A stretch of DNA of 42,624 nucleotides from an uncultured Halobacteriales archaeon (GTDB lineage Archaea > Halobacteriota > Halobacteria > Halobacteriales > PXRE01): positions 1 through 42,624 of the forward strand of contig CAYTAG010000006.1 in assembly GCA_964435625.1 (NCBI GenBank). The letters are read 5' to 3'. A program made the translations under genes and the position numbers. Shown here one piece after another: positions 1 to 42,624 of the stretch (positions are counted from its first letter, which is position 1; each line of letters opens with the position of its first letter). Below the pieces are notes generated by a model. It saw nothing but the letters and a program-made list of their open reading frames with translations. It was not told the DNA's origin and ran no database searches.

Positions 1-149
1 CCCAGCCCGGCCTTCGGGTGGCGGTTCAGCGTCCCCGAGTAGCCGGAGACGCTGACGATCTTCAGTTCGCGCGCGCCGGTGTTGTCGGCGCAGATGACGA
101 TGGAGCCCTTCTCCAGGCCCTGCGTGACGTCGGCACCGAGCGCCTCCAT
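1..149 (-). CDS. rpl14: 50S ribosomal protein L14 (uL14), 5' part; runs off the window edge
   Basis: ATG at 149 overlaps the S17 stop (TGATG). Translates [50 protein letters not shown], with the uL14 ADNTGA motif in the expected operon position. Confidence 0.95.
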
Positions 150-475
150 CACTCCTCACCTCCTTGTCTTTCGACCACGACGTGGCTCTTCGTCTTCGAG
201 AGCGGTCGGGTCTCCGCGATGCTCACCGTGTCGCCGACGTCCAACTCCAGACAGGGGGGCGCGTGCGCCGGGATCCGGCTGCGCCGCTTCATGAACCTGT
301 CGTACTTCGGCACGTGTACGTCGTACTCCCGCTCGACGATCACGGTCTTGTCCATGTCCGTGGAGGCCACCTCGCCGACCAGCGTCTGCCCGCGCACGGA
401 AAGGCTCCCGTGGAACGGACAGTTCTGGTCGTCGCAGGTGGTCTCCGGTTCCGGTACGTTGAGTCCTATCGCCAT
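149..475 (-). CDS. rps17: 30S ribosomal protein S17 (uS17)
   Basis: [10 protein letters not shown]...MDKTVIV...[16 protein letters not shown]...ETRPLSKTK. Confidence 0.97.
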
Positions 476-957
476 TTCGAACTACCTCCAGTTTCGGTGC
501 GTCGGGCGGGTCGTGAGAGCAGTCGCGCCCCATCCACCGTAACGTAGGCCACGCCCTCGCACGAACCGGACTGGCCGGCGTCGACGTCCGGGTTATCGTC
601 CCCGGACGCCGGCGCGCCGGCAGTTTCCCGCTCGCGTTCGGACGCGGTCCCCGACCCCTCGCGGCCCGCCTCTCGGCGGGGTCCCTCGGTGGAACGGTCG
701 GCGGCTTCATCTGTGGCGTGCCCGCTGGCACGTTCGGCGTGCCCGCTGGCACGTTTAGAGAGCACGAACTGAAACGTCGTGCCCGGTTTCGGCACCGTCC
801 GCACCCGAGACCCCCCGCCTCGAACGTCGAGCGTGCGGGTCGTCTCCCGGACGACGCGGCCGCTGATCCCGACCAGGTCGGGGTTGGCCGCCTCGACGAC
901 CTCCACGCGGAGGCCGTTGAGTTCGTGTCGCGGGAGCGTCTCGGGCGTCAGCGGCAT
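466..957 (-). CDS. rnp1: Ribonuclease P protein component 1 (Rpp29)
   Basis: RHELNGLRVEVV...GISGRVVRETTRTL...VPK...VTVDGARLLSRP; lies between L29 and S17 as in archaea; has a low-complexity internal insert. Confidence 0.93.
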   Translation of the reverse strand: MPLTPETLPRHELNGLRVEVVEAANPDLVGISGRVVRETTRTLDVRGGGSRVRTVPKPGTTFQFVLSKRASGHAERASGHATDEAADRSTEGPRREAGREGSGTASERERETAGAPASGDDNPDVDAGQSGSCEGVAYVTVDGARLLSRPARRTETGGSSKWR

Positions 958-1166
958 TATTCCTCCGGGTCGCCTTCCTCTCGTCGGATCGTCTTCAGGC
1001 GAGCGATGGTCCGCCGCAACTCCTTGATCCGGCCGGGGTTGTCCGGCTGACCGCCGGCGGCCTTCACCGCGCGCTCGTTGAGCAACTCCGTCTCCAGGTC
1101 CTCCAGTTCGGCCTCCCGCTCGGCCGGCGTCATGTCGCGGATCTCGTCCGGCCGCAGGATCGCCAT
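957..1166 (-). CDS. rpl29: 50S ribosomal protein L29 (uL29)
   Basis: [10 protein letters not shown]...[17 protein letters not shown]. Confidence 0.97.
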
Positions 1167-2107
1167 CAGTCGCTCACCTCCTCGTCGTCTCGCGGTTCGT
1201 CACCGCTCGACTCTTCCGAGGCGCCTTGCGCCTCGCTCTCCATCTCGTCGAGGAGTTCCTCGGCCTCTGCCTCGGTCTCCTCGTCGAGGTCCTCGTCGAT
1301 GGCGGTCTCCTCGTCGGCCGGTTCGGCATCGTCGACGGCCTCCTCGATCTCGTCGAGTTCCTCGGCGGCCTCGTCCTCGCCGGGGACCTCGACGTCGTCG
1401 AACTCCTCGGGCTCGCCGGCAGGCGCCTCGTCGGTCTCGACGGGTTCGTCGAGCAGTTCCTCGACGCCCTCGTCTTCGACGACGTCCTCCGGGGCAAACC
1501 CGGAGGTGTCGACGTCCTCGCGGACGCGGAAGTCGTCGGGGAGGTCGGCGTTCGGCGGGATGATCTTGACCGTGACGCCGATGGTGCCGAGCTTCATCAC
1601 GGCGACGCCCTGGCCGTGGTCGACGATCTCCTCGGCGGGTTCGCCGTTGTGCTTGATGTACCCGCGGTTGAACTTCTCCACGCGCGAGCGCGCGCCTGTC
1701 ACTTTTCCGGAGAGGACGATCTCGGCGCCCAGCGCGCCAGCGTCCATGATTCGGTCGATGGTCGTGTGGCCGGCCTTCCGGAAGTACCAGCCGCGTTCGA
1801 GGGCGTTGGCGAGCCGATCCGCGACGATGCGGGCGTTCAGGTCCGGCTCCTCGACCTCCTGGACGTCGATCTGGGGGTCCTCGAGGTCGAACCGCCGTTC
1901 GAGTTCGCTGGTGATCTCCCGGATGTTCTGGCCGCCCTTGCCGATGACCATCCCGGGCTTTTCCGCTTCGAGGACGATCTGGGTCCCCATCGGGGTCTTG
2001 GCGACTTCCATGCCGCCGTAACCCGCGCGGCCCAGTTCCTCCGCGAAGAACTCGTCGATCTGACTGCGCTGGAGTCCCTGGTCGATGAACTGCTGTTCGT
2101 CCGCCAT
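1166..2107 (-). CDS. rps3: 30S ribosomal protein S3 (uS3) with acidic C-terminal tail
   Basis: KH motif [30 protein letters not shown]; D/E-rich tail typical of haloarchaea. Confidence 0.97.
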
Positions 2108-2574
2108 CAGTCCTCACCCTCCTGTTCTTCGAGGACCAGTTCGACGTCGACCTCCGGGGTGTTCCACGGGTCGGCGCGGCCGAACGCTCGCGGCTTCCGG
2201 CCGGGGGACTCCCCGACCTTGTGGGCGGCGACGTGGGCGATCTCCATCGACTCCCCGTCGAAGCCCTGGTGGTCGGCGTTGTTGACGGCGTTCTCGATCA
2301 GATCGAGGAACGCGTCGCTGGCCTTCTCGGGGTAGCGCCCGGCGTCCCAGCCGTCGACGTCCGAGCGATGCCCGACGCCGCTGTTGTGGGACTTGAACGG
2401 GACCGACCGCTCGCCGGCCTTCACGGCCTCCAGGTACTCGACGGCCTCGCCGGCCGTCTTGCCCTTGATCTCGCGGGCGATCTCCTTGCTGTGCTTGTGG
2501 CTCATGTGTCGCTCCCGGAGCATCGCCTTGGCGGTCGAGTCCGGGTCGGCGTCCACGCTGTAGTTGATTCCCAT
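2107..2574 (-). CDS. rpl22: 50S ribosomal protein L22 (uL22)
   Basis: [14 protein letters not shown]...GRYPEKA...PRAFGRA. Confidence 0.97.
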
Positions 2575-2583
2575 CCTTTCACC

Positions 2584-3006
2584 TCACTTCAGGGGGACGA
2601 ACTTCGACGAGCGCGTGGCGCCGATGCCTGCCTGTCCGTGCTCGACCTCCTGGCGGGTGAGCTGGAACTCGCCGAGGTAGTGGCCGATCATCTCCGGCTC
2701 GACCTCGACGCGCTCGAAGCTCTGGCCGGTGTACACCGAGAAGGTCAGCCCGACCATCTCCGGCAGCACCGGCATGTCCCGCAAATGTGTGCGGATCGGG
2801 TCGTTGGCCGTCACCTCGGCGTCGGCCTCTCGGGCCTCCTCCAGTAGCTTCTCCTTCTGGACGGACAGGCCGCGCTCGATGCTTCGCCGCTGTCGTGCGG
2901 GCAGCAGTTCCGCGACCTCCTCGACGCTCATGTCCTGCAACTCCTCGAGCGTGTGGCCGCGGTAGGTGAACTCGCCCTCGCGGCCGGTCTGGTAGTCAGT
3001 GCTCAT
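2584..3006 (-). CDS. rps19: 30S ribosomal protein S19 (uS19)
   Basis: FTYRG...RTHLRDM...MIGHYLGEF...[12 protein letters not shown]. Confidence 0.97.
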
Positions 3007-3731
3007 TTGTCGCTCCCGCTCCCTTTGCCGGTTCGTCGGGAGGAGATGTCACCCACCTTCCGGCCCGGCGGCGCGTTCTTCGAGACGCTCTTGGGCCGGC
3101 CGGGGTGCTGGCGGCCACCACCACCGAACGGGTGGTCGACCGCGTTCATCGCCACGCCACGGACCCGGGGCCAGACGGTGCCCCGGCCCTTCACCTTGTG
3201 GTACTTGTTGCCGGCCTTGACGAACGGCTTCTCCGTCCGTCCGCCGCCGGCGACCACGCCGATGGTGGCGCGGCAGTCCGGGTTCAACCGCTTGATCTCG
3301 TCGCTGGGCAACTGGACGACGGCCGCGTCCCGGTCGTGGGTGATCAGCGTGGCGCTGACCCCCGACGCCCGGGCGTACTTGCCGCCGTCGCCCGGCTGGG
3401 CCTCGACGTTGCACACCGGGACGCCCTCCGGAATCTCCGCCAGCGGGAGGGTGTTGCCCGGCTCGATTGCCGCCGAGATGCCGACCTGAAGGTCGTCGCC
3501 GACGGCGACGCCCTCGGCGGCCAGCACCAGTCGGCGCTCGCCGTCCTCGAACTCGACGGCGGCGATGGGCGCCGACCGGGCGGGGTCGTGCTCGACGTCG
3601 ACGACCGTCCCCGTGACGACGTCGCTGTCCTCGACGCTGCGATGCTTCTTGTCCGACTTGTAGCGGTGCGACGGCGCCCGGAACGTCGAGCCGCCGCGGC
3701 CGCGTCGTTGTCCTCTGATTCTCCGTCCCAT
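3003..3731 (-). CDS. rpl2: 50S ribosomal protein L2 (uL2)
   Basis: True start [14 protein letters not shown] at 3731; [23 protein letters not shown]. Confidence 0.97.
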
Positions 3732-3733
3732 GG

Positions 3734-3988
3734 TCAGAACACCCCGATCCTGGAGGCGACTTCCTGGGCGTCGTCGTCCTCGCCGAGCGTGACGATGGCC
3801 TTCTTCTCGCCGTCCATCGTGACCATCGTGTTCACGCTCTCGACGGTCACCTCGAACTGCTCCTCGACCGCCTCGGTGATCTCGGGCTTGCTCGCGTCCA
3901 TCGCGACGACGAACTGGAGCTTGTTCTGGAAGTCCATGTCGTTCATCGCCTTCTCGGTCACGATGGGGTAGTCGACGACGTCCGTCAT
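3734..3988 (-). CDS. rpl23: 50S ribosomal protein L23 (uL23)
   Basis: PIVTEKAM...NKLQFVV...KKAIVTL...ASRIGVF. Confidence 0.97.
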   Translation of the reverse strand: MTDVVDYPIVTEKAMNDMDFQNKLQFVVAMDASKPEITEAVEEQFEVTVESVNTMVTMDGEKKAIVTLGEDDDAQEVASRIGVF

Positions 3989-4737
3989 CGTTCGGCCACC
4001 TCCTCGATTGCGCTCTCGGTCCAGACCGTGAGCCGGCCCGGCTCCGTACCGGGCGCCAGGTCCTCGGCGCTGACGTTGGCCGCCGTGGCCACGTCCACAC
4101 CGGCCAGGTTGCGGGCCGCCTTCGACGGCCCCGCCTCGCTGGAGGTGACGAACAGGATCGACGACGGCTCGCGGTACTTGCGGCCGCGGGTCGTCCCGCG
4201 GCCGGCCCGCACCGTGCGGCCCTCGTCGGCCCGCTCGACGTCGGCGTGGACGCCGACCTCCTCGAGGAAGGCGACGACCTCCTTCGTCTTCACGAGGTCT
4301 TCGAACTCGTCGTCGACGATCAGCGGCAGGTCGAGGTCCTCGTCGAACTCGTGGCCGCGCTCGGCGACCAGGTCCGGGTCGGCCGTCGCCGCGACGGCGC
4401 TACGGACCGCGAACTTGCGCTCCTTGTCGTTGAGGTCCTTCGTGCGGTCCTTCTCGGCCTTCGGCGGGTGCGCCGTCCGGCCTTTGACCGTGTGCGGGAC
4501 GCGACGTCCCCTGTTGTTCGCGCGCGGTACGTGGGCCATGCCCCGACCCGAGCCGGGCGACTCCGCGGACGTGCGGAGGCCGGCGTAGGGGTCGGCACCG
4601 TGGTCCTGCGTTCGGTTGGCCTGGGCGGCGAGGACGGCCCGCTTGACGAGGTCCGGCCGGTGTGGCGTCTCGAAGGCGTCCGGCAGGTCGACGTCGTCGG
4701 CGTCCTCGCCGTCCAGGTCTCTGACTGTCGCTTTCAT
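3985..4737 (-). CDS. rpl4: 50S ribosomal protein L4 (uL4)
   Basis: Start MKATVRDLDG at 4737; RPDLVKRAV, SAESPGSGRG, LAPGTEPGRLTVWTESA. Confidence 0.96.
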   Translation of the reverse strand: MKATVRDLDGEDADDVDLPDAFETPHRPDLVKRAVLAAQANRTQDHGADPYAGLRTSAESPGSGRGMAHVPRANNRGRRVPHTVKGRTAHPPKAEKDRTKDLNDKERKFAVRSAVAATADPDLVAERGHEFDEDLDLPLIVDDEFEDLVKTKEVVAFLEEVGVHADVERADEGRTVRAGRGTTRGRKYREPSSILFVTSSEAGPSKAARNLAGVDVATAANVSAEDLAPGTEPGRLTVWTESAIEEVAER

Positions 4738-5756
4738 TGTCCCTGGTTGGATGTGGTGCTCACGAGCCGCACCTCGGGGTCGAGACGCGGCTGGTCGTTC
4801 GGCCGAACGGCCGGGCGCAGGCGCACGAGGCGCTTCTCCGGCCCCGGGACCGAGCCCTTCACCAGCACGTACGGGCCGGCGACCTCGCCGTAGTTGACGA
4901 AGCCGCCGTCGACGTTGACCTCGTCGGCGTCGTCGCCGTCGCCCAGTCCGATCAGGCGCTTGTTCAGTTCGGTCCGCTGGTGGTAGCCGGTCTGGCCCTG
5001 CTGGGGCACCGTCGAGCGAACCCGCGAGGGGTTCCACGGCCCCAGGTTGCCGATCCGGCGGCGCCAGCCCTGGCGCTTGTGTTTGCCCTTGCGCTTCTGG
5101 ACGCCCCAGCGTTTGACTGGACCCTGGGTGCCTTTGCCCTTCGTGACGCCCGCGACGTCGGCGTACTCGCCCGCGCGGAACACGTCCGTCGCGGTGTGTT
5201 CGCCGCCGTCCTCGACCAGGTCGAGGGCGTAGTCGACGCGACCGTCGAGGCCGGTACCGCCGACCCGGGTCTCCATGACGTCCGGGGCCTTCTTCGGCAC
5301 CGACGGGACCTCGTCCGGGACCGTGTGGGTCACCAGCCGGAGGTCGGCGACCTCGCCGGCGTCGACCAGTTCGCGCAACTCCTCGGCGTCGCCAGCCCCG
5401 TCCTCGGGCACGTCGAGCACCCGGTCCAGGTCGGGGTGGGCGTCGTCGGTCCACACTTCAGTCAGCGGCCGCTTTCCGTACGGCGTCTCCTCGTAAGCTC
5501 GCAGGGCGACCGCGCGCATCGGCGGCGCCTCCAGGACGGTGACGGGCACCGTCTCCTCCATCCCCTCGCGGGGGGAGTCGGCCTCGTCGTTGATCATCAC
5601 GACGTGGGTCATGCCGGCCTTGTAGCCGGCGAACCCCTGGAGCTGCGGCTGTCCGTCGTCGTCCGGCCACGAACGGAAGCGCGGCACCTCCGAACGGGCG
5701 CGCTTGCGCGGGCCGAACCCCAGCGAGCCTTTGCGTGGTCTGCTTGATTGTGGCAT
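4734..5756 (-). CDS. rpl3: 50S ribosomal protein L3 (uL3)
   Basis: PRKGSLGFGPRKR, GYKAGMTH, TKGKGTQGPVKRWG, GQTGYHQRTELNK. Confidence 0.97.
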   Translation of the reverse strand: MPQSSRPRKGSLGFGPRKRARSEVPRFRSWPDDDGQPQLQGFAGYKAGMTHVVMINDEADSPREGMEETVPVTVLEAPPMRAVALRAYEETPYGKRPLTEVWTDDAHPDLDRVLDVPEDGAGDAEELRELVDAGEVADLRLVTHTVPDEVPSVPKKAPDVMETRVGGTGLDGRVDYALDLVEDGGEHTATDVFRAGEYADVAGVTKGKGTQGPVKRWGVQKRKGKHKRQGWRRRIGNLGPWNPSRVRSTVPQQGQTGYHQRTELNKRLIGLGDGDDADEVNVDGGFVNYGEVAGPYVLVKGSVPGPEKRLVRLRPAVRPNDQPRLDPEVRLVSTTSNQGQ

Positions 5757-5763
5757 TTCCGTC

Positions 5764-6675
5764 TCACTCCGTGAGTGTGAGGCAGGCGAGGGTGGCGAAC
5801 GTCGCTTCCTCGGTTCGCACGGTCTCGCTGCCCTGGTTCGGGATCGCGTTCAGCCAGAGGTCGAACCGGCCGGGTGAACCCGGCTCGACTGCCGGCGGGT
5901 CGGTCCCGCCGACGGGCGCGTCGGACTCCGAGGGAGTCCGACTGCCCCCCGAATCGCTGGCCGATTCGGGGACATCCGGATCGACGTCTACGATGTCGGG
6001 CAGCCCCCGTCCGGGCGCGCCGAAGACGACGGTTGCACCGTCGGCCTCGACGCGGCGGGTCAGCCCCTCCAGCCAGTCGACCCCGAGTGGTCGACCGTGC
6101 CTGGAGGTTGCGACCCGCAGTCCGGCGTCGTCCCGGGCGAGCGCCGCCGACAGGTCCGTGCGCTGCACCGACAACCCCGGGAGGGGTTCGTCGACGATCC
6201 GCGCACGGACCGGCTCTCTCGAAGAGACCCTGACGGTTACGCGCTCCCCTTCCTCGACCTCCAGTCCGGAGGGAACGGGGAGGGAGATCGGGTGTTGCAG
6301 TCCGCAATTGACCCGAACGCGGCCTTCAGGTCCGACCTCGGTCACGAGTCCCTGTCGTAACGACCCCGGACCGTTCGATCCGGAGCCGGTCCGCGACGAG
6401 GGGCGCAGCGGCGGCAAGACGCCGACGTACTCCAGTTCGTCCCGCCTGTCCCATGCCTCCTTTCGGAGGTAGGGGGGTGTGGCGGCGTACGCCAGCACGC
6501 TTTCGACGAACCCGCCGCCCCAACGCTTCTCGCCGTCGGGATCAGGGAAGACCCCGAGGCGATCCGCCCGGAACACCGTGGCCGCGCGGGCCACGTATCC
6601 GAGCTTCCGGGTGGCCTCTCGCTTGTCCTCGGCCTCCCGTGCGAGGGACGACGGCACGAGTACGGTTAGCGTCAT
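5764..6675 (-). CDS. Putative SPOUT-family RNA methyltransferase (DUF171/MTH1-like)
   Basis: TRKLGYVARAATVF, TPPYLRK, VFGAPGRG, NAIPNQGSETVRTEEA; conserved position upstream of rpl3. Confidence 0.9.
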   Translation of the reverse strand: MTLTVLVPSSLAREAEDKREATRKLGYVARAATVFRADRLGVFPDPDGEKRWGGGFVESVLAYAATPPYLRKEAWDRRDELEYVGVLPPLRPSSRTGSGSNGPGSLRQGLVTEVGPEGRVRVNCGLQHPISLPVPSGLEVEEGERVTVRVSSREPVRARIVDEPLPGLSVQRTDLSAALARDDAGLRVATSRHGRPLGVDWLEGLTRRVEADGATVVFGAPGRGLPDIVDVDPDVPESASDSGGSRTPSESDAPVGGTDPPAVEPGSPGRFDLWLNAIPNQGSETVRTEEATFATLACLTLTE

Positions 6676-6879
6676 GCCGTAGCGTCCACGCCTCGCCGCT
6701 AGACGTATCCCCCTTTTCCAAATTCGGACTTAAAAGGATAGCGAATCGTATTCGGTCCTGTGGCCATCTCTCACACCGGTTCGGCGGTCGTTCGAGGTGT
6801 CCGGCACGTGAACTTTCGGCGTGGGATTGGTTGACAGGGATGCCCGGTTCCGGCGGGTGGTTGGGGTCGTTTCGGAACC

Positions 6880-6887
6880 TTTATTCA
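6880..6887 (+). promoter_or_regulatory. TATA-box candidate for tRNA-Gly
   Basis: TTTATTCA about 30-40 bp upstream of the tRNA 5' end. Confidence 0.5.
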
Positions 6888-6918
6888 TACCTCGGGGGGT
6901 AGTTGTAGGTGCGGAGGC

Positions 6919-6989
6919 GCGTCGGTAGTGTAGTGGTATCACAGGACCCTGCCACGGTCCTAACCCGGGTTCAAATCCCGGCCGACGCA
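6919..6989 (+). tRNA. tRNA-Gly (GCC), no intron, CCA not encoded
   Basis: Acceptor stem GCGTCGG/CCGACGC, anticodon arm GGACC-CTGCCAC-GGTCC, T-loop GGTTCAAATCC, followed by TTTT. Confidence 0.96.
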
Positions 6990-7078
6990 TTTTCGGCGAA
7001 CTACACGGTGAGCGACCGGCTTGCCGTGTCGCTCGGACCGATAGATTCAAGCCTTTGCTACAGATATGTAGCAACACG

Positions 7079-7666
7079 ATGTCCCACCAGCCTACCGTCT
7101 CCGAGGAGACCGAGTTCGATGGCCTGCCCCGCCGGCTCCCGGATCAGGAGGCAGTCCTCGTCGGGCGAGTCGTGGGCGACACAGAGTTCGGTGGCCTCGC
7201 AGCCTACTACGTCCACGGCCGAGGTGACGTTCTGCTCGGGGAGTACGAGAATCGGGAGTTCGTCCCGGCGTACACCGTCGAGTGCGAGAGTCGGTTGATG
7301 TCGGCATGCGTCCGGGAATTCAGTACTGCGGACGCGGAGACCGAACTATCGAGCGTCGGAAAAGCGCTCCTGCAAGCATGGCACTTCGGCGGTCTCACGC
7401 CGCTGAGTCACAAACAGGCCCACGTATACGCGCTTCGCGAGAAAACGGGCTTCGGCCGGAACGAAACGGCTGCAATTCTCGACATCTCGCCGAGCACCGT
7501 CGATACACATCTCCAACGAGCAAAGGAAAAGCTGACCGCGGCGGAGAACCTCGTCCGGTTCGTTCGCGCTGACTCCGATGAACTCGCCGATACCGATCCC
7601 GATTTCTTCGACGAGGCTGGGGTCAAGGACGATGCGATCAATTCGAACGACATCACCCATCTCTGA
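7079..7666 (+). CDS. Hypothetical protein with C-terminal LuxR/sigma70-r4-like HTH
   Basis: LSHKQAHVYALR...GRNETAAILDISPSTVDTHLQRAKEKL; ATG at 7079. Confidence 0.75.
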   Translation: MSHQPTVSEETEFDGLPRRLPDQEAVLVGRVVGDTEFGGLAAYYVHGRGDVLLGEYENREFVPAYTVECESRLMSACVREFSTADAETELSSVGKALLQAWHFGGLTPLSHKQAHVYALREKTGFGRNETAAILDISPSTVDTHLQRAKEKLTAAENLVRFVRADSDELADTDPDFFDEAGVKDDAINSNDITHL

Positions 7667-7687
7667 TAGGACAGGGGGAAACGCCGA

Positions 7688-8458
7688 ATGAGTCGCTTTC
7701 CGTCGCCAACGCTGGCGGATCGGATCGATGATCGTGTTCGGGAACTCGGGGACGGTTTCGTGCGTCTCGGTGACGAGGACACCCCATTCACGCTTCGGGA
7801 AGGTGGTGCGTCGCTACAGCAAGCCCAGCAACTCCACAACGAGCGCGAGAAGTCGGAACGGGAACGCGACGAGGAATCCAACGAGCCGATCACCAGAGCC
7901 GTGTCGGAGTGGCGGGACGACATGATCGCGCTCGATTTCCCGTTCGTGGATACGATCCCGCTCGACGAACAGCGCAGCCGTGCGAACCAGGTGGCAGAGT
8001 TGGCGATCGTGGAGAACGTCGTCGACAGAATCGACCGCAGCGTCGCGTTTCGAGACGAGACCGTCCGGGGGAAGTACTGGCGTGGGATGCAGTTGATCGA
8101 AATCGGAACGAATTCCGACGACTTCCCCGGCTTCCGGGCAGGAGTGGTACTCGCTCACGAGCTGGGACACGCGTTCTACGACGCGTGGAGCCCGGACAGC
8201 GGAATCGAAAAGCAACCACGACTCTTCCGAACGATGGACGAAAAAGCACAGGCACGGGCGCTTTCCGAACGGCTACACGGCCCGATGATCGAGGCGGTCG
8301 GTCCCTTCGTCGATTACCGAAAGGGGAGCGACGAGGAACTCGCTGCTGCCGTGTTCGCATCTCGAGTCATCGAGCCAACGGCCGCTCAGCGAATCGCACC
8401 GGATGCAGTCCGTCGGCTGGAGCAAGTCTTCGGTGAACTGTCAGACGACCTGTTCTGA
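7688..8458 (+). CDS. Hypothetical protein with HExxH zinc-metallopeptidase-like motif
   Basis: VVLAHELGHAFY plus downstream DEELAAAVF (possible third ligand). Confidence 0.65.
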   Translation: MSRFPSPTLADRIDDRVRELGDGFVRLGDEDTPFTLREGGASLQQAQQLHNEREKSERERDEESNEPITRAVSEWRDDMIALDFPFVDTIPLDEQRSRANQVAELAIVENVVDRIDRSVAFRDETVRGKYWRGMQLIEIGTNSDDFPGFRAGVVLAHELGHAFYDAWSPDSGIEKQPRLFRTMDEKAQARALSERLHGPMIEAVGPFVDYRKGSDEELAAAVFASRVIEPTAAQRIAPDAVRRLEQVFGELSDDLF

Positions 8459-8554
8459 ACGTCCGGGTCATAGTGAGCGAAGAGTGCTCTCCAACTGTCG
8501 CGGCTGGATGCCTCTTTTCCGAGCGGTAACACGTCGTCCGTGACGCCCGATTTA

Positions 8555-9088
8555 TTAGAAGAACGGTTCGATACCCCGTTGTCGCTCGACGGTATGACGG
8601 GCCCGCTCGACCTGTTTCTTCTCGTCGCCGGGAAGATCCGACTCCAGTTCGGCGAGTTTCTCGACGAGCACGTCGAGTTCGTCGTCGCGTTCGGCGAGAT
8701 GCATTGTGGACCCGACGAGGTTGATCCCCTTTTCCGCCGCTTGCCGGACCCGCCCATCATCGTCCGTCACTGCATCTAGCAGGAATTCGACGTGGCGATG
8801 GCGCTGCTCTTCGATTTCGTCGGCTGGCACCTCGTCGAGTACCGATTCGTCACCGCCGACGATCTTGAGTTCGAGCATCGGATAGGTGTCCCGGAGAAAT
8901 CGGACGACTGATTGGCGGACGTATCCGTCACCTTCGGCGTACACGTCCATGCACCGATCGAAGCAATCGTCGTAGATGGTCGCCTGCTCCAGGGCGTCCA
9001 ACTCCTCGACCGTGTTGATCGCCTCGTTTACCCGTTCGGTTTCACCGGATGCAAGCGCTGCTGCGAACGATTCGGGTGTCCGTTCCAT
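8555..9088 (-). CDS. HEAT-like repeat hypothetical protein
   Basis: Start MERTPESF; DGYVRQSVVRFL and DDDGRVRQAA HEAT-like motifs; acidic. Confidence 0.6.
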   Translation of the reverse strand: MERTPESFAAALASGETERVNEAINTVEELDALEQATIYDDCFDRCMDVYAEGDGYVRQSVVRFLRDTYPMLELKIVGGDESVLDEVPADEIEEQRHRHVEFLLDAVTDDDGRVRQAAEKGINLVGSTMHLAERDDELDVLVEKLAELESDLPGDEKKQVERARHTVERQRGIEPFF

Positions 9089-9224
9089 GCTCGCCACTTC
9101 GGCATACGTCCCCAACTCGGTTGTTGTTCCTTGACGGAGATAACTAGGGTCTGCCCCTGCCACGCTCCAAACTCCCGGCCGACGCACACCTTTATGAATG
9201 CATGGGTACGACGTACGTACAGAG

Positions 9225-9527
9225 ATGGGGACTAGCCGCGTGAACTTCCGCCTGCCGGACGAACTACTGGAGAGGGCCGACGTCGCGGCCGAGGTCACGC
9301 ACAGGAACCGCACGGAGATCGTCAAGGAGGCGCTCCGGAACTACCTGGACGACGTCGAGGACGACGAGGCGTTCAGGGAGGCGGTGATCGACCTGTACCT
9401 GGACGACGAGATCGGGTTCGAAACCCTGCGAGCGTTCCTCGGCCGGCAGGACGCCGAGGCCGTCCGGGCCTCCAGGTCCGTCCTCGACGAGGGCGAGGAA
9501 CTCGCCGACGACCTCGCGGACCTGTAA
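9225..9527 (+). CDS. RHH/CopG-family antitoxin
   Basis: RVNFRLPDELLERAD...NRTEIVKEALRNYL; directly upstream of a PIN gene. Confidence 0.8.
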   Translation: MGTSRVNFRLPDELLERADVAAEVTHRNRTEIVKEALRNYLDDVEDDEAFREAVIDLYLDDEIGFETLRAFLGRQDAEAVRASRSVLDEGEELADDLADL

Positions 9528-9533
9528 CCGCGG

Positions 9534-10028
9534 ATGCTCGTCGCCGACACCAGCGCGCTCGTCTCGCTCGCCACCGCCGACTGCCTGGGACTCCTCCTCG
9601 ACGAGTTCGAGGTCCGCACGACCGCGACCGTCCCCGAGGAACTCGAACGGACTGCAGCCTACGACGATCCCCACGGCGTCGCGGCGACCCGCGTCCTGGA
9701 GCACCGCGACCGGTTCACGATCCACGCAGTCGAGGACGCGATGCCGGAAACCTCGCGCATCGACCGCGGCGAGGGGAGCTGCGTCGTCCTCGCAAACGGC
9801 GAGTCCGCGGACTTCCTCCTGACCGACGACCTCCGTGCGCTGCCCGAACTGCAGGAACTCGTCGACGCGAGGGTGGCGATCTCCCCAATCGTCCTGCGGG
9901 CGCTCGTGAATCGCGGGGTGCTGGAACGGGACGAAGCGCGACGACGACTCGAAGTGCTCGCGGACGCCCGCGACTGGCTCGGGGCACCGATCTACCGCCG
10001 GGCGAAACGACTGTTCGACGAGGGGTGA
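9534..10028 (+). CDS. PIN-domain (VapC-like) toxin
   Basis: LVADTSAL...IDRGEGSC...LLTDD acidic PIN signature. Confidence 0.8.
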   Translation: MLVADTSALVSLATADCLGLLLDEFEVRTTATVPEELERTAAYDDPHGVAATRVLEHRDRFTIHAVEDAMPETSRIDRGEGSCVVLANGESADFLLTDDLRALPELQELVDARVAISPIVLRALVNRGVLERDEARRRLEVLADARDWLGAPIYRRAKRLFDEG

Positions 10029-10180
10029 GCCCCATCCAGGTGGCCCTTCGGAACGAGGCAGCGAGGGACGTGCCTCCACGACCCGTTTTCCACCCAAATA
10101 CCCCGCCGGAACGGACGACCCGACGCGACCGACAGCCGCCGAAACCCAACTCTAAGACCCTGGCCCGAGAACCCCCGGAC

Positions 10181-10492
10181 GTGACCACCATCGCACTGCT
10201 CAGCGTCGCGCCCGTCAGGGAAGGTAGCATGGCCGAGGAGGTCGCCAGGGCCGTCGAGGCCCTCGACGACTTCGACGTCTCCTACGAGACGAACCCGATG
10301 GGGACGGTGATCGAGGCCGAGGAGGCGAGCGAGGTGTTCGCCGCCGCGGAGGCGGCCCACGAGGCCGTCGACGGCGACCGCGTGAGCACATTTCTGAAGA
10401 TCGACGACAAGCGGAGCCGCGACCAGCGCGCCGACGAGAAAGTCGAGGCCGTCGAGGAGGCGCTGGGCCGGGACGCCAGGCGGGAGCGGTAG
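10181..10492 (+). CDS. MTH1187/thiamine-binding family protein
   Basis: GTG start; LSVAP...YETNPMGTVIE...RVSTFLKIDDK. Confidence 0.85.
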   Translation: MTTIALLSVAPVREGSMAEEVARAVEALDDFDVSYETNPMGTVIEAEEASEVFAAAEAAHEAVDGDRVSTFLKIDDKRSRDQRADEKVEAVEEALGRDARRER

Positions 10493-10507
10493 GGTGGCGG
10501 CCAGCAG

Positions 10508-11023
10508 CTAACTCGCGGCGTCGGCCAGCCGTTCGGTCCCCAGGCCGATGGCGGCGCCGATCAGCATCGAGGACAGCGCCGCGAGCGTCTCGCCAGCCAG
10601 GCCGGCGACGCCGAAGGCGGTCGCGCCCGCGGCGTGGACGGAGAACATCGTCGCGTAGCCGAAGAAGCCGCCGGGCGCGAACGACAGCAGGGGGACGAAC
10701 TCGTGGAGGCTGGCGAGGAACATGAACGCCCCGACCGCGAGGCTCAGCGCGACCGGACCGCCGCCCAGCGGCGCGACGAGCGCCAGGGTGGCCGCGGCGT
10801 AGGCGATCCCGACCGCGTTGCTGGCGTATCCGCGGACGACGCCGTCCAGTCCGCCGCCCGCGGCGTAGAAAGTGGCCGAGGCGATGAACGACGGCCACAG
10901 CGGGACGTGAAGCCCGGCGACGAAGGCGTACGTCCAGGGGACCGACGCCGCGCCGAACACGACCGCCAGCGCCCAGGTCTCGTTCCACTCGCCGACCTCC
11001 TCGGAGACGCACACGTAGCTCAT
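10508..11023 (-). CDS. DUF1097-like membrane protein
   Basis: Several TM segments; LWPSFIASATFYAAGG, PGGFFGYATMF. Confidence 0.7.
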   Translation of the reverse strand: MSYVCVSEEVGEWNETWALAVVFGAASVPWTYAFVAGLHVPLWPSFIASATFYAAGGGLDGVVRGYASNAVGIAYAAATLALVAPLGGGPVALSLAVGAFMFLASLHEFVPLLSFAPGGFFGYATMFSVHAAGATAFGVAGLAGETLAALSSMLIGAAIGLGTERLADAAS

Positions 11024-11163
11024 TGGCGGGTCCTCGGCCGGGCGCGTCTTGTTCGTTGTCGTCTGCTTTGGAGGGGACGGGGCCGGGTGGTGGCTTTCTC
11101 GGCGCTTCCTCGGAGACGACTGCTCGGAGGGCCCCCGCGCTCTCTTCGAACGGCATTTTGGTC

Positions 11164-11330
11164 GCCACCGCCCGGAAAGCCCCCGCGTGCTCGACTTCCG
11201 TCAGGGACGAGCTATGAGGACTTCCCGCTCGGTTTCCGGCGGGAACGGCTCCAGCGAGCGAGAGCGACGCTCTCGCTGGGTCGCTCGCACGGCTCGCGGG
11301 GACCTCGCGCGCGTTGCTCGCGCGCGTCAC
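11164..11330. repeat. Haloarchaeal GC-rich palindromic intergenic element
   Basis: Stacked hairpins TTCCCGC/GCGGGAA, CGAGAGCG-A-CGCTCTCG and CGCGCG/CGCGCG after GAAAGCCCCCGC. Confidence 0.45.
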
Positions 11331-11446
11331 AACTATTGCGTGGGACCAATCGGCCCGTCAGTTTTGTGCACCGCTCGGACCCTCCCCCGGCATCGCCGTC
11401 GGGCCGAACTGCCAAACCCTTTGACGCGGGCCGCCGAACCCCGGGT

Positions 11447-12379
11447 ATGGACAGCCTCAACCGGATGGCCATCGAACTGGTCGACGAGGCGCTGGACTTC
11501 GCCGACGAACTGAACGTGGCCGTCCACGAACTCGACGACGAGGCGACGGTGCTTGACTTCGGCGTCGAGGTCGAGAGCGGGATCGAGGCCGGGCTGCTCC
11601 TCGCGGAGATCCAGACCGCCGGGTTGGCTACCCTCCAGGCCCGAACCGAGGCGGTCGCGGGCACCCCCCGCCCGGTCGTCGAACTGACGACCGACCACCC
11701 CGGGCTGGCACTCCTGGGCAGCCAGAAGGCCGGCTGGGAACTCGCGGTCGAGGGGTTCGAGGGGCTGGGGTCCGGCCCGGCCCGCGCGCTGGTCGGCGTC
11801 GAGGAGGAGTACGACCGCATGGGCTACCGCGACGACTTCGACCTCACCGCGCTGGCCGTCGAGTCGGCCGAACTCCCGGACGAACGGGTCGCCGAACACG
11901 TCGCCGAACGGGCGGGCGTCGAACCCTCCGCGACCTTCCTGCTGGCGTACGCGACCGGCAGCGTCGCCGGCAGCGTCACCGCGGCCGCCCGCGCCGCCGA
12001 ACTCGCGGTCTTCCGGCTGTCGGAACTCGGCTACGACCCGACCGAGGTCGTCACCGCCACGGGGAGCGCCCCGGTCGCGCCCGTCAGCTACGACGAGGCG
12101 ACCGCCATCGGCCGGACGACCGACGCCGTCGCCTACGGGGGCCAGGTCCACCTCCAGGTCGGCGCCGACTTCGACCGCTTCGACGAGGTGCCCTCCTCGG
12201 CCGCCACGGAGTACGGCCGTCCGCTGGTCGAGGTGTTCGAGGAGGCCGACTGGGACTTCGAGGCGCTCCCCGAGGATCTGGTCGGCCCCGCCGAGGTCAC
12301 GGTCGACGTGCTCGGCGGCCCGACCTACGCGCTGGGCGACCGCAGCGAGGATGTCCTCGCCGAGAGCTTCGACCTGTGA
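11447..12379 (+). CDS. mch: Methenyltetrahydromethanopterin cyclohydrolase
   Basis: MDSLNRMA..., LGSQKAGW, GSGPARAL, GRTTDAVAYGG. Confidence 0.9.
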   Translation: MDSLNRMAIELVDEALDFADELNVAVHELDDEATVLDFGVEVESGIEAGLLLAEIQTAGLATLQARTEAVAGTPRPVVELTTDHPGLALLGSQKAGWELAVEGFEGLGSGPARALVGVEEEYDRMGYRDDFDLTALAVESAELPDERVAEHVAERAGVEPSATFLLAYATGSVAGSVTAAARAAELAVFRLSELGYDPTEVVTATGSAPVAPVSYDEATAIGRTTDAVAYGGQVHLQVGADFDRFDEVPSSAATEYGRPLVEVFEEADWDFEALPEDLVGPAEVTVDVLGGPTYALGDRSEDVLAESFDL

Positions 12380-12864
12380 TGCGCCTCAAACCGATCCCCG
12401 AGGCCCCGAACGACCTGGAGGTCGTCGAGCGAGCCCAGCGTGCAGTCCCGCTGGTGCCCGGGAGCGAGGACGACTGCTGTGCGCGCCTGCTGCGGCGGAT
12501 CGACCTGGAGAGCCGCGACGAGGCCCGGACGTGGCTGACGTTCCTGCGGACGCTCGGTCTCGTCGAGAAGGGGACGAACGGGTTCACCCGGACCCGGACC
12601 GACGTCGAACGGGACCCGCTGGCGTCGGCGTTCCGCGAGCGCGTCTTCGGCGCCCGCGAGGTGCTCGACGCGATGGCGGCTGCGGACGGCCCACTGGCAC
12701 CCGACGGGGCCTTCGAGGCGGTCGAGCCGGCGATCCCCGAGTGGGAGCGCAACAAGAACGCCTGGCAGCGGACCTGGCGCGAGCGGGCCCGGCGGCTGCT
12801 GGCCTGGACAGCGTTGCTGGGGCTGGCCGAGCGCGTCGACGGCGGCTACCGGCCCCACCGATAG
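12379..12864 (+). CDS. Conserved haloarchaeal hypothetical protein (winged-helix-like)
   Basis: Translationally coupled to mch; VPLVPGSEDDCCARL, RTWLTFLRTLGL. Confidence 0.7.
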   Translation: MRLKPIPEAPNDLEVVERAQRAVPLVPGSEDDCCARLLRRIDLESRDEARTWLTFLRTLGLVEKGTNGFTRTRTDVERDPLASAFRERVFGAREVLDAMAAADGPLAPDGAFEAVEPAIPEWERNKNAWQRTWRERARRLLAWTALLGLAERVDGGYRPHR

Positions 12865-12967
12865 TAGTTGCGGGCTTGTTCACTTTCGTTGCGGGATGGG
12901 TGCTACTGCTCCCCAAAGAGCCGGCCGCCTTACGTGTCCACGGCGTATCGCCGGGTGCGGTGAAACC

Positions 12968-13468
12968 ATGAGTAGTGACCACTCCGACGACCGGGACGTC
13001 GTGGCGGAGTACGATGCGGACGAAGACGGGATGAAGCCCAACCCCCGCGAGCAGGGGAAGTGGATCTCCGGGCTGGTCGCGCTGATCGGCGCGTGGATGA
13101 TCGCCGCGCCGTTCGTGTTCGAGACCATCTGGCCTGCCCAGTTCGAACTCCTGGAGGCCCACTTCTGGAGCGACGTCATCGTCGGACTCGCGCTGCTGGT
13201 GCTGGGGGGCTACAACTACTACCGGCGTAGCGACGAGCGGCTCGCCAACTCCGGCGTCGCCATGCTGATCGCGCTGCTCGGGCTGTGGATGATCGCCACC
13301 CCGTTCGTGTTCGGGATCGAGGGGGCCGACGTCGGCATGGACGTGCTGGCGGACGGTGACCTCATGGCCTGGAACGACGTGCTCCTGGGCCTGGTGGTGT
13401 TTCTCCTCGGTGCCTATAGCGCCTACGAGGCGAGGGACACGGGAACCACTCGCCCCGCCCGGACATAG
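12968..13468 (+). CDS. SPW-repeat membrane protein
   Basis: Two GxW(M)IAxPFVF...W(S/N)DV repeats. Confidence 0.75.
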   Translation: MSSDHSDDRDVVAEYDADEDGMKPNPREQGKWISGLVALIGAWMIAAPFVFETIWPAQFELLEAHFWSDVIVGLALLVLGGYNYYRRSDERLANSGVAMLIALLGLWMIATPFVFGIEGADVGMDVLADGDLMAWNDVLLGLVVFLLGAYSAYEARDTGTTRPART

Positions 13469-13595
13469 TCGCCGGCCCCAGTCACCACAGTTTTTCAGTG
13501 CGAGGACGCGTCCGTAGCGTCGTCCGTCCCGGGCGCCTCGACCCGTCCATCGGTGCCACGTCAGGTACAAAGGGACAACCCCCCAAGGGGCCGTG

Positions 13596-14241
13596 ATGAG
13601 CGGGAGCCAGTTCCCGGGTCCCGGGTTCCTGGATCCAGGCGTCAGTACGGCCGTCCGCGAGGCAGTGCCACCGTGGCTGGTACCGGCGTTCGTGGCGATC
13701 ACGTTCCTGGGGAACGCCGGCTTCTACCTGGCGGCGTTCTCGCTCGATTACTGGTTCGGCGACCACGAGCGCGGCGCGCACGCGCTCGGCGTTGCGCTGG
13801 GCGGCATGGCGCTCGTCGTCGCCCTCAAGGCGCTGTTCGCCGAGCCGCGGCCGCCCGAGGCCGGTCGCCTCGTTGAGGCCACCGGGTACAGCTTCCCGAG
13901 CGGGCACGCGACCGGTGCGGCGGTCGCCTACGGCGTCCTCGCGTTCGACCTGAGGATGGGGTCCCGACGGACCCGGTTCGCGGTCGCGGGGGTGCTCGTC
14001 GCGCTGATCGCCCTCTCGCGGGTGGTCCTGGGCGTGCACTTCGTCCGCGACGTCGTCGCGGGCGTCGTCGCCGGCGGCGTTTTCCTCGCGGTCGCAATCG
14101 TCGTCACCGAACACGCTCCCCGCCCCGGGTTCTTCCTCGCCGTCGGGGTCGGCCTGGTCGCGGCGGTCCTCAGCGGCGCGAGCACCGACGGCGATGGCGG
14201 CGATCCTGGCGGCGCCGCGGGTCGTGGAACGGATCGACTGA
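13596..14241 (+). pseudogene. PAP2-family phosphatase with frame-disrupted C-terminus
   Basis: KALFAEPRP, SFPSGHA, SRVVLGVHFVRDV intact. After GASTDG the frame runs into the opposite-strand gene, while a plausible end (AMAAILAAPRVVERID*) lies in another frame and stops at 14241. Confidence 0.65.
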
Positions 14242-14285
14242 AGCGATGTCGCTTCGGGAGCGGTTCAGCCGTCCTCCGTCGAAGG

Positions 14286-14567
14286 CTACGAGGCGCCAGC
14301 CGGTTCGGGGGTCCGCTCGCCTTCCCGAATCTCGGTCTTCCAGACGACCGTCCGCTTGCTGTCGGTGGCGTACTTGTAGGCGGCGTACAGCAGGTTCGGC
14401 ACGCCCATCGCCCACCAGATGGTGAAGATGGCGAGCGCGAGGTGGACGCCCGGGCTGCCGAACTCCCGCCGGACGAGCGTCACTCGCTCCGGCGTGTCCT
14501 CCTCGACGCGCCAGCCCGACTCGATCATCCGGGTGACCTGGCGGCGGTAGGATTCGTCCCCTGCCAT
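14286..14567 (-). CDS. Small membrane hypothetical protein
   Basis: MAGDESY...GWRVEE...HLALAIFTIWWAMGVPNLLYAAYKY. Confidence 0.7.
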   Translation of the reverse strand: MAGDESYRRQVTRMIESGWRVEEDTPERVTLVRREFGSPGVHLALAIFTIWWAMGVPNLLYAAYKYATDSKRTVVWKTEIREGERTPEPAGAS

Positions 14568-14666
14568 GTGTGACCGTACGTCGTCCACCGAAGTAGCCGT
14601 TTGGTGGCACGCGCTGTCACGTTCGCACCCGAACAGTCGACAGGCTGGCGTCCGTATCGACGCTGG

Positions 14667-16466
14667 ATGACCCTCGACCGATCCGCCGTTGGCGACTGGC
14701 GGTACCTCGACGGGGCCCGCGCGGCGGACCAGCGCGGGGACCCCGACCTCGTCCTCGCCCACGCGAGTGACCTCCACGGCCAGTTGGTCCCGACCCGGCA
14801 GGTCTACTTCGACGGGCCGCGCTCAGCCCCCGACCTCGACTTCGGCGACGACGACCGCCGCCTCGCGCGTGGCGGGGGCGTACCCCTGCTCGCGGCAAAA
14901 CTCGACGAACTCCGGGACGCCCACGAGTGCCTGACGCTGATGAGCGGCGACACCTTCCACGGGTCGGCCGTGGCGACGTACACGAACGGCCGCGCGCTGG
15001 TCGACCCCGTGAACGACCACCTCCGGCCGGACGTCTACGTCCCGGGTAACTGGGACTTCGGCAACGAGGCCGCCGAGGACGGCAATTTCCGCGAACTGAT
15101 GGATGCCCTGGACGCGCCGGTGCTGGCGAACAACCTGTACGACGCCGACGGCGAACTGCTGTTCGAACCTTACCGCGTCGAGTCGGTCGGCGGCGTCGAC
15201 GTCGGCGTCGTCGGCGCGACCAACCCCTACGTCGACCGCATGGCGCCCGCCTTCTGGGAGGGCAAGTACCGGTTCGGCAAACACCCCACGCTACTGGCGG
15301 ACTCGGCCCGCCGAGCGCGCGCAGACGGTGCGGACCTGGTCGTCGCGGTCTCCGAGATCGGCCTCCCCTGGGCGGTCCAGGCCGCGAAGGACGTCGAGGC
15401 GGTGGACGTCTCCCTCAGCGCCCACACCCACGAGTACACCCACGAACCGGTCGTGATCGAGGACACCGGAACCGTCGTCGTCGAGTCCGGCACCGGCGAC
15501 GCGCTCGGCCGCGTCGACCTCCGGGTCCGCGACGGAACTGTCGCCTTCCGGCACCACCTCTACTGCCTGGTCGAGGACGGCCCGTACACCCCCGATCCGG
15601 ACCCCAACGCCGCCGAGACCGTCCGGGAGGTCCGGGCGCCGTTTTTGGCCGACGACCCTGCCGCCGACGGCCCCGAAGTCCACCACGAACGCGGCGGGGG
15701 GACGCTCGACGAACCGCTGGATACGGTCGTCGGGGAGACGGAGACGCCGCTGCACCGCCGGGCGTTCCTGGAGAGCGGGTGGAACACGCTGTTCTGTGAC
15801 GCCGTCCGGGCGCGCTTCGACGCGGACCTGGCGGTCGCCCACGGCTTCCGGTTCGGGCCGGCGGTCCCGCCCGGCGAGATCACCCTGGACGACTGTTACC
15901 GGGCGTTCCCGACGACCGCGCCCGTCGCCGCCGGGGCGGCGTTCGGCCAGCAACTGACGACTCACCTGGAGTCGTTCCTGGTCGACAACTTCTCGCCGTA
16001 TCCCTACCAGCAGGAGGACGGCCGCCTCCGGGCGTTCTCCTCGAACGTCGGAGTGGTCGTCGACCCGACCGCCAAACGGAAGCGACGGCTGGTCGACCTC
16101 CGGGTCGACGGCGAGTCGGTCGCCCCCGGCGAGACCTACGAGGTGGCGACGTTCCGCCGCCCCGGCGACCCCGGGCGCGACCTCGGCAACTGCGGGTTCC
16201 CGTTCCGGGACATCCGGGTCGACGACGAGACGGTCCCGGTCGACGTGGTGGTCGACTACCTCCGGGAGCACTCGCCGGTCGCCTACGAAGTCGGCGAGCG
16301 CGTCCGGACGCCCGACGGCGGCGACGTGCAGAACACGCCCGCTGACGGCCCGTACCCGTTCGTCCAGCCCGGAGTCGACTTCGCGGACGGCGAGGCGTAC
16401 GACGAGACGCGGTTGATTCCGGACGAGAATCGGTTCCCGGAGGAGGGGTGGAACCGGTATCGGTAG
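14667..16466 (+). CDS. Bifunctional metallophosphatase/5'-nucleotidase (SoxB-like)
   Basis: DLHG, GDTFHG, GNWDF, AHTHE motifs; C-terminal nucleotidase domain; no signal peptide. Confidence 0.8.
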   Translation: MTLDRSAVGDWRYLDGARAADQRGDPDLVLAHASDLHGQLVPTRQVYFDGPRSAPDLDFGDDDRRLARGGGVPLLAAKLDELRDAHECLTLMSGDTFHGSAVATYTNGRALVDPVNDHLRPDVYVPGNWDFGNEAAEDGNFRELMDALDAPVLANNLYDADGELLFEPYRVESVGGVDVGVVGATNPYVDRMAPAFWEGKYRFGKHPTLLADSARRARADGADLVVAVSEIGLPWAVQAAKDVEAVDVSLSAHTHEYTHEPVVIEDTGTVVVESGTGDALGRVDLRVRDGTVAFRHHLYCLVEDGPYTPDPDPNAAETVREVRAPFLADDPAADGPEVHHERGGGTLDEPLDTVVGETETPLHRRAFLESGWNTLFCDAVRARFDADLAVAHGFRFGPAVPPGEITLDDCYRAFPTTAPVAAGAAFGQQLTTHLESFLVDNFSPYPYQQEDGRLRAFSSNVGVVVDPTAKRKRRLVDLRVDGESVAPGETYEVATFRRPGDPGRDLGNCGFPFRDIRVDDETVPVDVVVDYLREHSPVAYEVGERVRTPDGGDVQNTPADGPYPFVQPGVDFADGEAYDETRLIPDENRFPEEGWNRYR

Positions 16467-16530
16467 GCCGTCGTCCAGGACTGGTGCCTTACCCTTATTA
16501 CATCCTGTTACGTATTTACGACTGATTACA

Positions 16531-16902
16531 GTGCCCATCGACATCGACCGGTTCGAGTCGACCCCGGAGAGCGACCTGGCCGCCGAGGGCGACGGACCGA
16601 CCAACGCCGAGCGAATCCTGTCGTTCCTGGCCGCGAACTCGGACAAGGCGTTCACTCCGAAGGAGATCCGCGAGGCGACGGACGTCCCGCGAGGGAGCGT
16701 CGGCGTCGTGCTTTCCCGACTCGAAGAGCGGGGCCTGGTCCGCCACCGCGGCGAGTACTGGGCCGTCGGCAACGAGGAGGCCGTCGCCCGCGAACTTTCG
16801 GCCGCGACGACTGCGCGGGCCGCCGGAGAGCGGTTCGGCCCGGAAGACCCGGACGAGTGGGGTCCAGGCGTCGAGACCGGCAGGGACGCGGGGGAGGAGT
16901 GA
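16531..16902 (+). CDS. Winged-HTH protein, probable antitoxin
   Basis: AERILSFL...FTPKEIREATDVPRGSVGVVLSRLEERGLV; abuts the PemK-like gene. Confidence 0.75.
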   Translation: MPIDIDRFESTPESDLAAEGDGPTNAERILSFLAANSDKAFTPKEIREATDVPRGSVGVVLSRLEERGLVRHRGEYWAVGNEEAVARELSAATTARAAGERFGPEDPDEWGPGVETGRDAGEE

Positions 16903-17237
16903 ATGGTCTACGGTCGCGGCGACGTGTGGTGGGGCCCGGCACCGCACAAGGACACGCCGGCGTATCGACCGTGGCTGATCGTGAGCACCGACGATCATCC
17001 GTTCGCTGACGTCGAGTGCATCGCCGCGGCCATGACGACTCAGCGCCATCCCGAAGGAATCGACGTTCCAGACGGCGCGTGGATCGAATGTGGATCGGAC
17101 GCTCGGTCCTGCGTTTCGCCGTGGTACGTGGCGACGTTCAAGTACGAGTCCTTCGCCCGGAAGCAAGGTCGCCTTTCCGAAGGTCTGGTCAGCGAGGTGG
17201 TCGGGGCCCTGCAGGAATACGTCCCGACGCTGTTTGA
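16903..17237 (+). CDS. PemK/MazF-like toxin; in-frame stop missing
   Basis: RGDVWW...RPWLIVS...AAAMTT. The frame stays open through the next gene, and a TGA at 17235-17237 is one base out of frame. Confidence 0.7.
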
Positions 17238-17302
17238 GATCACCGCTCGTCGGCCGTGCACCCCCGCGAGGACGCTAAACCCTTCCAGCCCCAAGCCACG
17301 CC

Positions 17303-18433
17303 ATGGTCGACCAGGTAACCGCCGAGGAGTTCGCCGACCGGCTCGACGCGGACGAATCGTTCACCATCGTCGACACGCGCGGCGAGGAGAGCTTCGAGGC
17401 GTGGCACCTGCCCGGTGCGGCGAACGTCCCGTACGACCCCCGCGAGGGGGCCGGCGACGATCAGGTGGGGGCAGTGGAGGCGGCGGCCGGCGACGGCCCG
17501 GTCGTGACCGTCTGCGGGAAGGGCCTGACGTCGGCGGCGTTCGCCTTCGAACTCGACCAGCGCGGGTTCGAGGAAATCGAGGTCCTCCGGGGCGGCATGG
17601 AGGCCTGGAGCACGGTCCACGAGGTCGTGCCGGTCGAGACGGACGGGGACCTCGCGATCACCCAGGTCCAGCGCCGCGGCAAGGGGTGTCTGGGCTACGT
17701 CGTCGGCGCCGGCGGCGAGGCCGTCGTCGTCGATCCGACCCGACGGACGGACATCTTCGAAGTCGCCGCCGAACGGGCCGGCCTGACGATTTGCGGTGTC
17801 GTCGACACCCACGTCCACGCCGACCACCTCTCGGGCGGGCGCGACCTCGCGGCGACGCTGGACGTGCCCTACTACCTCGGGGCGGAGGCCGACGTCGAGT
17901 TCGAATTCGAACCGCTGGCCGACGGCGACGTAGTCGAGGTGGGGGACCGGGAAATCGAGGCGCTGCACGCGCCCGGGCACACCGCCGAGATGGTGAACCT
18001 GCTGGTCGACGGCGAGTACCTGCTGAGCGCGGATACCCTGTTCGTCGAATCGGTCGGCCGCACGGAACTCCAGTTCGGCGAGGCCGACGCCGAGCGGGGC
18101 GCCCGACTGCTGTACGAGACGCTCCAGGGGACGATCCTCGAACTTCCGGACGACGTCACGGTCCTGCCCGGCCACGTCACGGTGACGGCGGACAACCGGT
18201 TCGAGGTCGGATCGCCCGGCGATCCCGTTTCGGCACGGCTGGGCGACCTCCGGGAGGACCTGGCCCTCCTGGGGCTGGACGAGGACGCGTTCGTCGACCG
18301 GCTGACCGGGGACGCCCCCGAGAAGCCCCCGAACTACGAGGCCGTCGTCGCGATCAACCGGGGCGAACGGACGGTCGAGAGCGACGCCGAGGCGACCGAA
18401 CTGGAGGTCGGGCCGAACAACTGCGCGGCCTGA
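17303..18433 (+). CDS. Rhodanese-MBL fold hydrolase fusion (persulfide dioxygenase-like)
   Basis: DTRGEESFEAWHLPGA, VCGKG, DTHVHADH, PGHT, C-terminal GPNNCAA. Confidence 0.85.
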   Translation: MVDQVTAEEFADRLDADESFTIVDTRGEESFEAWHLPGAANVPYDPREGAGDDQVGAVEAAAGDGPVVTVCGKGLTSAAFAFELDQRGFEEIEVLRGGMEAWSTVHEVVPVETDGDLAITQVQRRGKGCLGYVVGAGGEAVVVDPTRRTDIFEVAAERAGLTICGVVDTHVHADHLSGGRDLAATLDVPYYLGAEADVEFEFEPLADGDVVEVGDREIEALHAPGHTAEMVNLLVDGEYLLSADTLFVESVGRTELQFGEADAERGARLLYETLQGTILELPDDVTVLPGHVTVTADNRFEVGSPGDPVSARLGDLREDLALLGLDEDAFVDRLTGDAPEKPPNYEAVVAINRGERTVESDAEATELEVGPNNCAA

Positions 18434-18570
18434 ACTGGGCCGGCATCGAGGAGGGGTTGGCTGGCATCGGGAAAGGCCCCGGGCGAACGTGTAATCGTGT
18501 AAGGTAGGAGGCACGTTCCTCCCGTCAGGCCGACCCTCCCGTCTCCACTCGTGGGGTTTCTGGTCCCCGA

Positions 18571-18626
18571 ATTGTTATACTAGTATGATATATTTAAAAT
18601 ATTCTATATCACTAGTATTAATATAG
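18571..18626 (+). promoter_or_regulatory. Very AT-rich promoter/operator upstream of the lanthipeptide precursor
   Basis: ATACTAGTATGATATA...TATATCACTAGTAT imperfect inverted repeat with TATA-like TTTAAAA and TTAATA. Confidence 0.6.
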
Positions 18627-18647
18627 GTCGGCTCAAAGAACGAGTGC

Positions 18648-18833
18648 ATGTCAGTTGTAATCAACGGACGTGCGAGCGCACAGAGCACGAAGAAAGACTC
18701 GTTCGACAGCGAGTTCGACCTGGCGAAGTTCCTGCCACCCTACGGCAAGGACGAGGACCTGACCGCGGAGGCGGCGGCAGACACGTGCAGCTGGACCTGC
18801 TCGTGGACCTGCTCCTGGACGAGCACCTACTGA
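18648..18833 (+). CDS. lanA: Class II lanthipeptide precursor (LanA)
   Basis: Leader contains KKDSFDSEF (resembles the haloarchaeal KxxYDxxF leader motif); Cys/Ser/Thr core DTCSWTCSWTCSWTSTY; directly upstream of lanM. Confidence 0.88.
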   Translation: MSVVINGRASAQSTKKDSFDSEFDLAKFLPPYGKDEDLTAEAAADTCSWTCSWTCSWTSTY

Positions 18834-19121
18834 AAGGTGAGACGAACGAACGGCCGTGAGGGCGACGCTTGCGGCCGCGTTGCTTCCGGCGTTCGTTCCG
18901 GACACCGTTTTCCGTCGATCCGGACGTCGGTCGCCGGATGGACTCGAAACGACGACATTCGATGCCCGAATACGTACGTATCCCGACTGTAAGCGGCGGC
19001 GGATCGCCGGTTGTTTCCGACCGTGCGGGCGCGTTCTCGGCCCGAAACCACGCGAACGACCGAATTTCGGCCTGGCCCGGGATTCCAGAGCGAGCCCGAC
19101 GCCAGGAGGTTCCAGCAAACG

Positions 19122-22100
19122 ATGGCTAACGGACTCACCGAGCGACAACGACGGGCGATAGCGGGACGGGCACGGACGCTGTTCGAACGGATCGATGGCC
19201 CCTCGAACGTGGCCGGCGAGGACCCTGCGATCCCGCCCGACCGGATCATCGCGGAGTGGAAGGACCTGTATCCGGACGAGCGAGCGTTCCGGGACCGGCT
19301 CTCCAGGGACGGGCTGACGGAAGCGACCGTCCGGGAGGCGGTCGCCGCGACGAGCTGGCCGGCGGAGGAACCGCTCCCCGACTGGGTCGACACCGTCGAC
19401 GCCCTGGTCCAGCACGTCGAGACTGCTCGACCGGGCGGTCGAGGCGACGTCACGGTCCCGGAGGAAACGCCGTTCGCGGAACTGCTGGTCGTCGTCGCCG
19501 AGTTCGCACGGGAACGGCTCCCCGAGGGGACCGTCCCCATGGACGCGGCGTCGCCGGCGGTCGAGTGGCTCCTCTCGCGGCTAGAGATGGTGTCCCTCCG
19601 GCCGACCTACGTCGAGTTCAAGAGTTTCGTCGACCACTACGATCCCGACCTCGCGGCGGCCGATCCCGACGAGTTCGAGGAGCCACCGACGGAGTACTAC
19701 GAGGAGTTCGTCGAGGCCGTCTTCGACGGGGGGTTCCGGAACGTCTGCCTGGAGTACCCGGTCCTGGCGCGGTTCCTCGGCCTGGTGATCGACGCCTGGG
19801 TCGACGCCGTCGTGGAGGTCTGCCGACGGATCGACGCCGACGAGGCCGCGTTGCGGTCCCGGTTCGGCGTCGAGGGCGACGTCACCGAACTGGAACCGCT
19901 CAGCAAGGACACCCACGGCGGTGGCCGGGTTCCGTTCCGGGTCCGCTTCGAGACCGGGGCGGTCGTGTACAAACCGAGGCCGGTCGACGCCGGTATCGCG
20001 TTTCACACCGTCCTGGAGCGACTCGACGAACACCTCCCGACGCCGTCGTTCGAGTCCCGGAGCTACCTGTCCCGGGAGGGCTACGGCTGGATGGAACCGA
20101 TCCGGTTCCGGGAACCCGACGACGAGGCCGCCCTCGACCGCTACTACGAACGGGCGGGGGCGATCCTGTGTGTCGCCTACGCGCTCGGGTTCACCGACTG
20201 CCAGCACGAGAACCTGATCGTCGACGGCGAACACCCGACGATAGTCGACGGGGAGACGGCGTTTCACCCGTGGCTCGATCCCGACGAAACCCCGGTCAAA
20301 TCGGCCGTCAAGCACGTCGTCGACCGGACCGTCCTGCTCACCGGGTTGCTCCCGTGGGACGTCGGGGATCCCCGCAAGACCGACGAACGGGGGATGGTGT
20401 ACACGGCCGGGTTCGGGTCGGAGGGCGAACAGGTGGTCCTGCAGGACCGGTTCGTCCCGAACGTCGAGGCGATCAACACCGACGTGATGTCCATCGAACC
20501 CGCGGAAGTGCGGATCCACCCCGAGGACAACGTGCCGACGGTCGACGGCGAGGCACATCCGCCGGGCGACCACGCGGACGCGTTGATCCGCGGGTTCGAG
20601 CGGACCCACCGGACGATCCGGGAGTTGCACGATTCCGGGCGGTTTTTCCCCGAGATCGCGACCCGGGACCTGATCGACGGCGTCGAGAACCGGCTCGTGT
20701 ACCGGTCGACGATGAAGTACACGATGCTCCGGCAGTCGGCCGTCGCCAGGAATCCGCTCCGGGACGGGGTCAGGCTGTCGGTCGAGTTCGACGAACTCGC
20801 CGTCCCGTTCGTCGACGCCGAATCGGATCGTCCCTGGCGGATCCACGAGGCCGAGCGCCGGTCGCTCCGCCGGTTCGACGTGCCGCGGCTGACGGCCACC
20901 CCCGGGGAGCGGACGCTCTCGCACGACGGGAAGGCGCTGGGCGTCGGGGCCGACGAATCGGGCTACGACCGGTGTCGACGCAGGCTCGATTCGATGGACG
21001 CCGCAGACGGGCGGCGGCAGTCCTGGCTGATCCGACGGATCGTCGACCCGGGGACGCCGGACCCGGCGACGGCGTCGTCCGTCGAACTGACCGGAACGGA
21101 CCTCGAACGCACGGCGAGCGCCCTCTTCGAGGACGCCCGGGACGCCGGGATCGAGACGGCCGACGGGACCGAGTGGTTCTCGGTCTGTCAGGCACCCGGG
21201 GCGATCAACTTCGTCCGGGCGAACCCCTCGCTGTTCTGGGGGCGGGGCGGGATCGCCCTCGCCGCAGGGGCGCTGTACGAGGTGACGGGCCAGCGACGGT
21301 ACCGCCGGTCCGTCGAGGAACTGCTCGACCCGGTGGTCGACGACGTCGCCGACGGCGGCCTCTCCCTGGGGCTGGGCGGGACCAAAGGACTGGGGTCGGT
21401 CGTGTACACGCTGTCGGTCGTCGCCGACCTCGTCGAGGAAGCGCCCTACCGCCGCGCCGCGCTGGAGGCCTCGCGGTCGGTAACCGGGGAACTGCTCGCC
21501 GGCGACGACACCTTCGACGTCATGGAAGGCGCCGCGGGAACGTTGCTCGGACTGCTCGCCCACTACGAACGGTTCGGGGGCCGGGACGTCCTCGACCGCG
21601 CCATCGCCTGTGGCGAGCGCCTCCTCGAGGCCCGGGTCGACGTCGACGGCCACCGGGTCTGGCTGACCATCGACGACGGGGCCCCGCTCACGGGCTTTTC
21701 CCACGGGGCCAGCGGGATCGCGTACGCGCTCGCCCGACTCGGCGCGGTCGCCGACGAGTCGCGGTTCGCCGACGCCGCCAGGGAAGCGCTCCGGTTCGAG
21801 GACGCGCTGTTCGACGCCTCGCGGACGAACTGGGCCGACTCGCCACGGCAACGGGAGTACCAGGATCGGTGGTGTCACGGCCGGACCGGGATGGCGCTGG
21901 CCCGGATCGGGATCGGCGACCGTCTCGACGACGAGTCGCTGGTCGCCGAGGCCGGGGAGTTGCTGGCGGCGACGGCGAACGACGACCCGGCACACCTCGA
22001 CAACCTCTGCTGTGGGAACTTCGGTCGAACCGGGGCGTTGCTCGTGGCCGCGCGCCGGGCCGGCGGCGAGGTCGAGGCCGCGACCGAACTCGCGGGGCGG

Positions 22101-22259
22101 TGCGTCGCCCGCCGGGAGCGCGACGGTGCGCTGTCGCTGCCCGGCCACGACGAGTCCTTCGTCAACCCGACGTTCTTCGACGGCGTCTCCGGGGCCGCCT
22201 ACGCGTTGTTGCGGCTCCGGGACCCCGACGCCTTGCCCTGCGTCCTCCTGCTGGAGTGA
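19122..22259 (+). CDS. lanM: Class II lanthipeptide synthetase LanM
   Basis: Dehydratase motifs DTHGGGR, VYKPRP, DCQHEN, DGET, RxTxxY; LanC-like cyclase motifs GFSHGASG, WCHG, CCG. Confidence 0.95.
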   Translation: MANGLTERQRRAIAGRARTLFERIDGPSNVAGEDPAIPPDRIIAEWKDLYPDERAFRDRLSRDGLTEATVREAVAATSWPAEEPLPDWVDTVDALVQHVETARPGGRGDVTVPEETPFAELLVVVAEFARERLPEGTVPMDAASPAVEWLLSRLEMVSLRPTYVEFKSFVDHYDPDLAAADPDEFEEPPTEYYEEFVEAVFDGGFRNVCLEYPVLARFLGLVIDAWVDAVVEVCRRIDADEAALRSRFGVEGDVTELEPLSKDTHGGGRVPFRVRFETGAVVYKPRPVDAGIAFHTVLERLDEHLPTPSFESRSYLSREGYGWMEPIRFREPDDEAALDRYYERAGAILCVAYALGFTDCQHENLIVDGEHPTIVDGETAFHPWLDPDETPVKSAVKHVVDRTVLLTGLLPWDVGDPRKTDERGMVYTAGFGSEGEQVVLQDRFVPNVEAINTDVMSIEPAEVRIHPEDNVPTVDGEAHPPGDHADALIRGFERTHRTIRELHDSGRFFPEIATRDLIDGVENRLVYRSTMKYTMLRQSAVARNPLRDGVRLSVEFDELAVPFVDAESDRPWRIHEAERRSLRRFDVPRLTATPGERTLSHDGKALGVGADESGYDRCRRRLDSMDAADGRRQSWLIRRIVDPGTPDPATASSVELTGTDLERTASALFEDARDAGIETADGTEWFSVCQAPGAINFVRANPSLFWGRGGIALAAGALYEVTGQRRYRRSVEELLDPVVDDVADGGLSLGLGGTKGLGSVVYTLSVVADLVEEAPYRRAALEASRSVTGELLAGDDTFDVMEGAAGTLLGLLAHYERFGGRDVLDRAIACGERLLEARVDVDGHRVWLTIDDGAPLTGFSHGASGIAYALARLGAVADESRFADAAREALRFEDALFDASRTNWADSPRQREYQDRWCHGRTGMALARIGIGDRLDDESLVAEAGELLAATANDDPAHLDNLCCGNFGRTGALLVAARRAGGEVEAATELAGRCVARRERDGALSLPGHDESFVNPTFFDGVSGAAYALLRLRDPDALPCVLLLE

Positions 22260-22421
22260 CGGGCGGCTGGGCGACCGACCGCCGAACGGGGCGTGGCGGG
22301 CCGGGAAGTGCGATCGGACGCCCCGGGACGTCGCGTGTGACCCCCCGTCGGCTGTCGTTGCGACGAGTTTGCGGTAGGTCACGCCCGCAGTACGTCCCCC
22401 GGTAACCCTCGCCGGAACCGC

Positions 22422-23459
22422 TCAGTCCCGGTTCCGGAGCCACGCCAGGAGGTCGCTCGCGGAGGGGGAGTCCGCGGCGAGGTCGGACTCCGCGAGGACT
22501 GTCTCCGCTTCGTCCTCGCTGACCTTCTCGCCGCCGAGCCTGGCCGACCGTTCGAGGAGGTCCGACACCTCCTCGACCGTCGACAGGAAGGAATCGAGGT
22601 CCGCGACCACCTGCGCGTAGGCGGCCGCCGGTTCGGCGGGGAGGGCGTCCCTGGCGTCCTGGAACGCACCGTGTGCGGACCAGAACTTCACCTCAGCGTT
22701 GCCGAGGCTACCGTTCGCGTAGTCGTCGGCCGCCTCGGCGAAGTCGGGCATCCCCTCCCGGGTCGACTGGAGGGCCTCCCGGACCGCGCCCGCAGTCGCG
22801 CGTTCCGCCGCGAGCTGGTCCCGTTTGGCGGCGTACCCGTCCTCGGTGATCGCGTCCGTGACGGCCGTCGCCCCGGCATCGGCGTCCTCGGCGAGCGAGT
22901 CGAGGCCCCTGCCCACGGCGTCCCGGCGGTCGCCCATCCGTCCCAGGTGGTTCTCCAGGTCGTCGAAGGACTCCCCGATGGTGGCCGGCACTCCATCGCG
23001 TGCGGCGGTCCAGAGCCGGTGGGCCCCGGACTGGACGTCGCCCACGTCCGCGAGGAACGACCGGAGGTGCCGCAGGTCCGCGACGGTCGCCTGCTGGTCC
23101 TCGGTGGCGTGTTCGGCCGCGGCGTCGAGTTCGTCGGCCATCGCGTCAAGGGCGTCGGTGACGCCCGCGACGTCCGGTTCGACGCGCCCGTCGACTGCCG
23201 TCAGATCCTCGCCGTCGGCGGGGGCGAGGAAAGCCGCCACCGCGTCATGGAGGTGACCGTCGGCCGCGTCGAGGTGGTCGGCGGTGACCAACTCGTCGCT
23301 GGGCGTGGCCGTGGGCTCGTCGGCCGGGGTCGCAGTAGGCGTCTCCGTCGCGGTCGGAGTCGGCGACTCGGTCGTCGGTTCGTCCGTCGACGGGTCGTCG
23401 CTGCCCGTACAGCCGGCGAGGACGGCCGCCGTGATCGCCAGGTAAGCCCGTCGATGCAT
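22422..23459 (-). CDS. Tat-exported lipoprotein, helical, unknown function
   Basis: MHRRAYL...LAGC twin-Arg signal plus lipobox, followed by a T/P linker. Confidence 0.8.
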   Translation of the reverse strand: MHRRAYLAITAAVLAGCTGSDDPSTDEPTTESPTPTATETPTATPADEPTATPSDELVTADHLDAADGHLHDAVAAFLAPADGEDLTAVDGRVEPDVAGVTDALDAMADELDAAAEHATEDQQATVADLRHLRSFLADVGDVQSGAHRLWTAARDGVPATIGESFDDLENHLGRMGDRRDAVGRGLDSLAEDADAGATAVTDAITEDGYAAKRDQLAAERATAGAVREALQSTREGMPDFAEAADDYANGSLGNAEVKFWSAHGAFQDARDALPAEPAAAYAQVVADLDSFLSTVEEVSDLLERSARLGGEKVSEDEAETVLAESDLAADSPSASDLLAWLRNRD

Positions 23460-23504
23460 GTTCCGGCCGACTGCGCCCGGAAGGAAAACGGTTCGGGCCG
23501 CGAG

Positions 23505-23780
23505 TCACTCCGCGTACAGCGAGTACAGGATGATCCCGAATCCCAGCGCCGTGAGCACGCTCTCGGCGAGGAGGGCCCAGTCGCGGTCGAGCGCGACCAG
23601 CTGGTCGAGCAGGCCCGCGAGTATCGCCCCGAGCGTGACCACCCCGAATCCCAGCGCCAGCAAGCCGAGCGACCGGGCGTCGGTCCGGCGGTACGCCCGG
23701 TACGCGAAGTAGGTCACCAGCCCGCCCATGACCAGCGACAGCGTCTTGAACGCGACGACGGTCGTGACGTGCGGACTCAC
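23505..23780 (-). CDS. Small 3-TM membrane protein coupled to an HTH regulator
   Basis: GTG start overlapping the upstream stop; KTLSLVMGGLVTYFAYRAYRRT...GFGIILYSLY. Confidence 0.75.
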   Translation of the reverse strand: MSPHVTTVVAFKTLSLVMGGLVTYFAYRAYRRTDARSLGLLALGFGVVTLGAILAGLLDQLVALDRDWALLAESVLTALGFGIILYSLYAE

Positions 23781-24154
23781 GTTTCCTTGCGCACCTCCGA
23801 CCACATGTCGGCGAGCCGTTCGTCCGGCGTCCGCGCCGGGCGGTCGAGTTCGACGCCGAACGCCAGGTCCTCCGAGAGGGGGAACCGGACCTCCTCGACG
23901 TCGATCACGTACCGCGTCGTGTGGTGGCCGTCCGACCGGATCTCGGTCCGCTCGTCCAGGATCGTCGCCTCGGTGAGTTTGTCCAGCTTCCGGTAGGCCG
24001 TCGACTGGGGAATCTCCGTCGTCGAGGCCAGTTCCTGTGCGCTCATGGGCTCTTCGAGGTGATTGACGATGGTCCGGCAGTCTTGGTCGTGCAGCGCGTC
24101 CAGCACCGCCTGCACCTCCGGCGCCTCCTCGGCGCCGAGGGGGTCCCGAACCAT
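23777..24154 (-). CDS. ArsR-like winged-HTH transcription regulator
   Basis: VLDALHDQDCRTI...MSAQELA...IPQSTAYRKLDKL. Confidence 0.85.
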   Translation of the reverse strand: MVRDPLGAEEAPEVQAVLDALHDQDCRTIVNHLEEPMSAQELASTTEIPQSTAYRKLDKLTEATILDERTEIRSDGHHTTRYVIDVEEVRFPLSEDLAFGVELDRPARTPDERLADMWSEVRKET

Positions 24155-24285
24155 TACCGCCCGCTTCCGCCCCTGCCGGTAAAGGTCATTCGGAACCGAC
24201 GGTACGGACGGCGTGCCGCCGCGGCCCCAGCCGGACGAACACGTTCGGCAACACTGATTCCCAGCGGGACCGAATGTATTCGCCC

Positions 24286-24392
24286 ATGCCCCAGGCCGAA
24301 CTGACGGTCTCGATCCCCGAGGACGTCTGGATCGGCGCCGTCACGCGCTCGTACCCGGAGACGAAGGTCCGGGTGCTGTCGGCGATGGCCGC
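24286..24392 (+). pseudogene. N-terminal relic of a Bat/HTH-10-type regulator
   Basis: MPQAELTVSIPEDVWIGAVTRSYPETKVRVLSAM, then degenerates with no C-terminal HTH. Confidence 0.5.
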
Positions 24393-24948
24393 CATCGGTC
24401 GAACGGGGTCGTTCCGGCCGGGAAGTCGTACTGGCGAACGTGTTCGGGTCAAGGGCAGGGCGCTCCGGGCGAGCGATTCCGATCCGAAGGATCGACCCCG
24501 GTCCGGCCGGTCCCGGTTCGTGGTAGAACGCGTCGAAAGCCCGAACAGCAGAGGAGACGGCGTCCAGCGCCGTCGGCCTCCAGGAGCGTTCGCGTCGGCG
24601 ACGGATCGGTGCGCCGACGGTCGATACGCCCTCAGCCGGATGGCATCATCGGGCCGGTCGCGGTCGTTGGAGAACGACGGCCGGCCGTGACGGTTACTAC
24701 CTGACAGTTCGCGTCCGAACGGTTAACGATTTTGATTCCGGGTTCGCGGACGAACGTCCACGTCGCCCCGGTCGAGCGTAACGTATATGAGGTCGTCGCC
24801 TGAAAATCACGACGAACTGGGTTTCGTCCCGGCCTTTCTCCGCCAGCAACCGGTCACCACCCGTGGGACCGTCGGTGGACTGCGTCGCCGCGGCGCGGGT
24901 GGCCGTGCGGCCGTCGGCGCGTGTCCGGGACCGGCCCTCCGACTATCC

Positions 24949-25158
24949 ATGACGCACGAAACAGACCTTCCGTGTTCGGACTGCGGTACGGCCCTCCTCG
25001 AAGCGACCGTTCCGGTCGAGCAACTCCCGGCCTCGACGGGTCGGCAGGGAACGGTGACGGTCGCCGAGTGTCCGGAATGCGGTGCCCGTTACTATCCCGA
25101 GTCGACGGTGACCGATCTGTTCGCGGGCCCGAACGGGTCGGCTCAGGGCGAACGGTAG
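24949..25158 (+). CDS. Small CxxC zinc-finger protein (CPxCG-type)
   Basis: CSDCG...CPECG. Confidence 0.75.
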   Translation: MTHETDLPCSDCGTALLEATVPVEQLPASTGRQGTVTVAECPECGARYYPESTVTDLFAGPNGSAQGER

Positions 25159-25160
25159 CG

Positions 25161-25811
25161 ATGGACGGACGCGCCGATGAGGAAGACGAACCGGCGGTCA
25201 GCCTCCCCGGGTCCCTCGCCGCGGGGGCCGTCCTCGTCGCCGGCCCGACCGACCCCGCCGAGGACGGCCTCTGTCTCCGTGCATTGTGTGCGTACCGCTC
25301 CCCCGACGACGAAGCGCTCGTCGTGACGACGACCGAGGGTGCCGACGAGACCCGGTCCCGGTTCGAGGCGGTGTGTCCGAACGTGGGTGGCCGGCCACTC
25401 GCGGTCGTCGACACGGTCTCCAGACGCGAGTACCTGCCGTCGCTCTACACCGAGGAACCGACCGTCTTCACGTCCTCGCCGGGCGACCTCGAACGGATCG
25501 TCCTCGCGCTGTCGGACCTGACCCGCGGCGGCCACCCCTCGTCCGGTGGGCGCCACTTCGTCGTCCGCTCGCTCACACCGATGCTCGCGGCGGCCCCGGT
25601 CGAGCGCGTCCCGCCCGTCGTCGAGCGGATCGCCGGCCTCCGGACCGACGACGGCTACGGGTTCCTCGGGCTGGACTTCACGGCCCACGACGAGGAGACG
25701 GTGGCCGAACTCGTGGCGTGCGTCGACGGCGTCCTCTGGTTCTCGACGGCCGACGACGGCACCGTCGAGTTCGAACTCCGCTCGACGAGGGCGTCCTCGA
25801 CGCGCTCGTGA
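25161..25811 (+). CDS. Degenerate RecA/KaiC-like (DUF835-like) haloarchaeal protein
   Basis: ALVVTT, SSPGDLERI, VRSLTPML, AHDEETV...VDGVL. Confidence 0.6.
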   Translation: MDGRADEEDEPAVSLPGSLAAGAVLVAGPTDPAEDGLCLRALCAYRSPDDEALVVTTTEGADETRSRFEAVCPNVGGRPLAVVDTVSRREYLPSLYTEEPTVFTSSPGDLERIVLALSDLTRGGHPSSGGRHFVVRSLTPMLAAAPVERVPPVVERIAGLRTDDGYGFLGLDFTAHDEETVAELVACVDGVLWFSTADDGTVEFELRSTRASSTRS

Positions 25812-26048
25812 TCCGGGGTCGGCCCGACTGCTTCGAACGCCCCCGCGGACGTCCCGACTGCCTCGAACGCCCGTACGGCCGAGTTTCCGCGGGTATATAC
25901 GGCTGGATCGCCAACGTTCGCGTATCCGAAAGACGTGCTGTCCCCTGCACGGTCACGGTGAACGGCGTCGGAACGCCGTTCGTTCGGTACCGTTCTCGCG
26001 GCGTCCGTCCGGTACCGTGCCCGTGGACCGCTCTGATCGGCGACACCT

Positions 26049-27386
26049 ATGGAAATCGAAATCGCAACCGTCGGCGGCTACGAGGAAGTCGGCCGCCAGA
26101 TGACCGCAATCCGTGCCGGCGACGACGTCGTCGTCTTCGACATGGGCCTGAACCTCTCGAAGGTACTGATCCACGACAACGTCCAGACCGAGGGAATGCA
26201 CTCGCTGGACCTCATCGACATGGGAGCGATCCCTGACGACCGGGTCATGAGCGAACTGGGCGGGCAGGTGCGAGCCATCGTGCCCACCCACGGTCACCTC
26301 GACCACATCGGGGCCATCTCCAAACTCGCCCACCGGTACGACGCACCGATCGTCGCCAGTCCCTTCACGCTCGAACTGGTGCGCGAGGAGATCCGCGACG
26401 AAGACAAGTTCGGCGTCGACAACGACCTCGTCGAGATGGACGTCGGCGAGACGATGGAGATCGGCGAGGGGCTCGAACTGGAGTTCGTCAACGTCACCCA
26501 CTCGATCATCGACGCGATCAACCCCGTCTTGCACACGCCGGAGGGCGCCATCGTTTACGGCCTGGACAAGCGCATCGATCACGACCCCGTGTTGGGCGAC
26601 CCAATCGACATGAAGCGGTTCCGCGAACTGGGTCGCGAGGGGGTGCTCTGTTACATCGAGGACTGCACCAACGCCAACAAGAAGGGCCGCACGCCCAGCG
26701 AGTCGGTCGCGCGCCGACACCTCGAGGACGTCCTCCACAGCCTGGAGGACTACGACGGCGGCATCGTCGCCACGACCTTCTCCAGCCACATCGCCCGCGT
26801 CAAGAGCCTCGTCGAGTTCGCCAACGAGATCGACCGCACGCCGATGCTACTCGGGCGGTCGATGGAGACGTACTCGGGGACGGCCCGGCGGCTGGACGTC
26901 CCGTATCCGGAGAGCCTGGAGATGTACGGCCACCGCCGGCCGATCGAACAGGCGTTCGAGCGCATCATGAACGAGGGCAAGGAGAACTTCCTGCCGGTCG
27001 TGACGGGCCACCAGGGCGAGCCGCGAGCGATGCTCACCCGGATGGGTCGCGGCGAGACGCCGTACGAACTGGACGAGGGCGACAAGGTCATCTTCTCGGC
27101 GCGGGTCATCCCGGAGCCGACCAACGAGGGCCAGCGCTACCAGTGCGAGAAACTGCTGGGCATGCAGGGCGCCCGCATCTACGACGACATCCACGTCTCC
27201 GGGCACCTCTCGCGGGAAGGTCACTACGAGATGCTGCAGGCGCTGCAGCCCCAGCACGTGATTCCGGCCCACCAGGACATGGGCGGCTACTCGGGGTACG
27301 TCGACCTCGCCTCCGACCAGGGGTACGAACTCGGCCGCGATCTGCACGTCACCTCGAACGGGAACACGATCCAGCTCGTCGAGTGA
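26049..27386 (+). CDS. rnj: Ribonuclease J (beta-CASP)
   Basis: [48 protein letters not shown]. Confidence 0.93.
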
Positions 27387-27524
27387 CCTTCCTGTTCGTC
27401 GAGTGATCTACCACTGCGACGGCGTCGTACGCCAGTCCGCCGCTGGTGGCCTCGACGCCCGCTTGGATGGGAACCCAGGTGCGGACGAGCGTGACCGCGA
27501 CGGCGTACCGGGCGCGGAAACTCG

Positions 27525-27877
27525 TCATCGTGAGGATGCGGCGGTTGACCGCCAGGTCCGCGAACCCCCTGACGTCCCCAGGATGGCGGCGGCGAACCGC
27601 CAGGCGTTGGCCGTCCCGATGTGGTTCGCGCGCTGGCCGGGCGGTGCCAACTCGCCGACGAGCGCGAGACTCGTCAGTCCGGCCCCGGTCACGGCGATGC
27701 CCTGCAGCGCGCGAGCGCCGATGAACTGGCCGCTGGTGGCGACGAGTGCGATGACGAACCCGGAGGGGTCGAACAGGTCGATGTAGGTCGGCGACAGGGT
27801 GAGCAACGTGACCAGGCCGAACCCCTCGCGAAGCGGGTGAGATAGATGGCCTGCAGTTGCTTTGAACGCTCGGTCAC
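27525..27877 (-). pseudogene. Fragmentary, frameshifted MFS transporter
   Basis: AIYLTRFA / GFGLVTLLTL..., ARALQGIAVTGAGLTSLALVGELAP..RANHIG in two frames; truncated. Confidence 0.65.
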
Positions 27878-28034
27878 CCTCGATTGTGTCCCGGGGCCGG
27901 GAAAGTGTATTTCGGTTCGAAGCAGCCACTCGTGAGGGTCTGTCCCGGACTGACGTGCGGTTGACGACGCCAGCGAACGGGTTACTGATCGACCGACCCG
28001 TCGACCGACGCGACGTATCGTCGAACGAATCCGT

Positions 28035-28157
28035 TACCTCTACCAGGCGATGGTCGAGATACGGAACTCGCGCCTCCAGGGAGTGGTTCATCGTCGAGCG
28101 GTCAACTTTGTGGAGAAGATCGTCCGGGAGCCAGTACGTAATATCGAACTGTGTCAT
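28035..28157 (-). pseudogene. C-terminal fragment of an asparagine synthetase (AsnB)-like gene
   Basis: WLPDDLLHKVDRSTMNHSLEARVPYLDHRLVE. Confidence 0.7.
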
Positions 28158-28646
28158 ATTGTGGAAAAGGGGGCGGATTCGTCAGTAGAAACACAGTCCG
28201 GCAGTTTTCGCCAACCGGTTCGAGGGAATCTCGTCACGCCGAGCACGACGGCGAGAAGCTTCGCTGAGGACGCAGCGATGGGCGAGAGCGGCCCTTCGAG
28301 CGGGACGAAACCTGGATCCCCACGTCACCGCTACCCGCGAGACGAACGACCAGTCTAGAGCGTCCGCCGATGAGCGGACGCCGATCGTTGTGGACGTCGG
28401 AGAAGCGAGCCTCGTCACGGTGTCACCGTGACGACCACGGTTCTCCGGGTCGCCCCCGATCATTGGCCGACGACGGCGAAGCCGTTCGTCGGCTCCGCAA
28501 AACCGACTGCATCCCACGGCAGTTGAAGAGCCCGTCGTCAAACAGGAGTCTCGTCTCGACGTCGAGCCCCGCATAGACTCACTCGCCGTCGGTCAGGACA
28601 GCGGTTTCGTCGACCGCGACCCGGACGGCGACGCCCGTCAGAGCGT

Positions 28647-30308
28647 TCACATACTTTCCGTTAATTCGATCCCGAGAAGGTCCATGTATCTCCGAAGGAC
28701 CAGTATAGTGACCGAGACGATCGACAACCGCTTCCGTTCCTCATCACTTCCGACGATTTGATACTCGCTGTAGTAGGAATTGAACGTGTTCGCTAGATCG
28801 AAAGCCTCGCCAGCGATCACGCTCGGTTTTGATTTTGAGGCTGCCTCCGATACCGTCATATCGAACCTGATCAACTTATCGAGTATTTTTTGCTCCTGCT
28901 CGTTCGGATCGGACATCGGTTCGACACGCAGGTCGCTCTCGGCGTTCTCTAACAGGGACATACAACGCGAGTGCGTGTACTGGAGATACGGACCGGATTT
29001 CCCTTCGAACGAGAGGACCTGATCCCAGTCGAACGTCGAATCTGTTTCACGAGATCCCGACAACCAGGAGAACTTGATCGCGCTAATGCCGACTCTGGTG
29101 GCTGCCTCCTCCTCGTTCTCGACCTCGCCCTCTCGCGATTCGATAATCGACTTGACGCGGTCGATTGACTCCTGAATGAGATCTTCAGCCCTGACGATTC
29201 TGCCCTCTCTGCTCGACATTTGCCCGTCCTCGAGACTCATCAGCCCGTAATTGACGTGTTCGCAACGGTCCGGGTCACAGATTCCCAGCAATTCCGCACT
29301 CTTGAATAGCTGTTTGAATCGATGCCGCTGCTCGTTTCCGACCACGTAGAGGACCTTTTCCGGATCGTACCTATCGATTCGGTGTCGAAGGGCCGCTAAA
29401 TCCCGAGTGGCGTAGTTCGTCGTGCCGTCCGACTTACGGATGATCATGTTCGTGAGACCGTACTCTTCGAGTTCGACAATTATCGCTCCCTCACTTTCCG
29501 TCGCGATGCCCTCCTCGAGCGCTTCCTGAACGATTTTCTGCCCCTCGTATACGAATTCGGATTCCCCCGAAATATTTTCGAATTCCACGCCCAAGATGTC
29601 GTATATATCATTAAATTCCTCGATGCTAATCTCACGAAACATGCTCCAGGTCTCCCTTTTCTCCTCGTCCCTGTTTTCGAGTTCCTGGAACCACTTCCGG
29701 GCCTCCTCCTCGAGCGATGGGTCGTCCTCGGCCCTCTCATGAAACTGGACGTACAACTCGTATAATGAATCGATTTTTTTCTCCCGAATGGTTTCTATAT
29801 CCCCCCATTCTTCGAACGCGACTCCGAGTTTGCCAAACTGAGTCCCCCAGTCGCCCAGGTAATTAATTCCGGCGACGTCGTATCCCAGATGTGTGTATAT
29901 CCGTTTCAGTGAGTCCCCGATTATCGTAGTCCCCAGGTGACCGATGTGCATAGGTTTGGCAACGTTAGGAGACGAGTAATCGATTACAATCGTCTCGCCA
30001 CTATCGGGATCCCCGTCCAGCTGTTCGAGGAATCTATCGACGTTTTGACCGACGTAGTCCCAGTCGAGATCGATGTTGACGTACTGACGGCTACTGCTTA
30101 CGGATTCGACCGGATCGTATCCCCTCAATCTCTCAGCTAAGATATCACTTAGTTCCGAGGCGATCGCCGTCGGATCCTCACCCAGCGTGAAACACGGAAT
30201 TGCGATGTCCGCGTAGTCGGATTCCTCCTCGAAAGATAGTTCCGAACCATCTATCCTCTCAGGTATTTCCTCCCTAACCTTTCCCTCAACGTCCGAGATG
30301 ATGGTCAT
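28647..30308 (-). CDS. argS: Arginyl-tRNA synthetase, probably a horizontally acquired paralog
   Basis: DYSSPNVAKPMHIGH, NYLGDWGTQFG, KSDGTTNYATRD, MSSREG, GPYLQYTHSR; markedly lower GC than flanks. Confidence 0.9.
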   Translation of the reverse strand: MTIISDVEGKVREEIPERIDGSELSFEEESDYADIAIPCFTLGEDPTAIASELSDILAERLRGYDPVESVSSSRQYVNIDLDWDYVGQNVDRFLEQLDGDPDSGETIVIDYSSPNVAKPMHIGHLGTTIIGDSLKRIYTHLGYDVAGINYLGDWGTQFGKLGVAFEEWGDIETIREKKIDSLYELYVQFHERAEDDPSLEEEARKWFQELENRDEEKRETWSMFREISIEEFNDIYDILGVEFENISGESEFVYEGQKIVQEALEEGIATESEGAIIVELEEYGLTNMIIRKSDGTTNYATRDLAALRHRIDRYDPEKVLYVVGNEQRHRFKQLFKSAELLGICDPDRCEHVNYGLMSLEDGQMSSREGRIVRAEDLIQESIDRVKSIIESREGEVENEEEAATRVGISAIKFSWLSGSRETDSTFDWDQVLSFEGKSGPYLQYTHSRCMSLLENAESDLRVEPMSDPNEQEQKILDKLIRFDMTVSEAASKSKPSVIAGEAFDLANTFNSYYSEYQIVGSDEERKRLSIVSVTILVLRRYMDLLGIELTESM

Positions 30309-30743
30309 CGAGTCGGACTTTAGGTCAGATACATTATTCAGTTCTTCGGTATGGGGGCGGCCAATTAGCAGTTCGGAGAGGCCATGACACTACCGTCCAT
30401 AATCCACCATCCCTTTCGCTTGAAGCGCTTCGTCCCGTACGTTTCTCGGGTGGCGCCGGCAACCTACTTCGTCCTCGGAATTCGAACGAACCGGTTGCGA
30501 AACAGCGGAGGGTGGGACAACCGGGCAAACTCGATCCGTTCAACGACACCGGGCTGCTGGCTCAACCAACCGTCGGTTGATGACTGACGGGAGGGCAGGA
30601 TAGCAGAGAACGTATCTCTCCAAAAAGGGACCGTCGGTCACCGGCCCCGTCGAGTGGCCACCATCACGTTCCTAACTGAATGAAAACGATACTTTACGAG
30701 ACTCCCTGACCAGACGGAGTTTAAACGAGGTTCGACGGAATTT

Positions 30744-30903
30744 GAGGTTGAGGCGGATTTGAACCTGAGCCAGACGGTCCGGGCGTGCGGCCCCACGTCC
30801 GTTCGGCCGTTCCGGGCTGCGACTGGCAGGGTTCAAATCGCCCAACGCTACGATTTGCTCCTCACGTCCGTTCGTCGTAAAATCGTAGTGGGTTGGGGCG
30901 GAG
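30744..30903. repeat. Degenerate tRNA-Val-like 3'-end (att) copies within stem-loops
   Basis: Minus strand reads GTTCAAATCCGCCTCAACC and TCCGCCCCAACCCA, plus an inverted GTTCAAATCGCCCAAC; directly before an integrase. Confidence 0.55.
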
Positions 30904-30980
30904 ACAGGTCGTGATGCGTACGACCCCTTCGCCGCGGTGGGCGGGCGGTGTGGGCCGTCTCGCGGGGTTCCGTGAGACCC

Positions 30981-31976
30981 ATGCCGACGGACCGAGACGA
31001 ACTGGAACCCATCGATCCGCGCACCGCGCAGCAACTGTACCTCGACCACAAGGCCACCGAGTGCACCGAGTCGACGGTCAGGAATCACAAGTACCACACC
31101 AACTACCTCGTCGAGTGGTGCGAGGCGAACGGCGTCGACAACCTGAACGACCTGACTGGTCGGGACCTCCAGCAGATCCGGCTGTGGCGCAAGGAGGTCG
31201 GCGACATCAACCTCCTGACGTTGAACAATCACATGAGCACGTTGCGGGTGTTCCTGAAGTGGGCCGCGTCCATCGAGGCCGTCCCGGAGAACCTCTACGA
31301 CAAGGTGATGGTGCCGCGCGTGTCGCCGGAGGACGAACAGGCCGACGAGACGCTGGATAGCGAGAGCGCGCAGGCGATTCTGGATCACCTGTCGACGTTT
31401 CATTACGCGTCGCTGGAGCACGTCCTACTGGCGTTGCTCTGGGAGACGGGGATGCGGATCGGCGCGGCCCGGTCGCTGGACGTCGGCGACGTGGACGTCG
31501 ACGGGGAGCGCGTCGAACTCGTTCACCGGCCCAGCGAGGGGACGACGCTGAAGAACGGCAGTGGTGGCGAGCGGCCAATTGCGATCAGTCCAGACCTGGC
31601 GGGCGTGCTGGACGATTACGTCGGGAGTGTACGCCACGACGTGACCGACGAGTACGGGCGCGAGCCGCTGTTCACGTCCGAGCAGGGGCGGCTGAGTCGG
31701 AGTACGTTGCGTCGAGTGGTGTACAAAGTGACGGCCCCCTGTTTTCGGAACGAGCCTTGCGCCGAGTGTGCTGACGGCGAGTCGAAGTGCGGTGAGGCGG
31801 TGAGTCCTCACGCGATCCGGCGAGGAAGTATTACGCACTACCTGGCGAACGACGTGCCCGTGGAGATCGTGAGTGATCGGATGAACGTGAGTCGGAAGGT
31901 GCTGGACGAGCACTACGATCAGCGGTCGGAGGAGGTGAAACTGGAGCAGCGGCGGGGGTATCTCGAAGAGGTGTAG
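30981..31976 (+). CDS. Tyrosine recombinase/integrase (haloarchaeal SNJ2-like)
   Basis: GMRIG, LKNG, PHAIRR, HYD catalytic residues. Confidence 0.92.
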   Translation: MPTDRDELEPIDPRTAQQLYLDHKATECTESTVRNHKYHTNYLVEWCEANGVDNLNDLTGRDLQQIRLWRKEVGDINLLTLNNHMSTLRVFLKWAASIEAVPENLYDKVMVPRVSPEDEQADETLDSESAQAILDHLSTFHYASLEHVLLALLWETGMRIGAARSLDVGDVDVDGERVELVHRPSEGTTLKNGSGGERPIAISPDLAGVLDDYVGSVRHDVTDEYGREPLFTSEQGRLSRSTLRRVVYKVTAPCFRNEPCAECADGESKCGEAVSPHAIRRGSITHYLANDVPVEIVSDRMNVSRKVLDEHYDQRSEEVKLEQRRGYLEEV

Positions 31977-32053
31977 AGTAGATCAAACGCCCCCGTTGAA
32001 ACCCTCAGATGGGGACAGCCCCCAGCAGTTGCATAGAGTGACGAATACAGGGG

Positions 32054-32812
32054 TCACTCCCACCACGTCTTCCCGCCGGGGTGAGCGTAGAGAATATCTG
32101 TCGACCCCTCCTCGGCCTCGGTTGTGAACCACTCGTCCACAGTCCACCCTAATTTTCGGTTCTTTCGCTTCGTTGCGCCCTCTCCATCTAGTAACTCGGG
32201 TTGGAAGAGGTAATTGTAGTGAGAGAAGACAATCAAGTACGTGTCAGTCGTCGGTAGTTGGTTGAGTCGTCTCAGGTCGGTTTCGAGTTTACGGTTCTGC
32301 GTATCGAGTTTCTCAATCGCTTCCGTACTCCGCATCTCCGATTCGGTGGCCTTCCGCAACGTGTCGGTATCGAAGTCCGACGAGATGACGTTCTGGTTCG
32401 TGACGAACTTCAACTCGAACGCCGCAGAAACGTCTCTCTCGTCGTATCGCTTCGATCCTCCATTCCACCTGACGGGAAAGCTAAGTTCCTGATCAAAAAC
32501 CACCACGTCTATTTGTTCGTTCGGGGTGTCCGGAGTAGTAAGGTTGACCTCTGGATGGACCCGAGAGATCCGTCCACCCTGGTCTGGGCGCCGGTCAACT
32601 ATTTCGTCTATGTATGGTCGTTTGTACTGTGCATAGTTTCCATCGTCCGTCAGCGGCGGTGTGGGACAGGTGGTAAATAGTTCTCCGTTAGAATTGAGTT
32701 CCTGATGCAAACGTTCAACGAGATAGCATTGCATATCTGCTTCCATCGTCACGTCCATCGGACGTTTGATGAACATGTTTCCGAGCGAGTCAGCAGCACC
32801 TCGATAATCCAT
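32054..32812 (-). CDS. Hypothetical protein, putative PD-(D/E)XK nuclease
   Basis: EADMQ...HPEV...IDVVVF...FELKF; low GC. Confidence 0.55.
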   Translation of the reverse strand: MDYRGAADSLGNMFIKRPMDVTMEADMQCYLVERLHQELNSNGELFTTCPTPPLTDDGNYAQYKRPYIDEIVDRRPDQGGRISRVHPEVNLTTPDTPNEQIDVVVFDQELSFPVRWNGGSKRYDERDVSAAFELKFVTNQNVISSDFDTDTLRKATESEMRSTEAIEKLDTQNRKLETDLRRLNQLPTTDTYLIVFSHYNYLFQPELLDGEGATKRKNRKLGWTVDEWFTTEAEEGSTDILYAHPGGKTWWE

Positions 32813-32988
32813 AGTCGAAGTAATGTGAGTGGTCACAAAACAATAGTGCCCTCTTCTGAGTGGCACTGCCGGAAACACCCTCCGTATTCAGCACTCTGTC
32901 ATTGGCGGTATTGGGCTTCATGATTGTCATGTTATCTTTTCTCATCCTGATGATCAGTATATATTGACTAGGGATTCGACAAATTCAT

Positions 32989-34044
32989 TCAGAGAGACGA
33001 GTATTCGTCAAGACATTTCTCCAATTCGTCTCGCCGCCGCTCTGCCTTCCGCTCCTTGGACCGCTGATCGTAATGCCGCTTCAGCACAGGTACGGAAACG
33101 TCGACCCGACCGCTCAACAGCTCCACCGGCACGCCTTTGTCCAACTGCCGCATGATGGCCCACTTCCGGAGCGGATGCGGACTGAACGACGACGGACATT
33201 CACTTGCGTTCGTACTTTCCGCCGCCGAACACGACGAGATCTCCCGTCCGTGCGGACACTCATCCGCAGACGTACACGGCCGCGTCATCTTGTAGAAGTC
33301 CCGCCGGATCGTCGGCAAAGACACCCGGCCTGATCCCGTCGTCAGCAATGACTCCCGACCGAACGTGTCGATGACCGATTCACGAGGTCCGTCTACGTAA
33401 TCACTGAGTAGTTCCTGAAGATCGTCCGAGACATTGACGATACGCTCACTGTCGCGCCCGTTCTTCAACGGCGTCCCGTACTCGTCCGTCCTTTCAGGCC
33501 GATGCCGCAAGTGCACCTGCGCGGCGTCGAAATCTACGTCCTCCAGATCGATAGCGCGAATAGCGCCCATCCGCAGACCGATCTCGGCAATTAGTTCGAA
33601 TTCGAGGTGGTGCCGGGCCGCGTACTCGAACTTCCCGTGGTAGGTTCGGACGGCCGCAACGGCCTCGTCGTCGGGCACCTCGTCACACACCTCCTCGTCC
33701 GGCGCCACGTTTGGGAACGGAATCTTCTCACTGAGGTCGGGCTCGACCGCGTCGATGGCCTCGCAGAACTCCAGGAACGGCCCGAGGACGCCGAGCGCGC
33801 CGTTGAGACTGACCGTGTTCACGCCAGTCTCCTCTTTCCGCCAGTTCTTGAACCGCAGCAGGTCCCGGCCACCGAGGTCGTTCAGGTTCTCGATGCCGGC
33901 CTGGTCGGTCCAGTCGACGAAGATGCCCAGCGCCGAGGCGTGCTTGCGCCGGGTCGCCACCCGCGTGTCGTCCTGGCGGTGCTCCAGGTACAGCCGGCGG
34001 GCCTCCGCGGGCGACAGCGGCTCCAGGCTCACGTCCTCGCGCAC
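32989..34044 (-). CDS. Second tyrosine recombinase/integrase
   Basis: GLRMG, LKNG, PHPLRK, HYD; the GTG start at 34044 is approximate. Confidence 0.9.
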   Translation of the reverse strand: MREDVSLEPLSPAEARRLYLEHRQDDTRVATRRKHASALGIFVDWTDQAGIENLNDLGGRDLLRFKNWRKEETGVNTVSLNGALGVLGPFLEFCEAIDAVEPDLSEKIPFPNVAPDEEVCDEVPDDEAVAAVRTYHGKFEYAARHHLEFELIAEIGLRMGAIRAIDLEDVDFDAAQVHLRHRPERTDEYGTPLKNGRDSERIVNVSDDLQELLSDYVDGPRESVIDTFGRESLLTTGSGRVSLPTIRRDFYKMTRPCTSADECPHGREISSCSAAESTNASECPSSFSPHPLRKWAIMRQLDKGVPVELLSGRVDVSVPVLKRHYDQRSKERKAERRRDELEKCLDEYSSL

Positions 34045-34106
34045 CTCGGTGGTCCCTGTTGCGGCCCGTAACCTCTTAGTGGATACGTGGTAACCAGGAA
34101 GCAACT

Positions 34107-34829
34107 ATGCCCGCCGACCCCGCATTGCTCACCCCGAGCCAGCGCGCGTTCCTGCGCGGCGAGAAGGAGTACGAACACGAGCAATCCGAGAAAGACATGC
34201 GCTACAAGATCCGCCAGCGCGTGCGGAACGGCCTGTTCGATCTCGCCCTTCTGTGGCAGCACATGGACGCCCGCGACCGCCGACAGCTGTTCAAGGACGT
34301 CCGCGCGGGCCAGCTCCGCGACGACGATGCAACGTTCGAGGACGAGGTGTACCGCGAGGACGAATCCACGGCGCTGGTGTACGCGGTGGCGTTTCTGTAC
34401 CAGGTCGCCGCGGACGTCGACTTCGACTTCGAGAAAGTTCTCGAGTTAGCCGCCGTCGCCCGCCAGGGCGAAAATCCGGACAACCCGTTCGCCGCCCGCA
34501 GCGTCGACGTGACTATCGACGAACGGCTGGTGTACGACTACGACCGCATCCGCCGGAAAGTCGAACAGGAGCAATCGCTCTCCGAGCCCGAGTACCTGGC
34601 GATGACGCGCCTGTTTCTCAGCGATCTCGAACGGTTCACGTCCGTCTGCCGGAAAACGGACCTCGACGTCCAGGCCAAACTCGACGCTGGTGAGCAATTG
34701 ACGAAGGGAGAGGCAGTGGTCGCCTTCGGCAAGGCGATCTCGTCCCCGACCAGTTACGACCGGGACGACCTCCGGGATCACATCCCCGATCGCGTCGCGT
34801 CGGCTCTCGGGTTCAACCTGGGCCGGTAG
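34107..34829 (+). CDS. Hypothetical protein, possible element-encoded regulator
   Basis: LLTPSQRAFLRG...RYKIRQRVRNGLFDLALL; divergent from the integrase. Confidence 0.65.
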   Translation: MPADPALLTPSQRAFLRGEKEYEHEQSEKDMRYKIRQRVRNGLFDLALLWQHMDARDRRQLFKDVRAGQLRDDDATFEDEVYREDESTALVYAVAFLYQVAADVDFDFEKVLELAAVARQGENPDNPFAARSVDVTIDERLVYDYDRIRRKVEQEQSLSEPEYLAMTRLFLSDLERFTSVCRKTDLDVQAKLDAGEQLTKGEAVVAFGKAISSPTSYDRDDLRDHIPDRVASALGFNLGR

Positions 34830-35036
34830 TTCGATCCCCCTATTGGCTCCGTCGGTTGCTGATTCCGCCACGTTTTCCGGGCGAGTATCCCGGTAGGACG
34901 TTCTATCGGGGCGTGATCATCCATTCCAGTCGAGGCGGCGGCCATGGCAGAAGCAATCGAAACCGGTCGCACTGACCCGGGATACCCAATGGTCGACTAT
35001 CCCTGGCCGCCGGCCACCCTGTCGGTCACCGGAGTT

Positions 35037-35104
35037 GGCCCCTACTCGACCCCTACTTGGCCCCCTACTAAAGGGCCTACTCCACCCCTACTACCCCCCT
35101 TAGT
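35037..35104. repeat. Phased CCTACT direct repeats
   Basis: CCTACT at 35041, 35052, 35064, 35076 and 35087 (spacing 11-12 bp). Confidence 0.75.
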
Positions 35105-35605
35105 CGACCCAAGTTAGGCCAAGTGGCCAGCAGGGGTAGCGCCGGGGAGCAATGCACCCCCGGGGCTGCCTGGGTGCAACCGGAGTTACGAGTAGGTGGC
35201 TTGGAGTAAGCCAAGGGTGACGATTCAAGATTCGTTGCCGCTCACCAACCCCGGACCCGGGGGTTTGTCGGAGGTTGGCCAACCCCTAGATCAGGGGTTG
35301 GTATCCCGGTTGGTGGTGGTTGGTTTGTCAAAGGGGCAGCGCAAGGGAGCAGTGCTGCTCCGGGCATCAGGGGTAAATCCAGTTCCGGGGGTAACCAAAA
35401 GGAACCAACAGTTGTGGTATCCTGACTTCGACCAATTCAGTGCTGCACGGATCTAGGAAGAATAGCTTAGACCGTAACCGGGATCGTACGTTTTGCTAAT
35501 AAACAGCAGAGAGGCCTACGGCCAAACCTTCATGCAGTCCAGAAGGTGTTACAGGAGCACAGAATTCCACAAATATTAATAGAAATAAACATTGCATCAT
35601 AGCCA

Positions 35606-38600
35606 ATGGACCAACGGGTTTCGGGGGCCGTCGCGGTCGCCATGGCGGTGCTGGTGGTGACGGGGACAATCGGCCCAGCACTGGCCGCGGGTGGTTTCGG
35701 TGAGCAACGGCAGTCGAATGTCGTCGATCCGTCGGTCGTCTTCAGCGACGACGGGGCGGCGCTCGATCACCGGCTCCACGCCTACCGGATTCTCGATCAA
35801 GCAGACGCACAGCGCCACCTCGACGCGCTGAACGCGACGTTCGAGCACGTCGTCGACGAAAATCGCGTGAACGCGAGCCAGGTGTTTGCCACGGACAAGC
35901 GCATCGTCGCCCAGACACAGGCGCACCGCCCGGACGTCGGCGAACAACTGGTCGCCTCCGACCGCGTACTGGCCGAGACCGTAGTCGCCGACGCCCAGCG
36001 CGTCCGCGAGGGGATGGATCGCCGGAACCTCTCCTACGACGAAGCAGCCGTCAACGAAAGGCTGGCGAACGCCAGTGCGGCGCTCCAGCAGGGCCACAAC
36101 CACGTCGCGGGTAACGCCTCGCTCGTGGCGGCCGTCGAGTCGTACCACCGCGCCTGGCGGCACGCCCAGCGCGCGATGGATCTGATGCAGGCCGCGGTCG
36201 AGCCCCAGGTCGAGATCACCCGGCGGACGGACCCACCGCACAACGGGACCATCGAGTACACCGTGAAGGGCGTCGTCTGGGACGTCCGCTCGCACCGGAT
36301 GGCCGGAACGCTGACGCTCAACGGCGAACAGCGGAGCCTCGCGCTCGATACGTCCACGGTCCCCGGCGAGAACGTGACGTTCTCGACGACCGTCACACTG
36401 GAGGAGAAACGCAACTGGATCAACGTCTCGGTCTCGAATCCGCTGGAGTACGTCGATTACAGTCGGCGACCAGCGACGCCCGGCGGGCCAGGGAACGGCC
36501 AGCAGGGCAATGGTCCGCAGGGCCCCTCGAACGGGAACGAGACGGGACCGCCGGACGACCGGCCAGGAGGGCCACCTGACGACAGAGGAGCAGGGCCGCC
36601 AGATGGCAAAGGCGGAGGCCCGCCGGATGACAAGGGAGGGGGACCGCCAGATGAGAGGGGAGAAGGCCCACCTGATGACAAAGGAGAAGGCCCGCCCGAC
36701 GATGCGGGCAACGGTCCCTCGGACGATCAGAGCCAGAATTCGTCGAAGGGAAGCGGGCAAGGACCACCGGACGAGCCCGGAAACGATGACCCTGCGAATG
36801 ACGGGGGAGACGGCTCCAGTGGCGAGGCAGGGCAAGGAAACGCAAGTGAGGGACAGCGTGGCGAGGGCAACCAAGGTACCGGGGCCGATGAGGAGACCGG
36901 CAACGGGGAGGGACCAGGAAAAGGATCGGACGCCGGGAGTGGCTCCGCCAACGACTCCAGCGGGGCCGAGACGAACGGCAATAACGAAAGCGATGGTGGG
37001 GAAAACAATGCCGGACCCAGTAACGGGTCGTCGAACAGCTCTGGCGGCCCAGGGAACGGCCAGGGGAATGCCAACGCGCTCGCCAACGACCCCGGGAGCT
37101 GGTCTTCGACGAGTCCCAGGGCAGGCCACGGGTTCGGTGGCGTGGACACGATGGCCTACGGGGCCATGCTGGCTCCGCCCGAATCCGATGCGGTGCAAGT
37201 CGGTTTCGACGTCCTGAAGCTAGACGCCGACGGCCTCCCGGACCGCTACGAGGAGACCGTCGTCGGGACGGATCCGCTCGATACCGATAGCGACTCGCGG
37301 CTTACCGCCCGCAACGAGTCCGACGTCGGAACTATCGACGGGGCGAAGGACTTCGACGTGGACGGGCTGGCGACCTACCAGGAGTACCGGATCGGGACGG
37401 ATCCGCTGTCGAACGACACGACCGGCGACGGTCTCGAAGACGGCTTCCAGGTGCTGGTCGTCGGAACGGATCCGCTCGTCAACGACACCGACGGCGACGG
37501 GGTGGCGGACGCCCAAGAGGATCCCGACGGTGACGGGTTGACGCTGCTCGAAGAGCAGGAACACGGGACCCATCCGCGACTAAACGATACCGACGGCGAC
37601 GGCCTGACCGACGGGGAGGAAGTCCACGAGTACGACACCGATCCGCTAGACCCGGACAGCGACGGCGACGGATTGCTCGACGGCGAGGAAATCCGTCTGG
37701 ACCAGGACCCGCTGGCTGCCGACTCGGACGGCGACGGCGTCCCGGACGGCAACGAGACGTACACCACGACGGTGACAAACGACTCCAGTGAGGTCACCGT
37801 GACGGCGACCGGCGAAGGCGTCGTCGCCGACGGCCTTCACGTCCGGCACACGCCGACGGACTACGGGGGCAACGTCACGGCCGGGCCGATGGTGCGGATC
37901 ACCAACGACACGGCCGTCGAGGGAGCCACGGTGACGATGCCCATCGACGAGGGTGTGGACCTATCGGCGACGAACGTGACGATCTACACCTGGGACCCCG
38001 ACGACGAAGGGTGGGTCCCCCTGGAGACGACGGTCGACGCCGGGAACCGCACGGCGAGCGCGACCGTCTCGTCGTTCTCGTACTTCGCGGTGATGGACGA
38101 AGGGGCGAGGACGAAGGCCACCAGCCAATATGCCCAACCGGGGTGGCCGGCCCTGGAGACGTTCGACGACCTCGCCGACTGGACGGCAAGTGGCAACGGG
38201 ACCGTCTCGCTCGACGACGAGGTGGTGACCGTCCAGAGCCAGGAGGGGACCTCCGGCGACGGCGGTGGTGGCAACGACGGGAGTGGCGGTGACGACGGCG
38301 GTTCCGGGGGTAGCGGCGGCGGGGATTACGAACCGTACGACGAGAACTGGGAACTCCCGGGCACCGGCCCGGGTGGCAACGACGGCGACGACGGTGATGG
38401 TGGCGATGGTAGCGACGACGACGGGGACAGCGGCGACGGTGGTGGCAGCGAAGACGGGAGCGGTAGCGGTGGGAACGACGGAAGCGGCGACGACGGAAGC
38501 GGCGGCGGGGACAGTGGAGGGGACGGCGGGAGCGACGATGGATCGGGGGACGGCGACGGAACGAGCGGTCCCACGAACGCGTCCATCTCTCGGACGGTTT

Positions 38601-40861
38601 CGCTCCCGGAGACGACCGCGTCCATTGCGATCCAGGTGCGAGTGAAGGCCACGACGGGCGGCGTCGGCACGGCCGAAGTCGTCCTGGTGGGTGGTGGCGC
38701 CAGCGCGCAGGTCCTCGACCTGGGATATGGCGAAACGACGGATGGCTGGGTGACCCGCCGGATCTCGCCGGCCGCGGGGTCGTTCGCGGGCGAAGAGGCC
38801 ACGCTCACCGTGCGGACCGAGGGCAACGCGACCGTCCAGGTCGAGTACGTCGCGGTGGTGATCGACTCGACGGGCAGCGGCCTACCCGACGCGGTCGAGC
38901 GCCTGGACCTCCGGATGCCGACCGGCGGTCCCGGGGTCGCACACACGCTCCTTGACTTGGACCCGTCCCTGGCGGACACTGACGGTGACGGGTTGCGCGA
39001 CGGCGAAGAAGTGGACGTCGCCTGGGAGATCGTCCCCGACGCGGGGGAGTGGACGCTGTACGGCGAGGCCGTCGACGCCACCTCCCATCCCGGGCGGGTC
39101 GACACCACGGGCGACGGCCTCACCGACTCCCAGCAGGTCGAGGGGTGGTCGATCCGGGTCGTCGACGAGCACGACGACGCCACGGCGCTGATGGACGTGG
39201 TGAACGACCCCGACGCCGACGAGAACGTCTCGCCGTTCTTCGAGACGCGGTCGGTGACGGCGAACCCGCTGGTGAACCACACCGACGACGATGGGCTGAG
39301 CGACGCCAGGGAGTTCGCGCTCGGGACGGACCCCGGGCGGGAGGATACCACCGGCGACGGGATCGACGACGACGAGGCGCTGGCGCTGGAGACCGAGGAC
39401 CCGACGGTGTTCACGACGACCGGGCCGGAGGCGAGGCTGCTGTGGTACAACCAGGCGTCGGAGATCACCCTCACGGACCTGAAGTGGTACTTCCAGTACC
39501 GTTACAAGGTCGAGGATTCGGTCGGCATCCGGGAGTTCGAAATCTCGCGGCAGGGCACGACGTTCGACAGTGCCGCGGGCGGGAGGGCGAACGAAGTGTA
39601 TCGTACCAGTACGCGCGAATCGTTCATGGAGGGGGCGTTCACGGTCCTGCGCGGGTCGGTCGCGGTCGTCGAGGCAACCGACGTCTACGGGAATACCCGC
39701 AAACAGGTGCTCTATAGCCAGACTTCGTCGTTCGGCCACGCGCTGAAGGACGTGTCGCCGCTGGGCGCCGGGATGGTCTCGGGGGCCAGTCACTTCGCCG
39801 CGGAACTGCCCGAGTTCATCTGGCTGGCCATCACGGATCCGTTCGGGGTCTACGACGCCTTCAAGTCGTTCGTGGGCCAGCTCGGGCCCGATCTCATCGA
39901 GTTGCTGATCGAGAGCGTCCAGCGGACCCAACACCTCGACAACCCCTTCAACGAGAACCCCGACTCCGAGGAGTACAAGGAGTACGAACGCGGGTGGTAC
40001 GTCGGCTACGGGGCGCTGGCGGTCGCCGAGCTCGCACTGGGCCTGAAGGCGCTGAAAGGGATCGCGAGCGTTTCCAAACTGAAACAAACGTTGCAGACGA
40101 CGGCGAACCGCGTCGACGAGGTTAAGGCGCTGGTGAAGTCGGGAATGCCCCGGAAGACGGCGAAGATTACGAGGGAAGCTACGGATGGTGGTCCAGGTAG
40201 GGATTATACTCGGTTGGTGAGGGACCTCGAAACGGCGGGTGCAGTGAAGAACGTAAAACAGCTTGCCAAGGATATCGGACCTCGGTTCGAAGATCTGGAG
40301 CCGTCACATCCCCAACTTGGAACGTTCCTGCAGAAATACGGGGACAACGGCGTCGAGGTTATCAATAAACTGGATGATGCCTTTGATGCACACCCATTGC
40401 TGGGCGCTCCCGATGAGATTACCAACCGAATCATCCAAATGACTGCCGATTTCGACGTCAATCCGAGTGCGTTGATTCGCGTCGTTGACAAGGGCCATAA
40501 TCTTAAACGACTCGAAGAGTTACTCCGGACCAAAGCATCGGGAAGATGGACGGCTGGCCGACCTGGTGATCGAAACGCAAACTTCAACAAGCATTACTCG
40601 GACCACGCTCAAGAATGGAGTCCACCCTTGAGCAAGTCAGAATACAGGAGCAAGGCAAGAACCCTTGCAAACCAGAGAGACGGCGTTGAGATATATTACC
40701 AGATCGGGCAAGATCCATCGAATTTGATCGTGTATAACCGTGCTGCTAACGAGTTCGTGACACTTAATGCGAAAGGTGAGATTCAAACGTTCCACAGACC
40801 CAACCCTGGGCAGGTCGGGAAGTTAGTTAGGAATGGAAACGCAATACCGATCAAAACATAA
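35606..40861 (+). CDS. Large secreted polymorphic-toxin-like protein with DxDxDG repeats and a C-terminal RNase-like toxin domain
   Basis: Sec-type signal ending GPALA; GPPDD repeats; many DTDGDG(L) Ca-binding repeats; hydrophobic pre-toxin helices; low-GC tip KHYSDH...EY...YN...NEF...GEIQTFHRP. Confidence 0.8.
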   Translation: MDQRVSGAVAVAMAVLVVTGTIGPALAAGGFGEQRQSNVVDPSVVFSDDGAALDHRLHAYRILDQADAQRHLDALNATFEHVVDENRVNASQVFATDKRIVAQTQAHRPDVGEQLVASDRVLAETVVADAQRVREGMDRRNLSYDEAAVNERLANASAALQQGHNHVAGNASLVAAVESYHRAWRHAQRAMDLMQAAVEPQVEITRRTDPPHNGTIEYTVKGVVWDVRSHRMAGTLTLNGEQRSLALDTSTVPGENVTFSTTVTLEEKRNWINVSVSNPLEYVDYSRRPATPGGPGNGQQGNGPQGPSNGNETGPPDDRPGGPPDDRGAGPPDGKGGGPPDDKGGGPPDERGEGPPDDKGEGPPDDAGNGPSDDQSQNSSKGSGQGPPDEPGNDDPANDGGDGSSGEAGQGNASEGQRGEGNQGTGADEETGNGEGPGKGSDAGSGSANDSSGAETNGNNESDGGENNAGPSNGSSNSSGGPGNGQGNANALANDPGSWSSTSPRAGHGFGGVDTMAYGAMLAPPESDAVQVGFDVLKLDADGLPDRYEETVVGTDPLDTDSDSRLTARNESDVGTIDGAKDFDVDGLATYQEYRIGTDPLSNDTTGDGLEDGFQVLVVGTDPLVNDTDGDGVADAQEDPDGDGLTLLEEQEHGTHPRLNDTDGDGLTDGEEVHEYDTDPLDPDSDGDGLLDGEEIRLDQDPLAADSDGDGVPDGNETYTTTVTNDSSEVTVTATGEGVVADGLHVRHTPTDYGGNVTAGPMVRITNDTAVEGATVTMPIDEGVDLSATNVTIYTWDPDDEGWVPLETTVDAGNRTASATVSSFSYFAVMDEGARTKATSQYAQPGWPALETFDDLADWTASGNGTVSLDDEVVTVQSQEGTSGDGGGGNDGSGGDDGGSGGSGGGDYEPYDENWELPGTGPGGNDGDDGDGGDGSDDDGDSGDGGGSEDGSGSGGNDGSGDDGSGGGDSGGDGGSDDGSGDGDGTSGPTNASISRTVSLPETTASIAIQVRVKATTGGVGTAEVVLVGGGASAQVLDLGYGETTDGWVTRRISPAAGSFAGEEATLTVRTEGNATVQVEYVAVVIDSTGSGLPDAVERLDLRMPTGGPGVAHTLLDLDPSLADTDGDGLRDGEEVDVAWEIVPDAGEWTLYGEAVDATSHPGRVDTTGDGLTDSQQVEGWSIRVVDEHDDATALMDVVNDPDADENVSPFFETRSVTANPLVNHTDDDGLSDAREFALGTDPGREDTTGDGIDDDEALALETEDPTVFTTTGPEARLLWYNQASEITLTDLKWYFQYRYKVEDSVGIREFEISRQGTTFDSAAGGRANEVYRTSTRESFMEGAFTVLRGSVAVVEATDVYGNTRKQVLYSQTSSFGHALKDVSPLGAGMVSGASHFAAELPEFIWLAITDPFGVYDAFKSFVGQLGPDLIELLIESVQRTQHLDNPFNENPDSEEYKEYERGWYVGYGALAVAELALGLKALKGIASVSKLKQTLQTTANRVDEVKALVKSGMPRKTAKITREATDGGPGRDYTRLVRDLETAGAVKNVKQLAKDIGPRFEDLEPSHPQLGTFLQKYGDNGVEVINKLDDAFDAHPLLGAPDEITNRIIQMTADFDVNPSALIRVVDKGHNLKRLEELLRTKASGRWTAGRPGDRNANFNKHYSDHAQEWSPPLSKSEYRSKARTLANQRDGVEIYYQIGQDPSNLIVYNRAANEFVTLNAKGEIQTFHRPNPGQVGKLVRNGNAIPIKT
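36547..36730 (+). repeat. Intragenic 24-bp tandem repeats encoding GPPD(D/G/E)(R/K)xx
   Basis: GPPDDRPG GPPDDRGA GPPDGKGG GPPDDKGG GPPDERGE GPPDDKGE GPPDDAGN. Confidence 0.85.
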
Positions 40862-40868
40862 CATAAAC

Positions 40869-41465
40869 ATGGATAATAGACAAGAAGAGTTGGAATCCAG
40901 GCTTGACCATACCATCAATCAATTCAAAGAGATGTTGTCTGAGTTAGAGAAAATAACTGATGTATACGAAATCGAGACGTACGATCGAATTACCGTCGCG
41001 ACCACGATCTATCTTTCATATGAGTGTGAATTTCTGCTCGAAGAACTTCGCAAAGCCAATGAAGCGTCCGAATCCACGAGTCATACCTTCGCATCATTGC
41101 AAGAGTTACTAGATCATCTACTGGACCAGAAGTCATACCGAGAACAAGCAATCAAAGAACTGAAGACCAGGGTTGATAACTATCCGAGAAACATTTGCCA
41201 TTTTCTCGAATTAGATCCCATCTCCATCGAGTTAGAAAATACTCTTAGTGGACGGGACGTCATCCAGGTACTTCTTTTAGAACTCGAGGAAGACGAGTTA
41301 GACAATGAACGTGAGAAAGTTAATGCACTCGATGAAGTCCTTAGATGTCGATATGAGGTCCAGATCGAGACGATATTAGACGAATATAGTGATATCGAGA
41401 AATCATACTATCCGGGGTCGTTCTGGTGGCGACATCCCTCAGATGTCGCGGCTGAACTCGACTGA
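40869..41465 (+). CDS. Putative cognate immunity protein
   Basis: Starts 7 bp after the toxin stop; same low GC; acidic and helical; ends YYPGSFWWRH. Confidence 0.65.
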   Translation: MDNRQEELESRLDHTINQFKEMLSELEKITDVYEIETYDRITVATTIYLSYECEFLLEELRKANEASESTSHTFASLQELLDHLLDQKSYREQAIKELKTRVDNYPRNICHFLELDPISIELENTLSGRDVIQVLLLELEEDELDNEREKVNALDEVLRCRYEVQIETILDEYSDIEKSYYPGSFWWRHPSDVAAELD

Positions 41466-41561
41466 GTGGATTGAGTTGTCTGTCTCGCCTCCGGCGCCCA
41501 AGAGATCAATGGTGTCTCCGGTGCCGCAGAATTCGACAGCCGACTGTCGCGAGTGTTCGCT

Positions 41562-42475
41562 TATATCGACGAGGTCGGCCCGCTGATCAAAGCCGGGGCG
41601 AACCGGAAGACGGCGAAGATCACCCGGCAGGCGGTCGGGGACGGTGGTTCCCTCGACGTCGATTATACAGCGGTCGCGGGTAAATTGGGTGATCAGGGCT
41701 TCCAGGCGGGGAAACTTGACGAGGCGATCACGCGGTTGAGCCAAATCGACAGCCGGCACCTCCGGGCGCTGTCGCCCGACGACCAGGCGCGGCTGGCGGC
41801 GCGGTTGGTAAGCGTCCGGGACGGCGGGCAGGTCCGACGGTTCGTGAACGCGCTCGACGAGACGAGCGACGTCCGGCGGGTGCTTGAGGGGGACGTCCCA
41901 GCAACCAAGCGGATGAGCCGGTTGTGGGCGAACAAGGACAAGACGTCGGGAAGGATCAACGGATTACGGTACCGCCACGTCGATCCCGATCTTGAAGCCA
42001 GTGACTTCGTTCAAATTGCCCAGCAGGTGGAGTTGAAAAACACCCAGTTAATTGTCAAGCGAGGGGATGAACTTCGCTTCTTACAAAGAGGCACATTAGA
42101 GGAGGGCTGGAAGCACATTAAAGTCCGCCACATAGAGGCCTCATACAAATTAGATGCAAAAGAGGGTACAAGTTTCTTCCCGCTCGGCCGGACCGTGAAG
42201 GGTAATAAACTTCCAGATACTATGACGAAAGGCGAGGTGAAGATATGCTCTATGATGCAATTAAAGATGGTCATCCGTCACCTCAGGGCCAAAAGACCAA
42301 ATATTACTTCCAGCCGAAACAAAATGGGTATCCTGATAGTGGAATCGTCGACATGAGGATTTTCGTGTTACCAGACGGAATGATCGAAACTGCGTACCCA
42401 CTTAGCGGAGAGGCTGTCAAAAAGTGGGTTCCTGAGTTGAATGATGGACAAGGTGGACTGGTGGATACTGTATGA
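41562..42475 (+). pseudogene. Orphan alternative toxin C-terminal module (EndoU/BECR-like RNase), frameshifted near 42241
   Basis: Begins IDEVGPLIKAGANRKTAKITRQAVGDGG (homologous to the main-protein junction); GWKHIKVRH...TSFFP, then IETAYP in a shifted frame. Confidence 0.7.
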
Positions 42476-42615
42476 GTACAAAACACGTGTTTCAAGCGGC
42501 GGAGATCGAGTTCCAGTTTGATCAAAAGTATCAGGAGCGAGTAATGCAAGCCAAGCCAGATAGCTGGATAGGGCCTTGTTTAGACGCTCGGACTTTTGCA
42601 GTCCGAGGCTTGTAG
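42472..42615 (+). CDS. Probable orphan immunity gene, likely interrupted
   Basis: ATGA overlap with the orphan toxin stop; MSTKHVFQAAEIEFQFDQKYQERV..., ends after 47 codons just past a putative IS end. Confidence 0.45.
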   Translation: MSTKHVFQAAEIEFQFDQKYQERVMQAKPDSWIGPCLDARTFAVRGL

Positions 42616-42624
42616 AACTCGTGT
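42572..42624 (+). mobile_element. Possible terminus of an IS5-family (ISH1-group) element
   Basis: GGCCTTGTT resembles the ISH1-type terminal repeat (TGCCTTGT), followed by a CTCGGACT/AGTCCGAG hairpin; cut by the window edge. Confidence 0.4.

Follow-up and report, generated by a model that had tools for sequence, protein, structure and literature searches.

A putative class II lanthipeptide locus of two genes, related to archalan alpha, with a core of three Cys-Ser-Trp-Thr modules

What would a lanthipeptide synthetase make of a core that repeats the same four residues three times over? In the window (the whole 42,624-nucleotide stretch that was analysed, from an uncultured Halobacteriales archaeon), a short precursor gene ending in three Cys-Ser-Trp-Thr (CSWT) modules lies upstream of a single lanM gene; the original prediction took this strict periodicity to indicate stacked or interlocked thioether rings on what was probably a new scaffold, encoded by a minimal locus. 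The elements concerned are these:

18572..18632, forward strand: AT-rich, promoter-like stretch with TATA-like runs, upstream of lanA (GC 0.23)
18648..18833, forward strand: lanA open reading frame, ATG start, encoding the 61 residues MSVVINGRASAQSTKKDSFDSEFDLAKFLPPYGKDEDLTAEAAADTCSWTCSWTCSWTSTY
18648..18782, forward strand: lanA leader, residues 1–45, consensus MSVA..K..[FY]D.EF, with the leader/core junction placed by alignment
18783..18833, forward strand: lanA core, residues 46–61 and stop codon (Thr, three CSWT modules, then Ser-Thr-Tyr)
18844..18911, forward strand: stem-loop followed by a T4 run, 3' of the lanA stop (minimum free energy −38.9 kcal/mol, z −2.04)
19122..22259, forward strand: lanM, class II lanthipeptide synthetase of 1045 residues (Pfam, TIGR03897, LicM2 match, motifs)
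~19755–20894, forward strand: LanM dehydratase domain (Pfam DUF4135, PF13575, 4.9e-85)
~21222–22250, forward strand: LanM LanC-like cyclase domain (Pfam LANC_like, PF05147, 6.6e-50)

Judged from its sequence, this is an archaeal class II lanthipeptide locus comprising lanA and lanM only. The position and composition foreseen for the precursor were correct (a 61-residue frame whose last 17 residues contain 3 Cys, 5 Thr, 4 Ser and 3 Trp), and the downstream synthetase is intact, as had been claimed: it matches the NCBIfam model TIGR03897 (lanti_2_LanM) at 5.2e-184 and 613.6 bits, against a cut-off of 304. The listed LanM frame starts at a TTG at 19011; we adopted the ATG at 19122 because the resulting N-terminus (MANGL...) fits those of the same-genus ortholog (L017/G401) and the paralogs. 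Residues 188–1044 match LicM2 (6ST5; E 8.8e-42), and the two-domain architecture is that of LicM2 and CylM (5DZT), although sequence similarity to these enzymes is low and their leaders and cores are unrelated to those of the window. The cyclase motifs FSHG, WCHG and LCCG align with FSHG, WCHG and LCHG of LicM2, the CCG in place of CHG presumably marking a three-cysteine zinc site as in ProcM-type enzymes. In the kinase-like loop, the window LanM reads DCQHEN versus DFHNEN in LicM2, keeping the Asp and Asn and replacing His by Gln; a motif search located this loop in 10 of 14 LanMs, with Gln in eight and His in two, the latter being archalan-alpha-type enzymes and in this respect different from the window LanM.

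The repeat motif occurs once in a six-frame translation of the whole 3.67-Mb assembly. The three CSWT repeats use differing codons, and Tandem Repeats Finder recovers from the core DNA a 12-bp unit in just 2.5 copies (88% matches), so that the repeat is kept at the level of the peptide and does not reflect fresh DNA slippage. In the same-genus ortholog (LanM identity 70%, the window lanM being free of internal stops), all 15 residues from the first Cys onward are identical despite three synonymous codon differences, one of them an AGC/TCC serine switch, versus 11 amino-acid changes over 44 aligned codons and a two-codon indel in the leader; by our own arithmetic on these counts, a split of 11/44 against 0/15 replacements has a chance of ~0.03. 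Residue 46 is Thr in the window LanA and Pro in the ortholog. Ser48, Ser52 and Ser56 persist in the ortholog even through a switch of serine codon family and may therefore have a chemical role, whether as Dha or as other partners for ring closure, that a simple tandem-ring model leaves aside. The window lanA is also covered by contigs of a second study, in a near-identical copy with 9 differences per 340 bases. Taken at the level of sequence, then, the lanA–lanM locus is real and more than a product of chance.

A word-indexed search of 5.8 billion proteins with LanA alone gave no match, and the protein collection holds no exact sequence of either the window LanA or its ortholog; a profile built from 12 LanAs, run against the same 5.8 billion proteins, returned 11 matches, eight of them LanAs of the window's own genome and three with other cores. 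The string C-S-W-T-C-S-W-T recurs two to four times per protein in two metagenomic precursors (P0001 and P0004), the leaders of which are NHLP-like and unrelated to the window leader. Scans of metagenome contigs found no relative, either through an alignment of the two orthologous LanAs or through the NHLP-like precursors. Of the 401 genomes of the class, 7 contain a match to a degenerate DNA pattern encoding C-S-W-T-C-S-W; the six foreign matches, which fall in a 36-residue Arg-rich frame, were rejected as off-frame coincidence because that frame overlaps a conserved opposite-strand reading frame of >900 residues (2/6 checked). A match in G407 (E 0.0097, within a 306-residue frame) was taken as noise, and look-alikes of P0004 in the ESM Atlas score at most 0.82 (a cinnamycin-family cluster), under threshold, and serve as a lead only.

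Among the roughly two dozen lanthipeptides characterised from archaea, archalan alpha serves as the reference for anti-archaeal activity. The window leader is of the type found in this peptide (AlnA-alpha/AlnM-alpha, Halorussus salinus YJ-37-H), in archalan alpha2 and in medlan B (MSVA..K..YD.EF); its consensus is common to nine own-genome paralogous LanAs, the ortholog and archalan-alpha-type LanAs, and extends over 12 LanAs to MSVA....TT....K..FD.EFD. In an alignment of 11 related LanAs (four carry the core motif of archalan alpha, and one of the four has the exact 12-residue published core), M1, K16, D20, F23, C47, T50 and C51 are invariant, in agreement with the KxxYDxxF-like leader motif originally proposed. 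The junction ..AD|TC of the window aligns with ..AD|PC in the ortholog and ..RD|GC in archalan alpha precursors. The enzymes tell the same story: in a tree of 14 LanMs (from which the split C76 LanM, the G034 LanM and 10 other G401 LanMs are omitted), the window LanM, its ortholog, the G021 LanM and three archalan-alpha-type LanMs form a six-row clade with 99/98 support, and the eight own-genome paralogs included fall outside it. Archalan alpha LanMs carry the same WCHG and CCG motifs, and the window cyclase domain is 60% identical to that encoded in the genome whose precursor has exactly the archalan alpha core.

Archalan alpha and the predicted window product alike have haloarchaeal hosts and short cores bearing an aromatic residue at the C-terminus, and each core opens with C-x-x-T-C. 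The differences are of extent and arrangement: the window has three identical CSWT modules followed by STY, three predicted rings and three Trp, whereas archalan alpha has one C-x-x-T and one C-x-x-x-S module, two rings and one Trp; its second ring spans i to i+4 rather than i+3. The third CSWT module of the window core is without characterised counterpart. lanA lies upstream of lanM in the window but downstream in the genome that encodes the archalan alpha core exactly.

The periodicity, too, is a trait of the family. In other haloarchaeal LanAs the core takes the form (C-x-x-S/T)n, n being 2, 3 or 5; members of this group (an array in G021, and protein P0003) share the leader, three Cys at four-residue spacing with Thr or Ser at i+3, and a three-residue hydrophobic tail after the modules. 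In G021, LanAs with n = 2, 3, 3 and 5 sit on one contig, 14 kb from a single LanM. The modules of these relatives are unlike one another, whereas those of the window are identical; in the (C-x-x-S/T)3 relatives, conservation is confined to the Cys and the i+3 Thr/Ser, with i+1 and i+2 variable. On sequence comparison, then, the locus is best described as an uncharacterised relative of archalan alpha and not a new kind of system, and the core is probably not the new scaffold that had been proposed. What stands is that the core matches no described lanthipeptide among the archaeal cores printed in the main texts of PMC10105419 and PMC12144867, where no periodic core of this kind appears; its string was likewise absent from the full-text literature searched. 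The supplementary tables of these papers list 348 (PMC10105419) and 353 (PMC12144867) predicted archaeal LanAs, with LanMs of unclassified Halobacteriales included, and may already hold the precursor of the same-genus ortholog.

Placement in this lineage bears directly on ring topology. In archalan alpha, NMR established a Cys2-Thr5 methyllanthionine and a Cys6-Ser10 lanthionine in tandem and non-overlapping; only two dehydrations occur, and Ser7 stays Ser (PMC10105419). Since these rings are tandem, homology favours three beads on a string for the window core, and the stacked or interlocked arrangement first suggested finds no parallel in this solved homolog. By analogy, we predict three methyllanthionine rings in tandem, each joining Cys(i) to Dhb(i+3) without overlap. 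The alignment points the same way for the first of them: depending on the member, Thr, Pro, Met or Gly occupies the position before this Cys, so that Cys47 lacks a conserved upstream partner and must react downstream. The direction predicted here, with Cys N-terminal to the dehydro residue, is also that of sallan (Cys1-Ser5) and ciblan (Cys7-Thr9).

Overlapping or interlocked rings, formed from Ser(i+1)-derived Dha and the Cys of the next module, or as Thr-Cys mini-rings with a long Cys47-Thr58 bridge, are in our estimation unlikely. In their favour, intertwined topologies are among the products of archaeal LanMs (archalan beta, pellan), as are rings between neighbouring Ser and Cys (archalan gamma) (PMC10105419, PMC12144867), the Ser after each Cys is kept in both orthologs despite the codon switch, and every Thr of the core lies directly before a Cys or the tail; the adjacent Thr-Cys pairs could by analogy give minimal rings like the archalan gamma Ser2-Cys3. 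The homologous module of archalan alpha, however, forms Cys2-Thr5 and not Thr5-Cys6, although the latter two are adjacent, and its rings do not overlap. The wider (C-x-x-S/T)n family does not conserve the i+1 Ser, having Ala, His, Gly or Val at this position, and in the ortholog Pro precedes Cys47, making a forward ring onto this residue impossible there.

For the tandem arrangement, we propose the following route. lanA would be translated to its 61-residue precursor, and the conserved leader (MSV..K..FD.EFD) would be recognised by LanM, which would phosphorylate Thr50, Thr54 and Thr58 and then eliminate the phosphates to leave dehydrobutyrines. The zinc-dependent cyclase domain (with CCG-type ligands) would then join each of Cys47, Cys51 and Cys55 to the Dhb that lies three positions downstream of it, with the predicted outcome of three contiguous, non-overlapping methyllanthionine rings, each closed around a Ser-Trp pair, and a free S-T-Y tail. 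Proteases encoded elsewhere would cut the leader approximately one residue before the first Cys, releasing a tricyclic peptide of ~16 residues that, by analogy with archalan alpha, most likely inhibits competing haloarchaea. A minimal kit relying on external proteases has a precedent in the joint expression of just larA and larM in H. volcanii, which gave a trace of product that the authors credit to generic host peptidases (PMC12144867).

Cleavage might instead continue within or between the rings, yielding DADC forms or single-ring CSWT units, in which case the repeats would amount to a multi-copy cassette. DADC lanthipeptides do arise by in-ring cleavage by out-of-cluster proteases, and a six-residue lanthipeptide is known (sallan A2) (PMC12144867). 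We nevertheless regard this as the least probable of the alternatives, and a very improbable one: spacer or recognition residues are absent between the modules, archalan alpha as the closest relative was isolated as an intact bicyclic peptide (PMC10105419), and the modules of the (C-x-x-S/T)n relatives are non-identical, a poor fit to a cassette for identical products.

Among the sequencing runs listed as containing the locus, none is of RNA. The stretch at 18572..18632 stands at a GC content of 0.23 versus 0.656 for the window, and within it a AAAATATT block is kept in the ortholog while the surrounding sequence has diverged; we infer a promoter role from these features. The stem-loop at 18844..18911, with its T4 run at 18908, might act as an attenuator between lanA and lanM, a role hinted at by its fold (6 of 200 shuffles fold equally well), but its sequence is not conserved in the ortholog. 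No ABC, MFS or peptidase domain was found by Pfam among the 35 open reading frames scanned between 1169 and 41462 (small frames were left out of the scan, and several of the 35 have no match of any kind), which upholds the proposed lack of a transporter or protease.

The description of the locus as minimal holds for the window but not for its clade, in which the window is the exception. In the ortholog, an ABC-2 permease, its ATPase and a Usp gene separate lanM from a conserved lipoprotein gene, where in the window just 162 bp do so. An ABC-2 transporter pair adjoins three related loci. Besides the ortholog, these are the more distant G021 (ATPase 62% identical) and G034 (with a permease 66% identical), in both of which the pair stands beside LanAs of the clade. 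The window's own 84%-complete assembly contains no copy above 53% identity, its best matches (49–53%) lying on contigs without LanM.

The absence of this pair raises the prospect of a locus that is intact but silent or decaying, its dedicated exporter/immunity genes gone and no active product reaching the outside; several archaeal clusters are indeed silent in wild-type strains. Against this, both genes are free of stops and frameshifts and none of the motifs is missing, a near-identical copy exists in the contigs of the second study, and the genome in which the archalan alpha core is found exactly is likewise without a close ABC-2 copy near its locus (the best match being 48% identical and far away); the assembly is, moreover, just 84% complete. 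We therefore consider silence improbable, and return to a working class II lanthipeptide locus of two genes, belonging to the archalan alpha lineage and making three tandem rings by the route proposed, as the reading that we favour with some, though not strong, confidence. Counting against it are the Gln in the kinase-like loop, the third module with its want of a characterised parallel, the i-to-i+4 span of the second archalan alpha ring, the prospect of Thr-Cys mini-rings, the retained Ser residues and the missing ABC-2 pair.

The same chemistry could serve signalling, in the control of motility or cell shape, in place of antagonism. Regulation of motility instead of killing is a role of some archaeal lanthipeptides, the ciblan A2 and pellan clusters having made H. 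volcanii more motile and more rod-shaped (PMC12144867), and the window locus lacks genes for immunity or transport. However, archalan alpha, archalan alpha2 and medlan B, its nearest characterised kin, are antagonistic (PMC12144867), and archalan alpha and its analogs inhibit haloarchaea (PMC10105419, PMC12144867); a signalling role thus seems to us a minority prospect, about as likely as overlapping rings. Archalan beta and gamma, the sallans, ciblans and pellan, and the DADC larlans and medlans have in common with the window locus their enzyme class, host group and short cores, but differ in cores and ring patterns, being intertwined, disulfide-containing or cleaved inside rings.

Should the favoured reading of an antagonistic, three-ring peptide hold, the locus would extend the archalan alpha scaffold naturally to three rings. 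A more tentative and rather doubtful suggestion is that its product forms a tricyclic beads-on-string of three identical reverse-direction methyllanthionine rings that present Ser-Trp, with the CSWT ring as a portable Trp-presenting unit; to our knowledge, a repeat-module topology of three identical, contiguous four-residue methyllanthionine rings occurs in no characterised lanthipeptide. The cyclisation pattern is easily predicted and testable and a route through H. volcanii expression, used for 13 archaeal clusters (PMC12144867), is in place; the locus is a reasonable expression target, and the perfectly repeated core would offer a clean substrate for how one LanM sets ring direction and register. 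With 10 LanM genes in the window organism and 11 in its sister species, the two may be unusually rich sources of lanthipeptides.

The precursor and synthetase genes lie on the same strand:
18648–18833, + strand: lanA, a 61-residue peptide whose C-terminal end comprises three CSWT units and then STY.
19122–22259, + strand: lanM, from ATG 19122 to the frame end at 22259 (1045 residues).

The lanA frame encodes exactly the 61-residue precursor of the original prediction. It is preceded by a 61-bp stretch of 23% GC (vs 66% for the window), in which the block AAAATATT is kept in the ortholog (the lanA/lanM locus of the same-genus sister genome G401); its stop codon is followed by a stem-loop and then T4, a fold only modestly more stable than shuffled sequences (z −2.04; 6 of 200 shuffles equally stable). 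ATG 19122 is the likely start of lanM, because an equivalent M...(E/Q)RR.IAGRARTL begins the ortholog and the paralogs. The synthetase has DUF4135 and LANC_like domains (Pfam), scores 613.6 bits against TIGR03897 (cut-off 304), aligns via residues 188–1044 with the bacterial LanM LicM2 (6ST5; E 8.8e-42), and carries the cyclase motifs FSHG, WCHG, and LCCG. Comparison of 14 haloarchaeal LanMs matched a kinase-like loop (window about 20199–20216) in 10, with D-x-Q-x-E-N in eight of these 10; LanMs of the type serving archalan alpha, the NMR-solved anti-archaeal lanthipeptide of Halorussus salinus YJ-37-H (two with the loop matched), and LicM2 instead place His where the D-x-Q-x-E-N enzymes have Gln.

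Translated in all six frames, the 3.67-Mb assembly contains the core motif once. Scanning GTDB genomes with the window LanM returned one close relative (L017, the Halobacteriales MAG locus in G401, 70% identity), and the genus's third genome, at 66% completeness, gave no LanM match. The ortholog lanA occupies the same position, and its core is identical from the first Cys onward (15/15 residues) despite three synonymous codon differences, one of them an AGC/TCC serine switch; the preceding residue is Pro in the ortholog and Thr in the window, and the leader has accumulated 11 replacements in 44 aligned codons plus a two-codon indel. This combination of unchanged core, synonymous differences, and diverged leader is the hallmark of a lanA that is translated, with purifying selection acting on its core.

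Both genomes are rich in LanM genes, with 10 in the window's assembly (G000, 84% complete; contigs C5, C6, C10, C76, C85, C112, C152, C218, C237, and C244) and 11 in the sister; "prolific producer" is the label that PMC10105419 gives to a strain with six clusters. Nine of the 10 LanM loci have a nearby small ORF whose leader is of the window lanA type, and alignment of 12 LanAs yields the consensus MSVA....TT....K..FD.EFD...PA..C, such that the leader motif originally proposed proves genuine. Most LanM loci of the two genomes have a LanA of their own, in which this common leader precedes an unrelated core. The LanM at G000:C76:4197-7174 has an open frame of only 651 residues and two separate matches to the window LanM (residues 69–638 and 683–1045), and may carry a frameshift or be split.

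Exhaustive phmmer searching of 1.84 billion representatives yielded four matches at E ≤ 1e-3. One (P0003) shares the window leader and, in its core, spaces Cys by four with Thr/Ser at i+3. The precursors P0001 (151 residues) and P0004 (105 residues), from short metagenome contigs, carry four and two repeated core cassettes (mostly C-x-x-I-T-C-S-W-T-C-S-W-T-G); they share the CSWT module and Cys/Thr register with the window LanA but have an unrelated leader, NHLP/Os17-like at scores below curated cut-offs. A four-sequence profile matched five of 251 class genomes, and among 41 related genomes searched, one from a different family (G021) encodes a LanA core of three C-x-x-T modules plus a three-residue tail. 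G021 has four LanAs of this kind, with 2, 3, 3, and 5 modules, arrayed (L037, G021:C3:116500-136400, and L042–L044) with one LanA of another type; 14 kb separates the array from the only LanM of G021, an interval that contains an ABC-2 pair and a second ABC ATPase. Across the (C-x-x-S/T)n LanAs compared, the Cys and i+3 hydroxyl residue alone are conserved, the Ser-Trp filling being particular to the window's genus. As read from these sequences, the four-residue periodicity is a family trait.

Archalan alpha has the core GCGFTCSPFSSW (PMC10105419). Eight residues of this core, searched as a degenerate pattern, matched exactly in four of 401 class genomes, one of which (G206) encodes the exact 12-residue core. 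Aligning the window LanA with six relatives and the four pattern-bearing LanAs leaves M1, K16, D20, F23, C47, T50, and C51 invariant across all 11; the window's first CSWT-C aligns with CGFT-C of archalan alpha, and the boundary between leader and core falls at the same place in both. A LanM tree of 14 rows (which omits the split C76 LanM, the LanM of haloarchaeal genome G034, and 10 further G401 LanMs) groups window and ortholog at 100/100 and joins them with G021 and three archalan-alpha-type LanMs at 99/98, leaving the eight own-genome paralogs that it includes outside this clade. The cyclase domains of the window and G206 LanMs share 60% identity. Given the aligned first module and junction, the shared 99/98 clade, and periodicity as a family trait, the suggestion of a probable new scaffold is not supported; the product is probably not a new scaffold class. 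A full-text literature search did not find the core string, although published supplementary precursor lists may include the ortholog, and literature on archaeal lanthipeptides and older family names yielded no description of this core.

The surrounding genes comprise the following:
Upstream: HTH protein; PemK-like protein; rhodanese/metallo-beta-lactamase fusion.
Downstream, opposite strand: 345-residue protein of no assigned family, its N-terminus lipobox-like; DUF7521 membrane protein; HTH_20 regulator.
6919–6989: tRNA-Gly, the sole tRNA found in the window.
16531–17300, + strand: HTH (MarR_2-like) gene and PemK/MazF-like gene, the start codon of the second directly after the stop of the first.
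30948–31976: tyrosine integrase gene.
35606–40861: 1751-residue protein with bacterial TSP3 repeat.
Remainder: housekeeping genes (ribosomal proteins, MCH, ArgRS, RNase J) and an integrase region.

The HTH and PemK/MazF-like genes may form a toxin–antitoxin-like pair just upstream of the rhodanese–MBL gene; a 534-residue frame from 16903 is an Arg-rich read-through, probably not real past about residue 130. GC falls to 51–58% at 28000–33000 and 40000–42624, and these stretches, with the TSP3 protein region, may be integrated or foreign segments. A Pfam scan of 35 ORFs between 1169 and 41462 found no ABC transporter or peptidase domain, bearing out, for those ORFs, the lack of transporter and protease stated in the original prediction. 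The ortholog carries an ABC-2 permease, ABC ATPase, and Usp gene between lanM and its homolog of the 345-residue lipoprotein; the window has 162 bp (22260–22421) at the site of this roughly 2.6-kb block (L017:6136-8700). LanAs of the window's clade are flanked by homologous pairs both in G021 (ATPase 62% identical) and in G034, where the permease (66% identical) immediately precedes an archalan-alpha-like lanA, whereas G206 has a best match of only 48%, far from its locus, and the window's own genome has matches of only 49–53%, all on contigs without a LanM. Present near the G401, G021, and G034 LanAs, with no close copy at the window or G206 locus, the ABC-2 pair is a recurrent yet dispensable accessory, and its absence from the window genuinely sets this locus apart from that of the sister species. 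Leader removal and export would fall to genes elsewhere; PMC12144867 describes maturation involving proteases encoded outside clusters, and a trace product from larA and larM alone in H. volcanii.

In archalan alpha, just two residues are dehydrated and NMR defines non-overlapping Cys2-Thr5 MeLan and Cys6-Ser10 Lan rings (PMC10105419). By homology, each window Cys would close onto the dehydrobutyrine at i+3, so that three MeLan rings follow one another without a gap. This model leaves unexplained the Ser at i+1, kept in the genus through the AGC/TCC codon-family switch, and this retention speaks for a less likely alternative in which adjacent Thr-Cys rings, of the kind in archalan gamma (a relative with an adjacent Ser-Cys ring), or overlapping patterns may form instead. 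Against that alternative, the ortholog Pro before Cys47 excludes an upstream partner for that Cys, the i+1 Ser varies across the wider family, and the archalan alpha rings do not overlap; the first two points both fit Cys-to-i+3 closure, which we prefer. Trp is under-represented among archaeal LanAs in the account of PMC12144867, making three Trp in 16 residues an unusual composition. Judged by its sequence relationships, the locus adds an uncharacterised member to the archalan alpha lineage, one predicted to form a third ring.

Follow-up and report, generated by a model that had tools for sequence, protein, structure and literature searches.

The segment from position 35606 to 42624 of the window (the whole stretch of DNA that was analysed, 42,624 nucleotides long) is probably a haloarchaeal locus for a polymorphic toxin exported by the Sec route, composed of a large carrier, a swappable RNase tip, an immunity gene and a broken spare cassette (Table 1). 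Of the attributes by which Zhang et al. 2012 (PMC3482391) recognize polymorphic toxins, a secretion-signal-like N-terminus, a stalk, varying tips, a toxin fold, a co-varying downstream gene and orphan cassettes were found. We infer that the tip would be toxic, that the carrier would be exported and cut at its DGG junction, that the tip would enter target cells and that the downstream gene would give protection.

The source assembly is 84% complete and is divided into 383 contigs, and the locus continues past the contig end. Pieces of the carrier, the tip and the immunity gene at least 99% identical to those of the window were also found in a second, independent sequencing run; no RNA run holding the locus was found among the sequencing runs listed. 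Upstream, an ORF at 32989-34104 resembles integrases, with a sub-threshold Pfam match to Phage_integrase (E 3.7e-4).

Table 1. Features of the putative toxin locus, with positions in the window and the basis of each assignment
Feature	Position	Strand	Basis
Carrier ORF, 1751 aa	35606-40861	+	ORF list and translation
Signal-peptide-like segment, carrier residues 1-28 (...GPALA/AGG)	35606-35689	+	Hydropathy scan
Low-complexity G/P/D/N/S linker, residues 297-515	36494-37150	+	Composition and motif count
First TSP3-type Ca-binding repeat block (DxDxDGxxDxxE), residues ~545-717	37238-37756	+	Pfam and motifs
Acidic G/D/S linker, residues 865-988	38198-38569	+	Composition (40% G, 23% D)
Second TSP3-like repeat block, residues ~1085-1260	38858-39385	+	Motif and translation
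Conserved pre-toxin domain, residues 1266-1529, 264 aa	39401-40192	+	Genome matches and alignment A5
Tip 1 helical linker subdomain, residues 1530-1644	40193-40537	+	AF2 model, helices 6-112
Tip 1 toxin domain, residues 1645-1751 and stop; predicted BECR-fold RNase of 8ey4/colicin D type	40538-40861	+	AF2, structure and profile
Candidate immunity gene for tip 1, 198 aa	40869-41465	+	Downstream homologues
Orphan pre-toxin stub, last ~55 residues of the domain, ending NRKTAKITRQAVGDGG	41475-41648	+	Match to pre-toxin residues 209-263
Orphan helical linker, GC 0.66 (carrier-like)	41649-41969	+	Alignment A3; G129 homologue model, helices 5-93
Orphan BWH57-type BECR toxin domain (predicted), GC 0.47, frame-broken	41970-42475	+	Profiles A2 and A3, G129 model
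Orphan immunity gene, 5' fragment, 33 codons	42472-42569	+	BLASTP; ATGA overlap with tip stop
Start of repeated element, interrupting the orphan immunity gene and ending the contig	42570-42624	.	Contig-end identity

Architecture of the carrier

The sequence-only reading of this DNA had described a 1751-aa frame with a signal peptide, G/P/D linkers, DxDxDG repeats and hydrophobic helices, and all of these were recovered, the helices with a reservation given below. The hydropathy scan showed one segment with a mean Kyte-Doolittle value above 1.5, located within residues 4-32, with Arg4 before it and ALA/AGG after it, and the signal-peptide-like stretch as a whole (residues 1-28) contains one Arg and lacks a twin-arginine motif. 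Of 10 related carrier frames compared, 7 have similar N-termini (e.g., ...FAVLLATS.VAMPALASGP), and the remaining three (L024, L025 and L030), which are without such an N-terminus, are seemingly N-terminally short. The putative signal peptide is assigned from hydropathy and conservation. The helices that had been noticed are present near residues 1400-1490; their hydrophobicity is only moderate and everywhere below the 1.5 threshold, and no membrane-spanning segment other than the N-terminal one was seen in the carrier by the scan.

Both linkers were identified by their composition. The first one contains seven GPPD(D/E/G)x units, and TRF reported in it a repeat with a period of 24 and 4.8 copies at 36581-36696, and two further TRF rows (38257-38302 and 38475-38504) lie inside the acidic linker. 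The Ca-binding repeats were reported by Pfam as TSP3_bac (PF18884) in four stretches with an E value of 1.5e-6, above the cut-off, and five strict DxDxDGxxDxxE motifs were counted, four in the first block at residues 627, 661, 684 and 706 and one in the second block at residue 1124, where looser repeats are also seen in the translation. Weak, sub-threshold matches of the repeats to the Myxococcus adhesion/cohesion proteins CglD and MtsD were observed, and VWA adhesion domains are present in relatives of the carrier. TSP3_bac was the sole Pfam report for the carrier at E <= 0.1, with no Rhs, haemagglutinin or TPS family among the matches, and neither a VENN string nor a PxxxxDPxGL motif is present, in agreement with the earlier view that the carrier is neither Rhs nor filamentous haemagglutinin.

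Pre-toxin domain and junction

Between the stalk and the tip the carrier has a conserved domain with the pattern PTVFTTTxP ... LSGFTHGASELPE ... NP ... GWYxGY ... KTxxI...DGG, which ends in ...RKTAKITREATDGG at nt 40192, and 24 columns are invariant in its alignment of 10 sequences (A5). The domain was found in 62 of the 401 sampled genomes of the class, belonging to 34 of 91 genera, and the frames that host it in this sample are mostly open over 1000 to 2700 aa; some genomes have multiple copies, at five places in G191 and four in G165. In a sample of the phylum it was found in 11 of 401 genomes, of which two are outside the class, and a pattern scan of genome contigs, of limited sensitivity, gave three loci, all of them haloarchaeal, with loci in Natronorubrum bangense, Halopiger djelfimassiliensis and Halovenus rubra. 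No Pfam family corresponds to the domain, with nothing better than E 0.03 across the 10 members of A5, and the best look-alikes in the ESM Atlas (scores of 0.79 and 0.77) are at chance level. The three word-based homologue searches of the analysis, which are of limited sensitivity, returned 5, 3 and 4 proteins.

The pre-toxin domain together with the exchangeable helical linker behind it might form an archaea-specific release-and-entry device, which would sever the tip at DGG and bring bacterial-type RNase cassettes across the S-layer and the single membrane without an outer-membrane receptor or a CdiB-like partner; we put this forward as a speculation that is more apt to fail than to hold. 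If true, it would be a delivery mechanism without bacterial counterpart and also a route for toxin cassettes across the domain boundary.

The first tip and its putative immunity gene

The tip following the junction comprises 222 aa, which divide into a helical linker and a predicted RNase domain of some 105 residues with the BECR fold. The linker is common, at 28-32% identity, to tips bearing a different toxin domain, and no convincing structural match for it was found in the PDB. For the toxin domain, the AF2 model has a pLDDT of 91.4, and its VIA structural match to 8ey4_A, the CdiA-CT chain of an E. coli 'PT-VENN domain-containing protein', has a Z score of 11.5 and an rmsd of 1.9 A with 85 of 88 residues aligned, in comparison to Z scores of 7.4 to 8.1 for colicin D and 5.3 for colicin E5. 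The profile of the tip family (A1) also matched 8ey4_A in the PDB with an E value of 1.4e-21, covering chain residues 7-88 of 88, and its match to colicin D was marginal (E about 0.09). Foldseek gave nothing at E <= 0.001 for the tip 1 model (best 9.1e-3), searching the PDB with the tip as a single sequence returned matches at chance level only, Pfam and NCBIfam reported nothing above threshold for the tips and the small genes, and no paper on 8EY4 was found by full-text search. On the profile and the models, the predicted RNase domain is homologous to bacterial CdiA-CT and to tRNases of the colicin D type, and the earlier description of this tip as RNase-like thus held. By fold and by profile, the second tip, too, corresponds to an RNase toxin domain known from CdiA proteins of bacteria. 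The same toxin domain also terminates other architectures, e.g., TSP3 with VWA in P0036 and P0117, and one related cluster bears the source label 'pyocin large subunit-like protein'.

The conserved residues of the domain are K1662-H1663, H1667-A-Q-E1670 and T1728. Over 41 sequences, tip positions H134, H138 and T199 show almost no variation, and all of them are kept in the window copy, which is off-consensus at one nearly invariant column, with Q at tip position 207 where at least 90% of sequences have Y. The domain matches in part the Tox-ColicinD pattern of [KH]K, Hxx[ED], [ST] and [TS]xxK, as given in the portion of PMC3482391 consulted, in that KH, HAQE and T were found; no residues were recognised as its last element, [TS]xxK. 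H1663 and H1667 are the obvious candidates for catalytic residues.

The small gene that had been described as tightly linked begins 7 nt after the carrier stop, and five homologues align from its ATG, with the conserved motifs ...CHFLELDP...ALDEVLRC...Y.P.SFWWRHP. No Pfam or NCBIfam family was found for the 198-aa immunity candidate. In genome G246 a homologue (33% identity, E 2e-31) lies directly 3' of the same toxin domain, and the same was found in G007. The family is directly downstream in all three sampled genomes with the tip 1 toxin domain; three further homologues are metagenomic. The complex prediction for the toxin domain and the 198-aa protein, which was run without controls, scored 0.00 twice.

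The likeness to colicin D in structure and, marginally, in profile, together with the pyocin-like label of one related cluster, is what can be said for a diffusible mode of action, in which a halocin-like bacteriocin, either the whole protein or a processed tip, would be released into the brine and taken up like colicin D, the downstream gene again being the immunity gene. Release is also favoured by the carrier itself, which has no membrane-spanning segment beyond the N-terminal one and no possible C-terminal anchor because its C-terminus is the toxin. The N-terminal segment may, however, be an uncleaved signal-anchor, the long stalk of repeats and linkers is more like a 'toxin on a stick' than the compact colicins, and no sequence feature separates diffusible from contact-dependent action. 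We consider diffusible release possible, if rather doubtful.

Tip exchange between related genomes

Homologous carriers were compared, which should have a constant N-terminus and variable C-termini if the sequence-only reading were right, and their N-terminal part is indeed constant, with divergence exactly after (T/A/S)DGG. The congeneric carriers of G246 and G367 are about 96% identical over about 1190 residues, with 50-column windows showing 82% to 100% identity up to column 1200, in comparison to 42, 23, 26, 12, 27 and 20% in the windows past SGSKTG...DGG. The G246 tip is of the window's tip 1 class (52% identity, E 3e-72) and the G367 tip is of the class of the window's orphan module. Junction-precise tip replacement between related genomes was seen, and several tip classes were found behind one type of DGG junction in 10 loci.

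The gene following the tip was also compared. Among 22 loci with complete tips of the orphan's class (BWH57-like, see below), the next same-strand ORF belongs to one family in 15 and to a second family in 5, with 2 being unclear, and the two families are specific to subclasses of the tip. In terms of sequence families, the downstream gene co-varies with the tip class, which agrees with the toxin-immunity-orphan layout that had been proposed, as do start-less cassettes at other loci: short ORFs matching tips were found downstream of the main gene three times in one locus of G263 and twice in G114. An abrupt fall in GC content after the junction had also been reported; a fall does exist, and it is stepwise rather than abrupt, with 0.62 to 0.72 in the carrier, 0.52 in tip 1 and 0.41 to 0.44 in the next gene. 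In each of the 10 loci compared, GC content is lower in the toxin domain and in the gene downstream of it than it is in the carrier.

These observations bear on an explanation without antagonism, according to which the carrier would act as an adhesin of the cell surface or as a matrix protein, with a C-terminal RNase that scavenges nutrients or remodels biofilm outside the cell, and the small gene would protect the producer before export in a barstar-like manner. The sub-threshold CglD and MtsD matches of the repeats and the VWA domains of carrier relatives would fit such a protein. A tip swap between congeners that is precise to the junction, however, is a polymorphic toxin signature for which a housekeeping exo-enzyme gives no reason, tip-specific downstream genes, start-less spare cassettes and atypical GC content would be equally unexpected in it, and the nearest solved relatives of the domain are antibacterial toxins. 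We thus regard the adhesin explanation as very improbable.

The orphan module and the contig end

A second module without a start, with the same junction and a different tip, had been claimed downstream of the first cassette, and this proved correct. Its frame is open from 41475 and contains no ATG, the sole start-type codon being a GTG at 41553, and its junction NRKTAKITRQAVGDGG, ending at 41648, shares 18 identical nt with that of the carrier. The tip resembles the CdiA-CT of Serratia BWH57. The frame changes near 42236-42246, and the last 76 codons are for this reason in the ORF 42245-42475; this change is seen in one assembly only, the contigs of the other run ending at about 41640, short of both the frameshift and the insertion described below. 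The module matched profile A2 in two frames, at 41694-42242 with E 4e-56 and at 42239-42469 with E 2.5e-23.

The fold assignment was made on the intact homologue in G129 (43-57% identical) and not on the frameshifted copy of the window, and the model of this homologue matched 7m5f_C with a Z score of 9.8 and an rmsd of 3.1 A over 111 of 119 residues. Foldseek matched the same model to the BWH57 CdiA-CT with E 3.3e-4, and profile A3 matched 7m5f_C with E 0.0015 and with the H-x3-(R)-H of the archaeal family aligned in place; the shallower profile A2 (four sequences) gave nothing significant against the PDB. The H-x3-R-H motif of the window's copy is HIKVRH at nt 42114. According to the part of PMC8616854 consulted, the BWH57 CdiA-CT has the BECR RNase fold, with H47, E51, H52 and R89 as candidate catalytic residues. 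For an assignment of the orphan tip to EndoU_bacteria (PF14436) there was one weak Pfam match, in one of four family members (E 0.0041), and the pieces in the window gave none.

The second small gene, said to be ATGA-coupled to this tip, does start at 42472, and it is interrupted at 42570; this insertion and the frame change were both absent from the earlier note. By BLASTP in a database of 23 sequences, the fragment matched the genes that follow the tips of G129 (E 5e-7) and G114 (E 4e-7), and this similarity stops at 42569. A search of the 84%-complete assembly with a short query found no match for the remainder of the gene. Positions 42570-42624 recur with 100% identity at the ends of two other contigs of the same assembly, C167 and C69, the summed contig depth at this repeated element is 134.6 in comparison to 38.5 elsewhere, and there are two loose ends at 42570/42571.

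Of the two cassettes, only the first can be active, as the second is broken in its tip as well as in its immunity gene, and the orphan module may be a relic or a reserve cassette. Decay may have gone further, with an array eroded by mobile elements and frameshifts in which the first cassette, too, has lost expression or activity; the frameshifted tip, the cut immunity gene and the upstream integrase-like ORF, itself below the cut-off, all point this way. The main frame of 1751 codons is nevertheless intact, as is its immunity gene, the independent run holds the nearly identical pieces described at the outset, and the consulted part of Zhang et al. 2012 (PMC3482391) describes broken orphan modules as normal in active polymorphic toxin loci. 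Complete decay is, in our view, quite unlikely.

Proposed mode of action

As a polymorphic toxin, the locus might work as follows. The Ca-binding TSP3 repeats and the disordered G/P/D linkers would form an extended stalk, and the carrier would be displayed on the producer or released from it. The tip would then be severed from the carrier, at the DGG junction or close to it, and enter a neighbouring cell, where the RNase would cleave tRNA or other RNA and growth would stop. The gene at 40869-41465 would supply the producer and its kin with a 198-aa protein that binds and neutralises the RNase. The orphan module could replace the resident tip through recombination at the shared junction.

To our knowledge, there has been hardly any bench work on how archaea fight other microbes of their domain. 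The locus offers a compact, parsed example, with an intact carrier, a sharp junction, a small predicted RNase with a solved bacterial homologue and an intact 198-aa immunity candidate.

Comparison with known systems

According to the part of PMC8416519 consulted, Makarova et al. 2019 used computation to predict polymorphic toxin systems for many archaea, Halobacteria among them, with RNase and DNase as the commonest tips; in 2021 these systems were described as predicted and not experimentally characterised. Compared through this citing description only, those systems are similar to the locus in being large multidomain secreted proteins with variable C-terminal toxins, in Halobacteria and Methanomicrobia. 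The suggestion that the system may be uncharacterised therefore stands for experiment and not for prediction, and the locus adds to a class that had already been predicted. No experimental test of a Sec-type archaeal polymorphic toxin system was found in the literature searched. Archaeal carriers in the 2019 study by Makarova and colleagues (mBio 10:e00715-19) are said to include arCOG07560.

Toxin-immunity pairs associated with a T6SS/CIS in Halogeometricum borinquense, whose toxicity and protection were tested in Haloferax volcanii according to the consulted part of PMC11566945, are similar to the locus in having a haloarchaeal toxin with downstream immunity. Those toxins, as described there, are tied to a contractile injection system, whereas the carrier here combines a signal-like N-terminus with a stalk of repeats, and the window contains no CIS genes. 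The colicin D and klebicin D tRNases (ImmD) share the BECR fold with tip 1; their carrier and immunity protein are unrelated to those found here, and the locus is seemingly chromosomal and not on a colicin plasmid. Similar to the locus, toxins of the Rhs/WapA/teneurin type have a large carrier, a polymorphic C-terminal toxin, an immunity gene and orphan modules, and they differ from it in the RHS/YD repeats (Pfam) and the PxxxxDPxGL motif, which the carrier does not have.

The CdiB/CdiA/CdiI systems share with the locus a constant stalk, a short pre-toxin junction, a linker or entry domain with a nuclease CT, a downstream immunity gene and orphan modules, and the toxin domains here appear, by profile and model, to be homologous to the CdiA-CT of E. 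coli O32:H37 (8ey4) and of S. marcescens BWH57 (7m5f). Unlike CDI, the locus has no TPS domain, FHA repeats or VENN, the lack of an outer membrane in the organism leaves no place for a CdiB, and a DGG junction and a stalk of TSP3 repeats and disordered linkers are found instead. Toxin domains of enterobacterial CDI thus seem to circulate in haloarchaea on a different carrier, which bears on how far toxin cassettes travel between domains.

Pre-toxin domain and exchange of tips

The sequence-only reading had proposed a polymorphic toxin locus with a secreted repeat carrier, an exchangeable tip, a linked small gene and a start-less second module. Its coordinates and description were borne out, and a frameshift in the second module and the point where the second small gene's family similarity ends were added (see the table below). 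For the carrier family and its junction, the decisive comparison was that of G246 with G367, two genomes of one genus. Measured in 50-column windows, their carriers keep an identity of 82-100% through column 1200, and directly past SGSKTG...DGG the values fall to 42, 23, 26, 12, 27 and 20%. The G246 tip is 52% identical to tip 1, the C-terminus of the window's carrier, and the G367 tip is of the same class as the orphan tip, the one in the window's second module. The carrier and orphan junctions in the window share 18 identical nucleotides, and since this identity is short, it is considered plausible only that the orphan and resident tips recombine.

Coordinates of the features in the window
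Feature	Position	Strand	Remark
RNase J-like gene	26049-27386		housekeeping
Arginyl-tRNA synthetase	28647-30308		housekeeping
371-codon ORF	32989-34104	-	weak sub-threshold Phage_integrase match, E 3.7e-4
240-codon ORF	34107-34829	+	divergent, without family
Carrier ORF	35606-40861	+	1751 residues
Pre-toxin domain	39401-40192	+	264 residues preceding the tip
First small gene	40869-41465		198 aa
Second module	41475-42475		frameshifted near 42236-42246
Second small gene	from 42472		ATGA-coupled; family similarity ends at 42569
Terminal segment	42570-42624		last 55 bases

The pre-toxin domain was used as the query for distribution. The window's own genome was matched at this locus only, by the carrier itself and by the 55-residue stub of the second module, and neither of the two other genomes of the family (81% and 66% complete) was matched. 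The class sample gave the domain in 62 of 401 genomes and 34 of 91 genera, most matches lying late in open frames of 1000-2700 codons and some in short frames; a 10-sequence profile matched 11 of 401 genomes in the phylum-wide sample, 2 of these outside the class, and one metagenomic relative is labelled Candidatus Methanoperedens. Going by the named relatives (Natronolimnobius, Natronosalvus, Natronorubrum, Halopiger and Halovenus), the lineage is haloarchaeal. The Pfam scan found no family matching the domain, and the ten-sequence alignment has 24 invariant columns, including PT.F....P, GWY.GY and the terminal K(T/S).......DGG. In the closest carrier homologue (L022, G129:C20, 3989-8605) an in-frame TAA within this domain splits the frame into 1163 and 375 codons; NCBI annotates the second part, under Natronolimnobius sp. 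AArcel1, as a hypothetical protein of 343 aa.

The source assembly is a metagenome bin (3.67 Mb, 383 contigs, 84% complete), and the window takes up its contig C6 entirely. Pieces from run X2, a sequencing run of another study, match the carrier, tip 1 and the immunity gene at 99% identity or more, and reach about 41640. At window position 40861 a low-depth contig of this run (2.7x) carries one extra C right after the carrier stop, within the 7 nt that separate it from the immunity gene; this is either a strain difference or an error. A search for RNA data yielded none.

Carrier, linker and base composition

Residues 4-32 are the sole strongly hydrophobic stretch of the carrier in a hydropathy scan and are compatible with a Sec-type signal or a signal-anchor; a twin arginine is absent from the N-terminus. 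TSP3_bac repeats were the only Pfam family found in the carrier, which holds five strict DxDxDGxxDxxE motifs, seven GPPD(D/E/G)x units and a linker of 40% glycine and 23% aspartate. The GC content falls stepwise from 0.68 in the carrier to 0.52 in the first part of the tip, 0.49 in its second part and 0.43 in the next gene. Within the second module it is back at 0.66 over stub and linker and is 0.47 in the toxin domain; the orphan's break lies at the linker/toxin boundary and not at DGG. In all ten loci compared, GC was below that of the carrier in the toxin domain and in the downstream gene alike.

The first ~100 tip residues form a separate module, 28-32% identical across tips with different toxin domains. 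In some relatives (loci L056, L058 and L057 of genomes G035, G294 and G061) this helical linker gives two to four consecutive profile matches, and is thus a repeatable module.

Toxin domains

Modelled with AF2 from an alignment of 41 rows (pLDDT 91.4), the 222-residue tip has helices up to residue 112, followed by an alpha/beta domain. Foldseek returned nothing for this model at E <= 0.001, the top probabilistic matches being a CdiA-CT chain and colicin D; structural re-alignment gave Z 11.5 for 8ey4_A (rmsd 1.9 A, 85/88 residues), Z 7.4-8.1 for colicin D and Z 5.3 for colicin E5. The tip-1 family profile also found 8ey4_A by sequence (E 1.4e-21), and the nearly invariant H134, H138 and T199 of the family correspond to carrier residues H1663, H1667 and T1728.

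A full HMMER scan of the pre-toxin domain plus tip against 1.84 billion representatives gave 126 matches at E <= 0.001, many covering just the last ~100 residues of the query, as C-termini of proteins with other architectures or as small stand-alone proteins. Among ten of these scanned, TSP3 was found in 4, VWA in 2 and no family in 5; one, a long coiled-coil protein, looks like a chance match. The protein P0041 (300 aa; cluster members named Methanoculleus caldifontis) has an immunity-like C-terminal motif (...YPDEFWWMHP) directly followed in one frame by a tip-1-type toxin domain, and may represent a methanogen immunity gene that is fused to, or read through into, the orphan toxin next to it.

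Tips of the orphan class were found in 39 of the 401 genomes sampled from the class. The model of the intact G129 homologue (pLDDT 95.7) matched S. marcescens BWH57 CdiA-CT with a Foldseek E of 3.3e-4 and Z 9.8 over 111/119 residues, and the class profile matched it at E 0.0015. The depositors, in a passage of PMC8616854, describe this domain as a BECR-fold RNase whose candidate catalytic residues include H47, E51 and H52. H-x3-R-H is kept in the archaeal family at the aligned position, and reads HIKVRH in the window.

Putative immunity genes and the contig end

The first small protein is without any Pfam or NCBIfam family, and its homologues lie directly downstream of the tip-1 toxin domain in both G246 and G007. 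Apart from the window's own genome, only these two in the sample have a tip-1 match that covers the domain, those of G367 and G212 covering the linker only. Of 22 loci with orphan-class tips, 15 have a member of one family as the next same-strand ORF, and 5, those whose tips diverge most, have a member of a second; the other 2 are unclear. The window's 33-codon immunity fragment is a member of the first family (E ~5e-7 in a small database).

Two other contigs of the genome have the terminal segment, with full identity, at one of their ends (C167:1-55 and C69:14696-14749), and contig depth from its start on is ~3.5-fold, so a repeated element interrupts the second immunity gene and ends the contig. 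The segment is probably one end of an insertion element, which would have broken off the assembly and truncated this gene; a short inverted repeat, CTCGGACT / AGTCCGAG, was read by eye within it. The divergent 240-codon ORF lies just upstream of the toxin locus, it and the 371-codon ORF come after the housekeeping genes, and the locus may sit within an integrated island.

Proposed mechanism and comparison with known systems

The data fit a polymorphic toxin. The carrier would be exported, its repeats forming a Ca-stiffened stalk; processing or translocation might occur within the conserved pre-toxin domain, the linker and RNase would act in the cytoplasm of a neighbouring cell, and the cognate small protein would neutralise the RNase in kin. 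For this locus we infer export, release, entry, the target RNA and protection.

The locus works like CDI and Rhs systems but is a member of neither, having none of their TPS, FHA, VENN or YD features. The archaeal passages of Zhang et al. 2012 (PMC3482391) describe such systems as only rare, with PVC-type toxins in haloarchaea; Makarova et al. 2019, as summarised in part of PMC8416519, predicted polymorphic toxin systems with RNase/DNase tips in many archaea including Halobacteria, which that passage calls uncharacterised as of 2021. The full-text search found experimental work solely for T6SS-linked haloarchaeal toxins (passages of PMC11566945). Given these predictions and experiments, the locus is a case of a known kind already predicted computationally, and it is useful in that its junction is defined, both tips have solved CdiA-CT domains as homologues and its immunity family is nameless.

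Follow-up and report, generated by a model that had tools for sequence, protein, structure and literature searches.

A short direct repeat at the probable body-tip junction of a haloarchaeal polymorphic toxin

Rhs/YD-repeat toxins consist of a constant body, a DPxGL boundary motif and a variable toxin tip followed by a downstream immunity gene, and displaced orphan rhs-CT elements accompany them. Stalked Sec-dependent polymorphic toxins are described as comprising a leader, repeats, a pre-toxin domain and a toxin, with cassettes that include immunity genes (Zhang et al., 2012; PMC3482391). In published accounts of CdiA-CT, the VENN boundary comes with a helical domain for cytoplasm entry and a BECR tRNase, and orphans retain conserved sequence upstream of VENN (PMC9424206, PMC7662968). 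In the account of Zhang et al. (2012), haloarchaea appear with PVC-delivered toxins and classical systems are rare in archaea (PMC3482391), while the archaeal polymorphic toxins treated by Makarova et al. (2019) are given as predicted, not experimentally characterized (PMC8416519).

The window analyzed here, 42,624 nucleotides from an uncultured Halobacteriales archaeon, encodes a polymorphic toxin of a haloarchaeal family whose pre-toxin core lacks a Pfam or NCBIfam model. A sequence repeated within this locus probably marks a junction, termed J1, that joins the constant body of the toxin to an exchangeable C-terminal cassette.

Organization of the locus

The features of the locus, with the evidence for each, are as follows.

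35606..40861, +, main polymorphic-toxin gene, encoding P0001 (1751 aa); open reading frame and translation
39404..40192, +, conserved pre-toxin core, aa 1267-1529; profile search and AlphaFold model
40151..40192, +, junction J1, RKTAKITREATDGG, holding repeat copy 40150-40167; GC3 change point and low pLDDT
40193..40522, +, linker A, all-helical, ~110 aa, between J1 and toxin; model helices 278-378
40523..40858, +, toxin A, 112-aa alpha/beta domain with a predicted BECR (colicin D/CdiA-CT-like) RNase fold; AlphaFold and structure search
40869..41465, +, putative immunity gene A, 198 aa, acidic, pI 4.4; linkage to toxin A
41478..41648, +, 5' end of the orphan cassette, 42 constant-region codons plus J1'; homology to the main gene
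41604-41648, +, J1' of the orphan, RKTAKITRQAVGDGG, holding repeat copy 41603-41620; repeat and profile alignment
41649..41981, +, linker B of the orphan, "...ID.RHL..LS..Q..LAARL" type; cluster membership and GC3
41970..41993, +, junction J2, YRHVD/PDL, linker/toxin boundary of the orphan; GC3 change point
41982..42475, +, orphan toxin B, with a 1-nt frameshift near 42239; translation and family comparison
42472..42615, +, 47-aa short open reading frame behind toxin B; tblastn neighbors

P0001 runs from a hydrophobic N-terminal leader, with its most hydrophobic 19-aa windows beginning at residues 4-14, through acidic low-complexity tracts and TSP3-type repeats (Pfam TSP3_bac, E 1.5e-6; NCBIfam CglD-like repeats at 621-731) to the pre-toxin core, J1, the helical linker and the toxin. 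Judged by sequence and hydropathy, the protein has a putative signal peptide and is likely to be secreted. The core comprises a beta-sandwich (~39428-39721), a helical part in which GWYxGY is nearly invariant (39992-40009), a hydrophobic helix and a basic stretch ending in DGG, the latter with net charge +5 and pI 10.3 within an acidic protein. The core matches no Pfam family even at E<=10 and no NCBIfam model, and a fold search with its beta-sandwich returns weak Ig/FN3/C2-like matches only.

Linker A, a candidate entry or translocation domain, bears the signature "DIGPRFEDL..SH.QLGTFL", and its type is also found in P0004, P0019, P0064/L039 and L046. The AlphaFold model of toxin A, the one toxin modelled (pLDDT 88.2, pTM 0.81), has as its best structural match a CdiA-CT, 8ey4_A (VIA-align Z 10.4, rmsd 2.7 A, 85 aa), with Foldseek probabilities of 0.97-1.00 against the CdiA-CT and colicin D entries, and toxin A is accordingly a predicted BECR-fold RNase. 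Residues H24, H28, E31, K38, R73 and T89 are invariant among five sequences; Atlas features, as a lead only, suggest cassettes of the colicin D, pyocin S and MafB kinds (0.87-0.88). The products of the locus may be toxic. Immunity gene A starts 7 nt behind the toxin A stop, has a GC content of about 42% (41-44%) and matches no Pfam or NCBIfam family above threshold. In 3/3 genomes carrying toxin A, a homologue of this gene follows the toxin directly, in three tandem copies in G246 and one copy in G007, and the two co-occur on unrelated cores or orphans in 3/401 genomes.

The orphan starts inside the hydrophobic-helix region, directly after the immunity gene A stop, and GC climbs again there, at ~41470. 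Linker B is rich in GC3 (0.81 up to 41981) and native-like; its type also occurs in the L037 orphan, L038, L040, L043, L054, L057, P0014 and P0062. At J2, ~330 nt after DGG, GC3 falls from 0.81 to 0.53 (change point 41982, support 41937-41991), and J2-like pairwise change points are seen in other genomes at "QYRNID/PDL" and "QYRHLD/PDL". Toxin B is read in the frame of 41478 up to 42239 and then in the frame of 42245-42475. Its family includes P0005, P0014, P0062, L038, L040, L043, L050 and L057, of which P0062 is linked by Atlas to BECR-type nucleases (a lead only) and L050 has a weak EndoU_bacteria match (E 0.0041). The 47-aa open reading frame has tblastn matches directly behind toxin-B-type genes in L040/L011 (47% identity, 34 aa) and L057 and is probably the start or a remnant of the toxin B immunity gene; the contig ends just past it, at 42624.

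The repeat and junction J1

The window holds exactly two copies of CCGGAAGACGGCGAAGAT, both on the + strand (40150-40167 and 41603-41620), as the sequence-only reading had reported, and no third copy at up to 2 mismatches. Two copies are not expected by chance (expectation 0.00; at least two matches in 0/100 shuffles). Ungapped extension yields a 67-nt direct repeat of 70% identity (40113-40179 versus 41566-41632; family D2). Both copies encode RKTAKITR..DGG, and both junction peptides had been read correctly. The protein homology between main gene and orphan (41% identity, query residues 143-198, E 2.1e-5) begins further upstream than had been noticed, at 41478, directly 3' of the preceding gene's stop. 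The statement that the sequences diverge afterwards is only partly right: the linker types of the two copies differ, yet both copies fit the family profile for ~120 positions more (orphan at model 147-321, E 3.4e-27).

The 55-aa pre-junction alignment has 23 identical residues, and 12 of these share the same codon, against an expectation of 10.4 under the codon usage of the gene itself (P = 0.31), so the 18-nt identity does not exceed protein conservation; it is explained by a conserved peptide and codon bias, not by recent exchange. Agreement of all five RKTAK codons has a probability of 0.019, for a run chosen post hoc. No recent exchange between the window's two copies is visible, synonymous sites being at chance and only 18 nt identical, and the orphan's history as a displaced former tip is therefore one that we infer.

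The 3' edge of the repeat, at nt 40166, is where GC3 in the main gene drops from 0.91 to 0.54 (delta lnL 61.9; 2-lnL support interval 40157-40175, 19 nt), and GC3 stays low from there, linker A included; linker A, toxin A and the immunity gene behind this point look imported. In the AlphaFold model pLDDT is below 50 at residues 247-249 and 251-265 (aa 1513-1515 and 1517-1531), covering the J1 motif, which is presumably a flexible hinge. The contig belongs to a metagenome bin. Over 38023-42599 it is matched without differences by one contig of run X1, whose sample is probably the same, and J1 is bridged by no independent run.

Breakpoints across the family and the role of J1

The core family has 74 representatives at E<=1e-3 among 1.84 billion and is present in 84/401 genomes and 37/91 genera of a sample of the class Halobacteria. 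The literal motif RKTAKITR.{3,4}DGG did not generalize, since even a looser regex matched only the window's protein among the 74 representatives. The pattern [KRQ]T..[IVLM].{3,8}DGG sits 222-274 aa from the C-terminus before five toxin clusters (17 tails, 14 unique), and this looser motif does precede variable domains in other genomes; in the other large clade SRGL or SNGL takes the place of DGG. No Pfam toxin family scored above threshold in 62 tails.

Among 1596 pairs compared, 25 are similar upstream (at least 70% identity over the 70 aa that precede J1), and 21 of these have at most 25% identity in the last 130 aa. In 20 pairs among 42 members, picked on the far-upstream core alone, the change points lie at -19, -10, +1, +11, +11, +15, +15, +37, +37, +38, +41, +41, +47, +53, +79, +108, +122, +137, +171 and +184 aa from DGG; 17/20 are thus more than 10 aa away from it, and none falls within the 170 aa upstream of -19. 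GC3 change points at delta lnL >=10, obtained in 36 of 47 family open reading frames tested, fall within -25..+6 codons of J1 in 12 cases and within +70..+125 in 11; 13 lie elsewhere, so that 24/36 are outside the J1 interval. A main/orphan DNA repeat boundary lies within 30 nt of J1 in 8/16 loci whose repeat touches a J1: in G306 a 95-nt repeat (89.5% identity) ends 22 nt before the DGG codon end, and in L074, one of the divergent clades that hmmalign registers imperfectly around J1, four repeat ends lie at -42 to -46 nt. The genomes compared are kin and the pairs overlap, so these counts overstate independence. In 55 members, 5 linker clusters stand against 18 toxin clusters, and one linker cluster is combined with 13 toxin clusters. 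J1 is one of two main breakpoints; J2 parts linker from toxin, and linkers reassort with toxins.

The proposal that the motif marks the border between constant body and exchangeable tip, as a functional analogue of the CdiA VENN boundary, is borne out by the composition break on the repeat's 3' edge and, in other genomes, by main/orphan DNA repeats and pairwise divergence points that set in at J1 and not upstream of it; the literal motif and an 18-nt DNA handle are not, and J2 exists as a second exchange site. On the exchange reading, the constant part is the hydrophobic leader, acidic repeat stalk and pre-toxin core ending in ...KT..I..R..DGG, followed behind J1 by the ~110-aa helical linker, a short connector (J2), the BECR-fold RNase toxin and its immunity gene. 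A cassette of lower GC, made up of linker A, toxin A and immunity A, would have joined the native gene at J1, and the previous tip may persist downstream as a 5'-truncated, frameshifted orphan retaining 42 constant codons, its own J1 and native-like linker B, its toxin having itself been joined at J2. Exchange would be driven by constant-region homology upstream of J1, carried by orphans or incoming cassettes, and J1 may be the first position to tolerate chimeras because it would be a flexible hinge between folded modules.

A tentative alternative, compatible with exchange at J1, is that the motif serves mainly for processing: the protein itself or a protease would cut the DGG hinge, releasing linker and toxin, and breakpoints would gather at DGG because a cassette set free in this way has to be self-contained. 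Of the 27 unique motif contexts listed, 23 to 24 retain D-G-G while the preceding residues vary, although the count is partly circular, the regex having required [DE][GE][GT]. DGG also closes a very different sequence, KSDGPARRVMTDGG, and in 3/4 carriers does so 262-291 aa from the C-terminus, which suggests selection on the peptide itself. Cleavage would also be in keeping with the motif's position where model confidence is lowest and the chain presumably flexible, and with the need for cleavage after VENN described for CdiA-CT delivery (PMC9424206); P0001, however, contains no protease or autoprocessing domain (Pfam, NCBIfam), and the second large clade replaces DGG.

It is improbable that the motif has no role of its own and is simply the conserved end of the core, the composition shift reflecting selective constraints on the toxin rather than import. 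The motif does lie within a basic, conserved ~40-aa stretch behind the hydrophobic helix, and selection on folding alone predicts breakpoints at domain borders. The GC3 drop, however, is abrupt and extends through the separate immunity gene, and the orphan linker, homologous in type, keeps a high GC3, so that low GC3 is not intrinsic to linkers; the pairing of toxin A with immunity A on cores or orphans that are unrelated also argues against it. That the 18-nt identity is itself a recombination handle, kept at the nucleotide level for main/orphan crossover, is very unlikely: the exact pair and the GC3 break at its edge would suit it, but synonymous identity is not in excess, a blastn comparison of main gene and orphan detects no repeat in the window, other loci use far longer repeats (95-705 nt) upstream of the motif, the exact junction pattern has 0 matches in other metagenome contigs, and no contig among three runs joins 40167 to 41620 (contigs only, so rare forms would escape).

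Comparison with known systems

Toxin A resembles the colicin D tRNase in its helix-helix-four-strand fold (VIA-align Z 7.7 to 5znm_B and 1tfk_A) but differs in sequence, with no Pfam Colicin_D or EndoU match at E<=10 and 13-18% identity in the structural alignments. With Rhs toxins the locus shares the constant body, boundary motif, variable tip, downstream immunity gene and displaced orphan; unlike them, P0001 has no RHS/YD repeats, DPxGL motif or aspartyl autoprotease signature (Pfam; sequence).

The likeness to CdiA, as that system is described (PMC9424206, PMC7662968), goes further. In both, the conserved pre-toxin region of a large surface "stick" ends in a short motif, followed by a helical domain of few types, a BECR-fold RNase and an immunity gene; 5'-truncated orphan cassettes retain conserved sequence upstream of the motif, middle domain and toxin reassort independently, and toxin A's best structural match is itself a CdiA-CT. 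The haloarchaeal host, in contrast, lacks an outer membrane, and its system has no TPS domain, FHA repeats, CdiB partner or PT-VENN domain (Pfam). Its core is a beta-sandwich plus helices with GWYxGY, its motif is ...KT..I..R..DGG (or ...SRGL) instead of VENN, and cleavage and cell entry are putative.

The locus follows the general template of stalked toxins outlined by Zhang et al. (2012). It departs from the picture given there for archaea in that a classical stalked polymorphic-toxin family is found in about a fifth of the sampled Halobacteria.

The toxin locus and its repeated peptide

The toxin genes of the window form a polymorphic toxin locus, whose features and upstream neighbors are as follows, in window coordinates.

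28647-30308, minus strand: arginyl-tRNA synthetase gene, upstream of the toxin gene
30948-31976, plus strand: tyrosine-recombinase-like ORF (Phage_integrase, E 2.1e-11), between the synthetase and toxin genes
32989-34104, minus strand: second tyrosine-recombinase-like ORF (Phage_integrase, E 3.7e-4), in the same interval
35606-40861, plus strand: main toxin gene, encoding the 1751-aa protein P0001
36476-37165 and about 38320-38620, within the main gene: long acidic low-complexity tracts flanking the TSP3 regions (PPDD/GPPDD repeats; G/S/D-rich runs)
40113-40179 and 41566-41632: 67-nt direct repeat, 70% identity, found by ungapped extension
40150-40167 and 41603-41620, plus strand: the two copies of the 18-mer CCGGAAGACGGCGAAGAT
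40523-40858: toxin A, the tip of the main gene
40869-41465: ORF of the putative immunity gene, immunity A
41478-42475, plus strand: orphan, a 5'-truncated copy of the main gene

The window is a complete contig of a metagenome-assembled genome (383 contigs, 83.8% complete) from an organism whose family contains three genomes only, and whose order is shared with the haloarchaeal genomes carrying relatives. The toxin locus may lie inside or beside an integrated element. As judged by sequence and hydropathy, P0001 opens with a hydrophobic leader, MDQRVSGAVAVAMAVLVVTGTIGPALAAGG, which holds the top hydropathy windows (residues 4-14), followed by acidic low-complexity tracts, probably extended stalk spacers, and TSP3-type repeats (Pfam E 1.5e-6). 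The C-terminal part comprises a conserved core (aa 1267-1529) and a 222-aa tail. Searches of Pfam and NCBIfam with the protein, core, linker, and toxins returned TSP3 repeats only, and the core stayed unmatched in Pfam up to E<=10. GC content is 62-72% ahead of the 18-nt repeat, about 50% directly after it, and 41-44% in the following ORF; it climbs back at about 41470 and drops once more near 41950.

One contig of sequencing run X1, probably from the same sample, covers 38023-42599 with zero differences from the window. The orphan toxin gene carries a 1-nt frameshift at about 42239, where the frame of 41478 gives ...TKGEV and that of 42245 takes up (E)DMLYDAIKDG, as intact relatives do; the X1 contig has the same sequence in this region. 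In X3, a third soil metagenome, contigs with 85-99% likeness to the window reach parts of the core but not the tail; 40170-41254 has zero cover, and a junction depth of less than 1 is too low to support any reading. Among the contigs of the three runs, none from an independent run bridges the junction between the constant core and the exchangeable cassette (J1).

The sequence-only reading had taken the 18-nt repeat for a site of tip exchange or processing, analogous to the VENN boundary of CdiA or the DPxG boundary of Rhs proteins. An exact search of the window recovers the 18-mer twice, as that reading had it, with no further copies at up to 2 mismatches and with two matches in 0 of 100 shuffles, and the peptide contexts it quoted are correct readings of the window ORFs. 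The first copy lies inside the P0001 gene, the second in a frame open from 41475, directly after the stop of ORF 40869-41465. Similarity between the main and orphan proteins extends farther upstream than had been noted, to 41478 (41% identity, E 2.1e-5). The DNA identity itself proved unremarkable. In the 55-aa alignment preceding the junction 23 residues are identical, and at 12 of them the codons agree as well, where the gene's own codon usage would predict 10.4 (P = 0.31); with codon agreement at chance level, the 18-mer is the product of a conserved eight-residue peptide and a GC-biased genome. No main/orphan repeat was found within the window by blastn, the exact DNA junction pattern had 0 matches in a metagenome scan, and a joint of 40167 to 41620 was seen in none of the three runs, all at contig level.

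The literal peptide RKTAKITR did not generalize either, as even a looser regular expression retrieves the window protein alone among 74 representatives of the family. In the family profile, of 429 positions, GWYxGY (137-142) is followed by a hydrophobic helix, RKTAKITR (190-197), and DGG (202-204). A transmembrane anchor was considered for the hydrophobic helix and dropped; its best 19-aa hydropathy window is 1.47, and relatives have E, H, or S inside it. One clade carries [KRQ]T..[IV]..R...DGG and the other ...APVRY..QLS(R/Q/N)GL at the equivalent position, the looser motif lying 222-274 aa from the C-terminus in 7 of the 74 representatives and in 12 of 74 aligned locus ORFs. A second, different upstream context is also closed by DGG, KSDGPARRVMTDGG, with the pattern (V/E)(V/E)(L/M)AKSDGPA(R/K)(R/E).(M/V/A)(T/A)DGG followed by (V/T/E)D.D(F/Y)R..(I/V)ARA. 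It occurs in four proteins, at 262-291 aa from the C-terminus in three and at 61 aa in the fourth, so that the DGG end recurs behind unrelated upstream sequence. The loci are:

L065, 3086-4024
L066, 3-2288
L071, 2841-4034 (reverse-complement coordinates)
L075, 3720-6047 (reverse-complement coordinates)

Two junctions for the exchange of tips

The constant body ends at J1, a presumably flexible hinge and the most upstream point of tip exchange, and J2, between linker and toxin, is a second exchange point. The VENN-like boundary of the sequence-only reading is therefore upheld as a constant-body border and as the most upstream exchange point, but not as the only one, since composition breaks and change points also mark J2. 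Likewise, the two copies do diverge after the motif and their linker types differ, but what follows directly is not the toxin: a helical linker of about 110 aa, of few types, precedes it. The main-gene linker is of type A (DIGPRFEDL..SH.QLGTFL) and that of the orphan of type B (...ID.RHL..LS..Q..LAARL).

Third-position GC content (GC3) locates both junctions in the window. GC3 stands at 0.91 across 520 codons of the main gene and drops to 0.54 across the 231 that follow (delta lnL 61.9), with the change point at nt 40166 (2-lnL support 40157-40175), which is the 3' edge of the repeat; thus the imported DNA of the main gene starts at J1. The change point of the orphan lies at nt 41982 (support 41937-41991), at YRHVD|PDL, where GC3 falls from 0.81 to 0.53. 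The orphan has retained a native-like linker, and its tip is joined at J2.

Comparison of relatives extends these observations to the family. Among 1596 pairs, 25 share at least 70% identity over the 70 aa before J1, and 21 of these 25 are at or below 25% identity in the last 130 aa, so close relatives combine a conserved body with a hypervariable C-terminal domain; the linker is retained in some of the 25 pairs and lost in others. Change points were then placed in pairs drawn from the 42 members that have 190 aa of core ahead of the junction, requiring at least 60% identity in the first 100 aa of this stretch and unlike toxins. As the genomes compared are related to one another and many pairs have members in common, the counts given here for the family represent a pattern rather than independent trials. 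The 20 resulting pairs have change points, in aa from the last G of DGG, at -19, -10, +1, +11, +11, +15, +15, +37, +37, +38, +41, +41, +47, +53, +79, +108, +122, +137, +171, and +184, and in this set none lies upstream of -19. Selection on the 70 aa before J1 leads to the same pattern, with joints that include QYRNID|PDL and QYRHLD|PDL; 1 of the 24 rows in that set, at -59, is an alignment artefact.

GC3 breaks with delta lnL of at least 10 are present in 36 of 47 family ORFs, with 12 within -25 to +6 codons of J1, 11 within +70 to +125, and 13 elsewhere. DNA repeats shared by main and orphan genes have a boundary at most 30 nt from J1 in half (8 of 16) of the loci whose repeat touches a J1, the remaining boundaries lying at +60 to +115 nt or later. 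In genome G306 such a repeat (95 nt, 89.5% identity) stops 22 nt short of the end of the DGG codon, and divergence of the proteins sets in exactly at (T/P)D(G/E)G. Across the family, pairwise identity, change points, composition breaks, and DNA repeats agree. The two parts of the cassette also assort: in 55 members the first 100 aa after J1 fall into 5 clusters and the last 110 aa into 18 toxin clusters, a single linker cluster being found with 13 toxin clusters and a single toxin cluster on 4 linker clusters.

Predicted toxin fold, putative immunity genes, and orphans

An AlphaFold model of aa 1267-1751, built with 22 sequences (mean pLDDT 69.4), comprises a beta-sandwich (model residues 9-106), helices (109-245), seven further helices (278-378), and a terminal alpha/beta domain. 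The pLDDT falls below 50 at residues 247-249 (GMP) and 251-265 (KTAKITREATDGGPG), that is, at the motif itself, and a second weak stretch spans 376-395. A Foldseek search with the 485-aa model returned just weak Ig/FN3/C2-like rows, for the sandwich. The last 112 aa, toxin A, folded alone with 5 sequences, gave a model (pLDDT 88.2, pTM 0.81) with elements H21-31, H38-49, E56-60, E67-72, E77-81, and E87-91. Its best match is the CdiA-CT from E. coli O32:H37, entry 8ey4_A, with Z 10.4 in VIA-align and an rmsd of 2.7 A for 85 residues; Foldseek gives this entry E 1.2e-3 and probability 1.00. Next come the colicin D tRNase (Z 7.7; 0.97-1.00 in Foldseek probability) and then BrnT, RelE/ParE/HigB, and other CdiA-CTs, with Z between 10.4 and 3.5 overall. 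With its helices ahead of an antiparallel sheet of four strands, and with similarity to several members, the toxin A model falls in the BECR fold. The putative toxin tip thus has the predicted RNase fold of CdiA-CT and colicin D, a likeness of fold and not of activity, and the invariant His24 and His28 are candidate catalytic residues. Toxin A has no match to Pfam Colicin_D at E<=10, the similarity being in fold alone, and over 62 tails the Pfam toxin families gave 0 matches above the gathering score and 6 weak, nuclease-type ones. Protein-atlas features, taken as leads only, agree with the fold matches for toxin A (scores 0.87-0.88) and for a relative of the orphan toxin point to PBECR/EndoU-type nucleases and LXG toxin tips.

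Three of the 401 genomes carry toxin A: it is present in the window, at the tip of a main gene (G246), and in an orphan (G007). A homolog of ORF 40869-41465 directly follows it in all three, so that the downstream ORF, a putative cognate immunity gene, co-varies with the toxin. In G246 three tandem immunity-A paralogs follow toxin A (locus L039, 1636-2208, 2299-2868, and 3080-3643), and a lone homolog stands behind a different toxin in G367, of the same genus (L046, 2918-3481); these additional copies look like spare or orphan immunity genes. The short ORF after the window orphan matches sequence found directly behind toxin-B-type genes elsewhere.

Orphan cassettes such as that at 41478-42475 recur in the family. 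Additional truncated family matches were present in 18 of 42 distinct loci, some of them picked for having several matches, and 28 of 84 positive genomes have at least two family matches. Orphan arrays are carried, for example, by G222 (L052) and G007 (L066). What the orphans retain upstream of J1 varies between about 30 nt and almost all of the core. In Natronorubrum bangense (L005), two orphans (11061-12509 and 13017-14078) still span nearly all of the core, at profile positions 17-380 and 6-169. Both fall in the SNGL clade, to which the main gene at this locus does not belong, and they share a 477-nt repeat at 92.7% identity.

Distribution and comparison with known systems

Among 1.84 billion proteins, the 263-aa core retrieved 74 representatives at E<=1e-3, 20 of them at E<=1e-10. 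Their N-terminal halves vary, including VWA domains, PQQ-type propellers, TSP3 repeats, and a beta-helix, and most have 220-460 additional residues after the core. In the class sample the family profile has matches in 84 of 401 genomes, from 37 of 91 genera, and in the phylum sample in 9 of 301 genomes. Only two matches of the latter lie outside the order (G478:C108:4529-5146, E 2.4e-49; G561:C1:997424-997933, E 1.6e-29), from about 254 such genomes sampled. Named carriers in the related-loci search, made with a four-row alignment, are N. bangense and Halopiger djelfimassiliensis. With the tail as query among proteins of near length no homolog was returned, and with the core among longer proteins the query itself alone, the word index apparently being too coarse for this family in both searches. 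A PDB sequence search with the tail returned nothing, the tail protein had 0 relatives in the metagenome scan, and a plasmid collection gave one weak match, annotated "hypothetical protein".

Bacterial polymorphic toxins are well-studied. Knowledge of them in archaea comes from predictions alone; one survey calls classical polymorphic toxins rare there and describes PVC-delivered toxins for haloarchaea (Zhang et al., 2012; PMC3482391). Archaeal systems predicted by Makarova et al. (2019) are called experimentally uncharacterized in a 2021 paper (PMC8416519), and haloarchaeal toxins shown experimentally are, according to a further report, linked to a contractile injection system (PMC11566945). 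The literature covered on haloarchaeal polymorphic toxins holds no description of the family or its junction; Makarova et al. (2019; mBio 10:e00715-19), outside that scope, may bear on novelty. The present family adds an unannotated pre-toxin domain common in haloarchaea (84/401 sampled genomes) with bacteria-like predicted RNase tips, and exchange junctions that can be mapped to within a few codons by composition and comparison alone. It also suggests concrete constructs for tractable haloarchaea, including J1/J2 fusions, DGG mutants, and toxin-immunity pairs, and offers a handle on how archaeal cells might take up delivered proteins and on how kin are told apart in hypersaline communities.

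The haloarchaeal host has one membrane and an S-layer. A speculative reading, which taken as a whole we consider rather unlikely, is that haloarchaea possess their own "toxin-on-a-stick" form of contact-dependent inhibition, made of unrelated parts and following the two-tier logic of CdiA. The DGG hinge would be cut to release the cassette; the helical first half of the cassette, of few types, would act as an archaeal cell-entry domain hijacking a membrane protein of the target; the second half would be one of many nucleases; and J1 and J2 would serve as two sockets through which entry route and poison are swapped independently. If true, the first tractable way of importing proteins into archaeal cells would be at hand, along with a natural set of entry domains.

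In CdiA, VENN delimits the tip, delivery requires cleavage after VENN, and the tip consists of a helical cytoplasm-entry domain, of which there are at least 29 families, and a BECR tRNase (PMC9424206). Orphan modules there still carry conserved sequence ahead of VENN, and recombination between them and the full gene is presumed (PMC7662968). The haloarchaeal locus resembles CdiA-CT in its motif, its helical module of few types, its predicted BECR RNase, its putative immunity gene, and its orphans with upstream homology. Unlike CdiA/CdiB (type Vb secretion), it is without a TPS domain, FHA repeats, PT-VENN, or a CdiB partner; Pfam at E<=0.1 finds TSP3_bac alone on the 1751-aa protein, and the upstream ORFs are the arginyl-tRNA synthetase and recombinase-like genes. 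Unlike Rhs/YD toxins, it has no RHS repeat family (Pfam, NCBIfam) and no DPxGL at the junction. By its sequence the locus appears CdiA-like in logic, yet it belongs to neither the CdiA nor the Rhs family, whose defining domains are absent.
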